Source of the DNA: Deltaproteobacteria bacterium
GTDB taxonomy: Bacteria > Desulfobacterota > GWC2-55-46 > JADFVP01
NCBI GenBank assembly: GCA_029262515.1
Contig: JAJCZH010000029.1
Span: forward strand, 1,434 to 65,433
Direction: 5' to 3'
Length of the DNA: 64,000 nt
Shown here: positions 1-64,000 of the stretch, piece by piece
Layout of the letters: the number at the start of each line of letters is the position of its first letter
How positions within the stretch are numbered: the first letter of the stretch is position 1
Translations under genes and position numbers: made by a program
Notes under the pieces: generated by a model
Told to the model about the DNA's origin: nothing
The model's input: the letters and a program-made list of their open reading frames with translations, nothing else
Databases searched by the model: none

Positions 1-88
1 ACGCGCATTGGTCGGTTTCTTCTCTTGTTGGGGAGTCGGTTCGGTGGTCATACTTGACTTTCAATACGTTGTTTGTAAATATCAATTA

Positions 89-808
89 ATGAACCCTGAA
101 ACCATTTCTAAAAGTGCCGACCTTATTAGCAGCGCAGTCTCTGAAACCGCTGCTGCTGCCAGTAATGGTGCTGCAATACCCTATATGAGTCCTGAAATGA
201 TTGCAGCTGCAATAGGTGCTTTAATAGGTGGTGGCATAATTATTCTTTTTGAAGTAATTAAACAGTATAGAGCAAACAGTGCTCTCAGAAAGGCTCTTAA
301 GATCGGTCTCTACTTTGAAGTTTCGGATAATTTTATCAACGAACTTCCACTTGAAGCTGATGGTTCCCCTAATTTTGAACTAAATCTTTTTTATGATTCT
401 TTTTACCGGCAAAATAAAACAGATATCGTACGACTACTTGATGAAAAACTGCTTATAAGGTTGTCACGATTCTACACAATGGCCTCATATGCACATAATT
501 TAAAAGAGACAGTGTCAGAAAAAGCAACAAAAATAAATGCCCCTAGTGTCTTTAGTAATGCGGATGCAACAGCGCGGATTAAGAACTCACAATTGCACAC
601 ACTGCAACAAGGCTTAAAGCGTGATCTTAGGTTTCCACTATGTGCCGCCTTGGGTTCACAGGAAGTTCTAAAACCTGAACTTGAGAGTGTGTTTGCAAGC
701 AATCCTCTCGATTTTCAACTTCATCCTCCTACAAGATATGAAAAGTGGTGGAATAAGTACACGAAGGAACAAAAGGAAGCTGCGAAAGCAACTCAACCTA
801 CTAACTGA
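89..808 (+). CDS. Hypothetical membrane-associated protein. ORF-track frame 8..808; the ATG at 89 ('MNPETIS') is the more likely start.
   Basis: Long ORF with a hydrophobic segment 'IAAAIGALIGGGIIILF'. No recognizable motifs. Confidence 0.4.
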   Translation: MNPETISKSADLISSAVSETAAAASNGAAIPYMSPEMIAAAIGALIGGGIIILFEVIKQYRANSALRKALKIGLYFEVSDNFINELPLEADGSPNFELNLFYDSFYRQNKTDIVRLLDEKLLIRLSRFYTMASYAHNLKETVSEKATKINAPSVFSNADATARIKNSQLHTLQQGLKRDLRFPLCAALGSQEVLKPELESVFASNPLDFQLHPPTRYEKWWNKYTKEQKEAAKATQPTN

Positions 809-990
809 TCCTCCCACTCATGCCCTCACTACCCCCAATTGCCTGAAGTCGCCGCCGTAAAGCTGTTCGTCTATTATTGTAAAGAAGCAGCAGAGGTGCA
901 GTACTCGCTCGTGGCCGTGAATATCCATATAATAAGCGAGGGACGTTAACAGCTTGCCGGCACAGTGAAAGCAGATGCAGGTCGGCTCAC

Positions 991-2037
991 TCACGCCGCA
1001 TAGCCCCCTCTCAGATACTCGTCCGCATCCTTGGTGGAGCCCGGGTGAACGATTACCTTTACCTCGATATTGTCGTCCTTGAGGCCCTCGATAATCTTGC
1101 GCGTATACTGGATTCCGCCGCCGCTCTTCTTGCGGGGATCCCGCCCCGGGTCCTTGTCGAACCAGGTGAAGAGCGTCGCTCCGGAGCAGAAGTTCCGTAT
1201 CAGCTTTATCTGCTCCAACGTCGGCCCGCCGGCCGTGCCTATCACGTTAGGGAAACCGGCGTCCATAAGGCTCGCCACGTCGTTCTCGCCCTCCACCACT
1301 ATCAGCTCGTCATAACGGCCGAGAGCCGCATGGTTGATAAACCACGCCCCCTTCGGACCTCTCATAAAGCTGGCTACATTCTTCTTTTCAGGGTCCTTGG
1401 CCGTAAAGGCGATAACGTGGCCGTCGTGGTCGACTATCGGAAAGACCGCCACGCCCCGGTACCACTCGTACGGGTCTACGGTCTTCTCTTTTCGTGTGTT
1501 ACTGGCGAGGCCGAACTTGATTATCGTGTCGACCTTGAAGCCCTGCTCCTCGAGGTACGGAATAAGGCCGCCCCCTGCCGGCGCCCAGCCCACGCGCATC
1601 CTCTTTAAAACAACCTCCTTGTGCCCCCTGGTGCCGCAGAACCACTCTTTGCCCTTGCACCCGGGCTCTGCCATAGCACGCTCGTAAAAGGCCGCTGTGA
1701 GGCGGTACATGCGCTGCTTCTCGGTCTCTTGAGGCTGTACGCGCTCCGTCTTTTGACTCTGCTCAAGCTCCACGCCGGCTATCTCGGCCCCGCGCTTCAA
1801 GGCCTCCACGTCCGTACAGTTGTCGACCGCCATAATCATGTCGATAACCGAGCCCTTTGCCTCGCACGAAAAGCACTTGAAGACCCCCTTGACCTCGTCG
1901 AAAGAGCAACAGCCTTTATGGTTGCAGCACGGGCACGGCTCGAGGAACTTCTGCTTGACCTGGCTGTTGTAGTGGGCGGCCAGTTGCCCGATCGGCAAAC
2001 TCGCCTTGACCGTCTCAAAGTTATTCTGTTGCATCAC
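991..2037 (-). CDS. Phage/plasmid-type DNA primase (CHC2 zinc finger plus Toprim domain)
   Basis: Cys cluster 'CPCCNHKGCCSF...FKCFSCEAKG' matches the CHC2 zinc finger. 'VVEGENDVASL' and 'FDKDPGRD' match the Toprim acidic motifs. 348 aa. Confidence 0.8.
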   Translation of the reverse strand: MMQQNNFETVKASLPIGQLAAHYNSQVKQKFLEPCPCCNHKGCCSFDEVKGVFKCFSCEAKGSVIDMIMAVDNCTDVEALKRGAEIAGVELEQSQKTERVQPQETEKQRMYRLTAAFYERAMAEPGCKGKEWFCGTRGHKEVVLKRMRVGWAPAGGGLIPYLEEQGFKVDTIIKFGLASNTRKEKTVDPYEWYRGVAVFPIVDHDGHVIAFTAKDPEKKNVASFMRGPKGAWFINHAALGRYDELIVVEGENDVASLMDAGFPNVIGTAGGPTLEQIKLIRNFCSGATLFTWFDKDPGRDPRKKSGGGIQYTRKIIEGLKDDNIEVKVIVHPGSTKDADEYLRGGYAA

Positions 2038-2155
2038 TCACCCCTCTCGTCTTAACATGGCGGAGCCTGCAGGATTACGAGCACTCTATACAGAATATAG
2101 ATATACAAAATATGCTCTGTTACCTTGCAGACCCTTAAAAAGAGTTTTAAAGTTA

Positions 2156-2632
2156 TCACTCACCACCTCCGAGCGCCTTCTGCCCGCTTAGATACTCCTT
2201 AAATTGCGGAATAATAACCGAGCTGAGCCGGCGCCCCTTATGGTCTATAAAACTGCCGATAAAGGCCTCTTCAAAGCTGATAGCGTTCAGCTCGACCATC
2301 ACAAGAGTGCCCTTCAGGTAATCTTCTAAAAGACTGTATGCGGCCCTCGATGCAATCTCCAGCTTCTCCGCTTCCCATTGCTTTCTTGTCTTGCGCGCAT
2401 TCCAGGCTTGTGGCGTAGCTTCCATATAGACCTTGGCCAGTTTGCCGTAATCGACCGGCAGGCTGACAGGGTAATCTTTGTATTTGAAGTTGACGGCAAT
2501 CACGAGGTTCTCGATATCCTCCGACCAGGACAGGCTCTTCACCCCGAACTTGAGAAGCATGGCACGGATCCGTGCCATTGCCTTCTCCGGTTTTGCCGTG
2601 CTGTTTGCGTACGGTTTATCCGGTTTACTCAT
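2156..2632 (-). CDS. Hypothetical protein (mobile element)
   Basis: 158 aa ORF. Overlaps the next gene's stop by 8 nt, suggesting translational coupling. Confidence 0.5.
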   Translation of the reverse strand: MSKPDKPYANSTAKPEKAMARIRAMLLKFGVKSLSWSEDIENLVIAVNFKYKDYPVSLPVDYGKLAKVYMEATPQAWNARKTRKQWEAEKLEIASRAAYSLLEDYLKGTLVMVELNAISFEEAFIGSFIDHKGRRLSSVIIPQFKEYLSGQKALGGGE

Positions 2633-2867
2633 CCTCTCCCTCCGGAATAGAAACCTTGACCCAACCTAAAGAGAAACCCTCTTTTTTGTAACCCCTTAGA
2701 TTACGCCACGCCTGCGAGAACTTCTGCTCTGCCTTAATCTGATCAAGGCTGGTGGCAAGTTTCGCAACACGGTGCGATTGACTACCCTGAAAAAGAAACA
2801 CTATGTCGTGTCCCGAATAATAAGCAGGCTTGCCATCAATGGTGTGCATGTAATACGGTTTACTCAT
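2625..2867 (-). CDS. Hypothetical small protein
   Basis: 80 aa ORF in a co-oriented gene train. Confidence 0.4.
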   Translation of the reverse strand: MSKPYYMHTIDGKPAYYSGHDIVFLFQGSQSHRVAKLATSLDQIKAEQKFSQAWRNLRGYKKEGFSLGWVKVSIPEGEDE

Positions 2868-2978
2868 CTTCTCCCCTTTAAAAAGCGGCGGGGAGGGATA
2901 AGTTCCCCGCCGCCCAATCTACTACAGTCTATTTCGTTCCAGGTACTGCATCTGATAAAACTTAAACGTGTGACTGTC

Positions 2979-3206
2979 TCACTCTGGCATCACCTCCTCA
3001 TGGCCTAAACAACCCTTCTTCGGGTCGAAGTTATCGCACTCACCGACGGGCATTACGTCATGACCCTTGTCGAGCAGCTCTATTAAATTCTTACGGGCCT
3101 CGATGGGACTCACAGGACTCCCGTCTTTATGTGTAAAGAAACCGAGATCCTCGTCTTTAAGTCTCAAGGCCCCACGTATGCTCTGGCTCATGTGTTTTCG
3201 CATCAC
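2979..3206 (-). CDS. Hypothetical small protein
   Basis: 75 aa ORF in a co-oriented gene train. Confidence 0.4.
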   Translation of the reverse strand: MMRKHMSQSIRGALRLKDEDLGFFTHKDGSPVSPIEARKNLIELLDKGHDVMPVGECDNFDPKKGCLGHEEVMPE

Positions 3207-3216
3207 TTTTCCCCCT

Positions 3217-3498
3217 TCACCCTTTCCCGCAATAAGCCGCGTACCCCTTGCTGACCTTTATAATCTGCTTGCACCAGAGTACGAAGGCCTTCTTAAACTT
3301 CTTGACGTCGCCGGCGGCCGTGCGGATCTTCATCGACTCTCTCATCGCCTCGTATAACGTCTTATGCTCTTCAGGCATGCCCTTCTCGGCCCAAATTATC
3401 GCTGCCGAACCGTTTACGCGGATATGATCGTCGATATGCGCCACAGCCTGGTTAAAGACCTGAACCTCGATCTCTTCGTAAGGGTCCTTGTCGCTCAT
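3217..3498 (-). CDS. Hypothetical protein
   Basis: 93 aa ORF directly following 2979..3206. Confidence 0.45.
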   Translation of the reverse strand: MSDKDPYEEIEVQVFNQAVAHIDDHIRVNGSAAIIWAEKGMPEEHKTLYEAMRESMKIRTAAGDVKKFKKAFVLWCKQIIKVSKGYAAYCGKG

Positions 3499-3751
3499 AT
3501 ATCCCCCTATACTTTACACAACCGGCTTGTTGCTAACCTGATAGACACAAACGGCGATGGAGGGCTGCACGTCGCTCGCCTCGTGCAGCCCGGGGACAGT
3601 TATCACTTAACGAGGCTTAGGAGATGTAGAAAAGGGCCCCGGGCGAGTTACTCTGTCCATGTGTCGCCGCTCCCGATTATAGTTGAGGGCATATTTCAGT
3701 TCGTCTCTCAGGGGACTCGAACCCCATATTGACAAGCCCTCTTGGAACTCC

Positions 3752-4372
3752 TTAAAACGGCACGGCGCTTTCTTCAGGCGCGCCCTCTACCTTTACCTGC
3801 TCTATCACCGGCCTCGGGCCCTTGATAATATCGTTGTACTGGTCGGTCTCCACGGCTATAACGCCCTTTACGCGCGCCGTGACGCCTACCTCGGGCATGT
3901 AATCGAGACCGAGCTTGTTCTCGGCAGTTATAAATAGCTCGAAAGTCTTGCTCTCGTCCTCGCGCCGGATCTCGAACTCTAGCCGCTCGTCACCATCATC
4001 GACCGTGGCGCACTTGTTTACCGTGCCCTTAAGAATGAAGACGGCACGGTGTGCCTTGTGCTGGTCAGACTCGGGATCCCATGTGCTGAACTCGTAGACG
4101 TTGAAGTTTGTAGTGACCTTCTTGCGATTCTTGCGGTTGGTCGTATACTGGTCGAGAAAGGCCTTGAGGTAGACGGTATCGCCGACCTTGAAGGCCTCCT
4201 TAAAGTCCTTGAGCTTGGTTTTGCTCCAGATACGGCAGAAGGCTATTACGTTGCCGTACTCACGGCTGTTGCACTCCACCTCGATATCGAGGTACGGGCT
4301 ATTATTCCTGGTCTGCTTCTCTTTGAATGATTTAAGCAGCCCCCATATAAGGGCCGAGTTGAAGTGCTTCAT
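3752..4372 (-). CDS. Hypothetical protein (206 aa), charged, possibly nucleic-acid binding
   Basis: Long ORF. Its start overlaps the stop of 4369..4551 (ATGA). Confidence 0.5.
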   Translation of the reverse strand: MKHFNSALIWGLLKSFKEKQTRNNSPYLDIEVECNSREYGNVIAFCRIWSKTKLKDFKEAFKVGDTVYLKAFLDQYTTNRKNRKKVTTNFNVYEFSTWDPESDQHKAHRAVFILKGTVNKCATVDDGDERLEFEIRREDESKTFELFITAENKLGLDYMPEVGVTARVKGVIAVETDQYNDIIKGPRPVIEQVKVEGAPEESAVPF

Positions 4373-4551
4373 CTGTCCTCTATGTTTAAGGCCTTCTTTA
4401 TCTCTGGCCAGATAGCCTGTTCCATATCGAAGAGCATATCGTCTACGCGATCGAGACCCGGCTTTTCCATCTTAATGTCAACCCTTATCTCCATAATTTT
4501 CTCGCGGATAGCGTCATAGAGAGCCTGCTTTTTCTCTTCGCTTAACCTCAT
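4369..4551 (-). CDS. Hypothetical small protein
   Basis: 60 aa ORF coupled to the downstream gene. Confidence 0.4.
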   Translation of the reverse strand: MRLSEEKKQALYDAIREKIMEIRVDIKMEKPGLDRVDDMLFDMEQAIWPEIKKALNIEDR

Positions 4552-4576
4552 AACATCGATTCCTCGTGGTTGACAC

Positions 4577-4693
4577 TCAACAGCAGTAACCGATACAGAC
4601 GAAACGCTCGATAATATCGAGGCTCGTGTTGATAAAGATCAGTGCGGTGATGATTATCATGAGCACAATAAGTAGATTAATATCTATCTTCAT
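4577..4693 (-). CDS. Small hydrophobic peptide (38 aa, 'MKIDINLLIVLMIIITALIFINTSLDIIERFVCIGYCC'), not in the ORF track
   Basis: Its ATG overlaps the stop of 4690..5016 as ATGA. It is a single transmembrane-like peptide. Confidence 0.3.
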   Translation of the reverse strand: MKIDINLLIVLMIIITALIFINTSLDIIERFVCIGYCC

Positions 4694-5016
4694 CCCGTCA
4701 GCTCCTCCTCATTGTTGTCCATGCGCTTGATAGCTTCGTCACGGAGGCCTCTGAGCCTCCGGAGCTTCACGATCTCAAAGCTCATGTAATTTATCGAGTC
4801 GAGCAGCTCCAGCTCCGCCTCGAGCAGGAAGTCGCGCGGGTCGGTAGGTATGTCGAGTACTCCGTTCTTTTTCTCGCCCTTAAGGAACTTGCCGAAGGCG
4901 TTAAAGAGTACTCCCATGATCTTGGCGTCGGACGGCGGACGCTCGCTCTCACCCATATCGTACTCGGCAACCAGCCGGTCCATCCGCTCTTGAGCCTCTT
5001 TACTCAGCGGCATCAC
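4690..5016 (-). CDS. Hypothetical protein
   Basis: 108 aa ORF. Overlaps the start of 5013..5651 (ATGA). Confidence 0.5.
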   Translation of the reverse strand: MMPLSKEAQERMDRLVAEYDMGESERPPSDAKIMGVLFNAFGKFLKGEKKNGVLDIPTDPRDFLLEAELELLDSINYMSFEIVKLRRLRGLRDEAIKRMDNNEEELTG

Positions 5017-5651
5017 TCACCCCCTACTTTGACGTCTAAGTTTTTTAGATTGTTGTTAATCCCCTCGATTAACATGTCTACGTCACACAACTCATCCTCG
5101 AACAGCAGTTTCACAGCCTGCAGGACTCTTGCTCTGCAGCTCTCGGTGAGGGGTTCGAGAACCCCTAAAACAGTCTTGAACGGTTCAAGGGGGCTGTCGG
5201 GTGCAGGAGTAACAACAACGGGTGGTATAGGATCATCAAGCGGAGCCTTCCCCTCGGATATAGGCGTATACGTTCCGCCGGTCTTTTTTTCCTTCTCAAC
5301 CGGTTTCTTCTTGGCCTTTTTGGATTTATTCTTGTGGTAATACTCCTTATTGAGACAGGCACGGCACTTGCCCTTCGTGCGGTTGAACCCTGAGAGAGCT
5401 TTCGAGGCTGGCGTTTTACAAACCGAACACTCAGGCTCTTTAGGCTCTGCGGGCTTACCCTTCTGTCCGCGACATACCAGGGATGTACAGCCTTTGGTCT
5501 TCTTCAAGAGCCCGCAGGTCGGACACTCAGCATCACCCGGTTTTGGCTCCTTAGGGTGCATCTCTGCATCCTCGCAATTCATGCAGTAGCGACTATGCTC
5601 CAGTGAATACTTCTTGCACCCCTCTGTCGCACAGATATCTCCGTTAGCCAT
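5013..5651 (-). CDS. Cys-rich multi-zinc-finger protein (several CxxC pairs) with a Lys/Pro-rich linker
   Basis: 'CATEGC', 'CMNC', 'CPTC', 'CSVC', 'CRAC' and further Cys in the first ~120 aa, then a 'KKAKKKPVEKEKK' linker. Confidence 0.55.
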   Translation of the reverse strand: MANGDICATEGCKKYSLEHSRYCMNCEDAEMHPKEPKPGDAECPTCGLLKKTKGCTSLVCRGQKGKPAEPKEPECSVCKTPASKALSGFNRTKGKCRACLNKEYYHKNKSKKAKKKPVEKEKKTGGTYTPISEGKAPLDDPIPPVVVTPAPDSPLEPFKTVLGVLEPLTESCRARVLQAVKLLFEDELCDVDMLIEGINNNLKNLDVKVGGE

Positions 5652-5945
5652 TTATCCCCCCACTCCTGTTTGAACCGGCTTAACCGGCCCGGCGTGATCG
5701 CCCTTTTTAATCTCCGTAACGATCGCAAGCTTTTCCCTCAGTTCATCTATGTCCGGGTTTGCCGCCTCGAAGTAGACGGCCCTCTCGACCTGGCACGTCT
5801 CGAGGCGCCCCCTGATTATTGCCATCTGGTACATTGCGTCCTCGTCGATCTCCGCGCGCTCAAGGTTGCGGCCGTGCCAGATACCGAACTGTATTGCCGC
5901 AATAAGCATGACCGGAAAAAGTATATAGACGGTTGCATTCTTCAT
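5652..5945 (-). CDS. Small membrane protein
   Basis: 97 aa with an N-terminal hydrophobic helix 'VYILFPVMLIAAIQFGIW'. Confidence 0.4.
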   Translation of the reverse strand: MKNATVYILFPVMLIAAIQFGIWHGRNLERAEIDEDAMYQMAIIRGRLETCQVERAVYFEAANPDIDELREKLAIVTEIKKGDHAGPVKPVQTGVGG

Positions 5946-6027
5946 GAGAAAACCCTCCGTAGCAGCAGCCCTACAAGCAGCATAAAACCTATGCAGAAAG
6001 ACTCGGCCAGTATGAGTTCGTGAAACT

Positions 6028-6702
6028 TCAAGAGGCTGCCTCCAGTACGCGCTTTACGCTGTTAGCGAACCACTCACCGCCCTTCTTTGTCGGGACATTG
6101 AACCTGTTCAGCTCGCGCGCAATTCCCTGATAACCGAAGTCTCTATCATCCATATCTATTATCTTGTCGATGATCTTCTGCTCTTCTTCATTCTCTACGA
6201 GCATGCCGTCGACAACATCGTATCCGTAAGATGCATGGTTATAGGCCACACCAGAGGCCTTCAGATAGGCAAGGGCGTCCGTGGTGCGCTCAGAGATGAG
6301 GTTGCGCTCCATCTCGGCACAGGCGGCCATAATCGTGAAGAAGAAGATACCCATTGCAGACTGGGTATCTATAGACTCTGTAACGGAGTGAAAGGCCACT
6401 TCGGCCTCGTTGAACTGACTTGCTGTATCGAGTGCGTCTTTAGCGTTACGGAAGAGGCGGTCGAGCTTATAGACTATAACGGCATCTATTACACCATGTA
6501 AGGCGGCGTCTATTACCGCATGCGCCCCGGGACGATTCTTTATATCCTTGCCAGAAATGCCCTCGTCTCGACAGATGTTTACCAGCTCCAGGTCGTGCAG
6601 CTCGGCGTAGGCCTTGATCTTCGCCTCCTGGTGGGCGATGCTGATGCCCTCCTTGGCCTGCTCCTCGGTCGAGACTCTTATATAACCGAAAGCCTTCTTC
6701 AT
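6028..6702 (-). CDS. Serine recombinase (resolvase/invertase family). ORF-track frame extends to 6750; the start is more likely 'MKKAFGYIRVS' at 6702.
   Basis: N-terminal 'GYIRVSTEEQ' catalytic-serine motif of resolvase-family recombinases. About 224 aa. Confidence 0.8.
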   Translation of the reverse strand: MKKAFGYIRVSTEEQAKEGISIAHQEAKIKAYAELHDLELVNICRDEGISGKDIKNRPGAHAVIDAALHGVIDAVIVYKLDRLFRNAKDALDTASQFNEAEVAFHSVTESIDTQSAMGIFFFTIMAACAEMERNLISERTTDALAYLKASGVAYNHASYGYDVVDGMLVENEEEQKIIDKIIDMDDRDFGYQGIARELNRFNVPTKKGGEWFANSVKRVLEAAS

Positions 6703-6956
6703 GCGCAGACCTCCTTCAGGTGAAGGTTCTTGTCGAGAGGGCGCCGGCAACGCCCGTTGTGCCGGTCCTTACCGCTGCCGCGCTTATGGGCCTTTGTGTA
6801 GTCTTCGATAATACGGCCGCACCTGTCGCATGTGGCCGGATGGACCGAAGTAATCTTGACGATAAAGACCACGCCGCACGGCTTGCAGATATAGTCGTTC
6901 TCCACACGGCCGTAACGCTTAACCCTTTTCGAATCGCAGACCGGGCAACGTCTCAT
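6699..6956 (-). CDS. Zinc-ribbon small protein
   Basis: 'CPVCDS...CKPCG...CDRCG' Cys pairs. Coupled to the recombinase gene. Confidence 0.45.
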   Translation of the reverse strand: MRRCPVCDSKRVKRYGRVENDYICKPCGVVFIVKITSVHPATCDRCGRIIEDYTKAHKRGSGKDRHNGRCRRPLDKNLHLKEVCA

Positions 6957-7414
6957 GCGCCTACTCCTGCACTGACAGAACTCATTGCAGCCCGTAGGTC
7001 GGCTTTAATGGTCGGCCTAAGAAAAGCATCAACCATATGAGAGAGAGTGGCAACCTTGGAGGGGTCTTCATCACGCGCTACCTTGAGGACCTTACCTACA
7101 AGGATCCCCTCGTCGGGGCTTAACTGCAGACCTGCCGAGGCGTGAGCGGCCGGAGCGGAAAGATCGACCGGCATATTCTCCGGCGGCGTTACGCCGTCGA
7201 GGTACATCTTGCCTTCACCGGTCAAGAGCCAGTCGACTGATAGACCTGTAAGCCTTGAGAGCTTAATCACCAGGCTGGGCGGTATCGAACCACGCTTCTT
7301 ATAATTCGACATCGCTTGAGGAGTAACCCCTAGTTTTCTGGCCAGCGCCGAGTCATTCTTTAAGTGGTTGCCCCAGCGCATCCGTTCTACTATCTCCGCA
7401 TAATTCTGTTCCAT
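6953..7414 (-). CDS. CI-like HTH transcriptional repressor (phage repressor N-terminal domain)
   Basis: 'SALARKLGVTPQAMSNYKKRGSIPPSLVIKLSRLTGLSVDWLLTGEG' is a typical CI/Cro-type HTH. Confidence 0.6.
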   Translation of the reverse strand: MEQNYAEIVERMRWGNHLKNDSALARKLGVTPQAMSNYKKRGSIPPSLVIKLSRLTGLSVDWLLTGEGKMYLDGVTPPENMPVDLSAPAAHASAGLQLSPDEGILVGKVLKVARDEDPSKVATLSHMVDAFLRPTIKADLRAAMSSVSAGVGA

Positions 7415-7416
7415 AT

Positions 7417-7605
7417 CTACCTCCCGCTTGGTAGCTCTATGTGGTTATCCCCGGACACCGTGTCCGGAGTATCTGAAAAAAGTATCTTCATCTGGCCGTC
7501 TTCAGGTGCGACGGCATTCAAGAGATCAGCCGGCCTTATCTCTCCGTTAAAAAGACTGTGTACGAGTTCTCTACATGTAACCTGGTCGGTGTTCCTCACG
7601 CTCAA
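7417..7605 (-). CDS. Hypothetical small protein
   Basis: 62 aa ORF coupled to neighbouring genes. Confidence 0.3.
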   Translation of the reverse strand: MSVRNTDQVTCRELVHSLFNGEIRPADLLNAVAPEDGQMKILFSDTPDTVSGDNHIELPSGR

Positions 7606-7781
7606 GTCCTCGACCTCTTCAGCCTCTTCTTCCTGTATGCCTTTATAGCCGCTTCGGTAAAGTGTGCCGGGCGGCCCGGAATGTAGGCTATTTCCCTTGC
7701 GGACATTTTGTTCCGAAGGGTTGACGGCTTCAGCCCTAAAAGCTCAGCAGCTTCGAATGTTGTGTACAGTTTTTCAATCAT
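7602..7781 (-). CDS. Excisionase/AlpA-like HTH DNA-binding protein. ORF-track frame extends to 7841; the start 'MIEKLYTT' at 7781 is more likely.
   Basis: 'LYTTFEAAELLGLKPSTLRNKM...' resembles MerR-type excisionase HTHs. Its ATG overlaps the upstream stop as ATGA. Confidence 0.5.
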   Translation of the reverse strand: MIEKLYTTFEAAELLGLKPSTLRNKMSAREIAYIPGRPAHFTEAAIKAYRKKRLKRSRT

Positions 7782-8296
7782 CTGACCCTCTCTCCAATAA
7801 CTGCGAGCAGCCCCATAACGGCCTGTACTGCCTCCATACACTCTTTGCTGAGCTCCTTGAGCTCGGCCTTCGACACCTTGTTATCCTTGAGAACCTCGGC
7901 CAGCTTCTGGCTCGTCTCCCCGAACTCCTTGTTGTAGGTGAGAATCGCCTGCATCAACTCTTTGTCGGATGTATTGCTTGCCGGCATCTTCACCGGCGGC
8001 ATAAAACCGAAACGGGCGCATAGCCATTCAATTGGCACGTACGCCCTGTCGGGGTCGATCTTTGCAATTGTAGTTATTATGGTTTCAAGACGGTCGAGGG
8101 GATTACGGGCCCCGGACTGGTCGGGGTCGTCAATAGTTGAAGGAGGTGAGCACCACATACGGACGAGCCTACCGGAGAGATGAAGGTCATCAGCAACGAT
8201 CGTCGTATGCCGCCTTATAGTCTCATCAAGCGCCTCAAAAGATTTCCAGTACGCAAGCCCTTCTTTACTCATTGCCGATCCCCGCTTAATCTGCAA
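7778..8296 (-). CDS. Hypothetical protein
   Basis: 172 aa ORF at the head of the leftward transcription unit. Confidence 0.5.
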   Translation of the reverse strand: MQIKRGSAMSKEGLAYWKSFEALDETIRRHTTIVADDLHLSGRLVRMWCSPPSTIDDPDQSGARNPLDRLETIITTIAKIDPDRAYVPIEWLCARFGFMPPVKMPASNTSDKELMQAILTYNKEFGETSQKLAEVLKDNKVSKAELKELSKECMEAVQAVMGLLAVIGERVR

Positions 8297-8387
8297 TTGT
8301 CAGTTGCGCGGCCCTCTGCTACGATTTAGCATGGCCACCTATTTACAACCTACATGGAACCTGATAAACTCAAACTCTAAAAGAGCG

Positions 8388-8432
8388 CAGACAGGCCCGA
8401 ATAAATCTGCCCGATCTCATCGGGCCCGTCTG
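8388..8432. promoter_or_regulatory. Imperfect 13-bp inverted repeat (cagacAggcccga...tcgggcccgtctg) in a divergent intergenic region. Possible operator or structured RNA.
   Basis: 12 of 13 positions are complementary with a 19-nt spacer. Located between divergent gene starts at 8296 and 8535. Confidence 0.3.
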
Positions 8433-8534
8433 CTGGTATCGAGCACCGATCGCGTCGGTAGGTGGGGCCTGCGACCGCCACCGGGCTCAATTCGTTTAAA
8501 AACTTGTTCTGGATCTTCTATATATGGAAAGCTT

Positions 8535-8771
8535 ATGTCTCAAGATATTGAAGAGCCTTATCTTTTAAAATGTCCTAAGTGCTATACTTCGCGTTCAGGG
8601 ACAGGGTGGTCGTCAATAGATGAAAAGCGTCCCTATTGCGCAGGTTGTGGCACACGTTGGATAGCAAAATGTCCCGGTTGCGGTATATTAATCGATCCAA
8701 CATTTCACTCGAAGAAGACTGAAAAAAACTGTGTATCTTGCGGCACATCGTTCTCAGCCACGCCTACCTGA
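8535..8771 (+). CDS. Small zinc-ribbon protein. ORF-track frame 8304..8771; the likely start is 'MSQDIEEPY' at 8535.
   Basis: 'CPKCYT...CAGCGTRW...CPGCG...CVSCG' shows four CxxC pairs. Confidence 0.35.
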   Translation: MSQDIEEPYLLKCPKCYTSRSGTGWSSIDEKRPYCAGCGTRWIAKCPGCGILIDPTFHSKKTEKNCVSCGTSFSATPT

Positions 8772-8922
8772 GTTTATAGGCGCAACAAGGGGCAAACTTA
8801 GCATCAGGATCGTTCCGAAAAATCTCTTTAATTTCTTCAGGGAACTCCATGCTACAGTTTGGGCACTTATCAGGCAGTACGAACATGGCTGTTTTGTTAT
8901 TTTTAAAGTTTTCATTATTCAT
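8764..8922 (-). CDS. Small Cys-containing protein (52 aa, 'MNNENFKNNKTAMFVLPDKCPNCSMEFPEEIKEIFRNDPDAKFAPCCAYKLR'), not in the ORF track
   Basis: Its ATG overlaps the stop of 8922..9182 (TGATG). Confidence 0.3.
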   Translation of the reverse strand: MNNENFKNNKTAMFVLPDKCPNCSMEFPEEIKEIFRNDPDAKFAPCCAYKLR

Positions 8923-9182
8923 CACAGACCTTTTGTTTGATGTGTCGGAGCACCCTGAGCTTCTGAATTTGAAGCATCCAGGAGATTACGCAGTCGCTCC
9001 ACAGAAGGGTTCGGAATAACTACGTGTCTGTGTAGCTTATTGTCCCAAACTCTTAACAAGGTGCCGTCTTGGCATATTGAATCGATAAGCTCCTGTGAAG
9101 ATAAGTCTTCACGGAACCGGTCAAGATCAATAATTTGAATGTTTACTGAGATTTTTTTGTAATGACGTTTTGGTTTACTCAT
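8922..9182 (-). CDS. Hypothetical small protein in the cro position, divergent from the S24 repressor
   Basis: 86 aa ORF. Transcribed divergently from 9272..9898 across an AT-rich 90-bp region. Confidence 0.45.
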   Translation of the reverse strand: MSKPKRHYKKISVNIQIIDLDRFREDLSSQELIDSICQDGTLLRVWDNKLHRHVVIPNPSVERLRNLLDASNSEAQGAPTHQTKGL

Positions 9183-9271
9183 CGCAGGCCCCTTTATTTG
9201 ATGTGTATGGGTAGATATTAGAAGTATTTTTCTAATTTGTCAAGCATATATATAAATTATATTCTATTATT
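9183..9271. promoter_or_regulatory. AT-rich divergent promoter/operator region (cI/cro-like switch)
   Basis: A 'tatatataaattatattctattatt' tract between divergent regulator genes. Confidence 0.4.
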
Positions 9272-9898
9272 ATGAGCACAATCGGTCAAAGACTTAAAAA
9301 TACTAGAAAAAAAATTCTACAAATTTCGCGTGAGAAGTTTGTAGAAGGGCTTTCTATTTCCACAAAAACCCTTGAAAACTACGAAAACGACGGCACCTCT
9401 CCGGATGCCAACTTCTTCACCCTGCTTTGGGGGAAGTACCACGATCAGCTAAGCATGAGCGACCTCGACTGGATTATGTGGGGCAAGCGCATGGAGTACG
9501 AAGTCGCAACAACAACCCCGGTTCTGGGGCGTGTGCCTGCTGGCTTTCCGGAAAACATAGCCGAAGAGGATATACTCGAGTACATAAGCATGCCCGGAGC
9601 GCCGAAGGAGGCCTACTCGCTCATCATCGACGGTAACAGCATGGCCCCCGATATTAAAGACGGCGACTATGTCATTTTTTTGCCTGCAGAGCGCACCAGT
9701 ACAAACCCCGGCGACATAGTCGTCATCAACGACGAGTTCGGGCAATCTATGATAAAGCGCTATGTCCTGAAAGATGGTCAGCCGTACTTGAAAAGCGACA
9801 ACCCCGAGTACCCAGGCTTCGAACCAAATGAACATTACACGGTAATTGGTAAGGTTATTGATGTGTGGAGCAGAAAGAAAATAAGGAGCGCACCGTGA
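9272..9898 (+). CDS. LexA/CI-like repressor with an N-terminal HTH and a C-terminal S24 peptidase domain
   Basis: 'IDGNSMAPDI' is the catalytic Ser motif and 'MIKRYV' carries the catalytic Lys. HTH at the N-terminus. Confidence 0.75.
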   Translation: MSTIGQRLKNTRKKILQISREKFVEGLSISTKTLENYENDGTSPDANFFTLLWGKYHDQLSMSDLDWIMWGKRMEYEVATTTPVLGRVPAGFPENIAEEDILEYISMPGAPKEAYSLIIDGNSMAPDIKDGDYVIFLPAERTSTNPGDIVVINDEFGQSMIKRYVLKDGQPYLKSDNPEYPGFEPNEHYTVIGKVIDVWSRKKIRSAP

Positions 9899-10710
9899 AG
9901 AAGTTGATAATACTGCTATTCGTTCTGGCTCTGCCCGCAATGGCTGAAGCAGCATCCTATAACAAGGCATCGATGTACAACCAACATGGCTTAAGTGCTG
10001 AAGCCAAAAAGGAACTCATCAACCTGATCTACAGCAAGACTACTACTGTCGAAAAAGCAAAGGCACATTATCTTCTAGGCACCATCGCTTTTAATGAAAA
10101 TAATGTAAGAGTTGCACTCAAAACTTGGAAAGACCTTGTCCGCAAGTACCCGAACTCCCAAGAAGCTACCTTAGTTAAAGACCGCATTAAAGAACTGTCA
10201 GATATCGTAGGTGATATTAAAGCCGATACCCTTAAAAACGCTCTGGCACAGACATATTTACGACATGGAGACTTTTGGACCAAGAATAAAGCGAGCAGGT
10301 TTACTATTGACTCAAGCTGGCTACCAAAAGTTGAAATGGCGTTAAAGTGGTACGATAAGGTGATTGCTAAATTCCCAAAAACAGACGCTGCCCGCGTTGC
10401 ATATGAGTCGAAGCTAATGACCTTGCTGGGATGGAAAGATAGAGGACGTAATGCAACTTCATACGGCGTAAGAAAGAGCCTGACAGAATATATGCCTCAA
10501 TTACTCGAAACTTTCGCGGCATTTGAAAAAGACCACCCGGATGCCTCCTCTCTTCAGGCTTATCGTTATCAGATCGCACAAGCGTATTGGGACAATAAAG
10601 ACTGGGATAAAACACGTGAATGGTTAAACACGGTTATAACAAAGGCGGGTGATGCAGATAGCTTTTACAAGGACGCAGCACAAAGACGCCTTGAAAAAGT
10701 CGTGTATTAG
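9895..10710 (+). CDS. Secreted TPR-like repeat protein. GTG start overlaps the upstream stop; the ORF-track frame begins at 9865.
   Basis: Signal peptide 'KKLIILLFVLALPAMAEA'. Helical-repeat composition with 'AKAHYLLGTIAF...' and 'AQAYWDNKDWDKTREWL'. Confidence 0.55.
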   Translation: MKKLIILLFVLALPAMAEAASYNKASMYNQHGLSAEAKKELINLIYSKTTTVEKAKAHYLLGTIAFNENNVRVALKTWKDLVRKYPNSQEATLVKDRIKELSDIVGDIKADTLKNALAQTYLRHGDFWTKNKASRFTIDSSWLPKVEMALKWYDKVIAKFPKTDAARVAYESKLMTLLGWKDRGRNATSYGVRKSLTEYMPQLLETFAAFEKDHPDASSLQAYRYQIAQAYWDNKDWDKTREWLNTVITKAGDADSFYKDAAQRRLEKVVY

Positions 10711-10816
10711 CGCTGTTGAAGGAGATCTTTAATACTTCTGTACCATCGAGGCTGGTGACATGAGTATTGTTAATTTTATAAAATTGAAATAAAGAATATA
10801 AAAGGGAGGCACGTAC

Positions 10817-11230
10817 ATGCTCACCATCTTTGTATTATGGGTCGTACTCGCTGTCGTCGCTGGGATTGTCGCTAATAACAAGAACCGTAGCTCGGTAATT
10901 TGGGCCCTTCTCTGCTTCTTTCTCACCCCAATTCTGCTGCTTATACTCTTGGCCTTACCGAAGCTCGAACCCAAGGCGCCGCATCAAACCGGTAAGCTCA
11001 CGAGAAGGCAAGCATCGTCAGTCACACCTGCACCGATAATGGACGACCCGGGCGAGACTCGTAAATGCCCTTTCTGCGCCGAACAGATACTGGCCGAAGC
11101 GATAATCTGCAAGCATTGTGGCAAAGAGAGCAAGATAGAAAAAGTAGCAGAGAAGTGCTCACGCTGCGGCATCGAGGTACTTGAGGGAGCATCTGAATGT
11201 TTCAACGGTCACTCACAGGACTACTCCTGA
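10817..11230 (+). CDS. Membrane protein with a C-terminal zinc ribbon
   Basis: Two TM segments, then 'CPFCAEQ...CKHCG...CSRCG'. Strong RBS 'aagggagg' upstream. Confidence 0.5.
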   Translation: MLTIFVLWVVLAVVAGIVANNKNRSSVIWALLCFFLTPILLLILLALPKLEPKAPHQTGKLTRRQASSVTPAPIMDDPGETRKCPFCAEQILAEAIICKHCGKESKIEKVAEKCSRCGIEVLEGASECFNGHSQDYS

Positions 11231-11616
11231 TAGGGTTGCTCATTGCAGGGGGGACAGTTTTTGCCATATTGACACAGGGCGCAATTAACGCTTTCGCCGC
11301 GACCATGCACCCTGAGAAGACCTACCAGACCGCATGGTGTGACGAGCATAAAGGGGAAATGGAGTACGTCGTCTCTGGCGGATCCCGGGTTGATTGCCTG
11401 ACCGAGAAGTATGCTGTTGAGGTTGACTTTGCGCATAAGTGGCAAGAGGCGATCGGCCAGGCTCTATACTATGCGCGAAAGACCGACCGGGCCCCGGGCA
11501 TAGTTCTCATTATGGAAAAATCGGGCGACCACAAGTATCTCGGGCGGCTCTTCTATACCATCAAAGAACGAGATGAATTTATAAAGGTCTGGACCATCGG
11601 ACCAGGGGATCTATGA
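11197..11616 (+). CDS. Hypothetical exported/membrane-anchored protein
   Basis: N-terminal hydrophobic helix. Its 3' end 'KVWTIGPGDL*' is repeated as a scar at 12725-12761. Confidence 0.5.
   Translation: MFQRSLTGLLLIGLLIAGGTVFAILTQGAINAFAATMHPEKTYQTAWCDEHKGEMEYVVSGGSRVDCLTEKYAVEVDFAHKWQEAIGQALYYARKTDRAPGIVLIMEKSGDHKYLGRLFYTIKERDEFIKVWTIGPGDL
11578..11616 (+). repeat. Junction repeat copy A: 'ataaaggtctggaccatcggaccaggggatctatga', followed by the vestigial start 'atgagcattaaataa' (MSIK*) of the zinc-ribbon gene
   Basis: Near-identical to 12725-12764. The 'ggatctatga' junction recurs at 13721-13730, and a similar 'ggggagcctatgag' precedes zinc-ribbon copy 1 (12401-12420). Confidence 0.5.
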
Positions 11617-11626
11617 GCATTAAATA

Positions 11627-12112
11627 ATGCCAGTGTCTCTGGCAGTGAAAGGAGCGAGGGATTTGAAGAAGCTATTGATTCTTATAGGTGTGATATTTTT
11701 TATGGGGTGTGCGGCTGCACCTGTTCAACGCGCTGAACCTAAAACAATGGAGTTTCAGCAGCCTTTTGATAAGGTCTGGAGTGCCGCCGTCAGGATCATC
11801 ACTGTCGACAACGACCTGCCTATCCAGGTAATAGAAAAAGATTCCGGAATTATTACCACCGATTGGGTTACTTATGAACGCCCTGTTAAAGGCATGGGTG
11901 AGGCCTTCATGATATCCAGCTCAAATACTACTAACCCGAACATTCAGATACGTTACAAATTGAATATTAGTATTGAGAAGACCGACAACGGAACAGAGGT
12001 TTATATCCGCGATCATGTAGAGCGGTTCAGTGGTATGACTTGGAGTGTTACTAATGAACGCCCCCCGGCTCTTGAGAATATCGCGGCGGACCTGGCGGCT
12101 AGACTAAAATAG
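11627..12112 (+). CDS. Putative lipoprotein. Alternative TTG start at 11663 with RBS 'gaaaggag'.
   Basis: 'LLILIGVIFFMGC' is a lipobox-like signal peptide. Confidence 0.5.
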   Translation: MPVSLAVKGARDLKKLLILIGVIFFMGCAAAPVQRAEPKTMEFQQPFDKVWSAAVRIITVDNDLPIQVIEKDSGIITTDWVTYERPVKGMGEAFMISSSNTTNPNIQIRYKLNISIEKTDNGTEVYIRDHVERFSGMTWSVTNERPPALENIAADLAARLK

Positions 12113-12123
12113 GAGATGGACCT

Positions 12124-12399
12124 TTGGCTCTTATACAATGTCCCGAATGCAATAAAGATATCTCTGACCAAGCGGTAGCCTGCCCCCAATGCGCCCACCC
12201 AATAAAAGCCGTAACCATTGAGGCGACCGGAAAGCGATGGAAGGGTATACAGCTTATCTGTGCCCTATTTATTATAATCGGCGCTTTCTGGGCAGCGAGC
12301 AATACTCAGGGGGGGCCAGCGTTCGGTGGTATTCTTGTAGCGGTGGGGCTTATCGGTTTTATAGTAGCCCGACTGGGCGCATGGTGGGGGCACGGTTGA
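12124..12399 (+). CDS. Zinc-ribbon membrane protein (TTG start)
   Basis: 'CPECNK...CPQCAHP' then two TM helices. RBS 'aggag' 8 nt upstream. Confidence 0.45.
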   Translation: MALIQCPECNKDISDQAVACPQCAHPIKAVTIEATGKRWKGIQLICALFIIIGAFWAASNTQGGPAFGGILVAVGLIGFIVARLGAWWGHG

Positions 12400-12414
12400 T
12401 ATTATGGGGAGCCT

Positions 12415-12564
12415 ATGAGTATTAAAACCATAGACCTGACCCTCAAATGCCCGTCGTGCTCTCACGAGTGGACTGAGCACCTCGAAGTTGGAGAGATTCT
12501 CTTACGTCCACCGTGCCCGAAGTGTACCGACCAGCCAGTTTATATGCTGAAGATTAAAGCTTGA
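12415..12564 (+). CDS. Small zinc-ribbon protein, paralog copy 1 (49 aa, MSIKTIDLTLKCPSCSHEW...CPKCTDQPVYMLKIKA); not in the ORF track
   Basis: CxxC-x17-CxxC. Has two paralogs at 13727 and 15504 (about 70-80% nt identity by eye). Confidence 0.5.
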   Translation: MSIKTIDLTLKCPSCSHEWTEHLEVGEILLRPPCPKCTDQPVYMLKIKA

Positions 12565-12628
12565 GGCCGCCGATGAGACGCCTCCTTATAACAATAAAGG
12601 CAGTAACCATGCTTAGGGAGCTCAGAAC

Positions 12629-12733
12629 ATGAAGAGGTTGCTGGTCTTATTTTTTGTTCTGACTCTGCCCGCACTGGTTGTGGCCGGCGATTCTCCCGTT
12701 ATTAAGCGTTCAATCTTTGGACTCTACCTATAA
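12629..12733 (+). pseudogene. Truncated remnant (34 codons) of a secreted-protein gene paralogous to the 5' end of 9895..10710
   Basis: 'atgaagaggttgctggtcttattttttgttctgactctgcccgca' is homologous to 'gtgaagaagttgataatactgctattcgttctggctctgcccgca'. The ORF stops inside the junction repeat. Confidence 0.4.
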
Positions 12734-12764
12734 AGGTCTGGACTATCACCCGTGAGGATCTATG
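12725..12764 (+). repeat. Junction repeat copy B: 'ataaaggtctggactatcacccgtgaggatctatga', with the ATG now used by the 300-aa cargo gene
   Basis: Matches the 3' end of 11197..11616 plus the zinc-ribbon start context. Confidence 0.5.
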
Positions 12765-13664
12765 AAATCTATAAATGATCTAAATAGACAACTCGTACAG
12801 ATTAAACAAATTTTTCTTCATGGAAAGAAGCATGCTATTAGTAACAACGCCCTCGACAGGCTTCACTCTATAATTTCTTTAGATACAGCTATAGAATACT
12901 TCCTTGTTACTATCATCCACCAAGCTGATATAAAATTACCCCGCAAGGATGAGAACAACTTTGATTCAATCTTCGAAAACGCAAATATAGGGCTTAAAAA
13001 AATTAGAAATAATTCCATCGAACTACCCCATAAAACCGTCATTACAAGTAGAGTACATAAAGTACGAAACGGAGCTTGTCACAGCGGCAATATACCTAGC
13101 ACTGAAAGCATCAATACAGCCTTAATCCACACCGAAACATTTCTTAATGAAACCTTCAAGCTTTGCTTCAATAAGGCTTTTGGTGAGGTTTTTCTTGCCG
13201 ACATGATTGAGCACCAAGAAATCTGCAAGTATTTCAAAAAGGCAGAAGTAGCCATGGAAGAGAATGATCTTGAAAGTTTAACTGTTGAACTCGCAACTGG
13301 CATCCAAATTTTTAAGAATAAAGTCACCTCAGAACTACCAGGCTGGCTAAAGCAAATGGAAAGAACAGACGTCTCCACCACACTTGATGATAACCAAAGG
13401 ATACAAACTGCTCTGGGAGACATAGTAGAGTCGGTTTGCCTCCTTCGAAATTTTACAGTTTTCATTAGCCTTGGATTTACATTCCACGATTTGACACTTT
13501 TTATAGCAAAATTCCCAATTATTAATTTGAGTGTTAGCGGTAATATTCTTGGTGTACATCACGGCCGCATAAAACCCACTATGAGTGAGTGCGTTCACCT
13601 CATGAATGCCTTTTACAACATGATACTTTCATATCAGTCCAGCAATAAATCTATATGCCCATAG
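12762..13664 (+). CDS. AT-rich cargo gene 1: hypothetical 300-aa protein with a candidate HEPN-type Rx4H motif ('RNGACH'). Putative Abi-like RNase.
   Basis: Low-GC coding sequence. 'VHKVRNGACHSGNIP' at about residue 100 fits the R-[N]-x3-H HEPN signature. No other motif recognized. Confidence 0.5.
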   Translation: MKSINDLNRQLVQIKQIFLHGKKHAISNNALDRLHSIISLDTAIEYFLVTIIHQADIKLPRKDENNFDSIFENANIGLKKIRNNSIELPHKTVITSRVHKVRNGACHSGNIPSTESINTALIHTETFLNETFKLCFNKAFGEVFLADMIEHQEICKYFKKAEVAMEENDLESLTVELATGIQIFKNKVTSELPGWLKQMERTDVSTTLDDNQRIQTALGDIVESVCLLRNFTVFISLGFTFHDLTLFIAKFPIINLSVSGNILGVHHGRIKPTMSECVHLMNAFYNMILSYQSSNKSICP

Positions 13665-13726
13665 AAGATAATCAAAGAAACCTAGGCTTACCTCATGTAT
13701 CGAAACACTTTCATCCCTGAGGATCT

Positions 13727-13876
13727 ATGAAAGCCAAAACCATCGACCTGAACCTTAAATGCCCGGCCTGCTCTCACGAGTGGGCGGAGCGCCTCGATAC
13801 CGAGGGCGTATACCTCAACCCCGTCTGCCCGGAGTGTACCGAGCAGCCGGTCTACATTCTAAACATTACGGTCTAA
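13727..13876 (+). CDS. Small zinc-ribbon protein, paralog copy 2 (49 aa, MKAKTIDLNLKCPACSHEW...CPECTEQPVYILNITV); not in the ORF track
   Basis: Preceded by the 'cctgaggatctATG' junction. Its 3' half is nearly identical to copy 3. Confidence 0.5.
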   Translation: MKAKTIDLNLKCPACSHEWAERLDTEGVYLNPVCPECTEQPVYILNITV

Positions 13877-13970
13877 ACCAAGGTTTCAATCCAAGTAGGT
13901 TGCGAATAAGTGTTGTGTTAGAGGACACGTCGCATTGTATTCAAGGCACACTAGAAATCAAACGAGGTGA

Positions 13971-15431
13971 TTGATGGAATATTTTAAGCTTGGAGACATA
14001 TTTTTAGGTTTGAATGACGGAAAGAAGGAGGCATTAATTAGAAGTGATTTTGAAAGATTTTTTTATGATCATGAAAACATTCATGATCAAGTTATGAAGC
14101 CTCAAAATTTTTTGATCCTAGGTAAAAAGGGTTCTGGGAAAACAATTTTGGCTGAATATATAAATAAAACTTCTAAAAAGGATCCGCTGTGGTTCAGCGA
14201 GATAAGATCTTATAAAGATTTTAAATTTCATGAATTAGTCCAACTAAAAAGCGATGATATCAAACCTAATGAATATATTTCAATATGGGAATGGGTAATT
14301 CTATTAGATTTGGCAAGGCTTATACTACAAGATCAAGGTATCGACAATGTTGAGCTACGCAATAAATTAGAAAGTTTTTATACAAATAATTATTATTCAA
14401 TTGATATTGACTCTGGAAGGGTTGTTGAAATTACCAAAGAAAACCAAATAACTGGTACCATTCCAACTTCAATCGTAAATTTATCAGCGGGGCATGCCTC
14501 TAAATCAACAAAAGTTTCTGGAAGTTATTTTAATTATTTAGAAGGTTTGAGAGAAGTTGTGCTTGGCTTGCTAGAAGGATCGAGCAGTAAATACACCGTT
14601 TTTTATGATGAACTAGATGATCGCTTTAGAGATAATGAGTTTTATAAAGATGGTATTATCAGTTTGATAAAAGCAGCTGATAAGGTTAATTTGGAACTAC
14701 TGAGAAGAAATGTCGATGCCAAAATATCAATTTTGCTAAGGTCGGACATTTTCTACATACTTAATGACCCCGATCTTAATAAGATAAAAATGGATAATTC
14801 CTTGGTAATCGATTGGGGTAATATTGTGTCACAACAATCTCCTCTTTTTAAGTTGATTCTATCAAAGATCAGGACGTCTCTACCAGCCATAGAAAAGAAA
14901 AGTGATGATCAACTTTTTTCTTTATTGTTCCCTCAAGGAATTAAAGGTATTGATCCCGAGAGGTATATACTTGAAAGGACTCTCTTCCGCCCTCGGGATG
15001 TAATAACAATGTTGAACCTAATAATAAAAAAATATCCGAAGACTGGTTATTTTGGCTGGAAGGGTTTTATAGATATTAAGAAAGCTTATTCAGAGTATTT
15101 TTTTCAAGAAATAAGGAATGAGTTGTGTGGACATTTGAGCGATAAAGAAATAGATCAATCAACATTAATGATTAAACAATATAATAAGCACTTTTTTTAT
15201 TTTGATGAAATCAAGGAGTACCACAAGAAAAATATCGCAATCTATCCAGATATAAATTTAGAGAAAATTTTAAGATTATTTTTCAAATTTAATATAATAG
15301 GAAATACGTGGTTCAACAAATATAAAAATAGAAACTACTATTGTTGGGCTTATCGGGATAATAAGGCGGAAGTCGACTTTAAGAAGAAGTTTGTCATTCA
15401 TCTAGGCTTAAGAGAAGAGCTATCACTATAA
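13971..15431 (+). CDS. AT-rich cargo gene 2: KAP-family-like P-loop NTPase (putative defense/abortive-infection ATPase)
   Basis: Walker A 'LGKKGSGKT' near residue 52. Walker B 'VFYDELDD' about 160 aa later, which is the long A-B spacing typical of KAP NTPases. 'FRPRDVITMLNLI' resembles the KAP 'PRxIKRxxN' motif. Very low GC. Confidence 0.6.
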   Translation: MMEYFKLGDIFLGLNDGKKEALIRSDFERFFYDHENIHDQVMKPQNFLILGKKGSGKTILAEYINKTSKKDPLWFSEIRSYKDFKFHELVQLKSDDIKPNEYISIWEWVILLDLARLILQDQGIDNVELRNKLESFYTNNYYSIDIDSGRVVEITKENQITGTIPTSIVNLSAGHASKSTKVSGSYFNYLEGLREVVLGLLEGSSSKYTVFYDELDDRFRDNEFYKDGIISLIKAADKVNLELLRRNVDAKISILLRSDIFYILNDPDLNKIKMDNSLVIDWGNIVSQQSPLFKLILSKIRTSLPAIEKKSDDQLFSLLFPQGIKGIDPERYILERTLFRPRDVITMLNLIIKKYPKTGYFGWKGFIDIKKAYSEYFFQEIRNELCGHLSDKEIDQSTLMIKQYNKHFFYFDEIKEYHKKNIAIYPDINLEKILRLFFKFNIIGNTWFNKYKNRNYYCWAYRDNKAEVDFKKKFVIHLGLREELSL

Positions 15432-15503
15432 ACCCTCATTAGTAACGCTGTGATGGCCTGCCGTACAGCTCTTCATTCGGGCGGCCATCTACCCAAGGAA
15501 TTT

Positions 15504-15647
15504 ATGAAGACCATCGACCTGACCCTAAAATACCCGAAGTGCTCTCACGAGTGGATAGTGCGCCTCGATGCCGAGGAGGTCTACCTCAACCCCGTCTGTC
15601 CAGAGTGTACCGAGCAGCCGGTCCTTATCCTTAACATCACGGTCTAA
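15504..15647 (+). CDS. Small zinc-ribbon protein, paralog copy 3 (47 aa, MKTIDLTLKYPKCSHEW...CPECTEQPVLILNITV). The first Cys is replaced by Tyr.
   Basis: Inside ORF-track entry 15450..15647. Homologous to copies 1 and 2. Confidence 0.45.
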   Translation: MKTIDLTLKYPKCSHEWIVRLDAEEVYLNPVCPECTEQPVLILNITV

Positions 15648-15751
15648 GCCAGAGAACAGCATTCAAACCTCATTATCCAAATTTAGCATGATCAAGAGTA
15701 CTTCCTGTAGTCCGCACATTCCAACCACGCTTCCACATGCAACACTTCTAC

Positions 15752-15796
15752 CGGAAATAAACAAAGCCCACCAGTCATTACGACCAGTGGGCTTCA
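15752..15796 (-). terminator. Hairpin ('aagcccac'/'gtgggctt', 8-bp stem) with a T-rich tail on the minus strand. Likely terminator for the PEP-CTERM gene.
   Basis: Lies between convergent genes. The minus-strand read gives a stem-loop then 'tttgtttatttcc'. Confidence 0.35.
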
Positions 15797-15817
15797 AAAC
15801 CTTCTGATTTAAAACTC

Positions 15818-16471
15818 TTACTTCTTAAACCTTCTTCTCACAAACCCAAGACCTGCAAGGCCACTTCCGAGAAGGAGGAGGGTTGAGGGTTCTGGGACTG
15901 AGGCAAGAGTAATCGTAGCATCAACTGCCGTCCATCCGTGTTCGGTGTTACCTCCGTTATTTGTAAGCAGAAAGTCAACATGGTTCCCCGCAACTAGATC
16001 AAGGTTGAGCAGAGAGAAAGATGCTGTATCCAAATAGGTAGTAATGTAATCGCTAAACACAACTACACCGTTGATGGCGACATAAACGCGGTTATTAACG
16101 CTTCGGTTGTCAGTCCCAGTGAAAGCTCCTGTCACGTCATAGTTACCCGCCGTTGAAGCGGTCCAGCGCACCACTGGAAAACCATTCGAATTGTCTTTCG
16201 CCCACAAATGCGGACCATAAACAGCCCACTGGTCTGCAATACTCGGACCACCGTGCCCGTAGTTGCCCAGAAACCAACCGTCTGACCAACGTACGTTCAT
16301 AACATCTATCGTGCTAGCAGTCACGGTGGTCGTTCTTCCATAAGTCCAGTCGCCATTTGGGTTGGTAGTAGTCGAGTAGTCGCCTGAGATTGAGGCGGCG
16401 TTTGCGCTCTGAGCCAGAGTAAATCCGAAACAGAGTACCAGGGTTAAAATAGCGATATACATTTTTTTCAT
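15818..16471 (-). CDS. PEP-CTERM sorting-domain secreted protein
   Basis: N-terminal signal peptide. C-terminal 'VPEPSTLLLLGSGLAGLGFVRRRFKK' is the canonical PEP-CTERM exosortase signal (PEP motif, TM helix, Arg cluster). Confidence 0.7.
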   Translation of the reverse strand: MKKMYIAILTLVLCFGFTLAQSANAASISGDYSTTTNPNGDWTYGRTTTVTASTIDVMNVRWSDGWFLGNYGHGGPSIADQWAVYGPHLWAKDNSNGFPVVRWTASTAGNYDVTGAFTGTDNRSVNNRVYVAINGVVVFSDYITTYLDTASFSLLNLDLVAGNHVDFLLTNNGGNTEHGWTAVDATITLASVPEPSTLLLLGSGLAGLGFVRRRFKK

Positions 16472-16849
16472 AATATTCTCCTAAACATCGAATTATATAC
16501 TTATATTAAATTGTACTTGATGGGTTACTTAATTAAAAATGCAAGATGCATGCCACTACCTCTTCGCTGCCGTAACCATCTGTTTTGCTTACTAAAGAGC
16601 GTTAGGTGGCGAACTTAGTGGTTCTATATGGGGCAACAAAGTGTAAAGAAACATAACGAGCGAAATTACATAAAGAGCACAGTTCTCAAATAAGACCTTA
16701 TACTCCAGCAGGTTATGGAGTTTTCAATATGTGTAAAAATATTTGACAATGCTGGAAGAATTTACATAAAAGAGGCTTGTTAGATAGATAAGGAAGCGAT
16801 CGTGCAATATTTCTTTTGGTAATCATGTAGATTGAGCCTACCCTTAAAG

Positions 16850-16874
16850 TGCGTAGTAGTAGGTGTACTACGCA
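16850..16874. promoter_or_regulatory. Perfect 9-bp stem hairpin (tgcgtagta-gtaggtg-tactacgca) about 55 nt downstream of the integrase stop
   Basis: Read directly from the sequence. No T-tail follows, so it may be an operator or arm-type site rather than a terminator. Confidence 0.25.
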
Positions 16875-16928
16875 TCTTACACCCATCCTACAGCAAGCAC
16901 TTCCTACTGATCATGCCCCACCTACCCT

Positions 16929-17993
16929 TCACAGCAAATTGATCTCGTCATGCGTCTCTTCTATCGGTATATGAGCGTAATGCTTTGTCGTTACATCCAC
17001 GCTTGAATGGCCGAGGTACTGGCTCACAAGATAGATGGATACTCCCCTCCGGAGAAGGTGGCTACCGAAAGTCTCACGAAACGTCTGTATGGTGAGCCCC
17101 TCAACATCAATTCCGGCAACCTTGCCTATGGTCTTCAACTTACGGTTCAGGTTATTAGCTCTCGGATCCCCGTCTTTTGTAGGAAAGCACCACTTGCTAT
17201 CAGAATCCATTGCCAGGAACAGCTCACGCAGCTCCCTGTGCAGTGGAATCTTCCTCTCCTGATGATCCTTGATCTCATTCTCTTCTTTGCTCCGTACCAG
17301 CAGGTAGCCCTCATCGAAGTTAATGTCTCTCGGCTCCAGGTGTATTAACTCCCCGAACCTCAGGCCGGCGTAGTAAGCTGTGGCGAAGAGCGGGTAAAAG
17401 TCGGGATCCCGCTTCTTGATTGTTTTGAGCAAGGTGCTTATGTCTTTTAATGAAAGGTCCCTGAAGAGCTTCTTTGTAGGCTTGTCTGCCCGGACTTCCT
17501 TCGCAGGGTTGTCCGGTATATAACCCCTCTTCATGGCATAGCCCAGCACGGCCCTTAACGCCCTCAGGTCTGCACGCGCGCCGCCCGGGGTTTTCTTTCG
17601 TGCTTTTCCACCTTCTTTCTTGGCTCTACTATAAAAGCCCTCTTTTCTCTTATTGTAAAAGATCTCTACGGTATCGATATCTATTTCGGATATAAGCTCG
17701 ATACCCTCGTCTTCACAGAAATCAACAAAGATGCGCTTGCGCGTCCGGTACCATCGTTTTGTCGCTTCTCGAGGCGCTCGCTTCTCAATATATGCATCAA
17801 AAACCTCAGCGACCGACTTTTTTAATATGAGATGTTTGGACCGGTGCTTCTGTCTGCCCTCGAGTTCCTCGTAGTCCCGCAATAGGGCCGAAGCTGCGGC
17901 CTTTGCCGTTACCCTCAAAGATTTCTGAGCAGACACGCCGCCGTCCACATAGCCGACCCACCAGATTTTACCGCGCTTATAGATGTAAGCCAT
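16929..17993 (-). CDS. Tyrosine site-specific integrase (phage integrase family)
   Basis: C-terminal catalytic region '...HLLRRGVSIYLVSQYLGHSSVDVTTKHYAHI' carries the R...H-x-x-R...Y pattern. It lies directly next to the tRNA gene. Confidence 0.85.
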   Translation of the reverse strand: MAYIYKRGKIWWVGYVDGGVSAQKSLRVTAKAAASALLRDYEELEGRQKHRSKHLILKKSVAEVFDAYIEKRAPREATKRWYRTRKRIFVDFCEDEGIELISEIDIDTVEIFYNKRKEGFYSRAKKEGGKARKKTPGGARADLRALRAVLGYAMKRGYIPDNPAKEVRADKPTKKLFRDLSLKDISTLLKTIKKRDPDFYPLFATAYYAGLRFGELIHLEPRDINFDEGYLLVRSKEENEIKDHQERKIPLHRELRELFLAMDSDSKWCFPTKDGDPRANNLNRKLKTIGKVAGIDVEGLTIQTFRETFGSHLLRRGVSIYLVSQYLGHSSVDVTTKHYAHIPIEETHDEINLL

Positions 17994-18140
17994 AAATGTA
18001 AGTCTATTGTAAGTTAGAAAGTGAAACTAAATGAGATTGAGTGAAGTATAGTGAACTTACAGAGAAAAGTCAAGAGGGGTGCTTAATGTAAAAACCCCTT
18101 GATAATACTAAAAAATTAGCATTACCAAGGGGTTATATTA

Positions 18141-18217
18141 TGGCTCCCGGGGAGGGATTCGAACCCCCGACAAGGTGATTAACAGTCACCCGCTCTGCCA
18201 GCTGAGCTACCCGGGAA
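18141..18217 (-). tRNA. tRNA-Asn (anticodon GTT)
   Basis: Reverse complement 'TCCCGGGTAGCTCAGCTGGCAGAGCGGGTGACTGTTAATCACC...GGTTCGAATCCCTCCCCGGGAGCCA'. 7-bp acceptor stem, anticodon loop 'CTGTTAA', T-loop 'GGTTCGAATCC', 3' CCA. Confidence 0.8.
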
Positions 18218-18394
18218 TAGCAAGCAATAGGCTAAAATGTTAAGGAGACATATTATACTTACGAGTACTTCAAGTCAAGAATTTTATAGCACCTTTACGA
18301 AGCATCGTTAGAGTATCGGTTGCAAAGAGAGGGGACTTGATGCCATTTCCGCTCTTTTTTCCAGACTCGTCACGCCCTCTTATACTGCCAAACC

Positions 18395-18919
18395 CTATTT
18401 CCAGATTCCGACCCCGGCCTGCTTCGCTTTATCCTCCAGACCTAGCAGCTCTTCTCGTTTCTCCGTGCCGCATGGCGGTATCAAGAGCGTTTTCGCAAAG
18501 CCCTCTTCGAGCAATAGCCCGTTAACGAAAAATCCGTCCACATAGACCCAGCCGAGTGTCCTTCCGTACTTGTCCTTCGGCTCCCCTCTACAGACTCGCA
18601 ACTCGATCTCTTTACCCTTTACAAGCTCGGCATTTCTCTCTCTTGCGGCCTCATATAACGGCTCGCCGCGCTCAGGCGTATCTATTCCTATATACCTTAC
18701 TATCAGACCGCCGGAGGTCCTTACGGTATCGCCATCATATACAAAAGCCACGGTCTGCTTACCGCCCTCTTCGGGTTTCATCGCCGTGGCCATGCCCTCT
18801 GCCAGATCGAAAGGCGCTGCAACAAAGAGCGTAACAAACAGCACAAACGTACCCATAACGATTGCAAAGAGCGCTCTACTCCCACGGATTCTTCTTATCA
18901 TAAATATAATTGGAAGCAC
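18395..18919 (-). CDS. Thermonuclease (staphylococcal nuclease, SNase-like) family protein with an N-terminal membrane anchor
   Basis: 'VYDGDTV...YIGIDTPE' matches the SNase catalytic core. Confidence 0.7.
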   Translation of the reverse strand: MLPIIFMIRRIRGSRALFAIVMGTFVLFVTLFVAAPFDLAEGMATAMKPEEGGKQTVAFVYDGDTVRTSGGLIVRYIGIDTPERGEPLYEAARERNAELVKGKEIELRVCRGEPKDKYGRTLGWVYVDGFFVNGLLLEEGFAKTLLIPPCGTEKREELLGLEDKAKQAGVGIWK

Positions 18920-18926
18920 AAAAAGC

Positions 18927-19487
18927 CTACCATTTTTCCCTGAATTTATGCAACTTATCCTCCAAGGTGACTATCTCTTTCTTGATACTCACACAATCTA
19001 TCTTCTCGCTCTCAAGCGCCTCCCTTATCTCCTTGAGCTTGGTCATGGAAAGGCTTGAGAGCTTATTATACTCTATGCTCATCTGCTCGAACTCGGAAAG
19101 GAATTTATTGGCGGAAGCAACGAAATTTCTTATATGGAGGTCGTCCTTGTTCCGTACCGTCAACCTTCTGTCGTACTCGCCTCCGGCGATTCTCTTCATC
19201 TCATACTCAAGCCTTCTGAACGGCCCTATGAGGCGATGGGCGAAAAAGAGCGCGAGCAGAACTACGATTGCGATATAACCGACTATTAGCAGCACACCGA
19301 GCACCGGGGTAGCAAAACCGAAGTGTGTTGTCAGGGCCTTGGAAATGGACTGGAGCACCAGGCCGCCCAAGAGCGCAAGCACGGCCAGCACAGCAATACT
19401 CAATTGCAACTCTCTGGCCGCGAACGACTTGTGACGCAACGGTTTGCCCGATTCGCTCTTGTTCTTTACAGGCTTCGGCTCGGTCAT
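18927..19487 (-). CDS. Membrane protein with a HAMP-like and coiled-coil region
   Basis: Two TM helices followed by a 'HRLIGPFRRLEYEMKRIAGGEY' amphipathic segment. Confidence 0.45.
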   Translation of the reverse strand: MTEPKPVKNKSESGKPLRHKSFAARELQLSIAVLAVLALLGGLVLQSISKALTTHFGFATPVLGVLLIVGYIAIVVLLALFFAHRLIGPFRRLEYEMKRIAGGEYDRRLTVRNKDDLHIRNFVASANKFLSEFEQMSIEYNKLSSLSMTKLKEIREALESEKIDCVSIKKEIVTLEDKLHKFREKW

Positions 19488-19567
19488 ATACCCGGACTCC
19501 CTCTGTCTTGTACGACATAATGCTTACACATGACACATGATCGATTATCACAATACTGCGAATTGCC

Positions 19568-19596
19568 TTGACTCTTTTTCGTGCTAAAATTACTAT
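19568..19596 (+). promoter_or_regulatory. Sigma70-like promoter (TTGACT, 17-bp spacer, TACTAT) upstream of the AbrB-like gene
   Basis: Hexamers read directly from the sequence. RBS 'ggaaaggga' before the ATG at 19704. Confidence 0.35.
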
Positions 19597-19703
19597 ATCT
19601 AATAGGAACCGTCTACCGAGTGGCAATATGGAAGATCTGTTCCGGGTGCGTAAAAAGCCTTCTTATACTATAATACTACAAGTAGCGGAAAGGGAACACC
19701 TTT

Positions 19704-19904
19704 ATGAAGACAAGCATTATCAATATAGAGCGGGGCAAAGCCGGCATAACTCTACCAGAAGACTTTCTGATGGAGCTGGAACTGATTCCCGGCGCCGAAG
19801 TCGAGATCAAACTCGACAAGAGCAAGAAGTGGATCGTCATACGCCCCCTGCATGGCGAAGACTTTATCGACCACTTCAAAGACTCTATGGAAAGCATGGC
19901 ATGA
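19704..19904 (+). CDS. AbrB/MazE-family (swapped-hairpin) small DNA-binding protein
   Basis: 'ERGKAGITLPEDFLMELELIPGAEVEI' resembles the SpoVT/AbrB fold. 66 aa. Confidence 0.45.
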   Translation: MKTSIINIERGKAGITLPEDFLMELELIPGAEVEIKLDKSKKWIVIRPLHGEDFIDHFKDSMESMA

Positions 19905-20335
19905 AGATATTTCGACTGCCTCAACTGGCAGAACTGGACCCTAAAAAGAGTGTGGTACTCGGCAAAACAGAGCTCGGCGCAGAGAACGTCGGGCTTAAGT
20001 ACCAGAGCCTCTCGCCAAAGGAACGTGCATGTATAGAAAAGAGTTCCAAGGGTAGAGAGGAAATCATCTACATTGTAAAGGGGTCTCTTCAGGTAGAGGT
20101 CAAGAGGAGCAACTTTGCGGTAAGCGCCGGCGAGGCTTTTTACTCCGAAAAGGAGATGATGCTCGATAACAGGTCAGACACAGAAGCCGCCTTCCTTACT
20201 GCCTCTGCACCTGCCACCACATACAGCTCAGCGAACGGCAAAGCTGTCTCATCGACACCGAACATCAATAATAACGGTGAGGCTAAAAACAGCCCTGTAA
20301 CCGGGAGAGATAAAAAAGATCCGAGCCCTGCGTAG
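19901..20335 (+). CDS. Cupin-domain protein. Start at 19901 overlaps the upstream stop; the ORF-track frame 19568.. is an artificial N-terminal extension.
   Basis: 'GAENVGLKY...EEIIYIVKGSLQVEV...VSAGEAFY' is a cupin beta-barrel pattern. Confidence 0.4.
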   Translation: MKIFRLPQLAELDPKKSVVLGKTELGAENVGLKYQSLSPKERACIEKSSKGREEIIYIVKGSLQVEVKRSNFAVSAGEAFYSEKEMMLDNRSDTEAAFLTASAPATTYSSANGKAVSSTPNINNNGEAKNSPVTGRDKKDPSPA

Positions 20336-20432
20336 AGCCATTCTGCCCTGCCGGTAAAAAAAATAAAGGACTGCACCAGTTACACCGGATACAGGCCGAA
20401 GAGCGCAATACTTAACGCTACTTACACAAGAG

Positions 20433-21305
20433 TTATGCCCCTGCGATTATCTTGGGCACGCTCACCTCCTGGCTTATAGCCATAATATGAGCACCATCGC
20501 AAAAAGCCTTCAACTCGCGCACCTGCCTCGATGCTATCTCTATTCCCTTCTCCAGCTCATCGGTCGCGCCTTCGAGCTGCTCGATCAGATGGGGCGGAAC
20601 ATCTACGCCCGGAACATTCTTATTGAGGAAGTGCGCCATCTTGGCCGACTTCAAAAGGAGTATACCACCGAGTATCTTTATTCCTGGCCTCTTCACTCCC
20701 TCAAAAAAACGTTTGAACTTATCCATATCATAGATAGCCTGACTCTGAAAAAATGTGGCCCCTGCGGCTATCTTCTTTTCAAACTTGATCTCTTCCGGCT
20801 CCCATGGGTCGGCGTCGGGTGAGACTACCGCACCGAGATGCAGCGCCGTGCCGCCGCGAAGCGCCGTACCGTTGAGGTTAACACCGGAGTTGAGCGTATT
20901 GGCCGTATGAACCAGCTGTATGGCGTCGAGGTCGAAGACCGGTTTTGCGCCCCTGTGGTCTCCGCACGAAACATGGTCTCCGGTCAAGAGCAGCACGTTC
21001 TTTATACCTAGAACCGATGCGCCGAGAAGATCGGATTGAATTGCGATACGGTTGCGGTCCCGGCACGTAAGCTGAAATACCGGCTCGACCCCCGCCCTCA
21101 GCAGCAGCGTCGAGGCGGCCAGAGACGAAAGGCGCATTACGGCACGCTGATTATCGGTGACGTTAGCAGCGACTATACACTCTTTCAGCAGCTCCGCCTT
21201 CTTAAGAAAATTCTTTACATCGGTGCCGCGCGGCGGACAGATCTCCGCCGTTATAGCGAACTCTCCGTTCTCGAGACACTCTTGCAGCTGACTCTTCTCA
21301 TCCAT
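20433..21305 (-). CDS. metF: 5,10-methylenetetrahydrofolate reductase
   Basis: 'FAITAEICPPRG', 'LTCRDRNRIAIQSDL', 'GIKNVLLLTGD' are conserved MTHFR blocks. Confidence 0.75.
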   Translation of the reverse strand: MDEKSQLQECLENGEFAITAEICPPRGTDVKNFLKKAELLKECIVAANVTDNQRAVMRLSSLAASTLLLRAGVEPVFQLTCRDRNRIAIQSDLLGASVLGIKNVLLLTGDHVSCGDHRGAKPVFDLDAIQLVHTANTLNSGVNLNGTALRGGTALHLGAVVSPDADPWEPEEIKFEKKIAAGATFFQSQAIYDMDKFKRFFEGVKRPGIKILGGILLLKSAKMAHFLNKNVPGVDVPPHLIEQLEGATDELEKGIEIASRQVRELKAFCDGAHIMAISQEVSVPKIIAGA

Positions 21306-22007
21306 TTATTTCTTCACCAAAGAGTTTATAACCGACTCGAATAACCCGCACCCGTCAACAGAACCGAGTTCCGGCTCGCAAGCCCGTTCCGGGTGAGGCA
21401 TCATGCCCATAACGTTACCTTCGCTGTTTATTATCCCGGCAATACCATTTACCGACCCATTGGGGTTTGCCTCTTCCGTAACTTCACCCTCGGGAGTCGA
21501 ATACCTGAAGAGCACACGGGAACCTTCCTCCAGCTCCTTTACGGTCTCGGCGTTTGCATAATAACTGCCGTCGGCATGGGCGATCGGAATTCGCACTGCC
21601 CCTTCGGAAGCGTAGGAGCTTGTAAAGCGTGTCTCTCTATTATCCACGATAAGCGGAACAGTCTCGCAGATAAACTTTAAACCCCGGTTTCTCATCAGCA
21701 CGCCAGGCAGAAGACCTACTTCGGTCAAGACCTGAAACCCGTTGCAGATGCCTATTACGATTCCACCGGCCTCGGCAAACTTAACGACCGCATCCATTAC
21801 CGGAGAGAAGCGGGCTATCGCTCCCGTACGAAGATAATCGCCGTACGAAAAACCGCCGGGCAGAACGATACAGTCGAACCCGTCGAGTTTCTCCGACTTA
21901 TGCCACACATACTCTACTGGCTGATTGAAGACGTGCTTTAAGACATGGTAACAGTCGTGGTCGCAGTTGGACCCGGGAAAGACAATAATTCCGAACTTCA
22001 TAGACAA
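21306..22007 (-). CDS. purQ: Phosphoribosylformylglycinamidine synthase, glutaminase subunit
   Basis: '[19 protein letters not shown]', 'GICNGFQVL', 'MMPHPER'. Confidence 0.85.
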
Positions 22008-22046
22008 GACCTTTATCCTATTACATGAGAGAGTTAGAAGAACGGC

Positions 22047-22286
22047 TTATTCAAACTCTACCCTGTAGTTCTCTATTACGGTATTGGCAAGCAACTTCTC
22101 GCACATATCCTTCACCCGGCGCTCTTCTGCCTCCTTGGAGTCTGCGTCGAGCTCTATCTCCATAAACTTGCCGATACGCACGTCGCTCACTTCAGAGAAC
22201 CTCATCGACTTTAACGCGCCCATAACGGCTGAGCCCTGCGGGTCGAGCACTCCCTCTTTAAGCGTTACGTAGACCTTTGCCTTCAT
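22047..22286 (-). CDS. purS: Phosphoribosylformylglycinamidine synthase subunit PurS
   Basis: 79 aa 'KVYVTLKEGVLDPQG...' between purC and purQ. Confidence 0.8.
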   Translation of the reverse strand: MKAKVYVTLKEGVLDPQGSAVMGALKSMRFSEVSDVRIGKFMEIELDADSKEAEERRVKDMCEKLLANTVIENYRVEFE

Positions 22287-23011
22287 TTCATCACCCGGTC
22301 CATGACCTCTTTATATGACTCCTCAACCTTGCCGAGATCACGGCGGAAACGGTCCTTGTCGAGCTTCTCGCCTGTCTCCTTGTCCCAGAGACGGCATGTG
22401 TCGGGACTGATCTCGTCACCGAGCAGCAGTTGCCCCTGATGAAGTCCAAACTCAAGTTTAAAGTCCACAAGCAGCAAACCGCGCTCGTCAAAGAAGCTCC
22501 AGAGCAGGTTGTTTATCCTCTGTGCCTCTACCTCCATTACGCGGATATGTTCGAGGTCTGCGATCTTAAACGAGTTGACGTGGAACCTGTTTATCATAGG
22601 GTCCCCTAAGGAATCGTCCTTATAGTAGAGCTCGACAACCGGATCATCAAGTTCCGTACCCTCTTCCTTGCCCATCCGCTTGGCAAGAGAACCGGCCACG
22701 ACGTTACGAACGACCACCTCTACAGGTATTATTGCGAGCTTCTTTACGAGTTGATCATTTTCATTAAGAGTCGCGATATAGTGGGTCTTGATCCCGCTCT
22801 CATTAAGAAAGAAGAAGATACGCGCTGAAATCTGGTTGTTCATAGCGCCTTTGTTGGCTATTTCACCCTTCTTCTCACCGTTAAAAGCGGTAGCGTCATC
22901 CTTAAAATGCTGTATGACAAGTTCGGCCTCGTCGGTTGCGTAGATAGACTTCGCCTTGCCTTCATAAAGCATCTTCAACCTGTTCACACGCGTCAAATGT
23001 TTTACACTCAT
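22283..23011 (-). CDS. purC: SAICAR synthetase (possible start at internal 'MLYEGKAKSIY', 22972)
   Basis: 'LYEGKAKSIY', 'IPVEVVVRN', 'LVDFKLEFG' motifs. Confidence 0.85.
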   Translation of the reverse strand: MSVKHLTRVNRLKMLYEGKAKSIYATDEAELVIQHFKDDATAFNGEKKGEIANKGAMNNQISARIFFFLNESGIKTHYIATLNENDQLVKKLAIIPVEVVVRNVVAGSLAKRMGKEEGTELDDPVVELYYKDDSLGDPMINRFHVNSFKIADLEHIRVMEVEAQRINNLLWSFFDERGLLLVDFKLEFGLHQGQLLLGDEISPDTCRLWDKETGEKLDKDRFRRDLGKVEESYKEVMDRVMK

Positions 23012-23093
23012 TTCATCTCTCCGTCTTTTACTCTTTACTTAGTTTACTATCTAAATACGGACACTCTATAACGTATAAACTAAACAGCGCCGG

Positions 23094-23489
23094 TTAACCC
23101 TTGTAGTACTGTTTAAACTCATCTGACGGTTCACGATCGGAATAGATATAAACAGAATTCCCAATCGGGTCAATTACGGAAAACCCTCTATCTCCCCAAG
23201 GGTGATCCTCAAGCGGCATTGCGGTATTCAAACCGGCCTTACACAGCCTGGCATGCTCAGCGTCCACATCATCCACCTTGAAGTTGAGCATAACTCCTGC
23301 TCCGCTAAATGTAGCCATACCATCTTGCGGCTGCATGAACGCAACTACCGGCCCATCTTCATTAATACATAAACTGACATACCAGCCGCAATCGAAAACA
23401 GCCTTTGCCGAGAAATAACGTTGATAGAACTCACGACAGGCATCCACGTCATTTGTGCAAAAGCATGTAGACAGTTCAATGGTCTTCAT
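23094..23489 (-). CDS. Glyoxalase/bleomycin-resistance (VOC) family protein. ORF-track frame extends to 23525.
   Basis: Small βαβββ-type composition, 'HPWGDRGFSVIDPIGNSV'. Confidence 0.5.
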   Translation of the reverse strand: MKTIELSTCFCTNDVDACREFYQRYFSAKAVFDCGWYVSLCINEDGPVVAFMQPQDGMATFSGAGVMLNFKVDDVDAEHARLCKAGLNTAMPLEDHPWGDRGFSVIDPIGNSVYIYSDREPSDEFKQYYKG

Positions 23490-23578
23490 GGTCTCTCCCT
23501 GTGCAGGGCATATACCCAACACCATTTATAAACTATTAAACCCCAAACCAGCTGCACCCAATTGCCTGACCAGACCGC

Positions 23579-24913
23579 TTACTTAGTCTTTGCGGCGCCG
23601 GAACTCTTCTTCTTGCTGCTCTTTTTGAAGACACGCCTGAAAATATAATCGATCCTCTTCAGGTACGGCTTAAGGTCGAAACAGGCATCGATCTCTTTTG
23701 ACGTTAGCAGGCGCACTATGTTCTCGTCATCGTTAATGAAACCCCTGAAGTCGGAGTCCCACTCCCATACCTTCATGGCATTTCTCTGCACCAGCTCATA
23801 CGACTCTTCGCGCGAAAGCCCCTTGTCCACCAACGCCAGCATAACCTTCTGAGAGAAGACGAGCCCACGAAGACGCTCCATGTTCTTCTTCATATTGTCA
23901 GGGTAGACCACAAGATCGCGTACAAGGTTAGTTACGCGAACCAGCATATAGTCCACCAGGATATTGGCATCCGGCGCTATTACGCGCTCTACCGAAGAGT
24001 GGCTGATGTCGCGCTCGTGCCAGAGAGCAACATTCTCCATTGCGCTGGTCGCATAACCACGCACGAGGCGCGCGCAGCCGGTAAGATTCTCCGAGGCCAC
24101 GGGGTTACGCTTGTGCGGCATAGCTGAAGAGCCTTTCTGCCCACGCGTAAACGGCTCCTCGGCCTCAAGCACCTCGGTACGCTGCAAATGGCGTATCTCA
24201 ACGGCAAACTTCTCAATAGAGCTTGCGACTATCGCAAGCGTGGAGAAGTACTCGGCATGACGGTCGCGCTGAACCACCTGAGTGGCAACCGGCTCTACGC
24301 TCAGCCCAAGCTTCTTTAGTACGTACTTCTCTATAAATGGATCGGTCTGGGAGAAGGTGCCTACCGCGCCAGAGAGTTTGCCGCATGCTATGTTCTTCTT
24401 CGCCTGCTTCATGCGCTCAAGGTTGCGCCCCATCTCTGCATACCATAGGGCCATCTTGAGGCCGAAGGTCATGGGCTCGGCATGTATGCCGTGCGAACGG
24501 CCCATCATAACCGTCTTTTTATGCTCCAGTGCGCGAACCTCGATAACATCCATCAAGGTCTCTATGTCGGAAATAATAAGCTCTGCGGACTCTTTTAACA
24601 GAAGCCCGAGAGCGGTATCGAGTATATCGGAAGAGGTGAGGCCCATATGGATATAGCGCGACTCAGGTCCTACGTGCTCGGCGACTGAGGTCAAAAAGGC
24701 GATTACGTCGTGCTTGACCTCTTTTTCTATCTCGTCAATGCGATTTATATCAAAAGCCGCCTTCTTCTTGATCTTCTTCAGGGCAGTTTTCGGTATCTTA
24801 CCCAACTCGCACCACGCCTCGCATGCGGCGATTTCAACATCCAGCCAGCTCTGAAACCTGTTGGCCGGTTCCCAAATAGAGCCCATCTCAGGCCTTGTGT
24901 AACGCTTAATCAC
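23579..24913 (-). CDS. purB: Adenylosuccinate lyase
   Basis: 'YTRPEMGSIWE', 'GSSAMPHKRNP' signature. Confidence 0.85.
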   Translation of the reverse strand: MIKRYTRPEMGSIWEPANRFQSWLDVEIAACEAWCELGKIPKTALKKIKKKAAFDINRIDEIEKEVKHDVIAFLTSVAEHVGPESRYIHMGLTSSDILDTALGLLLKESAELIISDIETLMDVIEVRALEHKKTVMMGRSHGIHAEPMTFGLKMALWYAEMGRNLERMKQAKKNIACGKLSGAVGTFSQTDPFIEKYVLKKLGLSVEPVATQVVQRDRHAEYFSTLAIVASSIEKFAVEIRHLQRTEVLEAEEPFTRGQKGSSAMPHKRNPVASENLTGCARLVRGYATSAMENVALWHERDISHSSVERVIAPDANILVDYMLVRVTNLVRDLVVYPDNMKKNMERLRGLVFSQKVMLALVDKGLSREESYELVQRNAMKVWEWDSDFRGFINDDENIVRLLTSKEIDACFDLKPYLKRIDYIFRRVFKKSSKKKSSGAAKTK

Positions 24914-25097
24914 TTATACTGCTCCTTCAAAAGTTTCATATTTCAGGCACTTAAGGTGCCAAAGCAGGTATGCGGAACTTCGCTAAAATTTTAAAGACCT
25001 ATACTTATACCAAATAGAGCATGGCCAATACAAGAGCCAATTGAAGCAGCAGGGCCGAGTCGGGCGCAAGTCTGTTTGGAAGAGTCACGCAAACACA

Positions 25098-25535
25098 CTA
25101 CTCTTCTGCTCCTGACCCATTCGGGGTTACCGTTACCAACGAGCGGACCGTCTCCAGCTTCACCCTTCCGATCCACTTAACCTCAAGCAGGTCGTCTACG
25201 GAGTTAAAACCTCCGACCTCTCCCCTCTGTGCAACGATACGGCGCGCGATTGCGGGCCCGATTCCAGGCAAGACGGTAAGCTCTTCGGCAGTAGCGGCAT
25301 TGAGGTCCAGTGGGAAACCCGGAAAACTCTCGGCACGCTCCAAGGTATCAGGACTCCTGACGCTCACGCTCTCAGGCAAAGAACCGGACGACGAAGCAAC
25401 CGGGGCCAATAGAAACGACCTGCCGTCAAAGAGAAAGAAGTAAAGGATAAATAGCGCAACTGATAAGAGAATATAGGCTCCGTACCTCTTATCTTTCATT
25501 ACGTTGCTCCCGCTGTCTTTACCTCCGGGCCGCAC
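25098..25535 (-). CDS. ComEA-like helix-hairpin-helix DNA-binding protein (probable start 'MKDKRY' at 25499)
   Basis: 'LDLNAATAEELTVLPGIGPAIARRIV' is the HhH motif. N-terminal TM. Confidence 0.6.
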   Translation of the reverse strand: MRPGGKDSGSNVMKDKRYGAYILLSVALFILYFFLFDGRSFLLAPVASSSGSLPESVSVRSPDTLERAESFPGFPLDLNAATAEELTVLPGIGPAIARRIVAQRGEVGGFNSVDDLLEVKWIGRVKLETVRSLVTVTPNGSGAEE

Positions 25536-25588
25536 TAACCGCCTCGTTCACCTGTTTCGTCTCAAAGTGCTGCCCGAAAGAATAGCGC

Positions 25589-27187
25589 TCAACCCTTCTT
25601 GCGCCTCTTGGCTGCTCTCTCGTCTTTATAGAGCTTGTACTCAAGACTATCCACAAGCGCCTGCCAGCTCGCCTCTATAACGTTCTCGGAGACCCCTACG
25701 GTGCCCCACTTTGTTTCGGCGTCTCCGGACTCCACCAAAACCCTTACCTTGGCGGCAGTTCCCTGCATACCCGCAAGCACACGCACCTTGAAGTCGACCA
25801 GGTTAACCTCTTTAAGGCTCGGATAAAAACGCTCAAGCGCCTTTCTGAGCGCAGCGTCGAGCGCATTTACCGGCCCCGTGCCCTCGGCGGCCGTATGTTC
25901 GACAAGCCCGTCAACCTCAAGTTTTATAGTAGCCTCTGCATGCGGACTCCCGTCCTCAATCTTCTCATCCGTCACGCGAAAACCGTGGAGCTTGAAGTAC
26001 TGCTTCTTCTTCTTCAACGCCTTCTGCATAAGCAGTTCAAAAGAAGCCTCCGCCGCTTCATACTGGTAACCGTAGTGTTCCAGGTCTTTAAGTTCACTCA
26101 GAACTTCGCGTACCACACCCGACTCACTATCGAGGTCTACGCCGTACTCCAGCGCCTTGCTCTCTATATTAGACCGGCCCGCAAGGTCGGAGACCAGCAC
26201 CCTCCGGCGGTTTCCGACTTTATCGGGCGAGATATGCTCATACGTCTTCGAACACTTCAAGACCGCATTTACGTGTATTCCGCCCTTGTGAGCGAATGCC
26301 GAGTCCCCGACGTAAGGCTGATGCGTGGAATGCGGCAGGTTCGTAAGCTCGGCTACGAAACGCGACGTATCACGCAGACGCGTAAGCTCTTTATCCGTAA
26401 CCGTACCGAGCCCCATCTTGAGCTTGAGGTTCGGGATCACGGAGCAGAGGTTGGCATTTCCGCACCTCTCGCCGTAACCGTTTATCGTGCCCTGCACCAT
26501 CGACGCTCCCTCTTTGACCGCAACCAAAGAGTTTGCAACCGCGCTCCCGGAATCGTTATGCGTATGGATACCGAGCGGGGTTTTAACCACTGGCAGTACC
26601 TCACGCATGATTTCTACTATATCGAACGGAAGCATGCCTCCGTTGGTATCGCACAAGACCAGAAAATCGGCTCCGGCCTCTTCTGCAGCCACAAGCGTCT
26701 TCAAGGCATACTCCGGGTCTTGCCTGTAGCCGTCAAAGAAGTGCTCGGCATCGTAAAAGACCTTATCAACTCGCGCCTTCAGGTACTGAACAGAGTCGTG
26801 GATCATTGCAAGGTTCTCGGCAAGCGGAACACGCAGCGCCTTCTGCACATGCAACTTGCTCGTCTTGCCAAAGAGCGTCACCACAGGCGTGGATGAGTTG
26901 AGGAGAAACTTCAAATTGTCATCCGCCGAAGCCTTGATACGCGCCCTTCGGGTAGAACCGAAGCTTACCAGCCTGGCGCGCGTGAGTTTCTCTTTTCCCA
27001 TCATCTTAAAGAACTCAATGTCTCTCGGGTTGCTTCCGGGCCACCCGCCCTCGATATAACCGATACCGAGTTCGTCGAGACGGTGCGCTATGCGCACCTT
27101 GTCCTCAACCGAGAATGAAACGTCCTCGGCCTGGGTACCGTCCCTGAGCGTTGTATCGTACAGCTCTATCTTTCTCTTTCTGCTCAT
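25589..27187 (-). CDS. (R)-citramalate synthase / 2-isopropylmalate synthase family enzyme
   Basis: '[12 protein letters not shown]', '[14 protein letters not shown]'. 532 aa with a C-terminal LeuA-dimerization region. Confidence 0.8.
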
Positions 27188-27261
27188 ATCATCTACCGTC
27201 TACTCTATTACCGTTTATCTCTATTTCACCACCGGACATGGCAGCGTAACCGGCTTAAAGA

Positions 27262-28491
27262 CTACTCTTCTACGACCTCATCAGAGCCAAGCTCAAAGGC
27301 GTCATGCAGAACGCGCACGGCAAGCTCCGTATACTTCTCATCGACCACACACGATATCTTTATCTCCGAAGTCGAGATCATCTGTATGTTTATACCCTCT
27401 TCGGCCAAAACCTCGAAGGTCTTTGAAGCGATACCCGCATGACTCTTCATGCCTGCGCCGACTATCGAGACCTTTGCTATACCGGTATCCCCTTCGACCC
27501 CTTTGGCCCCAAGGTCGTCCTTCATCTCTTCTATCAACTTAAACGCCTTTGAGTAGTCGGGCCGGTTTACGGTAAAGGTCATGTCCGTAGTGCCATCGTG
27601 CCCTATATTCTGCACTATCATATCTACATTTATACCGGCCTCTGTAAGGGGCTTGAAGAGCCGCGCCGCAATGCCCGGACTGTCCTGCACCTGCAGCACC
27701 GATATCTTCGCCTCACCCTTATTATAAGTAATGCCGGAAACTACGACCTTCTCCATTTCGCTATCCTCCTTGCAAACGAGTGTGCCGACGGTATCGGTAA
27801 AGGATGACCGCACCATAACCGGAATATCGTACTTCTTGCTGAACTCTACAGAGCGGGTCTGGAGTACTTTGGCTCCGAGACTCGCCATCTCTAACATCTC
27901 GTCGTATGAAACCCTCTCCAATTTACGGGCATTCGAGCATATATTCGGGTCGGTGGTGTAGACCCCTTCAACATCGGTATATATCTCGCACAGATCCGCA
28001 TTAAGGGCCGCAGCAAGTGCAACGGCAGTAGTATCCGAACCGCCTCGGCCTAACGTAGTGATATTGCCGAGGGTATCGACACCCTGAAATCCAGCCACGA
28101 CAACCACTGTTCCGTCATCGAGTTCGCGGGTAATCTTGCCGGTATCGATAAACTCTATACGCGCGGAACTGTAACTCGTGTCGGTCAGGATCGGAACCTG
28201 ATGACCGAGGAAACTCATCGCTTCGCACCCGCGTTCCCTGAGGGCGAGTGAGAGCAGCCCAATCGATATCTGTTCACCGGAACTGACGATTACGTCGTAC
28301 TCCCTGCCTTCGGGATTTTCACTCAACTCTGCGGCAAGCCCGGCCAACCTGTTGGTCTCCCCAGACATAGCCGACAGAACTACCACAACGGAGTTACCCT
28401 CATCCCTGGTTCGGTGAATGCGCTCGGCCACGACCTTGATACGCTCTATACTGCCTACGGACGTGCCGCCGTACTTCTGTACTATGAGTGC
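27262..28491 (-). CDS. lysC: Aspartate kinase (TTG start '[13 protein letters not shown]'; the ORF-track frame extends to 28530)
   Basis: 'KYGGTSVGS' kinase motif and C-terminal ACT domains. Confidence 0.85.
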
Positions 28492-28710
28492 CAATTCAAA
28501 ATCCCCTACTGAAAAAAAATCTAAAAACACAAACTGCCAATACTGGTAGCACCCAGCAAAGAGGGTGGAGAAAAGAGCTGTCTACTACTGGTAAAACCGA
28601 TTATTTTCTCAAAGTCGAGACGGGGTGAATGTAATAAGCGGAGCATCATTGTAAATATGTGAGCATTATTACGTTTGCACCCAACAAAGAGATTGGGAAA
28701 AAGAGCCCGT

Positions 28711-30105
28711 TCATCTTCTCTTGCGCCCCATCTTATGCACCGCCATACCGTGCGCATCTTCCGCCGCCTCTAGAATAATCTCTGGCAGGGTCGGGTGCGC
28801 GTGAATAGTCTCTATAATATCCTTTACCTTCATCTTTGCCTTTACGGCCAGAGTAACTTCGCCGAGCAGATCGGTCGCGTGGGCGCCGACTATGGTACAG
28901 CCGAGAATCGTATCACTTCCCTTCTCTGCGACCAGTTGACAGAAACCGTCCGTCTCGCCCATGCCGAGCGCCTTGCCGCTCGCAACGTACGGAAAGCGGC
29001 CTATCTCAATATCGAGTTCCTGCTCCTTTGCCTCTCTCTCTCTCAAACCGACGCTAGCGATCTCGGGATCTGTAAAGATGCCGGCCGGAACCGCCGAATA
29101 ATCCATCACCTCACTACCGCCGAGCGCATTCGCTGCGGCTATAGTGCCGTGTACCGAGGCTATGTGCGCCAAGAGCATACGCCCTGTTACGTCACCGATC
29201 GCATAGAGTCCCTTGACATTCGTCTCCAGCGAGTCATTTACGACTATGCGCCCCTTGTCGGTCTCAACGCCTAAAGCTTCGAGCCCGAAGCCCGTGGAGT
29301 TGAAGCTGCGGCCGATAGACACAAGAACCTTCTCGGTCGTGAACTCGCGCCCGTCCTTAAGTATCGTCTTTACGTTTCCGTCCCCTACCTCAACGCCGTC
29401 TACCATTACGTCGGTAAGCACCTCCACGCCCGAGGCTTTGAAACCTTTGGCTATTACGCGAACAACGGCCTTGTCTTCCGTAGAAAGTATGGTAGGCAGA
29501 AGCTCTACTATGGTTACCTTGCAACCGAATGCCGCATAGATAGTAGCGAACTCGCAACCCATCACACCGCCGCCGATTATCAACATCGACTCCGGTATCT
29601 CTTTTAAGTTGAGCGCCTCGGTCGAGGTAAGTACGTTTTTACCATCTATATTGAAAGCCGGAATAAGCGCCGGCTCAGACCCGGTTGCTATGATGGTCGC
29701 TTTCGCGCCGAGTTCCTCTGCGCCTTCGGCGGTCTTTACTATCACTCTACCGCCCGCCTCTACTGCGGCGCCTCCCCTTATAAGCTCTACGCCGTTGCCT
29801 TTAAGAAGCTGCCCAACCCCGCCGACGAGTTTCTCAACAACACCGTCTTTGCGCTCAACAGCTTTAGAGAGATCGAAGCTTACCTCACCGGTGCTTACCC
29901 CGAACTCTTCCGCGTGGCGCGTCGCCTTCAGGGCTTTGGCCGAGTAGTAGAGGGCCTTGGTCGGTATGCAGCCCCTGTTGAGGCACGTTCCGCCTACCCT
30001 GTCGCGCTCGACCACGGCGACATTAGCGCCGAGTTGCGCTGCTCTGATGGCGGCAACGTAACCACCGGGCCCGCCGCCTATGACAACAAGATCAAGCTCT
30101 TTCAT
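28711..30105 (-). CDS. lpdA: Dihydrolipoyl dehydrogenase
   Basis: 'VVIGGGPGGYVAA', 'GGTCLNRGCIPTK' redox-active disulfide, C-terminal 'HAHPTLPE'. Confidence 0.85.
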   Translation of the reverse strand: MKELDLVVIGGGPGGYVAAIRAAQLGANVAVVERDRVGGTCLNRGCIPTKALYYSAKALKATRHAEEFGVSTGEVSFDLSKAVERKDGVVEKLVGGVGQLLKGNGVELIRGGAAVEAGGRVIVKTAEGAEELGAKATIIATGSEPALIPAFNIDGKNVLTSTEALNLKEIPESMLIIGGGVMGCEFATIYAAFGCKVTIVELLPTILSTEDKAVVRVIAKGFKASGVEVLTDVMVDGVEVGDGNVKTILKDGREFTTEKVLVSIGRSFNSTGFGLEALGVETDKGRIVVNDSLETNVKGLYAIGDVTGRMLLAHIASVHGTIAAANALGGSEVMDYSAVPAGIFTDPEIASVGLREREAKEQELDIEIGRFPYVASGKALGMGETDGFCQLVAEKGSDTILGCTIVGAHATDLLGEVTLAVKAKMKVKDIIETIHAHPTLPEIILEAAEDAHGMAVHKMGRKRR

Positions 30106-30209
30106 CTCGATAACTCCATTTCAAAAATTTTATTCTCCATAATTCCATTCTAACGGTAACAGTCGATATAAATAAAGAAGGCATAACAACAGGGTTCATG
30201 CCAGCGCTG

Positions 30210-30677
30210 CTATTTGCCCTCTCTTCTCACTATCTCGATCTCTCTCGCCCCGTCGGCCTCTGAGTACTTCAGGGTAACCAGAATAGTGCACTCATCAGCG
30301 AGGCCGGCTACGTTATCGACCCATTCTATAACAGAAAGACCGCCCGAGTAAATATACTCTTCGAGTCCGATAGAGTCGTACTCCTCAGGGCTCGACACTC
30401 TGTAAAGGTCCATGTGATAGAGCGGTAACCGTCCGCCCTCGTAAATGTTTATAATCGTATAAGACGGGCTCTTGATATAACCGACTGAACCTAGCCCGGA
30501 AGCAACGCCCTTTACAAAGCAGGTCTTGCCTGCTCCGAGTTCACCAACAAGGCCGACCACATCGCCCTCTTTAAGCTCTTCGGATAACTTCCGCCCGAGC
30601 GCTTCAGTCTCTTGCGTACTCTCTGTTATACACAACTCTTTCATAAAAGACTTTTTGGAACCGCGGCACTCATCCAT
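30210..30677 (-). CDS. tsaE: tRNA t6A biosynthesis ATPase TsaE (probable start 'MKELCI' at 30644)
   Basis: 'GELGAGKTCFVKG' P-loop and a conserved C-terminal region. Confidence 0.7.
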   Translation of the reverse strand: MDECRGSKKSFMKELCITESTQETEALGRKLSEELKEGDVVGLVGELGAGKTCFVKGVASGLGSVGYIKSPSYTIINIYEGGRLPLYHMDLYRVSSPEEYDSIGLEEYIYSGGLSVIEWVDNVAGLADECTILVTLKYSEADGAREIEIVRREGK

Positions 30678-32265
30678 CTAAGGCTGAGAGAAAAGTGTTC
30701 AAGACCGAGGATAGTTCCGCAACAAGATCCATGGCCATCATCCCGCCAATACCTATCCTCTCTTTTATTCTATCGGCAGCTAGTCCGTGCAGGTAGACGG
30801 CACAGATCGCAGAGTCGAGCGGGCTCTGCCCCCCGGCCAGAAACGCTCCGATCATGCCCGCCAGCACGTCACCGGTCCCGGCGCTTGCAAGTCCGGCGTT
30901 ACCTGTAGTATTGAAGTAGACCTCGGCTTCAGGCGTTGCGATAATAGTGCCTGCGCCCTTTAAAACGACCACGGCGCCGGTCAAGGCCGCCAGCCTTTCG
31001 GCTGAGCCTATACGATCTGCCTGTATCTCTTCCGTACGTACTCCGAGCAACCTTGCGGCTTCGCCGGGATGGGGCGTGATCACAAGATCGGCCTCTGCCT
31101 CTTTAAAGGCCCCGCACTCTCCGCCGAGCGCATTAAGACCGTCGGCATCCACCACCACCGGCACCTCTGAGGTCTTTACCAGCAGTTCTACCAGCGCCCT
31201 TACGCCTGAAGTGGTACCGATACCAGGACCTACAAGAAGGGCGCTCTTCAAATTCAACTGCGCGTCAACCGCGCCGTAAGAATCGAGCGAGAGACAACCG
31301 TTTTCAGACTCCGGCAGCGGACACGTCATAACCTCGGTGCTCTTCACCTCCATTGCCTGATTCAATCCTTCAGGAAGCGCGAGCGTAGCGAGCCCGACAC
31401 CGGTTCTCATTGCGGCTATAGCCGCCAGATATGCAGCACCGGTCTTTCCCGGAGAACCGGCAACGAGCAGCAGGTGTCCGAAACTGCCTTTGTGCGAGTC
31501 AGCGCATCTCGGAACTACTATCCGCCTTATGTCTGCCGGTTCCGTAACGTTCCAGCGTATTTCTAAATCCTCTACAAGTTTATGCGGCAGACCTATATCG
31601 ACGACCTCAACCCTTCCCGCAAGCTCACGCGCCGGGTAATTGTAAAGACCGGTTTTGGCTATCGCCATCGTCGCGGTAATATCAGCCCTTACAGCGCTAC
31701 CAAGTTTCACACCGGTCGAGGCGTCGATACCAGAAGGAAGGTCAATTGCAACAACTCTCTTGCCGGCTTTCCCTGAACCAATCGAGTTGACAAGCTCTAT
31801 AACCTCTGCATATAGACCGCTTACAGGCTCGGAGATTCCCGTACCCAGCATAGCGTCTACTATAACTGCCGAGTGTCTAAGGATTGACTCATGCTTTTTA
31901 GATTCGTTCTTTTCCGTAATAGCCTGTACGGATCCGCCCATGCGAGTCCAGACCTCGGCATTGGTAAGCGTATCACCCTTTAGTGCATCCGGCTCTGCCA
32001 ACAGAAAGAGACTGACATCCAGCCCGGCATTCCTTAAGTGGCGCGCCGCGACAAAGCCGTCGCCACCGTTATTACCCTTGCCTGCAAGAATAGAGACACG
32101 CGGTACGCGGCTGCCGCCGACCTCATTTAAAGCGGCAAGCTCGGCCTTCACAATGTCGGCAACGCCTCTTCCGGCGTTCTCCATAAGTTGTATAGAGAGC
32201 ATGCCGAACTCTTTTACCGCACGCTCGTCTATGGCCCTCATCGTTGCCGCATCAACCGCCTTCAT
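30670..32265 (-). CDS. nnr: Bifunctional NAD(P)H-hydrate epimerase/dehydratase (YjeF N- and C-terminal domains)
   Basis: N-terminal YjeF-N ('GKGNNGGDG') and a C-terminal carbohydrate-kinase-like domain ('GPGIG...'). Confidence 0.8.
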   Translation of the reverse strand: MKAVDAATMRAIDERAVKEFGMLSIQLMENAGRGVADIVKAELAALNEVGGSRVPRVSILAGKGNNGGDGFVAARHLRNAGLDVSLFLLAEPDALKGDTLTNAEVWTRMGGSVQAITEKNESKKHESILRHSAVIVDAMLGTGISEPVSGLYAEVIELVNSIGSGKAGKRVVAIDLPSGIDASTGVKLGSAVRADITATMAIAKTGLYNYPARELAGRVEVVDIGLPHKLVEDLEIRWNVTEPADIRRIVVPRCADSHKGSFGHLLLVAGSPGKTGAAYLAAIAAMRTGVGLATLALPEGLNQAMEVKSTEVMTCPLPESENGCLSLDSYGAVDAQLNLKSALLVGPGIGTTSGVRALVELLVKTSEVPVVVDADGLNALGGECGAFKEAEADLVITPHPGEAARLLGVRTEEIQADRIGSAERLAALTGAVVVLKGAGTIIATPEAEVYFNTTGNAGLASAGTGDVLAGMIGAFLAGGQSPLDSAICAVYLHGLAADRIKERIGIGGMMAMDLVAELSSVLNTFLSALDG

Positions 32266-32615
32266 TCTAATACCTCTACAATCGTCTCGGCCATAGAGTA
32301 CTCTTTTGAATGCGCCATAGAGAGATTACATCTCAGACCGTCGGTACTATTGCCAGCAATTCTCAGTGCCGGGGCACCACTGATGGCGCGCTTAACCTCG
32401 ACGCTGGAGTATCCGAGCGTTCGCCCCAAGGCCTTAAAGAGACTGTTCTTGGCTGCAAAGCGGGCAGAGAGATGGATTTCGGGATACCTGCGAGTCAAAC
32501 AATACTCCAGCTCTTCAGCAGTAAAGAGCCTGCTGAGAAACTTAGAGCCTCTTCTATCCATCACTGCCTTAAACTTATCTACCGATACTATATCTATGCC
32601 TACTCCGTGTACCAT
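32262..32615 (-). CDS. acpS: Holo-[acyl-carrier-protein] synthase
   Basis: 'GIDIVSV...RFAAKNSLFKALG'. Confidence 0.75.
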   Translation of the reverse strand: MVHGVGIDIVSVDKFKAVMDRRGSKFLSRLFTAEELEYCLTRRYPEIHLSARFAAKNSLFKALGRTLGYSSVEVKRAISGAPALRIAGNSTDGLRCNLSMAHSKEYSMAETIVEVLE

Positions 32616-32669
32616 CCACGTAAACCTCTATAACTAAAAAAACAGGCCGCAGCAACCGGGGCCCAAGAG

Positions 32670-33392
32670 CTAGCCTATCAGCCTCTTCATCTCGGCAACC
32701 GCCGCCTCGATGCCGACATAAATCGCGCGCGATACTATGGAGTATCCTATTGCAAACTCGTCTATTTCGGCGATAGCCGCAACGGCCTTTATATTGATAT
32801 AATTGAGGCCATGTCCCGCATGAACCTTCATAGAGAGTCTATCTGCAAGAAGCACTGCGTCATGCACCCTCTTTAACTCCATGTCCCTGCGCCCATCCGT
32901 GCCGGCATCGGCATATGTACCGGTATGAATCTCCACACCATCCGCACCGATCCTGTGCGATGCCTTTACGGCGTCGAGTGACGGATCTATAAAAAGATTG
33001 ACCGGAATGCCGCCCTCTTTCAGGCTCCTTACAAAATCCTTTAACTTCTCTCCATCACCCCTGCCATCCACGTTGAGTCCGCCCTCGGTGGTAAGCTCGG
33101 CCCGCTTCTCCGGAACCAGCGTCACCATATCGGGTTTTACCTCAAGGGCTATGCCGAGCATCTCAGAGGTAGCGGCCATCTCAAGATTGAGCCGCGTCTT
33201 GGCGGTTCTGCGTATCAGATGGAGGTCGCGGTCCTGAATATGGCGCCTGTCTTCACGCAGATGAACGGTTATTCCGTCGGCCCCGGCAAGCTCGGCCTTG
33301 AGCGCAGCAGTTACCGGGTCGGGTTCCTTAGCAAGCCGTGCCTGCCTTACGGTTGCGACATGATCTACGTTTACCGATAAAGTCGCCATCAA
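32670..33392 (-). CDS. pdxJ: Pyridoxine 5'-phosphate synthase
   Basis: '[15 protein letters not shown]', '[12 protein letters not shown]'. Confidence 0.85.
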
Positions 33393-34747
33393 CCTATCTC
33401 TTTCTTCAAAAGCTCTTCAAGCTCACTTGCCATCATCTCTATCTCACCCTTATCCTTACCTTCAATCGTTATACGAGCCAGAGATTCTGTGCCTGAGTAA
33501 CGGATAAAAGCCCTGCCCTGACGGCCAAGTTTTTCCGTAACCCTCTTTAACGCCGCAGAAAGATCCGCCATCTCTTCTATCGGCCTCTTCTCTTTTACCG
33601 CTACGTTTACAAGCACCTGCGGATACGGGGTCAGCACTCTGGCAAGTTCCGAGACCGGTTTACCTGCCTCAACAATCATCTTCAACGCCTGAAGGGCGGT
33701 TATTATACCGTCGCCTGTTGTAGTATGGTCGAAAGAGATTATATGTCCCGACTGCTCGCCGCCGAGGTTGTAGCCGTTTTTTAACATTTCTTCCACAACG
33801 TACCTGTCTCCGACACCGGTTCTTACGACCGTGCCTCCATGGGCCTCTATAGTCTCTTCAAGGGCTGAGTTGCTCATAATAGTAGCAACGAGCGTCTTCT
33901 TCTTAAGCGTCCCCTCTTTGAGCATAGCGATGGCGATCATGGCCATTATGTGATCGCCGTCTACCTCCTCGCCCTTTTCGTCTATCATTATGCACCGGTC
34001 TCCATCGCCGTCTATCGCAAATCCGACGTTGGCCTCCGAGTCGAGTACCGCCTTCCTGAGCCCTTCCGTATGGAGCGGGCCACAGTTAAGGTTTATATTT
34101 TCACCGCTCGGTTTTACGCCTATAGATACTACCTTTGCCCCTAGTTCCTCAAACACTGCCGGGGCGACCTTATAAGCTGCACCGTTGGCGCAATCGACCG
34201 CAATAGTCAGACCTTCTAGGGTAAGCTCATACGGAAAAGAGTGCTTGGCAAAGACAATATACCGGCCTATGGCGTCATCAACCCTGTACGCCTTACCGAC
34301 CTCTTTTGCGGTCGGTCGGTGGGTCGGGTCTTCGTTATCAAAGATAAAACTCTCTATCTCGAGTTCCATCTCGTCCGGCAGCTTAAAGCCCTCTCTTGAG
34401 AAGAACTTTATGCCGTTGTCCTGGTACGGGTTATGAGAGGCGCTTATTACCACACCGGCGTCCGCTCTCATGCTCGAAGTTATAAAAGCTATGCCAGGAG
34501 TCGGCAACGGCCCTACCATTAACGCGTCGACCCCCATTGAGCAGATTCCGGCCATCATTGCGCTCTCCAGCATATAACCTGACAGGCGGGTATCCTTGCC
34601 TATAACGATCCTGTGCCTGTGCTCCTGCTTCTTAAAGACATAAGCTATGGCGCGACCGAGCTGGAGCGCCATTTCTGCCGTCATAGGCTCCTTGTTGGCA
34701 ACCCCTCTTACTCCGTCCGTCCCAAAAATTCTCTTCTTCAAAGCCAT
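33389..34747 (-). CDS. glmM: Phosphoglucosamine mutase
   Basis: 'FGTDGVRG', '[19 protein letters not shown]' with the active-site Ser. Confidence 0.85.
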
Positions 34748-34886
34748 AGCTACCTCTTTATTTAATACTATATATCTATCCCTATAGATTCGGCCTCAGT
34801 ACAGGCTCAGAACCGGACTGTCAATAATTGATGCCGTATCGTCAAATAATATGAAGCTGCTGCTCTTTAAGAGTGCGGAGCCTCTC

Positions 34887-35855
34887 TCAAGCCTTTAAAC
34901 AATCTGCGACGGCTGCCGCCTCATATGCCTCTTTAACGTCATGGACCCTCAAAATATGCGCACCGTTCATTACAGCAGCCGTACACGCGGCTATAGTGCC
35001 GCTAAGGCGGTCTTTGGAGCTATTAGAACAGGACAACGGCTCCTTAGGCGAACCCTTCAAAGCGCCAGCGCCACCTGTATCAAGAATATGGCCGATGAAA
35101 GATTTACGTGACAGCCCTACGAGCAGGGGCCTGCCGAAACTCTTAAACTCACCGAGACGCCGTATAAGCTCTAAGCTGCCCGAGGCCGACTTACCAAAAC
35201 CGATTCCCGGATCTACCGCAATACTCGAAACATCTATACCGTTTTCAATGGCAAACTCAACCCGTGCCGCCAGAGTAGAGCGAACCTCGGAGAGTATATC
35301 GGTATATTCGACATTGTCCTGCATACTCTCCGGAGTACCGCGTTTATGCATAAGGATCACCCCGGCACCGTAAGACGCGCAGACCCCGACCATACGAGGA
35401 TCGAACCCCAGGGCGCTGACATCGTTAACTATCTCGGCGCCGGCATCGAGCGCAGACTCGGCTACTTCGGCCTTCATGGTATCTATAGATACTGCAATAC
35501 CCTCACCGGCCAGGGCCTCAACAACAGGAATCGTACGCCGAAGTTCTTCGTCTACGGCAACAGGCGCTGCTCCGGGGCGCGTGGACTCCCCGCCGACATC
35601 TACCCAGTCGGCGCCTTCGGCGATCATACGAAGCGCCCTCTCTACCGCAAGACCTTTATCGAGATATAACCCGCCGTCGTAAAAAGAGTCCGGGGTAACG
35701 TTGAGCACTCCCATAATCCCGGTACGGGAGCCGAGGGTCCAGCTCTTTGAGCGCCCCTTGAGTATAAACTCGCTTTTCGTCGATACTGTTGTCAGGCCGG
35801 CTGCCTGGCCAACCGCCTCTTCGGTAACGGGGTCAGTCATCAATACCTCTGTCAC
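34887..35855 (-). CDS. folP: Dihydropteroate synthase
   Basis: 'GVLNVTPDSFYDGG', 'IVNDVS', pterin-binding barrel. Confidence 0.8.
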   Translation of the reverse strand: MTEVLMTDPVTEEAVGQAAGLTTVSTKSEFILKGRSKSWTLGSRTGIMGVLNVTPDSFYDGGLYLDKGLAVERALRMIAEGADWVDVGGESTRPGAAPVAVDEELRRTIPVVEALAGEGIAVSIDTMKAEVAESALDAGAEIVNDVSALGFDPRMVGVCASYGAGVILMHKRGTPESMQDNVEYTDILSEVRSTLAARVEFAIENGIDVSSIAVDPGIGFGKSASGSLELIRRLGEFKSFGRPLLVGLSRKSFIGHILDTGGAGALKGSPKEPLSCSNSSKDRLSGTIAACTAAVMNGAHILRVHDVKEAYEAAAVADCLKA

Positions 35856-36088
35856 AGGTTTAAAATCAACGGCCCGTTATCCGCCCTCTTTTTGAGTATC
35901 TCTAACGATCATGCCCAGGTCGTAGTATCTTATCTGCCCGCACACCCACCCACTGCGGCAACAACGGACCTTCTACGCCTCTTGAGGGAATATTCAACTA
36001 TTTTGAATAGGTCGGAAAAAATTTAAGGAGCCGCTTTAACTATAAAAGGGCTCCTCAAAGAATGTCCGGCCAGAAAAAGTTTTCGTTA

Positions 36089-38035
36089 TCAATCGACTAT
36101 ATAACCGAGCTTACCGGTATGACCGCGCCCCTTGTCGCCCTTGTCATCAGACTCTTTCGCTGGCGTCTTCGCAGGTTTATCAGGTCTATCCGGCTCCGAG
36201 ACCTTTGCAGCCTCTGAAGCCTCTGAAGCCTCGCCGGCGTTGTCTTCTGTATTGCCGAATATTATCGCGTCAATCTCGGCCCCGTCGAGCGACTCCTTCT
36301 CCAGAAGCGCCTCGGCAAGACCATGGAGCTCATCAAGATGCTCCTCGAGCAACTTGTACGCCCGGTTATAATTACCGGTCACGATCTCCTTCATCTCGGC
36401 ATCTATCGCAATTGCGGTCTCTTCACTGAAATCCCGGCTCTGGCCAATGTCTCTGCCTAAAAAGACCTGTTCATCCTTCTTGCCGAAACTGAGCGGACCG
36501 AGCTTCTCGCTCATTCCCCACTCGCAGATCATCTTGCGCGCGATTTCCGTCGCCCTCTCGATATCGTTACCGGCGCCCGTGGTCATATGCTTGAGCACTA
36601 TCTCTTCGGCTGCGCGACCACCCATGAGAACAGCAACGTTATTTAGAAGGTACTCTGTATTATACGTGTGCCGCTCGTCTATAGGAAGCTGTTGCGTCAC
36701 GCCGAGCGCCATGCCTCTTGGAATAATAGAAACCTTATGTATCGGGTCGGTATTAGGAATAAGCCTTGCAACGAGCGTATGGCCGGCCTCGTGATAAGCG
36801 GTATTCTTCTTTTCATCATCCGTTATAACCATGCTGCGCCGTTCCGTACCCATCAAGAGCTTGTCTTTGGCAGAGTCGAACTCTTCCTGTTCTATCTTGT
36901 CCTTACCCTTGCGTGCGGCCATTAACGCGGCCTCATTTACGAGGTTGGCAAGATCAGCGCCTGAAAAACCGGGCGTGCCGCGAGCTATCTCGTCAAGTTT
37001 CACATCATCTGAAAGCGGACTTTTGGACACATGAACCTTCAGTATAGCCTCCCTGCCCTTTACGTCGGGCTTGGAGACGACCACATTGCGGTCGAACCTG
37101 CCGGGTCTTAATAGCGCCGGATCGAGCACATCTGGGCGGTTTGTCGCAGCAATTATGATAACGCCCTCATTCGACTCGAAACCGTCCATTTCTACGAGCA
37201 GCTGGTTCAGCGTCTGTTCTCTTTCGTCATGGCCCCCGCCGAGCCCTGCTCCCCTGTGGCGTCCAACGGCATCTATCTCATCTATAAAGATTAGACACGG
37301 CGCATTCTTTTTTCCCTGCATAAAGAGGTCACGTACGCGCGAAGCTCCTACACCGACGAACATCTCCACAAAATCGCTTCCCGAGATCGTAAAAAACGGC
37401 ACACCGGCTTCGCCTGCTATGGCCTTGGCCAGAAGCGTCTTACCGGTACCGGGAGCACCCACAAGGAGTACGCCCTTTGGGATTCTGCCTCCGAGCTTGG
37501 TAAACTTCTTCGGGTCTCTTAAAAACTCCACTATCTCTTCGAGTTCGTCCTTCGCCTCCTCTATTCCGGCAACATCGGCAAATGTGATCTTGTGCTGCTC
37601 TTCGGTCAGAAGCTTCGCCTTAGACTTGCCAAAACTCATGGCCTTGCCTCCACCGCCCTGCATCTGGCGCATAAAGAAAACCCAGACGCCGATAAGCAGT
37701 ATCATCGGAAACCATGAGACGAAGATCGTACCCCATGAAGGAGAGTCGACTACCGGCGCCGCCGTTATCCTTACACCGCTCGAACGGAGTTTATTAATAA
37801 GATCCGGGTACTGCGGCGAGTACGTTACGAACGGTTTCTCCCCCTCGAACTTTCCGGATATATCATTACCCTGGATAGTGACTTCGGAGATACTGCCCTC
37901 CTCAACCGAGGCGATAAAATCGGTAAAACTTATCTTATTCGCAGTCGGCTGCTTATAACTTATTAAGTTGAACATCAAAACGACCGTGGCGATTATTATC
38001 AGCCACATCGCTATATTCTTGTAAAGATGGTTCAT
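36089..38035 (-). CDS. ftsH: ATP-dependent zinc metalloprotease FtsH
   Basis: N-terminal TM, AAA motifs 'GAPGTGKT' and 'IIFIDEIDA', zinc-binding 'HEAGH'. Confidence 0.9.
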
Positions 38036-38199
38036 CAGGGCTCCTCACTGCTATTAACATATTAGAATATCGCATTAATTTTGTCACATATCCGATCCTA
38101 TTACAATCTAAATCTTATGTCCAAAAAGGTCCCGCGTCAAGGTTTTGAAGCATTCTTTCCCGCATTACATAAGTCGAAGTGCCGCAGATACCCACAGGA

Positions 38200-39036
38200 T
38201 TACAACTCGGAAGTCTTCTTCTGCACAAAGGCCGATCGCGCAACCGAAGCGCTAAAGAGAAAGAGCGTAGAGGTAAAAAATAGCCACAGAAGCAGTATCA
38301 TTATCGTACCTATAGAGCCATAGAACTTGTTATAACTCGGAAAATGGTAGAGATAGAATGCGAAAAGGTGCTTGGCAAGTTCCCACAACACCGCAAAAAT
38401 GAAACTGCCGTAGAAGGCGAACAACCAGTTGAGGTTACCCCCGGAAAAGATCCTGAAAACTATGGCAACTGCAACGGTAACGGTAATAAAGGGCAGCACG
38501 TAATTGAGCGCTAAAGACTCAAAGAAGTAATACCCTATATCATAACCGAAAGGCTTCATGTCGTAGCTATGGATTATATTGAGTATAGCGGTAACCATTA
38601 TCGAAACAAAAGCGGTCAGAACCGCCATCAACAGAACCAGTATATTTACTATCCGTTTTCTGAAAAAACCGAACTTCTTGCGCATGTCGAAGATCGCAAT
38701 CAACGAGGTGGAGAAGGAGTTTAGCACCAGCTCGGCGCTTGAAAGCAATATAACTACACTAACCCACCCCATGGCCATCCACCTTGAGGCGAGCCCCCTA
38801 AGGTCTAAGATGATAGAGTCGCTGATATACGGCACGGTCGTTTTCGAAAGGTCGATGACCTTGTCGAGCAGCCCAACCCGCGACCCCAGTATAAAACCGA
38901 GCCCCGCGGTTATAAAGAGCATAATAGGAATAAGTGAGAAGAAGGCGTAGAAAGAGATCGCCGCAGCTCGCTCGAAACCGTGATTAGAGTGGAAGAGGTG
39001 TACTGCGCCCCTGAGTATTAGATACCGCCTCAACAT
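38200..39036 (-). CDS. YihY/BrkB family inner membrane protein
   Basis: 'RAAAISFYAFFSLIP' family signature and six TM helices. Confidence 0.7.
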   Translation of the reverse strand: MLRRYLILRGAVHLFHSNHGFERAAAISFYAFFSLIPIMLFITAGLGFILGSRVGLLDKVIDLSKTTVPYISDSIILDLRGLASRWMAMGWVSVVILLSSAELVLNSFSTSLIAIFDMRKKFGFFRKRIVNILVLLMAVLTAFVSIMVTAILNIIHSYDMKPFGYDIGYYFFESLALNYVLPFITVTVAVAIVFRIFSGGNLNWLFAFYGSFIFAVLWELAKHLFAFYLYHFPSYNKFYGSIGTIMILLLWLFFTSTLFLFSASVARSAFVQKKTSEL

Positions 39037-39048
39037 AACAGGAAAGAA

Positions 39049-40359
39049 TCAATGCCTCCGTTTGAACTTCAACCTTATCGGCACCTCTGTTAGTTCCAGC
39101 GCCTCTCTGAAGTAATTGACCAGATACCTCCGGTACGACTCTTTAATCCCCTCTACGGTATTGGTAAAGAGCGTAAAGGTCGGCGGAGAGGTGCCGGTCT
39201 GCGTCATATAGTAGAACTTCACCATCTTGCCCATATGGGACGGCGGGTGATGAGCACACGCAGCCGCCTCCAATACAGTGTTGAGCTTCGATGTCTTAAT
39301 TTCAACCCTGCTCTGCTCCATCACTTGATCTACAGAACCGAAAACCTGAGAGGCCCTTTGCCCCGTAAGGGCTGAAATAAAGAGAACAGGCGCATACGCA
39401 ACGAATGAGAGTTTCTCCTTTATCATATCGACTGCCCGGCTCATTGTTTTAGTATCTTTTTCTATCGCATCCCACTTGTTAACCACCACAACGCAGCACT
39501 TGAAATTATCCTCAATAAGCCCGGCGATCTTCTCGTCCTGCATAGTGATACCACCCGTGGCATCTATTACCAGCACGGCGAGATCGCACCGCTCTATAGA
39601 GTGGACCGCAGCAATCGCGCAGTAGGTCTCGACCTTGTGGCTCACCTTCATCTTCTTGCGTATTCCCGCAGTATCTACAAAGAGGTACTTCTTTCCGGCA
39701 CGTTCAAAGGGCATATCGACCGGGTCTCGCGTGGTGCCTGCAACCGGGCTTACAAGCGCCCTCTTGCCTCCAGTCAACCTGTTCAGGAGCGAACTCTTGC
39801 CGACATTAGGCCTGCCGACTATCGCCACCTTCACAGTCTCCGGGTCCTCCTCCTCAAGCCTCTCATCCGGCAGCAGCTCAAGTATAGCGTCGAGAAGCTC
39901 GTTAATGCTCCTCCCGCCCTCTGCCGAAAGGCCGAGCAGCGGATCGACGCCGAGAGAGTAGAACTCCGTCATATTCTGCTCAAGGGTAGCCGAATCTATC
40001 TTGTTAATACCGTAGACAATCGGTTTGGAGACCTTTCTCAGCATTTCAACAAGCGCAAAGTCCTCACTCGTAGGCCCGGTGCGGCCGTCGAAGAGCAGCA
40101 GTATCAGGTCCGCGTCCTCTATCGCGTACGTCGCCTGCTCGCGCACCTGAGACTGTATGGCATCCGGGGTACCGGGTTCGAACCCTCCGGTATCGACAAG
40201 CGTAAAGGTACGGCCGCACTCATGCACGTCACCGTAATTGAGATCGCGCGTAACGCCCGGCTCATCCACGACCACGGCCTTGCGAATTCCGATCAGCCTG
40301 TTAAAGAGCGTCGACTTTCCTACGTTTGGTCTTCCTACAATAGCTACTACCGGTTTCAT
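39049..40359 (-). CDS. der: Ribosome-biogenesis GTPase Der (EngA)
   Basis: Tandem G domains 'GRPNVGKSTLFN' and 'GRPNVGKSSLLN' plus a C-terminal KH-like domain. Confidence 0.85.
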   Translation of the reverse strand: MKPVVAIVGRPNVGKSTLFNRLIGIRKAVVVDEPGVTRDLNYGDVHECGRTFTLVDTGGFEPGTPDAIQSQVREQATYAIEDADLILLLFDGRTGPTSEDFALVEMLRKVSKPIVYGINKIDSATLEQNMTEFYSLGVDPLLGLSAEGGRSINELLDAILELLPDERLEEEDPETVKVAIVGRPNVGKSSLLNRLTGGKRALVSPVAGTTRDPVDMPFERAGKKYLFVDTAGIRKKMKVSHKVETYCAIAAVHSIERCDLAVLVIDATGGITMQDEKIAGLIEDNFKCCVVVVNKWDAIEKDTKTMSRAVDMIKEKLSFVAYAPVLFISALTGQRASQVFGSVDQVMEQSRVEIKTSKLNTVLEAAACAHHPPSHMGKMVKFYYMTQTGTSPPTFTLFTNTVEGIKESYRRYLVNYFREALELTEVPIRLKFKRRH

Positions 40360-40371
40360 AATACTCCGTTT

Positions 40372-41274
40372 TTAATATCCGAACTCTTCTATCGTCCGCT
40401 CGCTTTTGGTCCAGTCCTTGCTCACCCGTACGAAGAGCTTCAAGAAGACCTTTGAGCCGAGCAACCTCTCTATGTCGGCCCGCGCCTCGCTGCCGACCCT
40501 CTTCAAGAGTTTACCGCCTTTACCGATAACAATACCCTTCTGGCTCTCGCGCTCAACATTGATGACAGCGTCTATCTCTATAAGTCCGGCACCGGCCTTT
40601 GTGGTTCCCTCATTAAACCGCTCCACAAGCACTGCGACCGAATACGGGATCTCGTCGTGAGTGAGGCAGAAGAGTTTCTCGCGCACTATTTCTGCGGCAA
40701 TAAAACGCTCCGGCTGGTCTGTGGAAATATCTTCAGGAAAGTACTGTGGGCCTTCAGGCAATAACGCCTCTATCAACCCCGTAAGCCTATCGACCCCAAT
40801 GCCTTTAAGCGCCGAAATCGGCACGACCTCTTTAAAGGGGTAGAGCCCGGAGACCTCTTTGATAAAAGGAAGCAACTTCTCTTTAGGTACGCGGTCAACC
40901 TTGTTCACACCTAACAGAACTGGCGGAGCCTCATCGCCTGCGGACTTGAGCCCCTCTATGATGAAGCGGTCGTCGCTGCTCACCTTATCGCCAACTTCGA
41001 TCATATAGAGCACGGCATCGACATCTCTAAGAGACGCCATCGCCTCTCTCACCATCCGTTCGTTCAGGATACCCTTACCGACATGAATACCGGGGGTATC
41101 TAGAAAAACTATCTGGGCATCCTTTATGTTCTTGACACCTCGAATAACATTGCGCGTGGTCTGCGGCTTTCTCGAAATGATAGAAATCTTCTCCCCGAGC
41201 AGGGCATTCAGGAGAGTCGATTTGCCGGCATTAGGGCGGCCAACTATTGAGATAAAACCTGATTTAAACGACAT
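40372..41274 (-). CDS. era: GTPase Era (start 'MSFKSGF'; ORF-track frame extends to 41334)
   Basis: 'GRPNAGKSTLLN', 'DTPG' and a C-terminal KH domain. Confidence 0.8.
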   Translation of the reverse strand: MSFKSGFISIVGRPNAGKSTLLNALLGEKISIISRKPQTTRNVIRGVKNIKDAQIVFLDTPGIHVGKGILNERMVREAMASLRDVDAVLYMIEVGDKVSSDDRFIIEGLKSAGDEAPPVLLGVNKVDRVPKEKLLPFIKEVSGLYPFKEVVPISALKGIGVDRLTGLIEALLPEGPQYFPEDISTDQPERFIAAEIVREKLFCLTHDEIPYSVAVLVERFNEGTTKAGAGLIEIDAVINVERESQKGIVIGKGGKLLKRVGSEARADIERLLGSKVFLKLFVRVSKDWTKSERTIEEFGY

Positions 41275-41414
41275 ATAAAACCTTTCAACAAGGCAGGCAA
41301 TACGCCTGCAAAATATAAAAAAAAGAATTATCAATAAAAAGACCCGGTGTCGAGATTAGCACTACCAGACACCGGGTGTCAAAGCCGTATCACGTACCGG
41401 ACACAAGAACCCAG

Positions 41415-42899
41415 CTAATCTACTCTATCACACTCAACCAGCTTGCCGCCGTTTATCGCCGCTATCAAAATAGCAAGCGGCAGCAGGTGAAGCACTAGCC
41501 TGTCTAAAGAGGTCGATATCTGCCACGATACATCAGCCGGGGTGATTATATAAACGAGCGCATAGACCGCGAACTGCCCGACAAGCAATAAAATCAGCGC
41601 CAGCACACCGGGCCTCTGAAGCCCCCTGATGTTGACTATTAGAGAGAGCAGAAGCAACCACCATGCGACGTTAACCAAAGAAATACGCGTGAAGAGGTGA
41701 GCCAGAATAGAGCCTACCACTAACGGCAGCCGCACAATATTGGAGGTTAGTGTGCCGATATTAAGCCCTACCGTGTACTCGCTGCCTAGACCGAAGTGCA
41801 CTTTATAGGTCGCCCACGGGGCCATGAAGAGAACGAAAACAGCCACCATAAAAAGCAGGCCGGATAAAAGAGGCCTCAAGTCCCCACTCTCATGCTCTCT
41901 TATATCGTAAACTAGTAACGCAAGCCGTAAGCTGAAAGTTCGCATAAAAAGCAGCAACAGTAGAAGCAACGCTCCGATCATGGCAAAGACTAGCCCTTCG
42001 TTCTTGGTCCAAGCCCCTATGGCCAGCAGTACTGCCGCAACCCTGAAGGCGCCCGGACACCCGTCCTTTGCGTAGAGATAGATAAAACCTCCGGCAGCGA
42101 CAAAAAAGAGCGAGAGGATTAAATCCGCATAACCTACAAAGTCTCCTGAGTAGAGTCCGCCGATCTTTACCGGAAGGCCAGCTGCATGGATAATTACCAG
42201 AGGCGAGAGCGAGAGCACCGCAGTAGCAACAAGCGCCGCCCTTCGTCCGACAGACCTCTTGACAAAGTAGTAAACAATACTGAGCAGGGCAGCAAACTGC
42301 ACAGGGTAGAGTATCTTTGCGGCGATATCGTTGACCTCGCCTAACGTGGTAAAGAGCCACATTATAGAGAGCGGCACGAGCAGCGGATAGTCCGGGTGAT
42401 CGTAACCGTAAGAGGCGTCGAGAAGAAAAGCTGGCGTAACGCCCCCGTCAACAAAGAAAGCGCGCGCCTTCAAAAACCAGATCGACCACGCATCCCAGCC
42501 CGTAACAGGCAGGGTCGTAGAGTAGAGTAATGAATAGAATAACTGAACAGCGATAATTATAACCGATACGATTTCGACCGGCCCCCAACCGTCCCTGGGC
42601 AAAGGAGCAAGAGTAGAGGCGCGCCTATCTATAAATCCGAACTTGTAAACCAGAAGAAGCAGGCAGAGAATAATAAGCCACGGCAAGGTAACTGTAACAG
42701 AGCTAATACCAATTCCCAAAACAGAGTAGAAGAAGAGCTGTAAAGAGATAAAACCGAGACCCAAGAGAAAGCCGAGCGCATTGATTGCGATAGCGCCGAG
42801 GCGTAACTCGCCAGCCGGGTCAACGAGAAGCAGAAACAGACGACCCGAGAGCAGAAAAAGAGCAAAAGCGAAGAGGAGGCTTATAAGCGTGGAGATCAT
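41415..42899 (-). CDS. Polytopic integral membrane protein, possibly a GT-C-fold glycosyltransferase (ArnT/PMT-like)
   Basis: About 12 predicted TM helices in 494 aa. No soluble catalytic motif recognized. Confidence 0.45.
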   Translation of the reverse strand: MISTLISLLFAFALFLLSGRLFLLLVDPAGELRLGAIAINALGFLLGLGFISLQLFFYSVLGIGISSVTVTLPWLIILCLLLLVYKFGFIDRRASTLAPLPRDGWGPVEIVSVIIIAVQLFYSLLYSTTLPVTGWDAWSIWFLKARAFFVDGGVTPAFLLDASYGYDHPDYPLLVPLSIMWLFTTLGEVNDIAAKILYPVQFAALLSIVYYFVKRSVGRRAALVATAVLSLSPLVIIHAAGLPVKIGGLYSGDFVGYADLILSLFFVAAGGFIYLYAKDGCPGAFRVAAVLLAIGAWTKNEGLVFAMIGALLLLLLLFMRTFSLRLALLVYDIREHESGDLRPLLSGLLFMVAVFVLFMAPWATYKVHFGLGSEYTVGLNIGTLTSNIVRLPLVVGSILAHLFTRISLVNVAWWLLLLSLIVNIRGLQRPGVLALILLLVGQFAVYALVYIITPADVSWQISTSLDRLVLHLLPLAILIAAINGGKLVECDRVD

Positions 42900-43543
42900 C
42901 CTTCCTCTCCTTCTATAACCGCATTCTGCTCAACTCCGCTATCCGCGCCACCTACCCTGTAAAGAGCGCCGTACGCCCCTGTACCGTCACCAAACCTCTC
43001 GGAAAAGTGCCCGACGAGTCCGTAATATAACTTCATGTTTGTCTCAATCCTGGCTGCAGCCTGAACATTCTCTCTACTGGCAAGCGCGGCAGCAGGAAGA
43101 TAGATTAAGATATAGTCGCCGGGTACAATACCTTCCGGATAGGACTTGGAACCGAACTCCTCAACATTTAGACGTTTCGGGTAGAGACCGTATCTGAGCC
43201 TCGAACCTATTGAGCCGAATGCCCTGGAGATCGTAAAGAGGTGCAAGCGGCTTTCGGGCCGCAGATCGGACGACAGGCTCGACGATAGACCGGACGATAA
43301 GACAGACGCAGTCTCTTGAGTAACGAGATATAGAGGGCCGCCGGTCGCAAGGTTCCTACTCTCTCTATCTTCACCGATAAACGAAAAAGCAACCCCAACG
43401 CCCGTAAGCTCGGCGCGCAGAAGCGGATACGCTAAGAGTAAAGAGACCACCAGCAGCACGAAGGGTGCAATAAGAGCGGAACCGGCACGCCCCCTACCCA
43501 CTGCAATACCTTCAGCTTCATTCGACTCTATTCCGTTCGACAA
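42896..43543 (-). CDS. Hypothetical membrane-anchored protein (coupled to 41415..42899 by an ATGA overlap)
   Basis: 215 aa with an N-terminal TM 'ALIAPFVLLVVSLLLAYPLL'. Confidence 0.45.
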   Translation of the reverse strand: MSNGIESNEAEGIAVGRGRAGSALIAPFVLLVVSLLLAYPLLRAELTGVGVAFSFIGEDRESRNLATGGPLYLVTQETASVLSSGLSSSLSSDLRPESRLHLFTISRAFGSIGSRLRYGLYPKRLNVEEFGSKSYPEGIVPGDYILIYLPAAALASRENVQAAARIETNMKLYYGLVGHFSERFGDGTGAYGALYRVGGADSGVEQNAVIEGEEG

Positions 43544-43743
43544 AAGAACCGTCCTCGTCTACACAATTTATGCTTAACAGAAAGTAAATAAGGGCACTAT
43601 ATATCCGGCCATATTTCAGAATCGCTAACCATCTCCGTCTTAATACCTGAACCGACGGGACCGGCCTCTAAACGGATAGCATGGAGAGATATTTACTCAT
43701 TTTAGAGCATGGAAAGCGTCTAAGTCAACAGGCCGTAGCAAAC

Positions 43744-43810
43744 AAAAAGGGCCGCGCTACCTGCGGCGCGGTTCAATGAAAAAGGGCCGCGCCATCTGTG
43801 GCGCGGCCCA
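43744..43810 (-). terminator. Tandem rho-independent terminators downstream of rho
   Basis: Two near-identical GC hairpins. The minus-strand read is 'gggccgcgccacagatggcgcggccc' followed by 'ttttt', and a second 'ccgcgccgcaggtagcgcgg' followed by 'ccctttttg'. Confidence 0.6.
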
Positions 43811-43890
43811 ACGAAATAACTCTATTTACAAGTACCGTAAATGACCGGCTTATCCAACCCTGCACCGCAGAGCACATAGCTACTTACCCC

Positions 43891-45225
43891 CTACTTACCC
43901 ATCGTAGCGAGGAATTCCTGATTGCTTTCCGTACTCTTCATCTTATCCAACAGGAACTCCATCGACTCAACAGGATTGAGCGGCTGGAGAACCTTTCTGA
44001 GTATCCATATACGGTTAAGTTCCTCTTTACCAAGCAGCAGATCCTCTTTTCTCGTTCCGCTCTTGTTGAGGTCAATAGCCGGGAAGATCCTTCTCTCGGC
44101 CAGTTTCCTGTCGAGAACAACCTCCATATTGCCCGTACCCTTAAACTCCTCGAAGATAACCTCATCCATCCTCGAACCAGTATCTATAAGCGCGGTAGCA
44201 AGAATTGTAAGACTGCCGCCTTCTTCGATATTGCGCGCGGCGCCGAAGAAACGCTTCGGTTTATGCAGCGCATTAGAATCTACACCGCCTGAAAGAACCT
44301 TTCCGCTCGGTGGAACAACAGCGTTATAGGCGCGAGCAAGACGAGTAATGGAGTCGAGCAGAATAACTACATCCTTTTTGTGCTCAACAAGCCTCTTGGC
44401 CTTCTCTATCACCATCTCCGAGACCTGCACGTGCCTCTGTGCCGGCTCGTCGAAAGTGGAGCTTATGACCTCTCCATTGACCGATCGCTCCATATCCGTA
44501 ACCTCCTCGGGACGCTCGTCTATAAGCAGTACCAGAAGCACGACATCCGGGTGATTGGTCGTTATGGCGTTTGCGATCTTCTGCAGAACCATCGTCTTAC
44601 CGGCTCTCGGAGGCGAAACTATGAGCCCCCTCTGCCCCTTACCAATAGGCGTAAAGAAGTCCATTACCCTCATAGAGAGATCAGGCTTCGTCAGACTTTC
44701 GAGATGGAGCTTCTCCTCCGGATATAACGGAGTAAGGTTATCGAAGAGGATCTTCTCTCTGGCTACTTCTGGGTCTTCGTAATTGACCTGCTCAACTTTT
44801 AAAAGGGCGAAATACCTCTCACCCTCTTTCGGGGGACGAATCTGGCCGGAGACTATATCTCCTGTCCTCAGGTTAAAGCGCCTTATCTGAGAAGGTGAAA
44901 CATATATGTCATCGGGACCCGGAAGGTAGTTGTAGTCCGGAGCTCGAAGAAAACCGAAACCGTCCGGAAGCGTCTCCAGAACACCCTCGCCGTAAATCAT
45001 GCCGTTTTTGTCGCTCTGAGCCTGAAGCAAAGCAAAAATAAGATCCTGCTTGCGCATACCCGAAGCGCCCTCGACATTGTACTTCTTGGCGAGTGCGTTG
45101 AGTTCGCTTATCTTGAGCAGTTTCAACTCCTTCAGGTTCATGTAATTATCGAGATCAGCCTTGGAGACTACGTTCTTGGTATCAGACGACTTTGCGGCAG
45201 GCGGTTTCCGGGTAGGTGTTGACAC
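43891..45225 (-). CDS. rho: Transcription termination factor Rho
   Basis: '[15 protein letters not shown]' Walker A and N-terminal RNA-binding OB region. Confidence 0.9.
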
Positions 45226-45462
45226 AGATATTTCCTCTTTTAATGGTTTGGGGGTATTGGTGTGGGTTCTATAAACGAGCTATCAAGCCCTGTAAGTACG
45301 ATTATATTCCTTTGACTTTTACCTTAATAGGAATTATCTTCTGCGGTATGGAGTCAACCTGGTTGAATTGTTGAAATTAGATCTTCGTTGAAAGGTAACC
45401 CGACTCTAGCACGCTTCAATAGCGCTGTCAATCATTTTTGTCTTTATCGAGGCTCCTGCCGG

Positions 45463-46068
45463 TTATGCCCGGCGTTCACGCTTCAGCTCTTCGTAGAGCG
45501 CCCGCGTTTTCTCAAGAACCTCCTCCACGGTACCGTTGTTATCTATAACAATGTCTGCGTGAGCGGCCTTCTCTGCTGCGCTCATCTGCGCCGCTATACG
45601 GCTCCTTACCTGTGCCTCTTCAACTCCGTCTCTTTCAACCGAGCGGCGCACCTGCTCCGCTTCCGCAGTATCGACAACCACTACGGCATCCATTTCTCTA
45701 TAGTGGCCAGACTCTATTAATAACGCCGCATTCACTACTATTATCGGCTTGGGGCGTCTGGAACTTAATACCTCTATCTCTTTTTTTATCTTCTCTATAA
45801 TTCTCGGATGCGTAATAGAGTTGAGCCTATCGAGCCGGCTCCTGTCGGTAAAGACGATTTTACCTAATGCGGGCCTGTCGATTCTGCCGTCTAAAGAGAG
45901 TATGCCGGGGCCGAACTCTTCGACTATCTCAGAGTAAGCCGCCTCTGCGGGCTCTAAAAGCTCGTGGCCGATAGTATCGGCATCTATAATAAAAGCGCCG
46001 AGCCTCTTTAACTCACCAGCTATCAGGCTCTTGCCCGTAGCTACTCCGCCCGTAAGGCCTACTATCAT
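45463..46068 (-). CDS. coaE: Dephospho-CoA kinase
   Basis: 'MIVGLTGGVATGKS' P-loop. Confidence 0.8.
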   Translation of the reverse strand: MIVGLTGGVATGKSLIAGELKRLGAFIIDADTIGHELLEPAEAAYSEIVEEFGPGILSLDGRIDRPALGKIVFTDRSRLDRLNSITHPRIIEKIKKEIEVLSSRRPKPIIVVNAALLIESGHYREMDAVVVVDTAEAEQVRRSVERDGVEEAQVRSRIAAQMSAAEKAAHADIVIDNNGTVEEVLEKTRALYEELKRERRA

Positions 46069-46967
46069 AACCGCCTCCGACCTGTACCGGTAGCCTTAAC
46101 CAGACCCAACATCCTGCCCGTGCCGGACTTGCCACATATGGTAACGTCTCTTCTATACGAGAAAAAGAGCTCTCTGTTGCAGCATGTGCATTCACCCGAT
46201 ACGTCTATATTCCCCGTGGCAATTCCTGAATCGAGCAACTGAGTTCTGTTAGCGCCTTTGAGATCGAAAGCCAAACGCCGGTCTTCTAAAAGCGCAGTGC
46301 CCGCTTCGTCGGCAGAAAAGTAAAAAAAAGCCTTTGCAGACTCTCCGAATGCAGAACAGAATTTATCGTAGAACTCCTCTTGAACGGTATAACAACAGAC
46401 GCCTATAGACGGGCCGAGCGCCGCTTTAATATCGTCTGTGCGGCTACCGTACTCTTTAACCATGACCTCTATTGCCTTCTGCACGATCCTTTCATGCGTG
46501 CCGCGCCAACCGGCATGAACAGCCCCTACGGCCCCGGTAACAGGATCGTACAAGAGTACCGGCAGACAGTCCGCTGTCAGAACCCCTACCGTCGCACCAG
46601 GGCTAGCCGTTACTATTGCATCGGCCTCTACGCCGGGCAGGCCATCAAACACCCGCTCATCAACGCCCTCTTCGGGCTCGAACTTAAAGACCCTATCGCC
46701 ATGCACCTGAGAGACGAGGGCACACTTTAAAGAGTCCACCCCGAGAGCAGAACCGAGACGGCGCAGATTCTCGCCCCTCTCCTCACCTCTCTTTTTCGCC
46801 CCTCTTTTACCTTCAGCGCCTGCGGCCCTGCTGAAGTCGAGTGAATCGAAGGGCGCTGAGCTTACCCCGCCTATGCGCGTTGTAAAAGCGTTTAGAGCTT
46901 TTTTACCGCCCAACGAAAAACCCTTAGAGGTAAAGTATCTTATCCCGTTACAAGCTCTCAATTTCAT
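46065..46967 (-). CDS. pgeF: YfiH/PgeF (DUF152) family purine-nucleoside phosphorylase / peptidoglycan editing factor
   Basis: 'LTADCLPVLLYD', 'AVHAGWRG' conserved His/Cys/His triad. Confidence 0.7.
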   Translation of the reverse strand: MKLRACNGIRYFTSKGFSLGGKKALNAFTTRIGGVSSAPFDSLDFSRAAGAEGKRGAKKRGEERGENLRRLGSALGVDSLKCALVSQVHGDRVFKFEPEEGVDERVFDGLPGVEADAIVTASPGATVGVLTADCLPVLLYDPVTGAVGAVHAGWRGTHERIVQKAIEVMVKEYGSRTDDIKAALGPSIGVCCYTVQEEFYDKFCSAFGESAKAFFYFSADEAGTALLEDRRLAFDLKGANRTQLLDSGIATGNIDVSGECTCCNRELFFSYRRDVTICGKSGTGRMLGLVKATGTGRRRL

Positions 46968-46978
46968 AATGAAACCTG

Positions 46979-47941
46979 CTATTTCTTTACGGCTTTTTCC
47001 AACCTGCCTACCAGCTCTGCCATGTCGGGCGGCATAGGAGCTGAAAACTCCATAAACTCACCGGTCACAGGATGTTGTATACCTAGAGTAGCGGCATGGA
47101 GCAGCTGCCTCTTTATCCGTTTTATAGAGTCGTAGACCGGTTTGTCGAGCCCTGTATGCGGTTTACGGGTACCGTAGACCTGATCACCTACTATCGGGTG
47201 ATTTATACTCGTCAAGTGAACGCGTATCTGGTGCGTCCTGCCGGTCTCGGGTTGCAGCTCAACAAGAGTAAAACCGGGGTAACTCTTCAACACAGTGTAG
47301 AGGGTCGCGGCGTTGCGTCTCTTTTTAGAACGTATTGATATTTTTTTTCTGTCTGCTATATCGCGCCCCAATGGTGCGTCTATCCTGCCGCTCTTCTTCT
47401 TTACTACCCCCCAGACGAGTGCAACGTAAGACCTGCTTGGCGTATGCTCTTTAAACTGGGTGGCAAGGTTCGGGTGGCTAGCATCGTTTTTAGCTACAAC
47501 CATTACCCCTGTCGTGTCCATGTCGAGCCTGTGTACCACGCCCGGCCTCACTGGCGCGCCAATCGACGACAAGCCTCCGGCTCTACCGATAAGGGCGTTA
47601 ACGAGCGTGCCATCCGGACGCCCGGCGCCAGGGTGAACCGCCATTCCCGCACTCTTGTTAACGACTACAATGTCGTCATCTTCATAGAGTATATCAAGTT
47701 CAACGGGACAATATGTAAGCTCCGGCGGGGGTGGAGCCGGCACAACGACAACTACTCTTTCGCCACCCTTTAACAGACGCCCGGCCTTCCCGGCCACTCT
47801 GTCCGCAACAGATACATGACCATCGGCAATAATGTTCTTTAAGCGAGAGCGGGTTATATCGGGGAGTCTTTCGGTCAAAAAGATATCGAGCCGTGTTCCG
47901 ACCTCTTCCAACGTAACGGTATAGGTGTGTAGATCTGCCAT
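46979..47941 (-). CDS. rluD: 23S rRNA pseudouridine synthase (RluA family, RluD-like, with an S4 domain)
   Basis: 'HRLDMDTTGVMVVAKN' catalytic Asp motif. N-terminal S4-like region. Confidence 0.8.
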   Translation of the reverse strand: MADLHTYTVTLEEVGTRLDIFLTERLPDITRSRLKNIIADGHVSVADRVAGKAGRLLKGGERVVVVVPAPPPPELTYCPVELDILYEDDDIVVVNKSAGMAVHPGAGRPDGTLVNALIGRAGGLSSIGAPVRPGVVHRLDMDTTGVMVVAKNDASHPNLATQFKEHTPSRSYVALVWGVVKKKSGRIDAPLGRDIADRKKISIRSKKRRNAATLYTVLKSYPGFTLVELQPETGRTHQIRVHLTSINHPIVGDQVYGTRKPHTGLDKPVYDSIKRIKRQLLHAATLGIQHPVTGEFMEFSAPMPPDMAELVGRLEKAVKK

Positions 47942-48077
47942 TGAGTTTTTGGAAAGTACCTTAAGAAGTGTCAGTTACAGGAAAAGAACGGAAATCGAAT
48001 AAGAGCTGGGTAGATGGCAAGCAAATTACGTTATACGGGCCGGAGCCCATCTATATGACCGGTCTAAATTAAAAGAG

Positions 48078-48344
48078 CTACCAGATATCCGACTCTATGC
48101 TGCCGTACCGTTTAATCAGAATATCGACGACCGCCTTATTGAAGAAGTTATTCTTCTTGTCTACCTCTGGGTCTACCTTGCTTCTGTAGAGCACCAACCC
48201 CTCGTTGAGCTCATCTGCCAACAGCTCGAAGATATTGTCATTCTTAATGCCGCTATCTATCTTATCCTTATTATAGATGGCGACATCTGCGATAATGGTG
48301 CGGGCGAGGCGTGCGGCTGCTTCGGTATCAGTTATTAGTGACAT
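48078..48344 (-). CDS. Hypothetical small protein
   Basis: 88 aa ORF overlapping the GntR gene stop. Confidence 0.35.
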   Translation of the reverse strand: MSLITDTEAAARLARTIIADVAIYNKDKIDSGIKNDNIFELLADELNEGLVLYRSKVDPEVDKKNNFFNKAVVDILIKRYGSIESDIW

Positions 48345-49056
48345 GCTTAGACTTCTCTTTTAAAATTTCTTCTACCAGAAGATCCCTGCCCTTCTCTGCA
48401 TTGGCCATAACAAGGGTCTCGACCTTCGTTGCGTTCATCTGCTTGAAGGCATCTATTATATCTGAGTGCTGCCTCAACGATACCTCCATCCTGCCGGGCA
48501 GCGAAAGAGCCGTCATTCTGAACCGCTCAAACTGCTGTACAAGAGCGTGGACCAGAGTTAGAAGCTTGTCATTGCCGCAAGCGCGCAAGAAAGTAGCGTG
48601 AAAGTCGTTATCGTAACGGAAAAAGCCTTTAAAATCTTCCTTTGCCTCGCATTTAACCATACTGGCATTGAGTGCTTCAAGCCTTTTTATATCTTTGTCC
48701 GTCATCTTGTCACAGGCAGTCCTGGCGGCATACCCTTCCAAAAGGCTCTTTATCTCATAAAACTCTTTTACGTCACGGTCGGTAATCGGGCTTACTACAG
48801 CACCTTTTCTCGGCGTCACGGTAATAAAACCTTCGGACTCCAACTGCCTGAAGGCCTCACGTATCGGCGTACGGCTTATACCGAGGTTCTCGGCTATCTC
48901 AGACTCCGGTACGCGCTCACCCGGCTTCAAACGCCCGGAGACTATCGAATCTTTAATAAAATCGACAATCTGCTCCCTGAGCGTCATCGGTTTTTCTAAC
49001 GGATAATCGAGTGAACCAGTTCTCTGCATCTGTAAATGCCTATTTAAGTATAACAA
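48328..49056 (-). CDS. GntR/FadR-family transcriptional regulator (FCD domain); the start may be an internal Met
   Basis: 'ESEIAENLGISRTPIREAFRQLESEGFI' winged HTH. Confidence 0.75.
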   Translation of the reverse strand: MLYLNRHLQMQRTGSLDYPLEKPMTLREQIVDFIKDSIVSGRLKPGERVPESEIAENLGISRTPIREAFRQLESEGFITVTPRKGAVVSPITDRDVKEFYEIKSLLEGYAARTACDKMTDKDIKRLEALNASMVKCEAKEDFKGFFRYDNDFHATFLRACGNDKLLTLVHALVQQFERFRMTALSLPGRMEVSLRQHSDIIDAFKQMNATKVETLVMANAEKGRDLLVEEILKEKSKHVTNN

Positions 49057-49321
49057 TCTGTTCCGTTAACATATGCGGCCGCGGCATATGAAATATCTAC
49101 TCTAAAAGTGGCCACAAGATACCTTTAATGTATACTGTATACATACAAAAAGTCAAGGTTTTTTTATAGCTTACGCCACCGCATAGAGACACGACCGGAC
49201 CCTATTCAACTCATTAGGCCTTGCGCCTACCCTCAAGACTTGCTATTACCATTTATAATGGATATAGTTCGTTTAAGCAGAAAAGAGCACTCAAACCAAC
49301 GGCCTAAAGATACGGATCAAC

Positions 49322-50095
49322 ATGGTGCAGACCCAGCCGGTTCAGGTACATATTCCATTCAAAAAGCTGGCAAGTGAACTCGATGCTATTATCGAAGCAC
49401 GAATAAACCCCGAGATATACCTCGACGGCGATTATCTTGCAAATGCCGACACTCTCGTTCTTGACGAGATAAGAAAGCGGCTCGACGAGTACAACCTGAG
49501 GGTGACTATGCACGGGCCGTATATGGGAACGAGTCCCGGCAGCCCGGACGAGCAGAGGAGGATAAGTACCGTCGAGGTCTACCGCACGGCACTGAGGGCG
49601 GCAGCACACCTCAGACCAGTCAATATAGTACTGCACGCCGGTTACAACGAAGACCGTTACAATGGCGACATAGACTGGTGGCTCCACCAGTCTATGAAGA
49701 CGTGGGGCGAAGTCGTAAAAGAGGCCGAAGACATAGGCGTAACCATAGCCGCAGAGAATATCTTTGAAAAAAACCCATTTCCACTGCGCACCCTCTCGGA
49801 GACCGTGGGGTCGCCACGATTCGGAATCTGCATAGATACGGGACACCTTAATATCTTCTCCGAGATACCGCTCGAAGAGTGGTTCGTCTCGATAGCCGAA
49901 CACGTCAAAGAGGTCCACATACACGACAACAACGGCTCAAGCGACGAGCACCTGCCTATAGGAGAGGGCAACATCGACTTCACTACACTCTTCAAGGCGC
50001 TCAAAGAGAACTCGCCCGAAGCACTGTTGACTATAGAGCCGCACGGAGATGACGCGATCAGGCGGGGGCTCAAGGCGATACACGAGTTCCTGTAA
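49322..50095 (+). CDS. Sugar phosphate isomerase/epimerase (xylose-isomerase-like TIM barrel)
   Basis: 'IVLHAGY', 'IAAENIFE', 'IDTGHLNIF', 'HIHDN' metal-binding pattern. Confidence 0.7.
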   Translation: MVQTQPVQVHIPFKKLASELDAIIEARINPEIYLDGDYLANADTLVLDEIRKRLDEYNLRVTMHGPYMGTSPGSPDEQRRISTVEVYRTALRAAAHLRPVNIVLHAGYNEDRYNGDIDWWLHQSMKTWGEVVKEAEDIGVTIAAENIFEKNPFPLRTLSETVGSPRFGICIDTGHLNIFSEIPLEEWFVSIAEHVKEVHIHDNNGSSDEHLPIGEGNIDFTTLFKALKENSPEALLTIEPHGDDAIRRGLKAIHEFL

Positions 50096-50223
50096 AAACC
50101 TTTCTTCTTTATCAATAAATCTTCTTCTTGAAACTTCTCTTTCTTAAGAAACCAGACTTGAAAATAAAAAAGGCCGGTTCAATTACCATTGAACCGGCCA
50201 CATAAACTAAAACCGAGAAGACG

Positions 50224-50889
50224 TTACTCTGTAACCTCTTCAGAGTCGATTGCGCGTTTTATCTTCGGGATAAGCCCTTCTATTATTTTTGCCAACGCCT
50301 GAAAATCGAAGACCTCACCCCTGTAGTAGAACTTGTTTGTCTGACCGTCATACTGTCTCAAGATATTGAGACGCGCCGAACCGACCGGGTCGCCTGCTTT
50401 TCCAACCTTATTATCTATATAATTATCGGTATCTGCGGCATCGATCCACTCGTCGAGGAACTCATCGAAATGCTCCTCGTGGTCGCGAATGACCACGTCC
50501 CCTATCATCTGCGCCTCTTCGACGCTCAGGTTAACAGCAGCAGAGAGCTCTCGCGCGCGCTCCACTACCCTTTGACTGCGCACATCAAAGTCCACATCCC
50601 CCTCACCTTCGCGCCTGAAGGCGCCGGCCGGACAGAGTAACCTTGATATATTGCTCATGTGCGCCATAAAACTGTGGGCCGACCGGAAGACCTCATTCTG
50701 CCAATACGACCTCTCACTTGACGAGAAGTCCTTGCTGATATCCGGGCTGGTCCTCGGAAGCGACTGGTTGAGTATATCGATAGAGTTTGCAACATAGAAG
50801 CACTGCTTGAATAGTTCGTTTAGATATATCTTTCTGACCTTCGGTTCCATTCTCCTGCCTTTCGTTATGTTATAAAAGTAACGTCGCAA
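50224..50889 (-). CDS. Hypothetical protein
   Basis: 221 aa ORF, acidic, no recognizable motif. Confidence 0.4.
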   Translation of the reverse strand: MRRYFYNITKGRRMEPKVRKIYLNELFKQCFYVANSIDILNQSLPRTSPDISKDFSSSERSYWQNEVFRSAHSFMAHMSNISRLLCPAGAFRREGEGDVDFDVRSQRVVERARELSAAVNLSVEEAQMIGDVVIRDHEEHFDEFLDEWIDAADTDNYIDNKVGKAGDPVGSARLNILRQYDGQTNKFYYRGEVFDFQALAKIIEGLIPKIKRAIDSEEVTE

Positions 50890-50936
50890 CGGATAATGTA
50901 ACCCGGTGCGCGCTTATAGCTATTCTTTAAAAAGAT

Positions 50937-51313
50937 CTATACCAGGCGTCCCGCTGCAACGCCGAGCAGAAGAAAAATCAGCCCGGTGATATTCTGCAAA
51001 GCGATATTGCCTATTGCCAGGGCGAACTGTGAGCCGCGCAGAAGCGAGCCGGTGTCGAAGATAAAGGTCGAAAAGGTGGTCAGCGCCCCCATAAAACCGA
51101 CCAAAATTACCGCACGCGCCTGCGGCCCAATAACAAACCTCTCCTCTGCCAGCGTCCAGACAAAACCGAAGAGCAGGCAACCGAGCATATTGACGGAAAA
51201 AGTACCCCACGGAAAGACCTCCGCCCCGGAAGCGCGCTGAACATAACCGCCGAGGTAGTACCGCGCCAGAGTTCCAAAAGCGCCTGCTATGGCTATAAGG
51301 AGTATCTTCATAA
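50937..51313 (-). CDS. crcB: Fluoride ion channel CrcB/FluC (start 'MKILLIAI'; the ORF-track frame extends to 51473)
   Basis: About 125 aa with four TM helices, 'GAFGTLARY...GALTTFSTF'. Confidence 0.75.
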
Positions 51314-51433
51314 TGTCAAAACAGAGTTTAAAGCGTCCGAAATCTCTACTTTTATACAATAGAGTCCGAGTAAAAAGCAAATTTTTTGTACTCTTGCGCT
51401 CTATCAGCCAGTTACCTCTACCCAACTGCAACT

Positions 51434-51458
51434 CAATTAATAGACAGGCTATTAATTG
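51434..51458. promoter_or_regulatory. Perfect 10-bp palindrome 'caattaatag-acagg-ctattaattg' in the crcB/tolQ divergent intergenic region. Candidate operator.
   Basis: Read directly from the sequence. Confidence 0.35.
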
Positions 51459-51569
51459 ACTTACCCGGCACAATGGTGTTACTTTTCTACTTTCTGTCCA
51501 GCGTATTATAATAAAGGTTATCTTTTGTGACCGGCATCACCCCATGATTAGTGCAACATATGATACTGT

Positions 51570-52292
51570 TTGAGCACCAAAAACTTATTGAGGAATAAAA
51601 AATTGAACGAACTCGCACTAGACACAGGTTTATGGCATATGATGACCAATGCCGGCCCTATGGTCAAGCTGGTCTTGCTTCTTCTGCTCGGGTTCTCCAT
51701 ACTCTCATGGGCCATTATCATCAATAAGCTGCTGCTGCTGAAGAAGGTAGAGGCAGAGACCTCCGCTTTCTACGATCTCTTCTGGAAAAAAGAGCAGTTG
51801 GAGCAGGTCGCGGCAGCAGCGAGAAATTATAAGAGAACACCGCTTTCGCACCTCTTTATGGCTGTCTACTCCGAGTTCTCTACAGAGATAAAGGCCGACA
51901 GGCAAGAACCGGGTCGCCCGGGAGACAGAAGATCTATCGACCGCATGCAGCGTCTCTTAAAGAAGACCGGCGCCAAAGAGCTTGCCCGCATAGAATACGC
52001 AGTTCCCTTTCTTGCGACAAGCGGTAATACCGCGCCGTTTATAGGCCTCTTCGGAACAGTATGGGGCATCATGAACTCTTTCAGGTCTATAGGCGCAAAA
52101 GGCGCGGCCAACCTCGCTGTAGTAGCCCCTGGTATTTCAGAGGCGCTCGTGGCAACCGCCATGGGCCTTCTCGTCGCCATACCTGCGGTTGTCGGTTATA
52201 ACTTTATAGTGTCAAGAACGGCGCGGGTAGCCGCAGAGATGGAGAACTTCACCTCTGACCTTATAAACGTATTCGAAAAGAAGATTCGTTAA
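51570..52292 (+). CDS. tolQ: Tol-Pal system protein TolQ (MotA/TolQ/ExbB proton channel)
   Basis: Three TM helices. 'SGNTAPFIGLFGTVWGIM' is the family signature. Confidence 0.8.
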   Translation: MSTKNLLRNKKLNELALDTGLWHMMTNAGPMVKLVLLLLLGFSILSWAIIINKLLLLKKVEAETSAFYDLFWKKEQLEQVAAAARNYKRTPLSHLFMAVYSEFSTEIKADRQEPGRPGDRRSIDRMQRLLKKTGAKELARIEYAVPFLATSGNTAPFIGLFGTVWGIMNSFRSIGAKGAANLAVVAPGISEALVATAMGLLVAIPAVVGYNFIVSRTARVAAEMENFTSDLINVFEKKIR

Positions 52293-52363
52293 GGTAGCGA
52301 TTAAGATAACGACAACCCTCTATAGCAAAAACCCGGAACAAGATCCTAAAGGAGTTTCAACGG

Positions 52364-52777
52364 TTGGAGTTCAACAGCATAGGTAAAAAACAGCTGATGT
52401 CGCAGATAAACGTCACTCCGTTGGTAGACGTAATGCTGGTGTTGCTGATAATCTTTATGGTCGCGGCGCCGATGATGCAGTCCGGTATAGACGTTGACCT
52501 GCCTAAGGTCGAGTCTTCGGCTATACAGAGCCACGACGAGCCGTTAGTAATAAGCATAGACAAGCGACTGAGAATCTTTTTAGGCAAGAAGCGGATAAAA
52601 CAGAGTAAACTGAAGACCAAGCTCGCCGCCATAAAGAAGAGCAGAGGAGAAGTCTCGGTGCTGCTCAAGGCCGACGAAAAGGTCCCGTACGGAACTGTCG
52701 TAAGGACTATGGCGGAAATAAGAAAAGGCGGCATCGAGAAGATAGGCATGGTGACCGAGCCTGCGGACGCCAGGTAA
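52364..52777 (+). CDS. tolR: Tol-Pal system protein TolR (ExbD/TolR)
   Basis: 'INVTPLVDVMLVLLIIFMV' family motif. Confidence 0.8.
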   Translation: MEFNSIGKKQLMSQINVTPLVDVMLVLLIIFMVAAPMMQSGIDVDLPKVESSAIQSHDEPLVISIDKRLRIFLGKKRIKQSKLKTKLAAIKKSRGEVSVLLKADEKVPYGTVVRTMAEIRKGGIEKIGMVTEPADAR

Positions 52778-52849
52778 CCCCCAGAAAAAAAACAAATCGA
52801 GTGGCCCGCCAACTTAAATAGCAATAGTACAGACTTACGAGTATGACTT

Positions 52850-53725
52850 ATGGCAAGTACCATGCATCAACCACCGAAAGAATTACTACGGGTCATCGGC
52901 GGCTCAATCGTTCTGCATGCCGTAATAATAACAGCCGCTATCGTAATACTGAACCATGCTCCCAAAAGAGAGTTCCTGACACCCGTCTACTCCGTAAGCC
53001 TCATAGCCCCCGAGAAGAAAGTACAAAAGACCCCGGCCGTAAAAGTACAGGCGAAACCACCAGTAAAACCCGCGCCAATAAAAACCAAGACAATCAAGAC
53101 AATAAAGACGGCACCCGTCAAGAAAGAGAAACAAAAGAGTATCACTGTCGTTGACGATAGCGCCAAAAAGGAACAAAAGAAGAAAAAAACAGAGGCAATA
53201 GAGACGGCTGTTGAGAAGATCAAGAAGGACCTGGTTAAGCAGGAAGAGCAGAAACTCATCGCCTCCAGGATAGCCGAACTGGCCGGGCGCACAGAGGCCG
53301 AGGATGTCAATAGAAAAAAACGACTAGAAGAGATACGCAGCGGCCTTATCTTCAGGGATGAAAAGGAGAAAGAGAAACCGGAAGCAACCGAGGCGCCAGT
53401 ACAGAGTACAACCGGAACCGAGGCCAACGGATTAGAGGCGAGCCTCTATCTCTCGCTGCTTCGCGATCAGATACAGAATGAGTGGAGCTACCCGGAGGTG
53501 ATGCGGGGCAAGAACCTCTCGGTAATCGTCGGTATCAAAATTGACAGGGCAGGGCGCATTGTGAAGCTTAACGTCGAGAAGAGCTCCGGCAACCCGAGGT
53601 TCGACGACTCACTGCTGCGCGCCGTTAAGAAGGCCGCACCCTTCAGTCCTCTTCCGGAAGACTTCAAGAACAGATACCTAGAAACCGGGTTGCGCTTCTG
53701 CCCGTCATGCAAGGACATGGAATGA
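52850..53725 (+). CDS. tolA: Tol-Pal system protein TolA (TonB C-terminal-like domain)
   Basis: N-terminal TM, Lys/Pro/Glu-rich central helix, C-terminal 'GKNLSVIVGIKIDRAGRIVKLNV...SGNPRFDDSLLRAV'. Confidence 0.7.
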   Translation: MASTMHQPPKELLRVIGGSIVLHAVIITAAIVILNHAPKREFLTPVYSVSLIAPEKKVQKTPAVKVQAKPPVKPAPIKTKTIKTIKTAPVKKEKQKSITVVDDSAKKEQKKKKTEAIETAVEKIKKDLVKQEEQKLIASRIAELAGRTEAEDVNRKKRLEEIRSGLIFRDEKEKEKPEATEAPVQSTTGTEANGLEASLYLSLLRDQIQNEWSYPEVMRGKNLSVIVGIKIDRAGRIVKLNVEKSSGNPRFDDSLLRAVKKAAPFSPLPEDFKNRYLETGLRFCPSCKDME

Positions 53726-55089
53726 CAAAGAGAGAGAGTATGAACGACAGGACCACTCGAGTACTTACTACCCTGCTATGTATACTAATCGGCAGCATTT
53801 GCATACTAAGCGCAAACAGCGTGCGCGCAAAGGTCTATATAGACCTCGATGCCCCTGCCATAGAGAAGCTGCCCGTGGCAGTGCAAGAGTTCGTATACCT
53901 CGGTGACGAACCGGGACTCAATACGGATACCGAGCAGCTCGAAAGAGTCGCAGAGATAATAAGAGATACCATAGAGGACGACCTCGACTTCTCTGGGCTC
54001 TTTCGCATAATAGACGAAGAGGCCTTTCTGGAGGAGGTAACGGAAAACGGGCTGAATGCAGCGGATACCGACTTTGAACAGTGGCGGATAACCGGAGCCG
54101 AGGCCGTGATAAAGGGCGGTTTCAGAATAGAAAATGGAAAACTGGAAGTTGATGTCCGCCTCTTTGATGCCGTAAAAGAGAGTACGATTATAGCGAAAAA
54201 GTATATCGGTAATCCGAAAAGGCCAAAGAGGCTCGCACATTACTTCACCGACCAGCTCTACGAAAAACTTACAGGAAGAAAAGGCATCTTCTCAACACGC
54301 CAGCTCTTCGTCTCTTCAAGCTCAGGCAATAAAGAGCTCTACGTCTCAGACTACGACGGGTCGAACGCGCGGCGCATAACGCGTAACGGTTCGATTAACT
54401 TATCGCCCCAGTGGTCGCCTGACGGGAAGAAGCTGATCTACACGTCGTATAAAGAGGGCTGTGCGTGCCTCTACATGCTCGATCTCAAAACCGGACAGGA
54501 CCGGGCGCTGTCAAAGAATCCGGGAATAAACATCAGCGGCCGCTTCTCGCCCAACGGAGAGTCCGTAGCCCTTACGCTTAGTTCCAAAGAGAGTCCCGAT
54601 CTATACATATTAGACATAGAAACCGGCACTAAAAAGAGGCTGACAAAGAACTACGGGATAGACGTCTCGCCGAGCTTCTCGCCGGACGGAAAAAGGGTGG
54701 CATACGTGTCAGATATTAGTGGCAATCCCCATATCTTTGTGTTAGATTTAACCACTGGAAAAAGGCGTCGCCTAACATATAAAGGGGGCTATAATTCCAG
54801 TCCTGCATGGTCTCCGGATGGAAAATGGATAGCCTTTTCAAGGGCTTCCAAAGGTAAATTCGATATTTGGTTACTGCGCGTCGATGGGTTCGGAGGCGCG
54901 CGCCTTACCTGGACAGGCAGTAACAAGGCTCCGTCATGGTCTCCTGATTCGAGGCAGATAGTCTTCAGTTCCACCCGCTCCGATCACACATCTTTATATG
55001 TAATACAACGTGACGGTACAGGGCTTAGAAAACTCAAGACAGAAATAGGCAACGAACAGACCCCATCATGGTCGCCGTACTTGAATTAA
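53707..55089 (+). CDS. tolB: Tol-Pal system beta-propeller protein TolB
   Basis: Repeated 'SP.WSPDGK' propeller blades. Signal peptide. Confidence 0.85.
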   Translation: MQGHGMTKRESMNDRTTRVLTTLLCILIGSICILSANSVRAKVYIDLDAPAIEKLPVAVQEFVYLGDEPGLNTDTEQLERVAEIIRDTIEDDLDFSGLFRIIDEEAFLEEVTENGLNAADTDFEQWRITGAEAVIKGGFRIENGKLEVDVRLFDAVKESTIIAKKYIGNPKRPKRLAHYFTDQLYEKLTGRKGIFSTRQLFVSSSSGNKELYVSDYDGSNARRITRNGSINLSPQWSPDGKKLIYTSYKEGCACLYMLDLKTGQDRALSKNPGINISGRFSPNGESVALTLSSKESPDLYILDIETGTKKRLTKNYGIDVSPSFSPDGKRVAYVSDISGNPHIFVLDLTTGKRRRLTYKGGYNSSPAWSPDGKWIAFSRASKGKFDIWLLRVDGFGGARLTWTGSNKAPSWSPDSRQIVFSSTRSDHTSLYVIQRDGTGLRKLKTEIGNEQTPSWSPYLN

Positions 55090-55168
55090 AAAATAAACCG
55101 ACACCGCTTGAAATAGAATACGCTCATTAGTACAAAAACATAATATTTCCGAATAAGGAGGGGAGTAG

Positions 55169-55729
55169 ATGCATCGATTCTTAAGATTCCTACCGATACT
55201 TGTCATAACCCTCGCGCTTGTCTCCTGTAAGGGCGCAATGGTTAAAGAAGAGAGCGCAGGCACGACAGTACCCGATGACGAGATAGTAACCGAAGAGATC
55301 TTAGAAGTACCCGATGTGGGTGCCGACAGTATTGAGGTACGCGGACTCAACGAAACGGCTTCTAGCGAAGAGCTTGAGATGAAGGCCGAGAAGGGGCGCC
55401 TGTACACCGTTCACTTCGACTTCGATAAGTACACGATCAAAGCCGAGTACAAAGACGAGTTGAAGCATAACGCACGCTGGCTCAAAAAGAACAACGGAGT
55501 TAAGGTGCGCGTAGAAGGGCATGCTGACGAGAGAGGCGAGAACGAATACAACCTGGCACTCGGTGAAAAGAGGGCAATCAGCGTCAAGAATTACCTCTCG
55601 GTTCTCGGTGTTAACCCCAAAAATATTACTACGCTCAGTTACGGCGAAGAGAAACCTCTCAATAAAGAGCATAACGAAGAGGCCTGGGGTATCAACAGGC
55701 GGGCGGACTTCACAATCATCAACAGATAA
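55169..55729 (+). CDS. pal: Peptidoglycan-associated lipoprotein Pal (OmpA-like)
   Basis: Lipobox 'LALVSC'. OmpA domain 'VHFDFDKYTIK...RVEGHADERGENEYNLALGEKRA'. Confidence 0.85.
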   Translation: MHRFLRFLPILVITLALVSCKGAMVKEESAGTTVPDDEIVTEEILEVPDVGADSIEVRGLNETASSEELEMKAEKGRLYTVHFDFDKYTIKAEYKDELKHNARWLKKNNGVKVRVEGHADERGENEYNLALGEKRAISVKNYLSVLGVNPKNITTLSYGEEKPLNKEHNEEAWGINRRADFTIINR

Positions 55730-55732
55730 TAA

Positions 55733-55777
55733 AAGTATCCCGCCCCTAGAGACCTGTGAGGGCGGGATACTTTTATA
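55733..55777 (+). terminator. Rho-independent terminator after pal
   Basis: 'gtatcccgcccc...gggcgggatac' hairpin followed by 'ttttat'. Confidence 0.6.
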
Positions 55778-55918
55778 CTAAATAACTGAGATGCAGGGAC
55801 GCAAAAAAGTATGGTTTAAGAAAAGACCGAGTCCCCTGATACTGAAGCCTGCAACCGGCCTTTCTTACGCCCCTATCCTACCTTCTCGCCATACAACATC
55901 TTTAAGAGAGCAAATCCA

Positions 55919-56956
55919 ATGTTTAGGTCTTATCTAAAAAAAGAAGATAAAGCGGCCATCAGGTCAAAAGCCGAAAGAGGTAGTGCTGCTGTATCACTAC
56001 TGGCACTGCTAACGGTAACAACGTTGTTCATCACGGGCTGCGGGCCGGGTTTTCCGATAATGACAAGCGAACAGGAATTGCTTCTCAAGAACGTCGATAC
56101 CCTTATGGAGGACCGCACAAAACTCAAAGATAAGGTCTCGGCTATAGAAGAGTCCGGGGCCGCTGCCAGCGAACTCGAAGAGACCAGGATCTCACTGGCG
56201 GATTCCAAGGCCGAGATGGGCACAATCCGTGACCAGCTCTCCTTCATTCGCAGCAGTTTTGAAGAGAGTGAACTCTCCATTGGACAACTCAAGGCTGATC
56301 TGGAGGCTGTCAACTCTAAGGTCGATACTGCCTCCGTGCGGCTCGCAGGCATTGAGTCATCGCTCAACAATGCCGTTGAACGTATAACATCGGTAAGCGC
56401 TGCATCGGAGACCGAGTCGGCACGCTCCGTCGAACTGGCAGCTACGGTCGATGAATTGAAGAACCGACTGAACTCTTTGGAACAGTTGGTAATCAGCAAT
56501 ACAAAAGCGCAGGAAGAGTTATCAAAGGCGCCGAAACAGAGCAAATCTTCTTCAGCAAAGTCTCATAAAGAGCTTCCGACTCCGAAATATCTATACGCAA
56601 AAGGGCTCAAGGAGACAAAAGCAAAAGAGTATCGCGCCGCCGCAAAGACCTTTAAAGACTTTCTGGTGAACCACTCTTCTCATGACCTGGCTGACAACGC
56701 GCAGTACTGGCTCGGAGAAATTTTCTATGATACAGGAGAGTACGAACGGGCAATTCTTGAATTCGACAAAGTCATAACCGACTACCCTAAAGGGGATAAA
56801 CGTCCGGCGGCGACCCTTAAACAGGGTTTCAGTTTTGAAAGACTCGGAGCTAAAAAAGAGGCCCGCGTACTGCTTGAAACAGTGATAGAGCTCTATCCGA
56901 AAAGCGAAGAAGCGACTATAGCGAAGAAGCGGCTGGAGAAGCTTAAGGCCAAGTAA
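55919..56956 (+). CDS. cpoB: Tol-Pal system protein CpoB/YbgF (coiled-coil plus TPR)
   Basis: Long coiled coil, then a C-terminal TPR block 'AQYWLGEIFYDTGEYERAILEF'. Confidence 0.75.
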   Translation: MFRSYLKKEDKAAIRSKAERGSAAVSLLALLTVTTLFITGCGPGFPIMTSEQELLLKNVDTLMEDRTKLKDKVSAIEESGAAASELEETRISLADSKAEMGTIRDQLSFIRSSFEESELSIGQLKADLEAVNSKVDTASVRLAGIESSLNNAVERITSVSAASETESARSVELAATVDELKNRLNSLEQLVISNTKAQEELSKAPKQSKSSSAKSHKELPTPKYLYAKGLKETKAKEYRAAAKTFKDFLVNHSSHDLADNAQYWLGEIFYDTGEYERAILEFDKVITDYPKGDKRPAATLKQGFSFERLGAKKEARVLLETVIELYPKSEEATIAKKRLEKLKAK

Positions 56957-56999
56957 ACCCACCTCAACTTGTCACCATACCAAACAACCGAGACAGATA

Positions 57000-57947
57000 A
57001 TGAGAGAAAAGTTACTTCTGGTAGACGACTCCAAGAGTGAGCGCACCTCTATCAAAAACGCCCTCAAAGATATCTTCTCCGACTTCATTGAGGCCGAAGA
57101 CGGCCTTAGCGCTATCAAAGCTTTTATCGAAGAGCAACCCGGTTTCGTCATTACCGATATTGAAATGCCCTCTATGAGCGGATACCGTTTTCTGGAAACC
57201 GTCAGGCAGATGGATGAAGGGCGTGATGTGCCGGTTATTCTGCTTTCGGCGACCAAAGACAGCCTTAAAGAGAAACTCACGGGGTTTAACCTCGGAGCGA
57301 GCGACTTTCTGATAAAACCGTTCAACGAGGAAGAGCTGGTGGCGCGCACAAAATCGCTTCTGCGCATACGCTCTCTTATGACAGAACTCAAAGAGAAGAA
57401 TATACTTCTCGAAAGGCTAGCTGTCACCGATGAGCTGACCGGACTAAACAACAGAAGACACTTCTTCGAATCGGTAAAAGAGCAGCTCGCACTTGGCCTG
57501 AGGCACAACTTTCAGATCGCCTTTATGCTGCTCGATATCGACCACTTCAAGGCGGTAAACGATACATACGGCCACCTGGCCGGTGATGAGGTACTGAGGG
57601 TTCTGGGCAAACTTCTTCTCAACGCCAAGAGAGAGGGTGAACTGTTAGCGCGTTTCGGAGGAGAAGAGTTTGTTATCTGCCTCTTCAATACCGATACCGA
57701 CAGCTCATTAAAGGCCGCGGAGCGCTTCAGAAGCATCGTCGAAGAATACGACTTCTCTTCAACAGAATTTCCGGAACTGAACAGAATAACTGTCAGCATC
57801 GGCATCTCGACCTGTTCTCAGCAGGCAACCATCGCTTCAAAGAACTCCGTAGGTATAGACGAACTTCTCAAAACAGCAGATACGGCGCTCTACCGGTCCA
57901 AGAGCGGCGGACGTAACAAGGTAACGCTTCTCGAACATACGCCATAA
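57000..57947 (+). CDS. Response regulator with a receiver domain and a GGDEF diguanylate cyclase domain
   Basis: 'LLVDDS...ITDIEMP' receiver with Asp. 'RFGGEEF' active-site motif. Confidence 0.8.
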   Translation: MREKLLLVDDSKSERTSIKNALKDIFSDFIEAEDGLSAIKAFIEEQPGFVITDIEMPSMSGYRFLETVRQMDEGRDVPVILLSATKDSLKEKLTGFNLGASDFLIKPFNEEELVARTKSLLRIRSLMTELKEKNILLERLAVTDELTGLNNRRHFFESVKEQLALGLRHNFQIAFMLLDIDHFKAVNDTYGHLAGDEVLRVLGKLLLNAKREGELLARFGGEEFVICLFNTDTDSSLKAAERFRSIVEEYDFSSTEFPELNRITVSIGISTCSQQATIASKNSVGIDELLKTADTALYRSKSGGRNKVTLLEHTP

Positions 57948-58174
57948 AGGTCAACCTATAAACGTTCTAATATCTAAACCTGACCGCACACCCGTAAGAC
58001 CTCTCAGACAAAGCTGAACAATCAACATACAAAAACCGTTCTTCCGCGCCACTGCCCCATACGGCTCTGGCTAACGCGCGATATTTGATATATACTATAG
58101 TGATTGGGTTAATCATCTCAGATGCCCTGTAGCCGTTTGGCAGGGGATATAACAGATAATTTGTGAGTTGAAAG

Positions 58175-59311
58175 GTGAACAGATCGACGGTATCCATAAT
58201 ACGCTCCGAGGAGTACGGTAAAGGGGTCTACGATAAAGTCCGGGAATCGGTAGACCTGCTCGGAGGGATCTCCAAGTTCGTTAAAAAAAACGAGCGCATA
58301 CTTATAAAACCGAACCTCTTACTCGACAAACCGGCAGATGCCGCGGTAACAACGCACCCGGATATCGTGGCGGCAACGATTCAGCTTGTCAAAGAGGCCG
58401 GCGCAACCCCTGTTGTCGGAGACAGTCCGTGTCTAAAGAGCGCGCTTAAGGTTGCCACCGGCTCCGGCATACTCGACGCCTGCAAGGCCTCGGGAACCGA
58501 ACTGATCGAATTTACGGAAAATGTTGCAATCGACAACCCCGGAGGATACCTCTTCAGGCGTCTTGAAATATCGAAAGAGGTGCTCGCATTCGACGGTATC
58601 ATCAACCTTCCAAAGCTCAAGACCCATGCCCAGATGTTTCTTACTCTCGGTATAAAGAACCTCTTCGGCTGCGTGGCCGGCAAGGCTAAACCCCAATGGC
58701 ACTTTAGCGCGGGAGCCGACTCCCAATCTTTTGCCGCCATGATACTCGACCTCCACCTCTTTTTAAACCCCAGGCTCAATATAATGGACGGCATAGTAGG
58801 CATGGAGGGCAACGGCCCCGGAAGCGGAGACCCAAAAGAGATAGGCCTTGTACTCGCTTCGAGCGATGCAGTTGCCATGGACACGGTAATCACCGAAATT
58901 CTCGGTGCCGACCCCGAGGCCCCGCCGATACAACGTGTGGCATCTGGCTGGGAACTGCCGGGGTCACGGCTCTCTAACATACAGGTTCTGGGCGAAAAAA
59001 TTTCCGAAGTAAAGATCGAATCCTTCAACTTCCCCCCGCTTGTCCATACGAACTTTGCGGACAAGCTGCCGTACTTCCTGGAGAGCAGGCTGCGCAAGGC
59101 CATTACCACCAGGCCGCATGTCAACAACAAGAGTTGCACGCTCTGCAACCGCTGCCTCAACATCTGTCCCGCAACCGTTATGAGCAGCACCAACAAGATA
59201 CGTATCGATTACAACGAGTGCATCCGTTGCTACTGCTGCCAGGAGGCATGTCCTGAAGGGGCCATCTCACCGAAAGACGGGTGGCTCAAAAAAATTATTC
59301 CGGGCCTTTAG
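58175..59311 (+). CDS. DUF362-domain protein with a C-terminal 2x[4Fe-4S] ferredoxin-like region (GTG start)
   Basis: 'CTLCNRCLNICP' and 'CIRCYCCQEACP' cluster motifs. Confidence 0.55.
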   Translation: MNRSTVSIIRSEEYGKGVYDKVRESVDLLGGISKFVKKNERILIKPNLLLDKPADAAVTTHPDIVAATIQLVKEAGATPVVGDSPCLKSALKVATGSGILDACKASGTELIEFTENVAIDNPGGYLFRRLEISKEVLAFDGIINLPKLKTHAQMFLTLGIKNLFGCVAGKAKPQWHFSAGADSQSFAAMILDLHLFLNPRLNIMDGIVGMEGNGPGSGDPKEIGLVLASSDAVAMDTVITEILGADPEAPPIQRVASGWELPGSRLSNIQVLGEKISEVKIESFNFPPLVHTNFADKLPYFLESRLRKAITTRPHVNNKSCTLCNRCLNICPATVMSSTNKIRIDYNECIRCYCCQEACPEGAISPKDGWLKKIIPGL

Positions 59312-59406
59312 CTTAAGCGCAATGTCGAGCCGGACTCGGAAGCGCCAAGAGTCCTGCCCGGCACAGGTTTTAGATATTATATAACAGTACCCTCTGGAGC
59401 GGTTTA

Positions 59407-62400
59407 TTGGGACAGAACAGAAGTAAACACAGAATACTACTCATAACCCTGCTGCTCCTCTCCGTAATCACGGCCTGTTTGGCATACTTCCTAACAACTC
59501 CCATAGACATAACCAGTTATTCAGATACCATCGCCTCGCGCATAGAGGCAAAGACCAAGGCCCGCTTCAGCGCAAAAAAGATAGTTATACGCGTGCTTCC
59601 GTCCTTCAGGCTTTCGCTCGAAGAAGTCGAGCTCTTCGAAGGTACTGAGCGTTTTCTCTATCTACAACAAGCAACTGCCACCTTCCCGATCTTCAAGCTA
59701 CTCTCCGGCACTCCAAAACCGAAGACAATCGATCTTGTAGAACCTGATATACTTATAAAACGGTACAGTAACGGCAGTCCGAACCTGGGTGCGCTTTTCA
59801 TAGCGAACATCCGCCCCAAAGGTACGCTCACAGATATGAGGCTCCGTAACGGCCGGTCAACCATAATAGACGAGACGATTGAAAGCGCAGAGCAGAGGTT
59901 CGAACTGACGGAGGTTGACTTCACCTTTGAAAAAAGACCGGACGCGGAGCTGGTCTCTTCCTTTACAGCTAAACTCGATTCCACGCCTATACAGTTAACG
60001 AGCACAGGACGGTATGAACACAAGAGACTGCGCTTTAATGGCCCTGTTACTGTAGGCACCTTCGACCTCACGCGTCTCAACCCGTACATACAACAGAACG
60101 CCCCCAAGGGCGAAATAACGGGTACCGCGTCAGCAAGGCTGACCTTCGCTTTCGACAGAGGACTTACCATTGACGGCGTACTCCATTATAACGAACTTTC
60201 AGTCAAGGCTCCCAGACTCTTTAATGAAAGAATAGCCTCAAGGTCCGGCAGCGCAAAACTTCACTTCGGGGTCGACAGCAATGAGATAATCGCTGGACTC
60301 GACGGAGTAATGTTCAAGATGGCCGGTTTTGATCTCAGCGGCGGCATGGAGGTCAGCAAACCGCTGCACGCCGGTGCGAAAGAGCGCAAACTGAAATTAA
60401 AAATCGCCACAACGCCTATTCCGTTAAAGAAGTTCAAGGCCCTGCTTCCGTCTAACCTCCTGACCGGCAAGCTTGCTGAGAAGATGGGCGGAATTAAGCC
60501 GCTTGGCGGTACCATAACCGTTGAAGAACTCTCAGTGGACGGGCGCATGAACAGCCTGCAGAACATGGGTAAGCTTGCCAAAGAGGGTAAGGTCGGGTTA
60601 CGCCTCAGACTCAATAACCTTAAATTCACGGGACGCGTTCTCAAAGAGACCTTCTCCGGCGTTAAGGGACTTATCTCACTCGAACAGGACAGGCTGAACC
60701 TAAGCGAATTCTCGGGCAACTACGGCCACGGCGTGCTCGAAGAGATGAATGCCGAAGTAACCGAACTAACAACGGAACCAAAGTATGCGGTATCCGTAAA
60801 AGCCTTCTTCGAGGCAGGCAAGACACTCGAAATTCTAAAAGCGATTTATGGCAAGAAGGGGGAACTGGCCGCAAGACGCCTTAAGTGGATCAAGGTCTCG
60901 GGTATAACCGGACTCGACCTCAAACTTATAGGTAACTTCAAAGATCTCAACCCGACCGGGTACTCTGGTAATATCCGCCTGAAAAACGCAAGCTTCGGTC
61001 ACAAAGGTTTTTTGCTCAAACTTTCAGAACTGAACGGTGAAATTGCATTCGACACCGAACGCCTGGTATTGAAGAATCTCAACGGCGAGGGCTGGGAAAG
61101 TACCTTCAACCTTAACGGAACCATACAAAGGTATCAGAAGAAGAATCCTTACCTGGACATTAAGGTAGAGGCGGAACTCGCCAGAGAGACCCTGGTAGCC
61201 ATCGCCGGAGACAACAGGCTCGAACCCCTGAGCTTTGGATCTAAAGTGCCCTTAAAGGTTGCTATCAAGGGTAATACTGCTCTTCTCAACTCCCGCGCAT
61301 CCGTTGATTTTACGGGCACTAACCTAAAATATGGCCCGTTAATAGACAAGAGCGCAGGTTACCCGTTTGCACTGGAGGCAGACCTGATTAAAGTAGAGAA
61401 CGAATCAGTCTCCGAAATAAAGATTAAGGACTTCAATATACGCACCGGAAGTTCGCGCGCCGGAGTAACCGGAGTATATAACCTGCGCACAAAATCATAT
61501 ACGGTAACCGCAGCAACGCACGACTTGCAAGTAACAGACATCGCCAGACTCACCCCGTCATTCGACTCGTCACTAACCGCTGCCGGTTCCGTCGGTTTTA
61601 GTTTTAAGGCCTCAAAAGAGGGTAAGGAGACAAAACCCCTCTACAGAGGCGTTGCAACGGTAAAAAATGCGACCTTCAGTTCAAACTATATACCGAGCCC
61701 TGTAGAGAGACTCAACTTGAGTGCTGAGTACGGCCCCGATTCTATTCGCCTCGATATAAAAGAGTTTGTCGCTGGCAGAACCGATCTCAAAGGCATTATA
61801 GAACTGAAACACGCGCTTCCCGCAGGAGTTAAAAAGAGTGCGGAAAATATCTCGAACAGGACAACACGGTTATGGGATACGGACTTCAACCTAGACGCCG
61901 CCGGTTTTTTTCTTAGCGACTTACTCTACCCGCGCGAAGAAAATGACAACGGCTCAACAAAAGACGATATTGAGGCTCTTAAGAAGAGGGGAAGCCTTCC
62001 TCTTCTTAAGAGTTTAGGGTCAGGTAAAGGCAGTATCAGCATAAAGCACGGAGCAATACGGGGTCTGACCTTTGAGGACCTGTCGACCGAGATACTTATA
62101 GATCCAAAAAAAATAAGCGCAGCTGAGGTACTGCTCCGCAAGAATAGAGGTCATGTTACGTCGTCTATAACATACTACCGTACAAAAGAGGCGCCTCTTC
62201 TCTTCGAATCAACAACAAAGATATCCCACATCGACCTTAAGCAGTTTATTGACGAACTCGGAGCCAACAAGACTATAATAGAGGGCGAGCTCTCGGCAGA
62301 CCTAAAGTTAAACGGCCTGCAGGGAACCACCCCCGTAAGCGCCGGGTTAACCGGTTCTGCACAGATGAGAGTCGGGCAGGGCAAGCTCTGGAAATTCCTT

Positions 62401-62841
62401 GTGATGAGCAAGATATTCTCTATCCTCAACATCTTCTCGATCGACGAGTTGCTCCAGCAGGGCCTTCCATACAAACGTATAACCGGGGACTTTGATATCA
62501 AGGAGGGCATAGTACGGTCAAATAATATCTACCTCGAGAGCGACACGCTGAGGATGACCGCCATGGGAGAGATCAGCATTCCGGACCAGTACATAGACTC
62601 CGTGCTCTTGCTCCACCCGTTCGTAACCATCGACAAGATAGTAACGATGATACCGCTTGCCGGTTGGATAATCGGTGGAAAAGAGAAGTCTGCGGCAAGC
62701 ATGTACTACGAAATAGTGGGGCCGTTAAAAAAACCGTACATAGACCCTGTGCCCGAAAAATCGATAAGCACAGGAGTAAAAGAGATGATGGAGCGGCTCG
62801 GAAAAGAACTTGAACTAAAAAGCGATAAAAGAAAAAAGTAG
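59407..62841 (+). CDS. Large AsmA/TamB/YhdP-like envelope biogenesis protein (1144 aa) with an N-terminal TM anchor
   Basis: Size, a single N-terminal TM helix and a β-rich repetitive body. No enzymatic motif. Confidence 0.5.
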   Translation: MGQNRSKHRILLITLLLLSVITACLAYFLTTPIDITSYSDTIASRIEAKTKARFSAKKIVIRVLPSFRLSLEEVELFEGTERFLYLQQATATFPIFKLLSGTPKPKTIDLVEPDILIKRYSNGSPNLGALFIANIRPKGTLTDMRLRNGRSTIIDETIESAEQRFELTEVDFTFEKRPDAELVSSFTAKLDSTPIQLTSTGRYEHKRLRFNGPVTVGTFDLTRLNPYIQQNAPKGEITGTASARLTFAFDRGLTIDGVLHYNELSVKAPRLFNERIASRSGSAKLHFGVDSNEIIAGLDGVMFKMAGFDLSGGMEVSKPLHAGAKERKLKLKIATTPIPLKKFKALLPSNLLTGKLAEKMGGIKPLGGTITVEELSVDGRMNSLQNMGKLAKEGKVGLRLRLNNLKFTGRVLKETFSGVKGLISLEQDRLNLSEFSGNYGHGVLEEMNAEVTELTTEPKYAVSVKAFFEAGKTLEILKAIYGKKGELAARRLKWIKVSGITGLDLKLIGNFKDLNPTGYSGNIRLKNASFGHKGFLLKLSELNGEIAFDTERLVLKNLNGEGWESTFNLNGTIQRYQKKNPYLDIKVEAELARETLVAIAGDNRLEPLSFGSKVPLKVAIKGNTALLNSRASVDFTGTNLKYGPLIDKSAGYPFALEADLIKVENESVSEIKIKDFNIRTGSSRAGVTGVYNLRTKSYTVTAATHDLQVTDIARLTPSFDSSLTAAGSVGFSFKASKEGKETKPLYRGVATVKNATFSSNYIPSPVERLNLSAEYGPDSIRLDIKEFVAGRTDLKGIIELKHALPAGVKKSAENISNRTTRLWDTDFNLDAAGFFLSDLLYPREENDNGSTKDDIEALKKRGSLPLLKSLGSGKGSISIKHGAIRGLTFEDLSTEILIDPKKISAAEVLLRKNRGHVTSSITYYRTKEAPLLFESTTKISHIDLKQFIDELGANKTIIEGELSADLKLNGLQGTTPVSAGLTGSAQMRVGQGKLWKFLVMSKIFSILNIFSIDELLQQGLPYKRITGDFDIKEGIVRSNNIYLESDTLRMTAMGEISIPDQYIDSVLLLHPFVTIDKIVTMIPLAGWIIGGKEKSAASMYYEIVGPLKKPYIDPVPEKSISTGVKEMMERLGKELELKSDKRKK

Positions 62842-62857
62842 TTGAAAGGGTTTTTAT

Positions 62858-63613
62858 ATGGGTTTCTGGAACAGACTTAAAGCGCAGTGGTACGCCGAGG
62901 GCGTAAAGCACTCTACGCTTGGACGTATTGCCGTGCCTTTTATTATTGAACACTCCAAAGGAGCTCGCAGTTATCTTGATATCGGCTCTGGCTGCGGAAC
63001 GCTTGCCATTCCTCTTGCTGCCGCCGAAAAGAGAGTAACCGCGCTCGACTCTTCAGAGGCCATGATAGAGTTGCTTGAACAAGAGATCAGACGCAAAAAG
63101 CTTGCAGGCATCAAAACCATAAACCGGCAATGGGGCAGTGGTGTGGTTAAACCGCACGACGTTGTTATCTGCTCAAATATACCGGCTCTCGTAAAGGAAC
63201 GCCCGGAGTTCCTGGATGAGGTCCTGGCCCTTGCGCGTAAATACGTCTTCATCATAGAGAGCGCCGGCCCGGACGCCGACAAGTTCTACTACAAGGAACT
63301 CTACCCTCTGCTCTTCAACCGTGAGTTTCCACCAAGGCGCGACTACATCTCAACCTATTCGAGGCTCCACGCCATGGGTATCTACGCAAACGTGCAGGTC
63401 ATAGAGTATGACTTCGACCAACCGTTCGGCAGTATCGACGAAGCGATCGACTTCTGGAAGGAGTATCTCGGAATAGTAACCTCGGAACATGATGAGGTGC
63501 TCAAGAAATTTCTCAAGAAGAAATTACTTAAGAGAAAAAAAGGATTGGTCGCACCGTTTAGAAAAAGGTCCGCCTTAACATGGTGGAAGCAGACGGAACA
63601 GAAAAAAAGTTGA
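62858..63613 (+). CDS. Class I SAM-dependent methyltransferase
   Basis: 'YLDIGSGCGTLAIPLA' motif I and 'VVICSNI' motif. Confidence 0.65.
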   Translation: MGFWNRLKAQWYAEGVKHSTLGRIAVPFIIEHSKGARSYLDIGSGCGTLAIPLAAAEKRVTALDSSEAMIELLEQEIRRKKLAGIKTINRQWGSGVVKPHDVVICSNIPALVKERPEFLDEVLALARKYVFIIESAGPDADKFYYKELYPLLFNREFPPRRDYISTYSRLHAMGIYANVQVIEYDFDQPFGSIDEAIDFWKEYLGIVTSEHDEVLKKFLKKKLLKRKKGLVAPFRKRSALTWWKQTEQKKS

Positions 63614-63654
63614 AACGCAGCACCAGCGTACCACCCATAACGCCAATGCATACT

Positions 63655-63684
63655 GTTAGTTTTATTCATAACGTATGGTATAAT
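63655..63684 (+). promoter_or_regulatory. Putative promoter with an extended -10 (TGgTATAAT)
   Basis: 'ttagtt' -35, 17-bp spacer, then 'tggtataat' read directly from the sequence. Precedes the ORF at 63776. Confidence 0.35.
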
Positions 63685-63775
63685 ACTTTCCGGTTCAAAC
63701 AGTCGATATTATAGAATTTATACTCTACAGGCCTCTATATAGTTATAAAATACCTGTACAGGGAAAGAAGCGCTC

Positions 63776-64000
63776 ATGAGTAACGATCCTAAAAACATCG
63801 ACTCAAAGAACCTGGCCCACAAGAACTCATACACAGACCAGTTCCTCTCGATACTCACGCACTACCCCGGTATCGCTTACCTTCAGGCACAAGACTACTC
63901 CATACGCTTTGCAAACTCTAAGTTCATAGAACAGTACGGTGAGCCCGGCGACAAGACCTGTTACGACGTTATATGGGGCCGCACAGAACCGTGCGACGAC
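63776..64000 (+). CDS. 5' part of an unidentified ORF, truncated by the window end
   Basis: ATG at 63776 with an open frame to the window edge ('MSNDPKNIDSKNLAHK...'). Confidence 0.35.
   Translation, partial: MSNDPKNIDSKNLAHKNSYTDQFLSILTHYPGIAYLQAQDYSIRFANSKFIEQYGEPGDKTCYDVIWGRTEPCDD

Follow-up and report, generated by a model that had tools for sequence, protein, structure and literature searches.

Lambda cI-rexAB and lactococcal sie2009, of which sie2009 lies between repressor and integrase, are accessory loci comparable to the one described here. Arrays of orphan toxin/immunity modules lie downstream of cdiA and rhs genes, and each of these stacked, variable modules retains a short fragment of the conserved upstream gene, which is usable as homology for later rearrangement. 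The idea of moron accretion is said to come from Hendrix and colleagues. Hotspots of anti-phage defence genes and morons are known from temperate phages and satellites, with examples in P2 and P4 (PMC9122126, PMC13586616), and small non-coding remnants in such hotspots have been ascribed to intense recombination (PMC13586616). Phages evolve as mosaics when illegitimate or relaxed homologous recombination joins their genomes and selection retains the products whose genes are intact (De Paepe et al. 2014, PMC3945230).

We present here a prophage-like element that is inserted next to a tRNA-Asn gene. At its lysogeny end, repeated junction strings remain from conserved prophage genes. The element is probably a temperate phage-like one that is integrated at this tRNA and occupies position 1 to about 18.1 kb of the window, by which we mean the whole 64,000-nucleotide stretch of DNA that was analyzed. 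No direct repeat of the tRNA-Asn 3′ end (att) was found within the window, so the element continues past the window start. Its gene order is S24 (CI-type) repressor, TPR protein, membrane zinc-ribbon protein, gene X, cargo, and integrase, and it also encodes a CII-like gene, a primase, an SSB, and two recombinases, one serine and one tyrosine. The backbone is common to the element and its relatives, which are designated below by L numbers. Its features are as follows.

9272 to 9898, plus strand: CI/LexA-like repressor with HTH and Peptidase_S24 domains (Pfam Peptidase_S24, 1.7e-18)
9895 to 10710, plus strand: secreted TPR protein (Pfam TPR_6, TPR_2)
10817 to 11230, plus strand: membrane protein with a double zinc ribbon (Pfam Zn_Ribbon_1, DZR), the conserved neighbor upstream of X
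11197 to 11616, plus strand: gene X, with a membrane helix at its N-terminus and a PD-(D/E)xK-like fold, the conserved left anchor of the hotspot
15762 to 15796, unstranded: strong, terminator-like hairpin of 16 pairs between the third small zinc-ribbon gene (ZR3) and a convergent PEP-CTERM gene
16929 to 17993, minus strand: tyrosine integrase (Pfam Phage_integrase, 3.3e-24), the right anchor of the hotspot
18141 to 18216, minus strand: tRNA-Asn (ARAGORN and Rfam), the integration site and element boundary

The repressor gene opens the lysogeny operon; its stop codon overlaps the start of the TPR gene (GTGA), and its position is the same in L008, L015, and L048. Zinc-ribbon genes precede X in L009, L015, and L038, and the closest relative of the integrase is in L048 (7e-90), whose integrase is of the same type. 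The hairpin was called on the minus strand, with a T-rich tail after the stem, and its inverted repeat was also seen by blastn; it is likely the end of the operon transcript. An Rfam scan returned nothing except the tRNA.

Gene X has the restriction-endonuclease-like alpha-beta-beta-beta-alpha-beta core fold. E75 is present in all of 64 X sequences, and D66 and K81 in nearly all; the spacing of these putative catalytic residues, D-x8-E-x5-K, is non-canonical for D...(D/E)xK. Searching viral contigs for X with a single sequence found nothing, and an alignment-based search of viral contigs placed it on 253 of them. The membrane zinc-ribbon protein and the membrane-anchored, nuclease-fold protein X form an uncharacterised conserved pair that may have a role in superinfection exclusion.

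Between X and the integrase lies a hotspot for accessory genes, fixed in position by conserved core genes on either side and variable in content among relatives. The integrase directly follows X, with no cargo, in L008, L009, and L015. After X, L021 carries ThsB_TIR, 8xMP, and the integrase; L048 carries two Abi_alpha genes, a HicA-like gene, and the integrase; and L014 carries a 169-aa protein followed by a 957-aa SMC_N/AAA protein (PHP/SMC-type ATPase). Defence-type domains in the relatives' cargo include Abi_alpha, ThsB_TIR, and AAA_21/AbiEii-type domains. The initial annotation had proposed looking in relatives for alternative cargo at the same junction, and such cargo is present, being of TIR, Abi_alpha, or SMC type, or absent altogether after X. 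Within the window, the interval contains three copies of a small zinc-ribbon gene (ZR) alternating with other genes.

11663 to 12399, plus strand: lipoprotein (11663 to 12112) and zinc-ribbon/TM protein (12124 to 12399), with Pfam Lipoprotein_18 and Zn_Ribbon_1 matches, both weak
12415 to 12564, plus strand: ZR1, 49 aa, zinc-ribbon gene copy 1
12762 to 13664, plus strand: cargo 1, an orphan protein of 300 aa, GC 37%, starting at the junction ATG
13727 to 13876, plus strand: ZR2, zinc-ribbon gene copy 2
13974 to 15431, plus strand: cargo 2, a P-loop ATPase of the Sll1717 family, 485 aa, GC 31%
15461 to 15666, plus strand: zinc-ribbon unit 3, comprising a 43-nt leader, the ZR3 open reading frame (15504 to 15647), and a tail of about 20 nt

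Of the blocks that separate X from a ZR copy, the lipoprotein and zinc-ribbon/TM pair comes first. No homology links this lipoprotein to the gene that follows X in L014, although 58 nt after X are common to the window and L014. Cargo 1 had no match in a family search and none in an HMM search even at an E value of 10. HEPN domains are marked by an Rx4-6H motif within a four-helix bundle; the single homologue of cargo 1, in L037 (61%), conserves its Rx4H motif RNGACH, and an AF2 model of cargo 1 is helical but unusable at a pLDDT of 48; no function could be assigned from families, solved structures, or this model. Cargo 2 matches NCBIfam NF047389 (1.6e-87; 294.5 bits against a curated cut-off of 75; residues 12 to 483 of 485) and phrog_13260 (3e-76). 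Its family occurs in unrelated phages at accessory-gene positions, with homologues in Klebsiella phage Kp4865-2 and Lactococcus phage CAP. Both cargo blocks are AT-rich and compositionally foreign (GC content, 0.37 for cargo 1 and 0.31 for cargo 2; ZR units, 0.49 to 0.56; host, 0.51). PADLOC gave only weak matches for cargo 2 and none for cargo 1. The cargo is probably expressed in the lysogen and probably has an anti-phage function.

The small zinc-ribbon gene is a real, very rare gene under purifying selection, with dN/dS values of 0.08 to 0.28 and differences biased to the third codon position. ZR relatives were absent from viral contigs; a word-indexed protein search recovered only ZR2 itself, a genome scan only unrelated CPxCSHEW zinc fingers, a metagenome scan one true relative (L023), and an exhaustive profile search one further cluster (P0122). 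L023 is also the closest relative of ZR1 (76% nucleotide identity; dN/dS, 0.08). The whole 206 nt of unit 3 are 82% identical to L033 positions 9960 to 10163. In L014, just the last 14 ZR codons are retained, directly after the cargo, and the X/ZR junction is thus an insertion point that has been used repeatedly. From the four contexts available, namely the window, L014, L023, and L033 (with L034 and L035), ZR would originally have stood next to X.

The junctions between these blocks carry three further features.

11613 to 11627, plus strand: four-codon stub ATGAGCATTAAATAA (MSIK*), a possible remnant of a zinc-ribbon gene start
12629 to 12765, plus strand: scar, composed of a TPR-type start and signal peptide, a 48-nt middle, and an X-type 3′ end
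13707 to 13730, plus strand: X-type 3′ end and ZR leader, 24 nt, reading TFIPEDL*, serving as the direct repeat to the right of cargo 1

The last 37 nt of X (11580 to 11616) are the master copy of the junction. Three exact copies of the 10-mer GGATCTATGA occur in the 64-kb window, at 11607, 12756, and 13721, all on the plus strand, against 0.12 expected; none of 100 shuffles gave three. When the two regions were compared (3.2 by 3.6 kb), the X 3′ end matched 12729 to 12765 over 37 nt (81% identity; E, 4.6e-5), and the start of the TPR gene (9896 to 9946) matched 12630 to 12680 over 51 nt (75%; blastn E, 5e-6). These two matches are collinear, in the order and orientation of the intact module. 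A third match joins the flanks of cargo 1, 12742 to 12774 and 13707 to 13739 (33 nt; 82%; blastn E, 4.5e-4); the junction copies either side of cargo 1 are direct repeats of about 26 to 33 nt. The main matches of this comparison thus have E values of 5e-6 to 4.5e-4, and the initial annotation, which had made its case conditional on exceeding chance similarity, was right about the repeated strings, about the signal-peptide fragment akin to the TPR start, about the junction ATG initiating the 300-aa gene (cargo 1 begins at that very ATG), and about the string before zinc-ribbon copy 2, which is an exact GGATCTATGA at 13721 with ZR2 starting at 13727. The similar string that it saw before copy 1 (ggggagcctATGA) has only CTATGA and a purine-rich ribosome-binding site in common with the junction and is not significant.

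Within the scar, the TPR-type part spans 12630 to 12680, the middle 12681 to 12728, and the X-type part 12729 to 12765, reading IKVWTITREDL*. The X-type part contains 15 exact bases and also matches the X genes of L008, L014, and L021. The first 51 nt of the TPR gene are the source type for the TPR-type fragment, which is a single 51-nt match within a signal-peptide region of biased composition. No TPR homologues were found in the fetched relatives; the TPR gene itself is variable, and the TPR-type fragment therefore has no cross-check there. The middle was tried as a remnant of the X 5′ part and is not claimed as such: its match to L014 is marginal (p about 0.02), and its match to the X of the window lacks significance. 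These comparisons support reading the strings as genuine pieces of the start of the TPR gene and the end of gene X, in the order of a second operon copy that has been gutted. A scan of 65 other X-bearing loci for a further copy of the X 3′ end found 0 scars.

The four zinc-ribbon codons that had been read after X match the ZR1 start at 13 of 14 bases, but the stub alone has an E value of 7.4; it is plausible as a zinc-ribbon start only from context, through the ZR 3′ fragment of L014. An X-3′-like leader of about 26 nt is common to ZR2, ZR3, and the ZR copies of L023 and L033, so that a leader of the ZR2 type also precedes ZR in the latter two loci. Taken singly, neither of the 24- to 26-nt leaders of ZR2 and ZR3 matches X significantly, and they could be ZR's own conserved leader instead of X remnants. 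Counted as X remnants, these sequences are unequal in length (about 24, 37, and 43 nt), and in each of them the following gene's ribosome-binding site and ATG are preserved.

The hotspot was probably filled stepwise from diverged relatives by recombination, each step bringing foreign cargo. In the ancestral state, the lysogeny operon would have run from a CI-like repressor through the TPR and membrane zinc-ribbon proteins to X, with X followed directly by ZR, stop and start overlapping (ATGA), and then by the integrase. Several separate recombination steps with diverged relatives would have filled the stretch from X to the integrase, every added piece beginning inside a relative's operon and carrying foreign, AT-rich cargo. 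Four stacked operon tails would be left over: X, the lipoprotein, the zinc-ribbon/TM gene, and ZR1; a TPR fragment, an X fragment, and cargo 1; an X fragment, ZR2, and cargo 2; and an X-like leader with ZR3. Only recombinants that kept the last 24 to 40 nt of X would have survived, and the junctions look recurrent because those nucleotides hold the ribosome-binding site and ATG from which the next gene is translated. Selection that keeps translation signals intact explains the recurrent junctions as well as does the recurrent stop/start breakpoint that had been put forward; the X/ZR junction was repeatedly used, but with remnants of unequal length a mechanistic breakpoint is not required. What the data show are the homologies, the variability of the hotspot, the coding status of ZR, and the foreign composition of the cargo, whereas the order of events, the mode of recombination, and the role in defence are deduced from them.

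It is unlikely that the module (secreted protein, X, and ZR) was duplicated in tandem in place and that the duplicates then diverged, underwent internal deletions, and were overwritten by cargo. The order and orientation of the fragments are those of the intact module, and three ZR copies lie on one strand, as such a duplication would leave them. The three copies are, however, only 68 to 84% identical in nucleotides, with dS ranging from 0.45 to above 1. ZR2 is as close to L033 as to ZR3 (83.7% in both cases; ZR3 and L033, 82.3%), and ZR1 is nearer to L023 and L033 (about 75 to 76%) than to ZR2 and ZR3 (68 to 70%). The present distance matrix suggests non-clustering of the window copies when set beside the outside copies. 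An ancient duplication would need unusually long survival in a region of fast turnover. Because the ZR copies are as far apart from one another as from copies in unrelated metagenomes, and the cargo is AT-rich, the data point to stepwise capture instead. The initial annotation's duplicated and overwritten module therefore stands as a gutted second operon copy and falls as an in-place event.

A more elaborate form of capture, in which the X-3′/ZR unit would be a portable homology anchor with which the phage lineage captures, stacks, switches, or sheds defence cassettes by short-homology recombination, is improbable. The locus would then be a homology-guided cassette array, its logic comparable to that of integrons or cdi/rhs orphan arrays, and the zinc-ribbon protein itself might be part of the process.

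It is quite unlikely that ZR is a functional partner, as regulator or antitoxin, of each cargo gene, in which case the array would consist of successive two-gene systems. Purifying selection acts on ZR and each cargo gene adjoins a ZR copy, but L037 diverges about 30 nt past the stop of its cargo 1 homologue and continues with another lipoprotein gene instead of ZR; in Lactococcus phage CAP, the cargo 2 homologue has no ZR nearby; ZR stands alone beside host or IS genes in L023 and L033; and ZR3 has lost a zinc ligand, its first Cys being replaced by Tyr.

We regard dedicated cassette capture, with the X-3′/ZR unit serving as a recombination site that is integron-attC-like or used by the element's serine or tyrosine recombinase, as very unlikely. 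A conserved unit of about 200 nt does alternate with unrelated cargo, direct repeats of 26 to 33 nt flank cargo 1, and the element encodes two recombinases. Against this, the ZR units as single strands fold no better than shuffles (z, −0.94 to +0.44), ZR evolves as a protein-coding gene, and the differing remnant lengths imply that no crossover point is fixed. Relatives without ZR (L015 to L017) conserve the serine recombinase, the integrase sits at a tRNA as an ordinary phage integrase does, and among 65 other X loci 0 contain the repeated unit.

Convergent or constrained translation-initiation regions (Shine-Dalgarno, spacer, and ATGA) plus a generic signal peptide are a very improbable source of the short similarities, and for the X fragment this reading is already largely refuted: the common core GAGGATCTATGA does hold the ribosome-binding site and start codon, the ZR2 and ZR3 leaders lack individual significance against X, and other signal peptides of the operon start similarly, but the scar at 12729 to 12765 runs 25 nt above the ribosome-binding site into X coding sequence, matches L014 X at 19 of 19 positions, translates to the conserved X C-terminus, and belongs to two collinear fragments with E values of 5e-6 to 5e-4 beside the 10-mer excess.

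Read as stepwise capture, the locus documents three or more gene captures, one after another, at a single prophage position, and it shows which few flanking-gene nucleotides are always retained. Cargo 2 and the orphan cargo 1 are candidate defence genes, and the interval from X to the integrase is a new hotspot that could be mined for defence genes in little-studied environmental bacteria.

Like integrons, the locus has unrelated genes in one orientation, a repeated unit between them, and a tyrosine recombinase in the element. Unlike in integrons, the repeated unit is a coding gene under purifying selection with no attC-like hairpin, the cassette boundaries have no fixed core site, and the only tyrosine recombinase, with SAM_5 and catalytic phage-integrase domains, lies convergent at the array tail beside tRNA-Asn and not at the array head next to an attI site, where an IntI-type integrase would be. 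The stacked modules with short upstream-gene fragments resemble the cdiA and rhs orphan arrays by analogy of layout, whereas the locus has no toxin/immunity pair or large core gene and its fragments are just 24 to 37 nt long and 81 to 88% identical. With mosaic phage evolution it shares joints at gene boundaries, diverged partners, and short imperfect homologies at the joints; it differs from that model in that no Rad52-like recombinase was identified in the part of the element inside the window, early region included, and the mechanism is one that we infer. The closest likeness is to the P2- and P4-type hotspots, in the fixed position between core genes of a temperate element, content wholly different among close relatives, cargo of abortive-infection, TIR, or ATPase types, compositionally foreign blocks, and small non-coding remnants. 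It is unlike them in belonging to an undescribed element family of environmental bacteria, in being anchored by X and a tyrosine integrase, and in that cargo is stacked, not swapped, and legible core-gene fragments are kept. The locus is a defence/moron hotspot of known kind, a well-preserved example of an ordinary process, and leaves current concepts of phage mosaicism unchanged.

The junctions belong to a plus-strand operon that begins with a repressor gene and heads toward a tyrosine integrase gene. Minus-strand genes to its left encode a regulator resembling CII/CP76, an HTH protein of CI type, a small serine recombinase, a primase of DnaG type, and an SSB-like protein. Features of the operon and the right end are as follows.

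9272-9898, plus strand: repressor (HTH and Peptidase_S24)
9895-10710, plus strand: secreted TPR protein
10817-11230, plus strand: membrane double-zinc-ribbon protein
11197-11616, plus strand: gene X, left anchor of the hotspot
11663-12112, plus strand: lipoprotein
12124-12399, plus strand: zinc-ribbon/TM protein
12415-12564, plus strand: ZR1, first copy of the 49-aa zinc-ribbon gene ZR
12629-12765, in the plus-strand operon: scar (TPR-type start and X-type 3′ end)
12762-13664, plus strand: cargo 1
13707-13730, in the plus-strand operon: X-type remnant
13727-13876, plus strand: ZR2
13974-15431, plus strand: cargo 2
15504-15647, plus strand: ZR3 (open reading frame)
15762-15796: strong hairpin
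15818-16471, minus strand: PEP-CTERM gene, convergent with the operon
16929-17993: tyrosine integrase, adjoining the tRNA-Asn 3′ end
18141-18216, minus strand: tRNA-Asn

The whole window was searched for a second copy of the tRNA-Asn 3′ end, and none was found; the element therefore extends past position 1. It contains two recombinases, the tyrosine integrase and the early-region serine recombinase (6028-6750; Resolvase domain, 240 aa), the latter conserved in related loci L015-17. Between the integrase and the cargo array the element also carries a gene for a PEP-CTERM sorting-signal protein, probably a further lysogenic-conversion gene because such proteins need a host exosortase. Small zinc-ribbon (CxxC...CxxC) proteins are unusually dense in and around the lysogeny operon (8304-8771, 8764-8925, 10817-11230, 12124-12399, and the ZR copies). 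An invariant 22- to 23-nt stretch, GGGTCGAAGTTATCGCACTCACC, within a ~100-nt conserved early-region segment (window 3022-3045; L015 ~1048-1071) lies again ~350 nt before the solitary ZR gene of L033 (~9599-9622) and of L034; it could belong to a small conserved gene or serve as a regulatory site.

The strings quoted in the initial annotation were found in place. A repeat search of the window recovered the three ZR copies (145-150 nt each) and matched the start of the TPR gene to 12630-12680 (51 nt, 75%), the X 3′ end to 12729-12765 (37 nt, 81%), and 12742-12774 to 13707-13739 (33 nt, 82%). These short matches were borne out by a blastn dot-plot (9.2-12.4 kb versus 12.4-16.0 kb) at E values of 5e-6, 4.6e-5, and 4.5e-4, respectively, the next best hits being at 0.28 or worse. 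The TPR-start and X-end matches are collinear, each at a gene end. There are exactly three copies of the 10-mer GGATCTATGA in the 64-kb window, all on the plus strand and within 2.1 kb (expectation, 0.12 copies; three copies reached in 0 of 100 shuffles). Two further likenesses are weak: that claimed upstream of ZR1 amounts to CTATGA plus a purine-rich ribosome-binding site, and the stub of four codons that follows X (11613-11627) shares 13 of 14 bases with the beginning of ZR1, on its own an E value of 7.4. An imperfect direct repeat, GACCATnGACC, flanks the ZR start codon on both sides (window 13700-13760 and 15475-15530; L033 9975-10020), its upstream copy encoding the X C terminus (WTIGP) and its downstream copy the ZR N terminus (KTIDL); this may be chance or a hint that the ZR start derived from the X end.

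X belongs to an uncharacterized, sizeable, phage-borne family, with homologs in >120 protein clusters and with relatives carried by 253 viral contigs of IMG/VR, and has no match in Pfam, NCBIfam, PHROG, or PADLOC. A confident structure model from 64 sequences (pLDDT 94.6) places an N-terminal membrane helix before an alpha-beta-beta-beta-alpha-beta core, and a membrane anchor plus a restriction-endonuclease-like fold are predicted for X with high confidence. Foldseek of the model against PDB returned nothing significant. Among the 64 sequences E75 never varies and D66 and K81 hardly do; all three are candidate catalytic residues. A membrane zinc-ribbon protein lies directly upstream of X in several relatives, and the pair (10817-11230 and X) may have a role in superinfection exclusion. 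The X C terminus (...VWTIGPGDL, then stop) is conserved down to nucleotides in L008, L014, and L021. Scar positions 12729-12765 read IKVWTITREDL, then stop, and match X of the window and of these three loci above every shuffle, with 19 of 19 bases identical to X of L014; the segment is a genuine piece of an X gene.

Differences among the three ZR copies and one outside copy fall mainly at third codon positions, and ZR is a protein-coding gene because its dN/dS is 0.08-0.28. In ZR3, Tyr replaces the first zinc-binding Cys (KYPKCSHEW) and two N-terminal residues are missing; this copy may be decaying, though its nearest outside relative (protein cluster P0122, L033) is intact. The family is very rare: a word-indexed protein search returned ZR2 itself and nothing else, scans of viral contigs and genomes gave no true relative, a metagenome scan gave one (L023), and an exhaustive profile search of 1.84 billion representatives added one cluster, P0122, on L033-35. 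ZR is absent from all 80 fetched viral X loci. L014 keeps the last 14 ZR codons (ELTKQPVFILNITV, then stop) directly after its cargo, with 91% identity to ZR2 over 35 nt, and its cargo is flanked by X and a truncated ZR. A ~26-nt X-3′-like leader (consensus gACCATcgaCCnGAGGATyTATGA) precedes ZR2, ZR3, and the L023 and L033 copies, and is present even without any X gene. In L023 and L033 the ZR unit adjoins host genes or an IS3 element, and L033 also holds a remnant of the element's early region; both loci look like decayed elements. The L014 remnant, the leaders, and these contexts link ZR with X.

The gap between X and the integrase is a variable hotspot. The integrase follows X at once in L008, L009, and L015-17, and in L015-17 the X stop and integrase start overlap as ATGA. 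X is followed in L021/22 by a ThsB_TIR protein, an 8xMP membrane protein, and the integrase; in L048 by two Abi_alpha proteins (1.7e-45 and 6.2e-27), a HicA-like pair, and an integrase adjoining a tRNA; and in L014 by a 169-aa protein and a 957-aa protein with SMC_N/AAA_15/AAA_21 domains. Related sequences thus carry other cargo at this junction, as the initial annotation had led one to expect. The integrase most like that of the window (7e-90) is found in L048, which also has the window's backbone (repressor, secreted protein, lipoprotein, and X). The window lipoprotein and the L014 169-aa protein are not related. A small hairpin, GCCAGTGTCTCTGGC (window 11628-11644), the ribosome-binding site, and the next gene's first codons are common to the window and L014 (~5630-5650); because these match and the downstream genes are unrelated, the post-X breakpoint lies a few codons into a signal peptide.

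Cargo 2 encodes a full-length Sll1717-family P-loop ATPase (NF047389, 294.5 bits against a cut-off of 75) that also matches phrog_13260 and has homologs in Klebsiella phage Kp4865-2 and Lactococcus phage CAP; in phage CAP it is the last gene, after the lysin. Cargo 1 is a helical, 300-aa orphan with a single homolog among ~15 billion proteins. Its RNGACH (Rx4H) motif, kept in that homolog, suggests a HEPN-type RNase, unconfirmed by HMMs (no family match even at an E value of 10) or by the structure model (pLDDT 48, unusable). Their position and the cargo of relatives point to a possible defense role for both.

The module of secreted protein, X, and zinc ribbon had been proposed to have duplicated in place before cargo overwrote it. 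Over the same 141 nt, identity is 83.7% for ZR2-ZR3, 83.7% for ZR2-L033, and 82.3% for ZR3-L033; ZR1 shares 75.9% with L023 and 75.2% with L033, against 70.2% with ZR2 and 68.1% with ZR3. The window copies are as distant from each other as from outside copies, dS among them is 0.45 to 1.3, and GC swings sharply along the array (ZR units, 0.49-0.56; cargo 1, 0.37; cargo 2, 0.31; host and rest of element, 0.51), all of which argues against duplication in place. The cargo 1 homolog, L037 (61%), is alignable to ~30 nt past the stop and then has a different lipoprotein gene, so the cargo 1 block ends on the right just ahead of the X-type remnant of 24 nt (13707-13730). The ZR3 unit aligns with L033 across 15461-15666, which puts the right-hand limit of the cargo 2 block ~30 nt past the cargo 2 stop.

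The simplest account is that the resident element recombined repeatedly with incoming, diverged relatives, possibly through tandem integration with deletion afterwards or through two crossovers in each event, one homologous and the other illegitimate. The region would then represent, left to right, four operon tails in series: the first intact, with ZR1 at its end; the second gutted, with a start of TPR type and an X gene's final 37 nt joined to cargo 1 at the junction ATG; the third with ~24 X-type nucleotides ahead of ZR2 and cargo 2; and the fourth with a degenerate leader and ZR3. Every survivor would keep an X piece bearing the next gene's ribosome-binding site and start codon, and such a selective filter is the best explanation for the clustering of joints at the stop/start overlap. 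At the conserved X end, recombination through short homology is possible; Rad52-like phage recombinases carry out relaxed homologous recombination (PMC3945230), and none was found in the part of the element within the window. The filter is favored over a site-specific enzyme because remnant lengths differ, there is no fixed crossover point, and 0 of 65 other X-bearing loci have a second downstream copy of their own X 3′ end.

The array is not an integron, as it lacks two defining features (attC hairpins between cassettes and an IntI-type integrase beside attI at the array head). ZR units folded as single strands did no better than shuffles and showed no attC-like structure. Orphan cdi/rhs arrays resemble the window array in layout alone. 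Lambda and lactococcal phages carry genes between repressor and integrase, and the window array is similar. In layout and behavior, the locus is like the accessory/defense hotspots of temperate phages and satellites, among them those of P2/P4 (PMC9122126), which show rapid swapping and small remnants ascribed to intense recombination (PMC13586616). The locus is a well-kept record of accretion, an ordinary process, in an element family that is undescribed; less ordinary are its by-products, namely the uncharacterized X family, the very rare ZR gene, and the orphan cargo gene.

Follow-up and report, generated by a model that had tools for sequence, protein, structure and literature searches.

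The AT-rich gene array analysed here is best read as a lysogenic-conversion or defence locus of a prophage, in which two AT-rich genes were inserted independently among old zinc-finger paralogs native to the element; a probability of roughly 60% can be given to this reading. The interleaving of cargo genes with zinc-finger genes would then record local history rather than a new gene-capture system. One cargo gene belongs to a known family, FunZ, while the HEPN-domain protein encoded by the other is new.

Organisation and base composition of the array

The array occupies part of a 64,000-nucleotide stretch of DNA (the window) and consists of five open reading frames (ORFs) on the + strand: zinc-finger copy 1 (12415-12564; 49 aa, CPSC...CPKC), cargo 1 (12762-13664; 300 aa, an orphan protein with a HEPN-like N-terminal domain), zinc-finger copy 2 (13727-13876; 49 aa, CPAC...CPEC), cargo 2 (13971-15431; 486 aa from a TTG codon, a FunZ/Sll1717-family AAA+ ATPase) and zinc-finger copy 3 (15504-15647; 47 aa). 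The database entry for cargo 2 begins at the ATG at 13974 and comprises 485 aa. All five ORFs described in an earlier, sequence-only reading are thus present where it placed them. The Logan read-level contig L042, an independent assembly, is 100% identical to the window over 12062-16104, and the array is therefore not an assembly artefact.

Both cargo genes are AT-rich, with a GC content of 37.4% for cargo 1 (GC3 37%) and 31.2% for cargo 2 (GC3 29%), where the window averages 49.7%; the AT-rich run quoted previously lies at 14386-14412. The zinc-finger copies have 49-56% GC, and their GC3 of 56-77% (76% in copy 2) falls inside the range of the element and the host, compared with 29-37% in the cargo genes. 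In the windowed GC profile that had been proposed as a check, the GC steps fall at the ends of the cargo ORFs. The claim that all flanking DNA exceeds 50% GC was too strong, since nearby stretches (9001-9400 and 16401-16800) drop to 35-44%. As compositional outliers, the two cargo genes are consistent with the horizontal acquisition suggested at first sight.

The host element

The array does lie in an integrase/primase element next to a tRNA, as had been proposed. The integration site is flanked by a tRNA-Asn (GTT) gene (18141..18216, - strand; ARAGORN, Rfam tRNA 65.9 bits), and a tyrosine integrase with XerA/XerD-type matches (1.8e-27) is encoded at 16929..17993 (- strand). A DnaG-type primase of 348 aa without a helicase domain is encoded at 991-2037 (- strand), and the replication module as a whole (991-4372) is far from cargo 2. 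Other genes of the element encode CI-like, CII-like and SSB-like proteins and a serine recombinase. The left end of the element is beyond the window, and neither Ogr/Delta nor any other P4 marker was found in the ORFs scanned.

Upstream of the array, an S24/LexA-like repressor with HTH and peptidase domains (9272..9898, + strand; NCBIfam LexA 2.8e-12, with UmuD-type S24 matches) is followed by five accessory genes (9865..12399), all on the + strand. These encode a TPR lipoprotein (9865-10710), a protein with a transmembrane segment and a zinc ribbon (10817-11230), a 139-aa secreted protein designated X (11197-11616), a 161-aa lipoprotein (11627-12112) and a 91-aa protein with a zinc ribbon and a transmembrane segment (12124-12399). 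The five genes are native to the element (GC3 44-59%) and show Pfam TPR, Zn_Ribbon_1 and NlpB-like matches as well as matches to PHROG families of unknown function. No terminator-like site was detected on the + strand between the repressor gene and position 15762, where a strong hairpin with a 13-16 bp stem (15762..15796) separates convergent genes; it likely terminates transcription from both sides and marks the end of the accessory unit. The genes from the repressor (9272) through zinc-finger copy 3 would thus form a single + strand operon. Between the array and the integrase gene, a protein with a PEP-CTERM sorting signal is encoded on the - strand (15818..16471; TIGR02595, 28.5 bits against a cutoff of 16).

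The locus resembles the hotspots of temperate phages and satellites, such as the TO and Z regions of P2 and those of P4 type, in its AT-rich acquired genes and its accessory position by an integrase and a tRNA (PMC3091744), but the element cannot be assigned with confidence to the P2 or P4 type. No homologous islands with a different number of zinc-finger copies, or showing a recurrent hotspot position, were retrieved.

The zinc-finger genes are old paralogs

The triplication of the small gene is real. The three ORFs form one 145-nt direct-repeat family with 69-83% nucleotide and 59-81% amino acid identity; each copy matches the family HMM with an E-value of about 1e-30, while nothing elsewhere in the window scores better than 0.056, which places the family far beyond chance. 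With dN/dS values of 0.23-0.31 and dS values of 0.5-1.2, the copies are old coding paralogs under purifying selection, and these values rule out a recent duplication or a non-coding repeat as their origin. Copy 1 is the most diverged, with 59% amino acid identity to copy 2 and a dS of about 1.1-1.2. All three ORFs are intact and carry Shine-Dalgarno-like sequences, and the tRNA was the only match of an Rfam scan. That misassembly or chance ORFs could account for the triplication is accordingly a negligible prospect: besides the identity of contig L042, the 17-31% nucleotide divergence between copies makes collapse or duplication in assembly impossible, and both the HMM scores and the signal of purifying selection are clear. 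Public annotation includes copy 2 only, and copy 1 is absent from the protein collection.

All three copies had initially been described as zinc ribbons. The cysteine set is complete in copies 1 and 2; copy 3 reads KYPKC, its first Cys being replaced by Tyr (TGC to TAC), so that the CxxC...CxxC set is incomplete. The copies share the CxxC-x-H/W-E-W...CPxC pattern of DUF4379 (PF14311), to which they score 23.9 (copy 2), 20.9 and 17.0 bits, near but under the Pfam gathering score of 24.5 (copy 1 matching weakly, E 4.2e-4), whereas their close relative P0004 reaches 25.3 bits. They differ from DUF4379 in a match limited to positions 28-55 of the 56-position model, its second half, and in standing alone as proteins of 47-49 aa, instead of forming repeated modules in larger proteins such as P0005. 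They are probably minimal treble-clef, DUF4379-like zinc fingers native to the element, which may serve it as small nucleic-acid-binding or regulatory proteins. The retention of three copies under purifying selection suggests that they do something, which would be easier to explain if they were tied to neighbouring genes; this counts against the preferred reading.

The family is extremely rare: a set of 1.84 billion representatives contains just three relatives, a close ortholog and two distant ones. All three are single-copy and without AT-rich cargo, the orthologs adjoining a sensor kinase or a 58-aa ORF, so that the search for the zinc-finger ORF beside variable cargo elsewhere, which had been recommended, yielded no recurrence. 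With so few relatives to compare, and with ORFs of this size often missed in annotation (as are two of the three copies in the window), the missing co-occurrence is weaker evidence than the counts imply.

Junctions and the history of the locus

Remnants of older genes are preserved between the ORFs. A decayed gene lies between zinc-finger copy 1 and cargo 1 (12629..12765, + strand; direct repeats D3 and D5, tblastx self-comparison). Its first part, a signal-peptide stub of 34 aa (12629-12733), is similar to the N-terminal end of the TPR lipoprotein, and its second part, 'IKVWTITREDL*' (12730-12765), is the C-terminal remnant of a gene X paralog, the stop codon of which overlaps the ATG of cargo 1. 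In a self-comparison of 10.5 kb, the chance expectation of these repeats is about 1e-5 to 1e-2. The X remnant recurs, with a ribosome-binding site and 'ATGAAA', at 13707..13739 (+ strand; D6 and D4); this second copy is identical to 12742-12774 at 27 of 33 positions, with a chance expectation of 6e-4 to 6e-2. The two copies of this junction repeat bracket cargo 1 and provide the start of zinc-finger copy 2.

The gene remnants and junction repeats exceed chance. They point to the duplication of a segment, its decay and the insertion of single ORFs, and we infer that the events occurred in that order. The whole array would be hosted by the accessory ('moron'), lysogeny-side end of a temperate element integrated at tRNA-Asn. 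An accessory block ending in a zinc-finger gene would have been segmentally duplicated, and the second block would have decayed to the signal-peptide stub and the gene X remnant. Later, solo AT-rich ORFs, the FunZ-family ATPase gene and the HEPN gene, would have been inserted independently at gene junctions.

An alternative is that the zinc-finger gene acts as a recombination scaffold, a protein-coding analogue of attC that provides the homology for capturing cargo from related elements or from excised circles of zinc finger plus cargo, by Campbell-type or unequal crossover. The copies indeed bracket each cargo gene, and the repetition does not extend beyond the ORF. Moreover, copy 2, copy 3 and the external ortholog (P0004, locus L007) are roughly equidistant, at 82-84% nucleotide identity, as expected if they came from different element lineages and not from duplication in situ. 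The flanks of copy 3 speak against such a scaffold. The resident zinc-finger unit (15461..15666, + strand) extends from 43 nt before copy 3 to 19 nt after it and is orthologous to a locus in L007-L009 where the gene is single-copy (blastn, 206 nt aligned at 82% identity); on this alignment copy 3 is the positional ortholog of that locus. Since both orthologous flanks are kept, the junction with cargo 2 falls outside copy 3, and cargo 2 did not enter by crossover within the zinc-finger gene. The repeat found at both ends of cargo 1 is the gene X remnant with its ribosome-binding site, not the zinc finger, and no mosaic pattern of breakpoints is evident. In addition, copies of 69-83% identity are a poor substrate for homologous recombination, and the FunZ loci found elsewhere, described below, have no zinc-finger gene and lose homology at the FunZ ORF. 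The scaffold is therefore an improbable explanation.

The array also recalls an integron cassette array in its same-orientation, apparently promoterless ORFs, its repeated separator and the nearby tyrosine recombinase. It differs in that the repeat is a translated, selected gene and not an attC hairpin, and no inverted repeats common to the four spacers were found. The integrase is 1.3 kb away on the opposite strand, beyond another gene, and scores far under the integron-integrase cutoffs (47 bits against 265 for TIGR02249; 29 against 435 for NF011946). The integron comparison was rejected on the missing attC-like repeats and these scores.

Cargo 2 is a FunZ-family ATPase

Cargo 2 had been taken for an unrecognised, KAP-like NTPase. 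It proves to belong, over its full length, to NCBIfam NF047389 ('P-loop ATPase, Sll1717 family'; E 1.6e-87, 294.5 bits against a cutoff of 75), its residues 13-484 aligning with positions 2-454 of the 454-position model, and it matches phrog_13260 at 3e-76 (PHROG). Pfam KAP_NTPase gave no match at E-values up to 1, although 'KAP' appears in some UniRef names of relatives. The Walker A motif GKKGSGKT starts at residue 51 (nt 14121-14144), the Walker B motif VFYDE at residue 210 and RPRD at residue 340; K53, G56, K57, D213, D216, R257 and R340-D343 are invariant across alignments of 26 and 36 sequences. The best Foldseek matches of the AF2 model (pLDDT 88.9) are ORC/Cdc6, SSO1545 and BrxC, and the model shows an AAA+ ATPase of ORC/Cdc6 type whose C-terminus is winged-helix-like; the KAP assignment was dropped on both counts.

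The same family includes Fun(Z) of phage P2 (209.3 bits on NF047389), so that one member of the trio, which as a whole had not been recognised as a named defence system, has a named relative. P2 Fun(Z) is a named abortive-infection gene that has been used experimentally; it aborts infections by T5 and T-even phages by an unknown mechanism (PMC8594841). The two proteins align end to end (BLASTP E 4e-10 over residues 35-486, 20% identity), are both full-length NF047389 members and keep Walker A, Walker B and RPRD. Each is encoded by a single, strongly AT-rich gene in the non-essential variable region of a temperate element. They differ in that identity is 20%, the host here is not an enterobacterium, the element is not P2-like and cargo 2 lies near the integrase/repressor end, whereas the P2 gene lies between tail genes. 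By analogy at this identity, cargo 2 may confer a phage-exclusion phenotype like that of P2 Fun(Z).

About 28 distinct FunZ loci (three further loci being near-duplicates), including those of the three closest relatives of cargo 2, were examined. All are solitary AT-rich genes, scattered singly over unrelated chromosomal and prophage contexts, and none has a zinc-finger neighbour. The homologs have 27-45% GC (27-33% in closer relatives), below flanks of 38-58% in every locus measured; P2 fun(Z) has 33% against 51% in its surroundings. The loci share no common boundary sequence, homology ending at the ends of the FunZ ORF.

Cargo 1 and the predicted roles of the cargo genes

A HEPN motif had been noted in cargo 1, and this holds: RNGACH (Rx4H; R102-H107, nt 13065-13082) lies in an N-terminal HEPN-like domain (about residues 30-135), modelled at low confidence (mean pLDDT 48, two sequences) as a four-helix up-and-down bundle of HEPN type. 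The C-terminal half is helical and uncharacterised. The family has two known members, and the motif R102-N-G-A-C-H107 is also present in the sole relative, thin evidence of conservation from two sequences. Cargo 1 has no Pfam, NCBIfam, PADLOC or PHROG family at E-values up to 1, including any curated HEPN profile, and no PDB sequence match at E-values up to 10. PADLOC has no model for either cargo gene. In structural comparison the HEPN domain comes closest to toxins and to Abi or CRISPR RNases, and cargo 1 is a putative RNase with an Rx4H site. It differs from HEPN toxins and Abi proteins (HepT/MNT, AbiV, the HEPN domain of AbiA, and the HEPN of Csm6/Csx1) in its lack of a HEPN profile match, in having neither MNT nor another known antitoxin nearby and in its extra C-terminal region of ~165 residues.

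HEPN toxins are usually restrained by a partner, as in HEPN/MNT systems, and the structural matches of cargo 1 are such toxins. Each zinc-finger copy could serve the cargo gene next to it as cognate regulator, antitoxin or sensor-adaptor, or the zinc finger, HEPN protein and ATPase could form one defence system. The three intact, selected ORFs with their Shine-Dalgarno-like sequences are in line with this, as are the shared strand and transcription unit and the presence of a copy before each cargo gene. Such a partnership is nonetheless doubtful, about as much so as the scaffold. No zinc finger accompanies any of the FunZ loci, and P2 Fun(Z) is active as a cloned single gene (annotation; PMC8594841). 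The cargo and zinc-finger genes are separated by spacers of 62-197 nt, with no overlap or tight coupling, and the decayed gene lies in the one that follows copy 1. No partner gene follows copy 3, which also lacks one zinc ligand; the zinc-finger orthologs are single-copy without cargo, and the 240 nt of sequence downstream of the sole cargo 1 relative contain no zinc-finger ORF. A type II toxin-antitoxin pair with the zinc finger as antitoxin was rejected on these gaps and on the missing co-occurrence at the FunZ loci and at the cargo 1 relative. The earlier idea that the repeated gene punctuates the cargo as partner, regulator or scaffold is thus not borne out by its single-copy relatives or by the FunZ loci; as far as the available data go, this is the result that the earlier reading had named as refuting it.

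Under the preferred reading of a defence locus with independently inserted genes, both cargo genes would have anti-phage activity and would most likely work in the lysogen separately from each other, each as a stand-alone gene for abortive infection or exclusion. The FunZ-family ATPase could be a nucleotide-dependent switch that senses a phage-derived nucleic-acid or protein cue, and the HEPN protein, when activated, would cut RNA. A somewhat less probable possibility than either the scaffold or the partnership is that the AT-rich genes serve the element itself, through addiction or stabilisation, ORC-like replication control or RNA processing, AT-richness being a family trait. The mechanism of FunZ is indeed unknown (PMC8594841), the fold of cargo 2 is that of replication-initiator ATPases, PADLOC models neither gene, and the FunZ family is AT-rich in every host examined, which could reflect selection and not recent acquisition. 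Against a role outside defence, phage exclusion has been demonstrated for the family prototype P2 Fun(Z), and the single scattering of homologs over unrelated contexts is typical of mobile defence genes. Cargo 2 is also distant from the replication module, at the end of the element that holds non-essential accessory genes, and the structural neighbours of the cargo 1 HEPN domain belong to toxins, Abi proteins or CRISPR RNases.

Architecture and Genetic Context of the Locus

The locus is best read as a lysogenic-conversion/defence region of a prophage, which carries a distant homolog of P2 Fun(Z) and a new HEPN candidate. Its main value lies in the fold assignment of the FunZ family, in the HEPN orphan and in the caution that it brings to apparent cassette arrays. 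The array itself (12400-15660) is composed of five + strand ORFs, found exactly where the sequence-only reading had placed them, i.e., three zinc-finger genes (copies 1, 2 and 3 at 12415-12564, 13727-13876 and 15504-15647) interleaved with a 300-aa ORF (cargo 1, 12762-13664) and a 486-aa ORF (cargo 2, 13971-15431). That reading described a repeated zinc-ribbon gene punctuating foreign cargo genes. The foreign acquisition of the cargo, the HEPN assignment and the defence-type character of the locus have stood, while the system of punctuating genes is not supported.

Since a Logan read-level contig reproduces window 12062-16104 at 100% identity, an assembly artefact is excluded as the source of the array. 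The composition of the cargo genes is consistent with foreign acquisition: the GC content is 37.4% (GC3 37%) for cargo 1 and 31.2% (GC3 29%) for cargo 2 against a window mean of 49.7%, and the steps in GC fall at the cargo ORF boundaries. The zinc-finger copies (GC 49-56%, GC3 56-77%) lie inside the range of the element core and host genes. The flanking DNA is not above 50% GC throughout, as had been claimed, several nearby stretches being at 35-44%.

The array is set in that end of a temperate phage or satellite-like element which holds its early/regulatory and accessory genes. A tyrosine integrase gene (16929-17993, minus strand) adjoins a tRNA-Asn gene (18141-18216, minus strand), and a PEP-CTERM protein gene (15818-16471, minus strand) lies between the array and the integrase. 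To the left of the array, the element encodes an S24/LexA-like repressor (9272-9898, + strand), CII-like (7778-8296) and CI-like (6953-7414) regulators and a DnaG-type primase (991-2037), the last three on the minus strand, as well as a serine recombinase and an SSB-like protein. No repeat of the tRNA-Asn 3′ end that could serve as an att copy was found inside the window, and the left boundary of the element lies beyond it. In IMG/VR, probes made from the integrase, the TPR lipoprotein and the primase retrieved distant integrases or nothing, and no homologous islands.

The array makes up the far end of a string of + strand genes, in which the repressor is followed by five small membrane, lipoprotein or zinc-ribbon genes and which closes at a strong hairpin (15762-15796), the region's only convincing terminator. 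This hairpin excepted, a promoter and terminator scan gave counts no higher than those of shuffled sequences. We infer that the string forms one transcription unit; in the lysogen, the accessory genes would probably be co-expressed with the repressor gene or expressed downstream of it.

Cargo 2 Belongs to the Fun(Z) Family

Over its full length, cargo 2 matches the NCBIfam model NF047389 ("P-loop ATPase, Sll1717 family"), with 294 bits for a cutoff of 75 (E 1.6e-87), and it also matches phrog_13260. It was previously taken for a KAP-like NTPase, a reading that gives way to this full-length match; no match to Pfam KAP_NTPase was obtained. Several of its relatives bear the UniRef name "FunZ protein", and P2 Fun(Z) itself scores 209 bits against NF047389. 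From residue 35 to its C-terminus, cargo 2 aligns with P2 Fun(Z) at 20% identity (E 4e-10). The P2 record is annotated "cloned gene blocks growth of T5; lysogenic conversion", and the Z/fun region is among the horizontally variable loci of P2-like phages (PMC3091744). No papers were found under the name Sll1717.

P2 Fun(Z) comes from enterobacterial P2-like phages, whereas cargo 2 is carried by an unrelated temperate element in a PEP-CTERM-bearing bacterium, so this abortive-infection family now reaches well past its enterobacterial members. The P2 Fun(Z) protein (L014 15675-17261) matched no model of PADLOC-DB v2.0.0, in which P2 Old and Tin do have models. This lack of a Fun(Z) model accounts for the mere weak mad8 match given by cargo 2, and FunZ-family genes will escape PADLOC v2. 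Fun(Z) itself was discovered decades ago.

An AlphaFold2 model of cargo 2 built from 36 sequences is confident (pLDDT 88.9, pTM 0.87). In the PDB, the model comes closest to Orc1/Cdc6 from archaea and eukaryotes, to the archaeal AAA+ protein SSO1545 and to BrxC, with TnsC, RdrA and Avs3 at lower ranks. Cargo 2 is accordingly modelled as an AAA+ switch of the ORC/Cdc6 type, which has a helical lid, carries a winged-helix-like domain at its C-terminus and shows no recognisable effector domain. The Walker A, Walker B and RPRD motifs are invariant across the FunZ family. The protein would most likely act as a nucleotide-dependent sensor or switch that recognises a phage cue and aborts the infection, as P2 Fun(Z) does, and the model offers a useful start for work on mechanism.

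The FunZ loci inspected (about 28 distinct and three near-duplicates) include 21 from IMG/VR, chromosomal and metagenome contig loci, such as that of Geobacter sp. FeAm09, and the three closest relatives (60-64% identity). In all of them, the FunZ gene is a solitary low-GC island between flanks of 38-58% GC, its own GC being 27-33% in the closer relatives and up to 45% in distant viral ones. For the three closest relatives, similarity to the window ends at the ORF ends, and no boundary motif is common to FunZ genes. Directly upstream of the Geobacter sp. FeAm09 homolog, a gene near smpB and a PEP-CTERM gene (L041 4414-4821) encodes a protein with DUF2726 and a Top1-type zinc ribbon, which is unrelated to the zinc-finger family of the array. 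At the closest relative (63% identity), a 169-aa ORF located 25 nt upstream (L049 50-559) holds the Rx4H-like motif LRHNIGH; neither a Pfam match nor any detectable resemblance to cargo 1 was obtained for it, so that HEPN-FunZ pairing is not established as a recurrent feature.

Cargo 1 Is an Orphan HEPN Candidate

Cargo 1 has no match among curated profiles, nor, with E values of up to 10 allowed, among PDB sequences. A search of 5.8 billion clusters brought up a single relative, which is 61% identical and lies on a metagenome contig of 1 kb; a metagenome scan added one marginal fragment. The structural model, built from two sequences, has a pLDDT of 48 overall and of 55-77 over residues 30-135. 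Foldseek gave no significant match, the sole compact matches being HEPN toxins. Because of these compact matches and of the R102-N-G-A-C-H107 motif, which is invariant in the single relative, the HEPN reading is accepted with moderate confidence. The C-terminal 165 residues lie outside the HEPN-like region. The protein would most likely serve as an abortive effector of the RNase type, regulated by a C-terminal domain of its own. This near-orphan is a candidate for a new stand-alone Abi gene.

The Zinc-Finger Paralogs

The three small ORFs constitute one 145-nt direct-repeat family (69-83% nucleotide identity), whose products are 59-81% identical and share the invariant blocks KTIDL, CSHEW and CPxCT-QPV. 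The family HMM retrieves each copy at E ~1e-30. Nei-Gojobori estimates among the copies (dN/dS 0.23-0.31, dS 0.48-1.2) indicate old protein-coding paralogs under purifying selection, as opposed to a recent duplication or a non-coding repeat. An Rfam scan of 8000-18500 returned nothing except the tRNA. The relative P0004 passes the Pfam gathering score of DUF4379, a probable treble-clef zinc finger, and window copy 2 falls 0.6 bit short of it. Comparison with P2 Ogr and the PDB revealed generic CxxC similarity only (PhnA-like, anti-TRAP and TFIIS proteins). Copy 2 is the only one of the three present in the public protein set.

The element is unusually rich in other small zinc-ribbon or Cys-rich ORFs, at 10817-11230, 12124-12399 and 8535-8771 on the + strand and at 5013-5651, 6699-6956 and 8764-8925 on the minus strand. 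The last of these (53 aa) weakly matches the family HMM, with the best other score in the 64-kb window (E 0.056).

Rarity of the Zinc-Finger Family

Only three real relatives came out of an index-free profile search that covered 1.84 billion representatives, P0004 being close and P0006 and P0007 distant. Two further matches, a multi-repeat DUF4379 protein and a T4-baseplate-type protein, are not family. A word-indexed protein search returned the query alone and missed an existing relative, so that it was not exhaustive for a protein of this length. A DNA pattern scan of 185,579 species genomes yielded no true relative, its six matches being unrelated T4-baseplate-type zinc ribbons, eRF1 and long ORFs, and the same type of scan gave no matches in IMG/VR.

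P0004 (47 aa, all four Cys kept) is encoded by a single-copy gene on three metagenome contigs (L007-L009), between IS3 remnants and a PAS/histidine-kinase gene, and no AT-rich cargo is present at these loci. The P0007 gene is also single-copy; its neighbour is a 58-aa ORF, and it lies near the integrase/AlpA end of a different integrative element. Conversely, no family member occurs in the available flanks of the FunZ loci, nor in the 240 nt downstream of the sole cargo 1 relative. The zinc-finger gene is thus rare, and neither cargo type has it as a conserved neighbour in the loci available. On current data, by the standard of refutation that the sequence-only reading set itself, a repeated gene punctuating cargo as a system is not supported. 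One of the contigs, L007, also bears dispersed relics (9569-9665 and 16209-16634) that resemble parts of a related element and are not arranged colinearly with the window: a 98-nt stretch resembling window 2992-3088, beside IS3 remnants, and a CI-like gene ~55% identical to that of the window.

The zinc finger could also be a cognate partner, tied functionally to its cargo gene. Very few loci were available for comparison and small ORFs often go unannotated, which leaves some room for such a tie; however, nothing in the present data connects the zinc finger to cargo function, and we regard a partnership as improbable. The paralogs are most likely small nucleic-acid-binding proteins of the element itself.

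Origin of the Array

Copy 3, together with 43 nt upstream and 19 nt downstream, corresponds to the single-copy locus of L007-L009 (82% over 206 nt, 15461-15666), and these common flanks identify it as the resident, orthologous copy. This positional ortholog is also the copy that lacks a zinc ligand, its first Cys being replaced by Tyr (TGC to TAC), which hints that its function may have passed to copy 2 or that it drifts towards a pseudogene.

A decayed gene separates copy 1 from cargo 1. It comprises a 34-aa signal-peptide stub (12629-12733) that resembles the N-terminus of the TPR lipoprotein at 9865, and a remnant, IKVWTITREDL* (12730-12765), whose source is a paralog of the gene at 11197-11616 (139 aa). 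The 33-nt stretch that closes the remnant, RBS and ATGAAA included, is repeated at 13707-13739 (27/33 identical), so that one junction brackets cargo 1, and cargo 1 and copy 2 both take their start codons from it. These remnant and junction repeats are beyond chance (expectation 1e-5 to 6e-2 in a 10.5-kb self-comparison). In the simplest history, an accessory block ending in the zinc-finger gene would have been duplicated, the second block would then have decayed with its selected zinc-finger copy spared, and two AT-rich solo ORFs would have inserted at gene junctions.

Alternatively, the zinc-finger gene might be a recombination scaffold that provides homology for cargo capture. The cargo 2 junction lies outside copy 3, whose flanks are those of L007-L009, and this argues against capture by crossover within the repeat; even with the latitude left by so few relatives and so many unannotated small ORFs, a scaffold has a low probability. 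It is likewise doubtful that the treble-clef zinc-finger gene is an unrecognised modular element of defence loci, whether as a scaffold or as an effector-required partner. In the former case, it could supply protein-coding homology by which related elements exchange and stack anti-phage genes; in the latter, it could be a small regulator, antitoxin or adaptor needed by every newly gained effector. Such a module would have been overlooked so far because ORFs of 47-49 aa are seldom annotated. The array also differs from an integron, as the tyrosine integrase of the element is not of integron type, and no attC-like hairpins or inverted repeats are shared across the spacers.

With duplication, decay and moron insertion as its probable history, the triplicated gene is a curiosity, in that these events can mimic a cassette array, a useful caution in hotspot mining.

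Other Features of the Element

At the window's left edge, next to the primase gene, a third AT-rich outlier (8-808, + strand) encodes 266 aa with one hydrophobic segment (GC 40%, GC3 30%) and has no Pfam match; it may be another acquired accessory gene on the other side of the element. The gene of the PEP-CTERM (exosortase-sorted) surface protein may also serve lysogenic conversion, and its presence within the island is a clue to host biology. Between the integrase gene and tRNA-Asn, a near-perfect hairpin with 19-nt arms (18093-18134) could be a tRNA terminator or part of the attachment region. Finally, a conserved start context with its RBS, of the form GGGGTGAGTGATGC..., is common to three minus-strand genes, those of the primase (2021-2044), a 108-aa ORF (5000-5023) and the CI-like regulator (7401-7424).

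Follow-up and report, generated by a model that had tools for sequence, protein, structure and literature searches.

Temperate phages encode small zinc-binding regulators, and Com of phage Mu and Ogr/Delta of P2 and P4 are single zinc-binding proteins of roughly 60-70 aa. The Mu com gene is located directly upstream of a potentially toxic gene that Com activates translationally. Lambdoid phages display 'boundary sequence' mosaicism. Among other small zinc domains, Pfam DUF4379 (PF14311) is described as a 'probable treble-clef zinc finger'. Finally, at the defence hotspots of P2 and P4, variable defence-like genes occupy a fixed place in temperate phages and their satellites (PMC9122126, PMC13586616).

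In the window, i.e. the whole stretch of 64,000 nucleotides that was analysed, a very rare zinc-ribbon gene of 47-49 residues, hereafter the mini-gene, is present three times:

12415..12564, plus strand: mini-gene copy 1, 49 aa, subtype A (...EILLRPPCPKC...KIKA)
13727..13876, plus strand: mini-gene copy 2, 49 aa, subtype B
15504..15647, plus strand: mini-gene copy 3, 47 aa, subtype B, Cys12 replaced by Tyr

We consider it slightly better than an even bet that these are translated alleles of a rare zinc ribbon in the moron operon of a tRNA-Asn phage-like element, assembled by block recombination. The three intact ORFs that a preliminary description had claimed all exist. The spacer between the two CxxC knuckles counts 18 residues and not 17. 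The start of copy 3 was corrected to ATG 15504 (47 aa) from the listed 65-aa ORF beginning at GTG 15450, because the GTG has no Shine-Dalgarno-like sequence and a stop codon breaks that extension in L007, a single-copy homologue locus from another metagenome. The DNA repeat of 145 nt coincides with the ORF, copies 1 and 3 being 69% and 83% identical to copy 2. Amino-acid identity among the three copies is 59-83%, and tblastn inside the window matches them to one another at E 1e-15 to 1e-22, far beyond chance. Copy 2 is the only one present in a public protein collection; exact look-up there did not find copies 1 and 3, which are therefore probably unannotated in it.

Repeats are classic misassembly sites, and sharp GC steps from 0.5 to 0.3 occur at the repeat borders, as would be expected if low-GC cassettes and repeated mini-genes reflected a chimeric join in the metagenome-assembled contig. 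However, the copies differ by 16-32%, too much for assembler confusion, window 12062-16104 with all three copies is reproduced exactly by an independent contig of the Logan assemblies (L038, 4043 nt; 100% identity), and the junction fragments A and B described below are internally coherent. Such an artefact is therefore extremely improbable.

The mini-gene copies evolve as coding sequences. With the Nei-Gojobori method, dN/dS is 0.25 (copies 1 and 2), 0.22 (1 and 3) and 0.28 (2 and 3), and 0.08-0.36 for the window copies against L007 and another homologue, L022. Differences at codon positions 1/2/3 amount to 9/11/22, 8/14/23 and 4/7/12 for the same three pairs. In the other two forward frames pN/pS is 0.8-2.1; none of the five remaining frames is open across all three copies and four of them carry stops in every copy. 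Each ATG is preceded by a purine-rich, Shine-Dalgarno-like run (GGGGAG 3 nt upstream in copy 1, GAGGA 3 nt upstream in copy 2, AAGGA 4 nt upstream in copy 3). Translation had been argued from codon-level conservation, and the low ratios, confined to the coding frame, support this. Since dN/dS is not near 1, homologues exist and frameshifts were not found, the gene itself stands. The copies are thus supported by sequence as true, protein-coding paralogues under purifying selection, all three apparently translated. That the repeats are a structured RNA, repeat element or regulatory site with incidental ORFs could be suggested by their shortness, their repetition with a conserved leader, the recurrence of the internal ACCATNGACC motif in this leader and the slightly better than shuffled RNA fold of copy 2 (z -2.1). 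Yet z-scores disagree between copies, ranging from +0.4 to -2.1 without a consistent fold, Rfam gave no match to the units, and distant members, at 40% identity and with DNA that no longer aligns, still have the ORF with its Cys/Trp motif. Together with the frame-specific substitution and third-position excess, this leaves the non-coding reading largely refuted already and barely credible.

The copies fall into two old subtypes: copy 1 belongs to A, copies 2 and 3 belong to B. Copy 1 is separated from copies 2/3 by a dS of 1.05-1.26; for copies 2 and 3 the value is 0.45. The nearest relative of copy 1, with which it clusters, is L022 (a 47-aa gene, dN 0.13), and the subtype of copy 1 is thus also present elsewhere. 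Roughly equal distances separate copy 2, copy 3 and the L007 gene (82-84% nucleotide identity, 84% for copy 2 and L007). The 3' halves of copies 2 and 3, described as almost identical, are so in protein (2 differences in 24 residues) but not in DNA (9 differences in 69 nt, against 14 in 72 for the 5' half); all nine copy 2-specific substitutions fall within the first 72 nt. Copy 3 lies in the following unit:

15461..15666, plus strand: complete mini unit, with about 43-nt leader, ORF and about 19-nt trailer

This unit is matched by blastn at 82% over 206 nt to L007 9960-10163, L008 and L009, and copy 3, which has these flanks in common with the L007 single-copy gene, is its positional orthologue. 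The proposal that copies 2 and 3 were recently duplicated or underwent gene conversion is not supported, in view of these flanks, the dS of 0.45 and the equidistance to L007. Recent tandem duplication is most likely not the origin of the three copies, and every other locus found carries a single one.

The loss of the first cysteine of copy 3 was confirmed as a single TGC to TAC transition (C12Y) that removes a zinc ligand retained in all ten other family members found. General decay of copy 3 is not supported: dN/dS against the positional orthologue is 0.18, and its three further lineage-specific replacements (T20I, E21V, Y43L) either are conservative or recur among family members, C12Y alone being aberrant. 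Copy 3 would have lost one ligand very recently and may be either newly inactivated or functioning with three Cys.

The array belongs to a mobile element with the following landmarks:

9272..9898, plus strand: CI/LexA-like repressor (HTH + S24 peptidase; phrog_4 5.7e-29)
15762..15796, minus strand: 16-bp hairpin terminator of a convergent PEP-CTERM gene, closing the string after copy 3
16929..17993, minus strand: tyrosine integrase of the element (TIGR02249 47 bits, cut-off 265)
18141..18216, minus strand: tRNA-Asn(GTT), integration site, adjoining the integrase

The repressor heads a same-strand gene string that copy 3 ends, and a simple scan found no plus-strand terminator-like site in 9272-15647. 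The identification of the recombinase as an integron integrase was rejected on its TIGR02249 score. Since the array sits between a CI-like repressor and an integrase adjoining tRNA-Asn, it occupies the prophage accessory ("moron") region of an integrated phage-like element; the window contains no second att copy.

The gene blocks of the array meet at mini-gene starts:

11197..11616, plus strand: 139-aa signal-peptide protein, whose C-terminus persists as a vestige in mini leaders
11580..11624, plus strand: fragment A, mini-gene leader and first four codons (ATG AGC ATT AAA TAA, MSIK and stop); repeat D4
11627..12399, plus strand: two-gene block between fragment A and copy 1, 161-aa BamC-like lipoprotein and 91-aa zinc-ribbon membrane protein
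12629..12733, plus strand: remnant 34-aa ORF, signal-peptide start of a second TPR-lipoprotein gene (repeat D3, tblastn)
12729..12773, plus strand: fragment B, mini-gene leader and first four codons (ATG AAA TCT ATA, MKSI); repeats D4 and D5
12762..13664, plus strand: cargo 1, 300-aa all-alpha protein, GC 0.37
13974..15431, plus strand: cargo 2, 485-aa P-loop ATPase (Sll1717 family), GC 0.31

A mini-gene start was found at every block junction, the two truncated fragments included. In fragment A, the leader is the true 3' end of the 139-aa ORF, the TGA of which overlaps the mini ATG (ATGA). A vestige of the 139-aa C-terminus was also observed upstream of copies 2 and 3, L022 and fragment B, and is frame-broken in L007; the leaders translate as FIKVWTIGPGDL, PIKVWTITREDL, NTFIPEDL, LFIRAAIYPRNL and LIQKTIDPEDL, each followed by a stop. 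From this we infer that the 139-aa gene was the ancestral, translationally coupled upstream neighbour of the mini-gene. The L022 mini-gene begins MKSIDL with the same leader as fragment B, and the 300-aa ORF begins MKSI; fragment B, by its sequence, demonstrably provides what would now be the ribosome-binding site and start of this ORF. The remnant ORF matches 9896-9946 at 75% over 51 nt (tblastn match 9895-9954) and is joined to the fragment B leader 48 nt downstream, 12681-12728 being without detected homology. It appears to be the relic of a second, largely deleted module.

The most likely history would be recombination between related mobile elements at a small conserved mini-gene. The mini-gene would originally have been coupled in translation to the 139-aa secreted-protein gene through the overlapping ATGA stop/start, and subtypes A and B were probably united when gene blocks of related elements recombined in or next to the mini-gene. 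This would have left the mini-gene, or its first 4-8 codons, at each block junction, with the 161-aa and 91-aa pair, the Rx4H protein (cargo 1) and the Fun(Z)-like ATPase (cargo 2) as intervening blocks. Homology of the mini-gene could permit such cassette exchange in the lysogeny-side accessory operon where it probably resides. A donor element with these blocks was not found, and this history is reconstructed from one array and single-copy relatives. The remnant at 12629-12765 could also stem from an old in situ duplication of the whole TPR-137-139-mini module with later deletions.

Another reading considered is that the mini-gene has a dedicated attachment site at its 5' end, its coding sequence doubling as a recombination site. 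Promoterless cassettes would be inserted there by a site-specific recombinase, be it the tyrosine integrase of the element, a serine recombinase (6028-6750) or a trans factor, which would make the array an integron-like platform in a temperate element. Indeed, direct repeats including the mini start bracket all three blocks (about 21 nt, 33 nt and 145+ nt), the roughly 21-nt repeat around the 161-aa/91-aa block reading GGGGATC-TATGAGCATTAAA / GGGGAGCCTATGAGTATTAAA, and the mini ORF is truncated twice, independently, at the same place after codon 4. Such regularity is more readily explained by a site-specific process than by random homologous exchange. Moreover, the array genes share one orientation without an internal plus-strand terminator-like site in the simple scan, and the unit of roughly 210 nt has similar ends across three unrelated contexts. 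However, the integrase is no IntI and lies at a tRNA gene, as phage integrases ordinarily do, the mini unit has neither an attC-like palindrome nor a stable single-strand fold, the repeats are unequal in length and only 81-84% identical, and a single array is known, the other loci all being single-copy. A dedicated site therefore seems quite unlikely.

The cargo genes are low in GC (0.37 and 0.31, versus 0.49-0.56 for the mini-genes) and defence-like. Cargo 1 has a conserved R102-NGAC-H107 motif (Rx4H, HEPN-like), without a match in family searches including Pfam, NCBIfam and PHROG, and its structure model is poor (pLDDT 48). Its single homologue found (61% identity) retains the motif. Cargo 2 matches NCBIfam NF047389 (1.6e-87) and phrog_13260 (3e-76) and aligns end to end by BLASTP with Fun(Z) of phage P2 (20% over 503 aa, E 4e-10), of which it is, judging from sequence, a distant homologue. 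The annotation of Fun(Z) in the P2 record mentions a block to T5 growth and lysogenic conversion, and homologues of cargo 2 on Bacillus plasmids carry the 'FunZ' annotation.

The mini-protein had been regarded as a partner of its neighbouring cargo. In its full form, this explanation holds that local tandem duplication multiplied an adaptor, antitoxin or regulator of the adjacent cargo and that copy 3, having no same-strand gene downstream, is decaying. Copy 2 does precede the ATPase ATG by 97 nt, several mini homologues have a same-strand gene 58-110 nt downstream, copy 3 lacks both such a gene and Cys12, and the cargo genes resemble potentially toxic defence genes. Nevertheless, no zinc-ribbon mini-ORF adjoins the Fun(Z)-like ATPase in Klebsiella phage Kp4865-2 or Lactococcus phage CAP, and none is annotated beside it in the one Bacillus plasmid examined. 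In the same way, the sole 300-aa homologue has a lipoprotein gene and no mini-gene downstream, its 5' side running off the contig. Neighbours of mini-gene homologues are mutually unrelated (PAS hybrid kinase, TPR protein, RHH protein, tRNA-Leu), as are their downstream genes, and the dS values, the equidistance to L007 and the occurrence of the copy 3 changes other than C12Y in other members speak against recent local duplication and decay. The partner explanation is accordingly improbable, and we tentatively regard the mini-protein as neither an obligate subunit nor an antitoxin of the adjacent cargo.

About 11 family members, all below Pfam thresholds, were found among billions of proteins, most of them on short contigs; settings include a Prim-Pol/AlpA/integrase element, a site beside tRNA-Leu and, for L007, the vicinity of a CI-repressor homologue. 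The AF2 model (pLDDT 80.6) has a three-stranded zinc-ribbon fold, which tentatively suggests a single Cys4 zinc ribbon. From this fold, the size, the basic tails of some distant members and analogy, the mini-protein is probably, at low confidence, a small binding or regulatory module acting on nucleic acid or an element protein.

Compared with known families, DUF4379 is the top Pfam match for all three copies, which remain below its gathering threshold of 24.5 bits (copy 2 23.9, copy 1 20.9, the remaining copy 17.1). The pattern C-x2-C-[SG]-H-E-W ... C-P-x-C is common to both, the homologue P0002 has a precomputed weak DUF4379 match, and P0003, with five DUF4379-like repeats, is the next match in exhaustive search. 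In contrast, each protein of the window stands alone as a single unit (47-49 aa), not as enzyme-fused repeats, and has an extra conserved C-terminal strand (QPVYIL). Among archaeal and bacterial zinc-finger micro-proteins, the HVO_0758 family, anti-TRAP RtpA and the HypA C-terminal zinc domain are similar in size and CxxC...CxxC ribbon, but scores fall far short for HVO_0758 (17.3 bits vs 27 in Pfam, 17.6 vs 70 in NCBIfam), RtpA (20.9 vs 65) and HypA (20.4 vs 28.9 in Pfam), whose nickel-binding N-domain is absent. The JGI label 'HypA/HybF' on P0002 is an over-annotation.

As in Mu, where com precedes its target, copy 2 lies upstream of the ATPase gene. However, neither Com nor Ogr/Delta is among the Pfam, NCBIfam or PHROG matches at E <= 0.01, genes downstream of mini homologues are not conserved, and the mini-protein is known here from sequence and a fold model. 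The compositionally foreign, defence-like genes at the fixed integrase/repressor end of the prophage recall the P2/P4 hotspots and lambdoid mosaics, and one cargo is homologous to Fun(Z), a P2 lysogenic-conversion gene. Unlike in those systems, the conserved flanking gene is itself multiplied and lies, whole or as a fragment, between cassettes that follow one another in series instead of substituting for each other as alleles. Integron arrays likewise contain unidirectional, apparently promoterless genes split by a recurring 60-200-nt element near a tyrosine recombinase, but the element of the window is a protein-coding gene under purifying selection without an attC-like hairpin, and its integrase is tRNA-associated and not IntI. 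In this accessory region, separately acquired blocks of defence-like genes are delimited by mini-gene copies, which makes it a modest new example of accessory-region assembly rather than a new kind of system.

The array comprises three mini-genes of 47-49 aa coding for a zinc-ribbon mini-protein, and two larger genes, called cargo here, are interspersed among them:

12415-12564, mini-gene copy 1
12762-13664, 300-aa all-alpha orphan protein belonging to no family (cargo 1)
13727-13876, mini-gene copy 2
13974-15431, 485-aa Sll1717-family P-loop ATPase (cargo 2; NF047389, 1.6e-87; phrog_13260)
15504-15647, mini-gene copy 3, starting at ATG 15504

The three mini-ORFs were found as the preliminary description had them, with two corrections. 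A listed 65-aa ORF would place the start of copy 3 at GTG 15450, which was rejected, as no Shine-Dalgarno-like sequence accompanies it and a stop interrupts the extension in the closest homologue. The CxxC knuckles are separated by 18 residues and not by the 17 claimed. A 145-nt DNA repeat (family D1) has the same extent as the ORF, and in amino-acid sequence copy 1 is 59% and copy 3 81-83% identical to copy 2. A Logan contig from an independent assembly (L038, 4043 nt) is 100% identical to 12062-16104, all three copies included, so that misassembly is unlikely. In the public protein collection copy 2 only is present; copies 1 and 3 were not found there.

Several observations indicate that the mini-gene is protein-coding, as had been argued from its codon-level conservation. 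The dN/dS ratios of the three pairs are 0.25, 0.22 and 0.28 (Nei-Gojobori) with a clear third-position excess. None of the other five frames is open in all three copies, four of the five have stops in every copy, and pN/pS in the two other forward frames is 0.8-2.1. A Shine-Dalgarno-like purine-rich run lies 3-4 nt 5' of each ATG. Homologues exist in other metagenomes, and those at about 40% identity retain the ORF, the four Cys and the E-W pair at a distance at which the DNA is no longer alignable. The reading as a non-coding RNA was rejected, since an Rfam scan of 9000-18500 gave no match except the tRNA and the RNA-fold z-scores of the units are inconsistent (+0.4 to -2.1).

Copies 2 and 3 had been attributed to recent duplication or gene conversion. 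At the DNA level, copy 1 is about 70% identical to both of them (dS 1.05-1.26) and groups by amino-acid signature and dN (0.13) with the 47-aa gene of L022, a subtype A relative from another metagenome. Copies 2 and 3 are 83.7% identical to each other (dS 0.45), and each is equally distant (82-84%) from the single-copy gene of L007/L008/L009, a locus from another metagenome. The match between copy 3 and the L007 locus (206 nt, 82%) extends into the leader for about 43 nt and into the trailer for about 19 nt, which makes copy 3 the positional orthologue of the L007 gene, and the mini-gene is present as a single copy at all other loci. Taken together, the divergence, the equidistance and the shared flanks argue against recent local duplication, and the copy divergences fit two old subtypes brought together. 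Gene conversion is weakly supported: all nine copy-2-specific changes fall in the first 72 nt, a clustering in the 5' half that hints at mosaicism, with low power in 141 nt.

Copy 3 had also been suspected of decay after the loss of its first cysteine. The loss is real (C12Y, one TGC-to-TAC transition at a Cys invariant in the other members); visible decay of the gene was not seen. E21V also occurs in P0005 and Y43L in P0008, both family members, T20I is unique but conservative, and dN/dS relative to the L007 gene comes to 0.18. This makes copy 3 a normal family member except for C12Y, a very recent and probably damaging change.

The family is rare. When 1.84 billion cluster representatives were searched exhaustively with HMMER, three true relatives emerged in addition to DUF4379-repeat proteins; a profile search of 5.8 billion clusters gave two further members and a JGI metagenome scan three further ones, for a total of about 11 members, the window's three included. 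A word-indexed search with copy 2 alone returned itself as the sole match. In GTDB genomes, IMG/VR and JGI metagenomes the scan matches were mostly spurious CxxC-only ones, L022, L023 and L024 being real, and the collections of isolate phages and plasmids yielded no member.

From an alignment of eight sequences, AF2 modelled a three-stranded zinc ribbon (pLDDT 80.6; strands 5-11, 18-24 and 43-48), and the mini-protein is by this model a classical Cys4 zinc ribbon, with a three-stranded antiparallel sheet and two predicted zinc knuckles. C15, E18, W19, C34 and C37 are invariant in the family alignments, and C12 is kept in all except copy 3. The best PDB fold matches of the model are zinc-ribbon inserts of aRF1, MCM and eS27 (TM 0.5-0.67, E at least 0.37), generic zinc-ribbon modules to which the predicted likeness is at the level of fold only; PDB sequence searches gave nothing informative. 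The family shares the pattern of Pfam DUF4379 (PF14311, treble-clef zinc finger), namely two CxxC knuckles and an aromatic H/W-E-W after the first. Against a gathering threshold of 24.5 bits, copies 2, 1 and 3 score 23.9, 20.9 and 17.1 bits, and the relation is borderline, akin in fold and motif with membership uncertified.

Other identities were tried and rejected. HypA/HybF proteins are defined by their full length (about 113 aa) with an N-terminal Ni-binding domain; the mini-proteins match positions 63-100 only of the HypA profile, with 19-20 bits vs 28.9 for Pfam HypA and 16.6 vs 88.1 for TIGR00100. Scores also fell short for RtpA (Anti-TRAP; 20.9, cut-off 65) and for HVO_0758 (17.6 vs 70 in NCBIfam, 17.3 vs 27 in Pfam). 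Neither phage Mu Com nor P2 Ogr-Delta was among the matches at E <= 0.01 in Pfam, NCBIfam and PHROGs, and unlike these regulators, which are recognized by a conserved target gene directly 3', the mini-gene homologues have different downstream genes at every locus.

Outside the ligands, surface positions are strongly conserved (S/G-H/W-E-W, Q-P-V-Y) and some distant members carry Lys/Arg-rich tails. A bare zinc ribbon with such a surface and tails would tentatively point to a small module, binding or regulatory, whose target is nucleic acid or one of the element's proteins. Mini-gene homologues, too, occupy mobile contexts. On L010 (1393-1776) and L011 (2142-2525) the mini-gene stands behind a gene for a 58-aa ribbon-helix-helix protein, within a small Prim-Pol/AAA_25/AlpA/integrase element, a pairing typical of regulators or antitoxins. 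On L024 (735-881 and 1124-1210) a distant member lies 240 nt upstream of a tRNA-Leu(CAG), which suggests the edge of another integrated element. At a further locus, L014, the order is lipoprotein, mini-gene, TPR protein.

The surroundings of the array in the window are those of an integrated element:

1-9000, phage-like genes, including a primase-like protein and a serine recombinase, as judged from translations
9272-9898, CI/LexA-like repressor
16929-17993, minus strand, tyrosine integrase directly adjoining the tRNA-Asn
18141-18216, minus strand, tRNA-Asn

From the repressor to copy 3 all genes lie on the plus strand; a simple scan of this stretch found no plus-strand terminator-like site, and the gene string closes at a 16-bp hairpin shared with a convergent PEP-CTERM gene. 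The tRNA, integrase, repressor and one-strand context place the array among the accessory genes on the lysogeny side of an integrated phage-like element; a second att copy of the tRNA-Asn is absent from the window. The PEP-CTERM sorting-signal protein gene (15818-16471, minus strand) lies inside the element, between copy 3 and the integrase, and implies an exosortase-bearing Gram-negative host. A small serine recombinase is encoded at 6028-6750 (minus strand) and other multi-CxxC zinc-ribbon proteins at 5013-5651, 6699-6956 and 8304-8771, the element as a whole being unusually rich in zinc-ribbon ORFs. Co-oriented 3' of the CI-like repressor, 9865-12399 holds genes for a TPR lipoprotein, membrane-anchored zinc-ribbon proteins of 137 and 91 aa, a 139-aa signal-peptide protein and a 161-aa BamC-like lipoprotein. 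By analogy this gene set is envelope-directed, of the superinfection-exclusion-module type; a search of viral contigs turned up no relatives of the 139-aa protein.

The L007 mini-gene adjoins IS3 fragments, and 6 kb away stands a gene homologous to the window's second CI-type repressor; L007 codes for a 42%-identical homologue of the window's CI-type repressor at 6953-7414. In addition, 2992-3088 in the phage-like part is 76.5% identical over 97 nt to L007 9569-9665, which lies beside the IS3 remnants, about 340 nt 5' of the mini-gene there. Given this match and the repressor homologue, L007 may harbour a relative of this element that has decayed.

The ATPase matches NF047389 over its full length (294.5 bits, cut-off 75) and aligns end to end by BLASTP with phage P2 Fun(Z) (residues 34-485 with 33-522; 20% identity over 503 residues, pairwise E 4e-10). 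On these alignments it is a member of the P2 Fun(Z)/Sll1717 P-loop ATPases. The P2 record gives Fun(Z) as a lysogenic-conversion gene blocking T5, and RefSeq labels Bacillus plasmid homologues of the ATPase 'FunZ'. Homologues occur on 101 plasmid records, of which 84 are from Bacillus; B. anthracis plasmids about 94.7 kb in size are among these. The locus ties the uncharacterised Sll1717-family ATPases (NF047389, phrog_13260) to P2 Fun(Z), a classical exclusion gene. Two phages also carry a homologue by itself, a Klebsiella P2-like phage in its orf30-type gap and Lactococcus phage CAP behind its lysin gene, with no zinc-ribbon mini-ORF beside either. PADLOC gave an insignificant mad8 match only, and the literature held nothing on 'Sll1717', nothing relevant on 'FunZ' and 'DUF4379' in passing in unrelated papers only.

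The 300-aa protein has one homologue in 5.8 billion clusters (61% identity), whose gene is followed by a lipoprotein gene, not a mini-gene, and on its 5' side leaves the contig. The HEPN-like Rx4H motif R102-NGAC-H107 is kept in both, and the likeness to HEPN rests on this motif, as no HEPN or other family was matched at E <= 0.01 (Pfam, PADLOC, NCBIfam, PHROGs) and the AF2 model is poor (pLDDT 48) and unusable for fold search. GC content is 0.37 for the 300-aa gene, 0.31 for the ATPase gene and 0.49-0.56 for the mini-genes. Their low GC and their homologues without a mini-gene mark the cargo genes as independently mobile, defence-like morons. The cargo genes are not obligate partners of the mini-protein, as had been proposed for the neighbouring cargo: homologues of each gene were found without the other, and the co-occurrence across genomes that defines a toxin-antitoxin or two-gene defence system was not observed for this pair.

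Truncated mini-gene starts, consisting of the leader and first four codons, were found at two further junctions, together with a remnant of another gene:

11580-11624, fragment A
12629-12733, 34-aa remnant ORF, a second TPR-lipoprotein signal-peptide start
12729-12773, fragment B

Fragment A closes the intact 139-aa gene and reads ATG AGC ATT AAA TAA (MSIK*); next come the 161-aa and 91-aa genes, ahead of copy 1, whose own start is MSIK. From fragment B the 300-aa ORF takes its ribosome-binding site and its codons MKSI, and the L022 mini-gene starts MKSIDL behind a leader like that of fragment B. Both fragments stand at the left edges of gene blocks. The 161/91 block lies between direct repeats of about 21 nt and the 300-aa gene between direct repeats of 33 nt (27/33), both containing the mini start, while the ATPase block is bracketed by whole mini units; thus every block is bracketed by direct repeats. 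The 34-aa remnant (homologous part 12630-12680, 75% to 9896-9946) is joined, 48 nt downstream, to the fragment B leader, 12681-12728 being without detected homology, and at the sequence level is evidence of a largely deleted second module.

What stands just 5' of copies 2 and 3, of the L022 gene and of fragment B is a vestige of the 3' end of a gene like that for the 139-aa protein; in L007 this leader is frame-broken. Read in the frame that ends with a TGA overlapping the mini ATG (ATGA), the leaders translate as FIKVWTIGPGDL*, the true 139-aa end, and as PIKVWTITREDL*, NTFIPEDL*, LFIRAAIYPRNL* and LIQKTIDPEDL*, which points to an ancestral arrangement of translationally coupled 139-aa-like gene and mini-gene. 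The leader and ORF-start sequence contains ACCATNGACC repeats. The leader (15480-15525; L007 9975-10020; L022 3555-3605) also holds an imperfect copy of the ORF-start motif ACCATNGAYC, which encodes T-I-D/G at both places and lies about 25 nt upstream of the second copy; the leader copy may be the relic of a short duplication or a candidate binding site. A fourth 'copy' of a 20-nt motif in the integrase gene (17900-17919, 75%) was taken as chance, and ACAGC(N)TTCA, a possible short direct repeat seen at either end of the copy 3/L007 unit, as non-significant.

The best-supported origin of the array is recombination between related elements at the mini-gene. Such elements would have recombined in or beside this short conserved gene, building the region and leaving a full or partial mini-gene at each junction, so that the mini-gene would have served as portable homology and, once, donated a translation start. 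Part of the pattern may instead go back to an old duplication of the whole TPR-137-139-mini module and later deletions. A site-specific, integron-like process would account for the regularity of the breakpoints, two of which fall after codon 4, but is improbable: the integrase is not IntI (TIGR02249 47.4 bits vs 265; PRK15417 29 vs 435), no attC-like hairpin appeared when either strand was folded with RNA parameters (z -2.1 to +0.4, none shared), the unit is coding and one array only is known. It is equally doubtful that the mini-gene start (leader, ATG and at least four codons) is a bona fide insertion site, where promoterless defence cassettes would be captured serially, with the mini-gene duplicated in part or in full at every insertion, and where the mini-protein might aid recombination. 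If true, the element would be a serially expandable, integron-like defence-cassette platform with its attachment site inside a functional zinc-ribbon gene.

How defence cassettes are exchanged, and how defence genes pass from one hotspot to another among phages, satellites and further mobile elements, is an open question (PMC13586616). The locus preserves that situation, diverged mini-gene copies and fragments bracketing several compositionally foreign, defence-like genes, and its architecture is instructive for the exchange of such cassettes. Were the breakpoints to reflect a site-specific process, it would represent a new cassette-capture platform; otherwise it is instructive but ordinary prophage mosaicism. 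The initial observation of the three mini-genes stands, and its interpretation is supported in part, with the evidence against recent duplication, visible decay of copy 3 and obligate cargo partnership. Compared with known systems, the locus adds a new, very rare zinc-ribbon micro-protein family within an ordinary kind of system, the prophage accessory/defence hotspot.

Follow-up and report, generated by a model that had tools for sequence, protein, structure and literature searches.

A prophage-borne member of a large, previously unannotated HEPN family as a candidate single-gene abortive-infection RNase

Integrative element and its gene content

The window considered here, i.e. the whole stretch of 64,000 nt that was analysed, opens with a prophage-like integrative element at a tRNA-Asn gene, which occupies positions 1 to ~18,200 (1-18216). 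On the minus strand, the element encodes a primase of the DnaG/Toprim type (991-2037), an SSB (3752-4372), a serine resolvase (6028-6750) and regulators of the CI type (6953-7414) and CII type (7778-8296), followed on the plus strand by an S24/LexA-like repressor (9272-9898). The right end of the island is marked by a tyrosine integrase gene (16929-17993, minus strand; Pfam Phage_integrase, 3e-24) together with the tRNA-Asn gene itself (18141-18216, minus strand; ARAGORN), the two spanning 16929-18216. To the right of the tRNA-Asn lie housekeeping genes (purB, citramalate synthase, aspartate kinase, lipoamide dehydrogenase, glmM, ftsH, der and tolB), which are those of a diderm bacterium with Tol-Pal. 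Since no direct (att) repeat of the tRNA-Asn 3' end is present in the window, the island has no defined left boundary and may extend further left than position 1.

The cargo zone near the integrase harbours the two genes discussed in most detail below, both on the plus strand: the complete CDS of a 300-aa HEPN-family protein (12762-13664, including the stop codon) and the gene for a P-loop ATPase of the Sll1717/'FunZ' family (13974-15431). Between the ATPase cassette and the integrase, a gene for a PEP-CTERM-anchored secreted protein is found on the minus strand (15818-16471), and it is followed by a strong terminator-like hairpin with a 16-bp stem (15796-15762).

Junction repeats and zinc-ribbon units

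The cargo genes are embedded in repeated sequence. An AT-rich segment of ~940 nt carrying the HEPN gene is bracketed by imperfect direct repeats of 33-37 nt (12729-12765 and 13707-13739, plus strand). The first copy, a junction reading TATAAAGGTCTGGAC..GAGGATCTATGA (repeat families D3 and D4), provides the HEPN gene with its ATG and with an RBS-like GAGGA; the second begins 42 nt after the HEPN stop codon and includes the start of a zinc-ribbon ORF (copy 2). A third copy (11580-11616) forms the end of a 139-aa ORF (11197-11616). In the alignment of these copies, the junction GGATCTATGA is invariant and the homology ends exactly at ATGA(A). Repeat recombination and cassette-like insertion are candidate origins for the bracketing of the HEPN segment. 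Directly upstream of the HEPN gene, the region 12629-12765 consists of a signal-peptide-like ORF of 34 aa (12629-12733) followed by the conserved 3' tail in another frame, and appears to be left over from a decayed paralogue of ORF 11197-11616.

Three zinc-ribbon ORFs of 49 aa (12415-12564, 13727-13876 and 15504-15647) alternate with the cargo genes in the order Zn1, HEPN, Zn2, ATPase, Zn3, and correspond to a 145-nt repeat family (D1; 12424-12568, 13736-13880 and 15507-15651). The copies share 69-83% nucleotide identity at a GC content of 49-56%, match Pfam DUF4379 (treble-clef) weakly and encode the pattern ..IDLxLKCPxCSHEW..PxCPxCTxQPV... In copy 3 (15504-15647), Y replaces the first Cys of the first CxxC (LKYPKCSHEW), and this copy may be degenerate. 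Amongst metagenome contigs, relatives of the unit were limited to a partial match of 16 residues. As a whole, the units look like a tandem paralogue array serving as a hotspot for the insertion or exchange of foreign cargo.

HEPN-family gene, motif and conservation

A preliminary description of this DNA had reported an AT-rich ORF of 300 aa with an R-N-x3-H motif near residue 100, had read the product as a possible HEPN RNase and had cautioned that a single short motif is weak evidence. The ORF was confirmed at 12762-13664 (ATG start, plus strand) with 37.4% GC, as compared to 49.7% for the window, and its product aligns with the family over the full length, the N-terminus MKSINDL matching MKFSENL of a relative (P0007). 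Residues 99-110, HKVRNGACHSGN, are encoded at nt 13056-13091 and contain the motif R102-N103-G104-A105-C106-H107 (codons 13065-13082, plus strand; R102 at 13065-13067 and H107 at 13080-13082), which is classified as an Rx4H motif of the catalytic type by its conservation and its position in the structure model.

The caution proved justified. When the protein was shuffled 20,000 times, Rx4-6H appeared in 73%, R[NDH]x3-5H in 18.5% and RNx3H in 3.5% of the shuffles, and of the window's 165 stop-free segments that measure 100 aa or more, 84 also contain Rx4-6H. The motif alone is not beyond chance, and its significance must therefore rest on conservation and structure.

In order to assess conservation, relatives had to be sought beyond curated models. 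The protein has no match in Pfam (E<=1), NCBIfam or PADLOC and no PDB match by sequence search, and its matches in PHROGs are sub-significant (best phrog_37995, E=0.029). A word-indexed search of 5.8 billion proteins returned, apart from the query, only a single fragment at 61% identity. Exhaustive HMMER searching of 1.84 billion cluster representatives, each standing for one cluster at 50% identity, retrieved 439 proteins at E<=1e-3 (82 at E<=1e-10), and the median length amongst the best 150 of these is 302 aa. The searched viral contigs, plasmids and phages yielded no relative, and one apparent genomic relative (locus L005) was rejected as spurious, being antisense to a phosphofructokinase gene and seeded by the stretch DDNQRIQT.

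Conservation of the R and H amongst homologues had been named beforehand as a test, and both residues are present in all 151 sequences compared (the window protein and the best 150 of the 439 representatives). The same set shows N103 in 131/151, P112 in 148/151 and E45 (codon 12894-12896, plus strand) in 146 of the 147 representatives aligned at that position. The position four residues after E45 is K or R in 97/151 and V49 in the window protein. In an alignment of 61 sequences at 20-35% identity, E45, R102 and H107 are the only invariant columns, and the family consensus around the motif reads h-R-N-x-x-Q-H-x-G-x-I-P-S.

Amongst the 61 aligned members, eight relatives reach the Pfam family HEPN (PF05168), all below the gathering score (best 2.7e-5). 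These matches span residues ~37-139 on the protein side and 26-114 of the 117 profile positions, and thus sit on the N-terminal domain. Two of the 61 relatives match HEPN_Swt1 weakly, and two match the PADLOC Csx1/Csm6 CARF+HEPN model.

Predicted fold and domain architecture

The HEPN domain has been defined as a four-helix up-down bundle, often with an insert between helices 2 and 3, with a polar residue after the R of the motif and an acidic residue in helix 2, often within Ex3[K/R] (Anantharaman et al. 2013, PMC3710099). The structure model of the window protein contains such a bundle in residues 1-137 (12762-13172, plus strand), made up of helix 1 (4-26), helix 2 (30-54), an insert (67-82), helix 3 (91-108) and helix 4 (114-136). 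All the sequence and structural features of the definition are present: R102 and H107 lie at the end of helix 3, the R is followed by N103 and E45 lies within helix 2. The earlier expectation of a HEPN-like helical bundle at the N-terminus, with the motif close to where the domain ends, is thus borne out by the model, where the motif closes the helix 91-108 within residues ~1-137. The fold, which is predicted with confidence, and the invariant E, R and H together support the HEPN call, and the protein almost certainly belongs to the HEPN superfamily.

The remainder of the chain forms a C-terminal domain (residues 141-300; 13182-13661, plus strand), which consists of helices and one beta-hairpin according to the secondary structure of the model. 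It has no significant match amongst PDB sequences. The possibility of this half being a second, degenerate HEPN copy found no support (hhalign probability against the N-terminal domain, 2.4%). Residues 141-195, which include the first hairpin, are recognisable in 128 of the 151 representatives and residues 205-300 in 76, indicating that the family is characterised by HEPN plus a C-terminal domain, of which the distal part varies more. By analogy with DARNA and ApeA (described below), the C-terminal domain is presumed to be a regulatory, sensor or oligomerisation module.

Comparison with known HEPN systems

Foldseek searches of the model against the PDB and BFVD gave no significant match. The closest structures are AF0298, YutE and sacsin, HEPN-T proteins of unknown or non-nuclease role. 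The classical HEPN/HEPN-T group (PF05168; AF0298 2hsb, YutE 1ylm, sacsin 3o10 and TT1696 1ufb) differs from the present family on several counts: the window protein has no Pfam match and its relatives remain below the gathering score; HEPN-T proteins are usually ~120-150 aa long and often occur as pairs or fusions with MNT, whereas here MNT is absent and a C-terminal domain of 160 aa is added; and the motif's H is typically missing from AF0298-type proteins (PMC3710099), whereas the new family keeps both the canonical R and H. Likewise, HepT of the HEPN-MNT (HepTA) systems is set apart by the lack, in the present case, of an adjacent MNT antitoxin gene and of a DUF86 match, and by a chain that is twice as long here and carries the extra domain. 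The ORFs flanking the HEPN gene are the decayed remnant, the zinc-ribbon peptides and the P-loop ATPase, with no NTase amongst them.

In its layout, the protein resembles DARNA (PD-T7-3), a single-protein HEPN abortive-infection tRNase with an N-terminal HEPN domain and an active site formed in the dimer (bioRxiv 10.64898/2026.02.22.705581). Both are encoded by a single gene and place an N-terminal HEPN domain with Rx4H (R117/H122 in DARNA, R102/H107 here) before a non-catalytic C-terminal domain, and a similar sensing logic is presumed for the window protein. DARNA, however, has 456 aa and an all-helical, Pds5-like C-terminal domain of 300 aa that binds ssDNA, as against 160 aa with a beta-hairpin in the present protein; PADLOC PD-T7-3 does not match the window protein and is not amongst the families listed for the 61 members. 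The likeness is one of layout and working logic rather than membership, and any homology may extend no further than the HEPN fold.

ApeA is a single-gene Abi protein, an anticodon-loop tRNase whose activating ligand binds away from the catalytic centre (bioRxiv 10.64898/2026.01.26.701840), and its genes are also found inside R-M operons (PMC3710099). The profile of the N-terminal domain gave nothing significant against PDB sequences, the best sensible match being the ApeA motif (RtRNlivHtGktPS against klRNnaqHegsiPS), which is not significant at E=0.11. In Ec2ApeA the HEPN motif region is C-terminal (residues 471-527 of a 593-aa chain), as is typical of ApeA with its large N-terminal domain, whereas the HEPN domain is N-terminal here, and HEPN_Apea is not amongst the Pfam families listed for the 61 members (the 25 most frequent of 42).

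The Abi_2/AbiD/AbiF proteins, to which the preliminary description had compared the protein, are bacterial HEPN proteins of ~300 aa with an Abi function, often encoded inside R-M operons (PMC3710099). This identity did not hold up, as the window protein has no match to Abi_2 (PF07751) at E<=1 and Abi_2 is absent from the 25 Pfam families (of 42) most often matched by the 61 members. The Abi2/Swt1 clade is pointed to by the weak HEPN_Swt1 matches alone. CBASS effectors, for their part, combine a CD-NTase operon with a SAVED- or CARF-like sensor, whereas no cyclase or nucleotidyltransferase match was obtained amongst the island ORFs scanned and the C-terminal domain is helical rather than Rossmann-like. 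The 300-aa protein therefore fits no existing named HEPN family. The family to which it belongs is large (at least 439 clusters, from bacteria and archaea) and previously unannotated, and adds to a well-known superfamily rather than representing a new kind of system.

Genomic contexts of homologues and the neighbouring ATPase

Several relatives are encoded next to or near genes of a defence or mobile type. In a Thermoplasmatota MAG, the family gene is flanked on one side by the gene for an R-M methyltransferase and on the other by that for a type I specificity subunit, and P0004 adjoins a pair of type II methyltransferase and restriction enzyme genes inserted after ruvABC. P0003 is located directly upstream of an HNH effector-like gene (PDC-M68A, 6.5e-36; L002 1324-2394), and a gap of 62 nt separates P0005 from a downstream CBASS-type cyclase gene (oligonucleotide cyclase N-terminus, 5e-25; L004 1043-1246). 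Further members are found downstream of PDC-S12 and an NYN nuclease (P0008), near PDC-S63 (P0007), close to genes for a CHAT protease and a UvrD helicase (P0079) and adjoining an RHH-PIN pair of the TA type (P0009). The occurrence of HEPN genes inside R-M operons is well described, with at least 16 clades (PMC3710099). We infer the defence association of the family by guilt by association from a small sample of loci. The position of P0005 and P0003, which are amongst the closest relatives, beside CBASS-type components may reflect clustering within islands or a link of some members to cyclic-nucleotide signalling.

The gene downstream of the HEPN gene encodes, from its ATG, a 485-aa P-loop ATPase with 31% GC and the Walker A motif GKKGSGKT. 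It had been taken for a KAP NTPase, an assignment that has to be replaced: the protein has no match to Pfam KAP_NTPase (PF07693) and matches NCBIfam NF047389 ('P-loop ATPase, Sll1717 family') over its full length at 1.6e-87, along with phrog_13260 at 3e-76, a weak mad8 match in PADLOC and weak generic P-loop matches in Pfam. Its relatives, annotated as 'FunZ' or hypothetical, occur on Bacillus pXO2-type plasmids (B. anthracis), a Vibrio IncC plasmid, Klebsiella phage Kp4865-2 and Lactococcus phage CAP; the family occurs as a solitary accessory gene on plasmids and temperate phages (two plasmid neighbourhoods examined). The literature on 'Sll1717' and 'FunZ' yielded nothing informative. The ATPase gene is itself a candidate for a stand-alone role in defence or exclusion.

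Adjacency raises the alternative of a two- or three-gene system, in which the HEPN protein would be the effector and the ATPase its sensor or regulator, as in PrrC and RloC, with the zinc-ribbon peptide as a possible third component. PrrC and RloC are HEPN nucleases known to be under ATPase control (PMC3710099), and the two genes here share a strand, have no terminator-like site between them on the plus strand and are the sole strongly AT-rich genes of the island (37% and 31% GC). They are, however, separated by 306 nt that include a zinc-ribbon ORF of normal GC content, and their pairing was seen in no other locus examined, from either side: tblastn found relatives of neither the ATPase nor the zinc ribbon in any of the other HEPN-family loci, and six-frame hmmsearch of the two annotated plasmid loci detected no HEPN-family gene near the ATPase relatives in any frame. 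Members of the ATPase family are moreover known from pXO2-type plasmids and two temperate phages. Downstream of one other HEPN-family gene, P0006, a small P-loop protein is likewise encoded, but phmmer detects no similarity between it and the Sll1717/FunZ ATPase. A joint system is consequently considered unlikely. Across the HEPN-family loci as a whole, tblastn, all-against-all blastp of the neighbours and six-frame hmmsearch revealed no conserved partner gene. The HEPN gene would most likely be a single-gene unit, with the ATPase as a separate cargo gene.

Proposed function and mechanism

HEPN RNases are amongst the commonest effectors of prokaryotic immunity, with Cas13, Csm6, PrrC, ApeA, DARNA and HepT as examples. 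For the protein described here, the reading favoured overall is that of a probable single-gene, prophage-borne abortive-infection RNase with an N-terminal HEPN domain and a C-terminal regulatory domain. Its components differ in strength: catalytic RNase activity is predicted with good confidence by analogy with characterised HEPN enzymes, and a role in defence is favoured with more modest confidence.

By the same analogy, the HEPN domains would dimerise so that two Rx4H motifs build one metal-independent endoribonuclease site, cleavage at which would leave 2',3'-cyclic phosphate ends. The enzyme would stay latent until a phage-derived cue acts via the C-terminal domain or through oligomerisation; once active, it might cut host tRNA, mRNA or rRNA, so that translation stops and the infection is aborted. 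The gene would represent AT-rich foreign cargo near the integrase of the tRNA-Asn-integrated element and, as cargo of an integrated prophage-like element, would guard the lysogen against other phages.

A role outside defence, such as RNA binding or processing, or service as a prophage regulatory or anti-defence factor, is quite unlikely. Some HEPN domains are non-catalytic binding domains (PMC3710099), the closest structures are the HEPN-T proteins of unknown or non-nuclease role named above, and the gene belongs to a plus-strand gene run downstream of the S24 repressor of the island. Nevertheless, HEPN families that retain the motif have metal-independent RNase activity and non-catalytic ones typically lose it (PMC3710099), so that the invariant R, H and E and the near-invariant N are the signature of an active HEPN domain; furthermore, the relatives lie in R-M operons or beside CBASS and PDC genes rather than genes of RNA metabolism. 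Least probable of all is a toxin-antitoxin module, in which a constitutive HEPN toxin would be neutralised by an RNA or a small neighbour (for example, the 49-aa zinc-ribbon peptide) as in HEPN-MNT and AbiF, given that no MNT gene lies beside the HEPN gene in the window, the zinc-ribbon ORF occurs in three copies (one of them after the ATPase gene) and is absent from all the homologue loci, and no small partner conserved across loci was found.

Within the favoured reading of a single-gene abortive-infection RNase, a more specific proposal can be made, although it is rather doubtful: the C-terminal domain (~141-300) could be an infection sensor of a new type, by which the HEPN nuclease is turned on, and the HEPN and FunZ/Sll1717 ATPase genes of the island might be exchangeable cassettes between diverged zinc-ribbon units that act as a recombination hotspot. 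If the sensor proposal were true, the family would constitute a distinct single-protein abortive-infection system. In either case, the 300-aa protein is a short and easily testable candidate for a new trigger-sensing domain on a HEPN nuclease. The view of how HEPN systems work stays unchanged by the finding. Its value lies in annotation, as several hundred clusters matched by no Pfam, NCBIfam or PADLOC model at threshold are now given a fold, an active site and a likely role, which lets genome annotation and defence-system finders recognise the members.

Two weak matches point to phages. The best viral structural match in BFVD is A0A8S5V3T9 (Siphoviridae sp. cttKr9, 302 aa), with a full-length alignment of 294 columns (probability 0.91, E=0.15), and the phrog_37995 profile of 299 positions matches residues 6-169 of the HEPN protein weakly at the E-value given above. 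Both are possible phage-borne relatives of the family.
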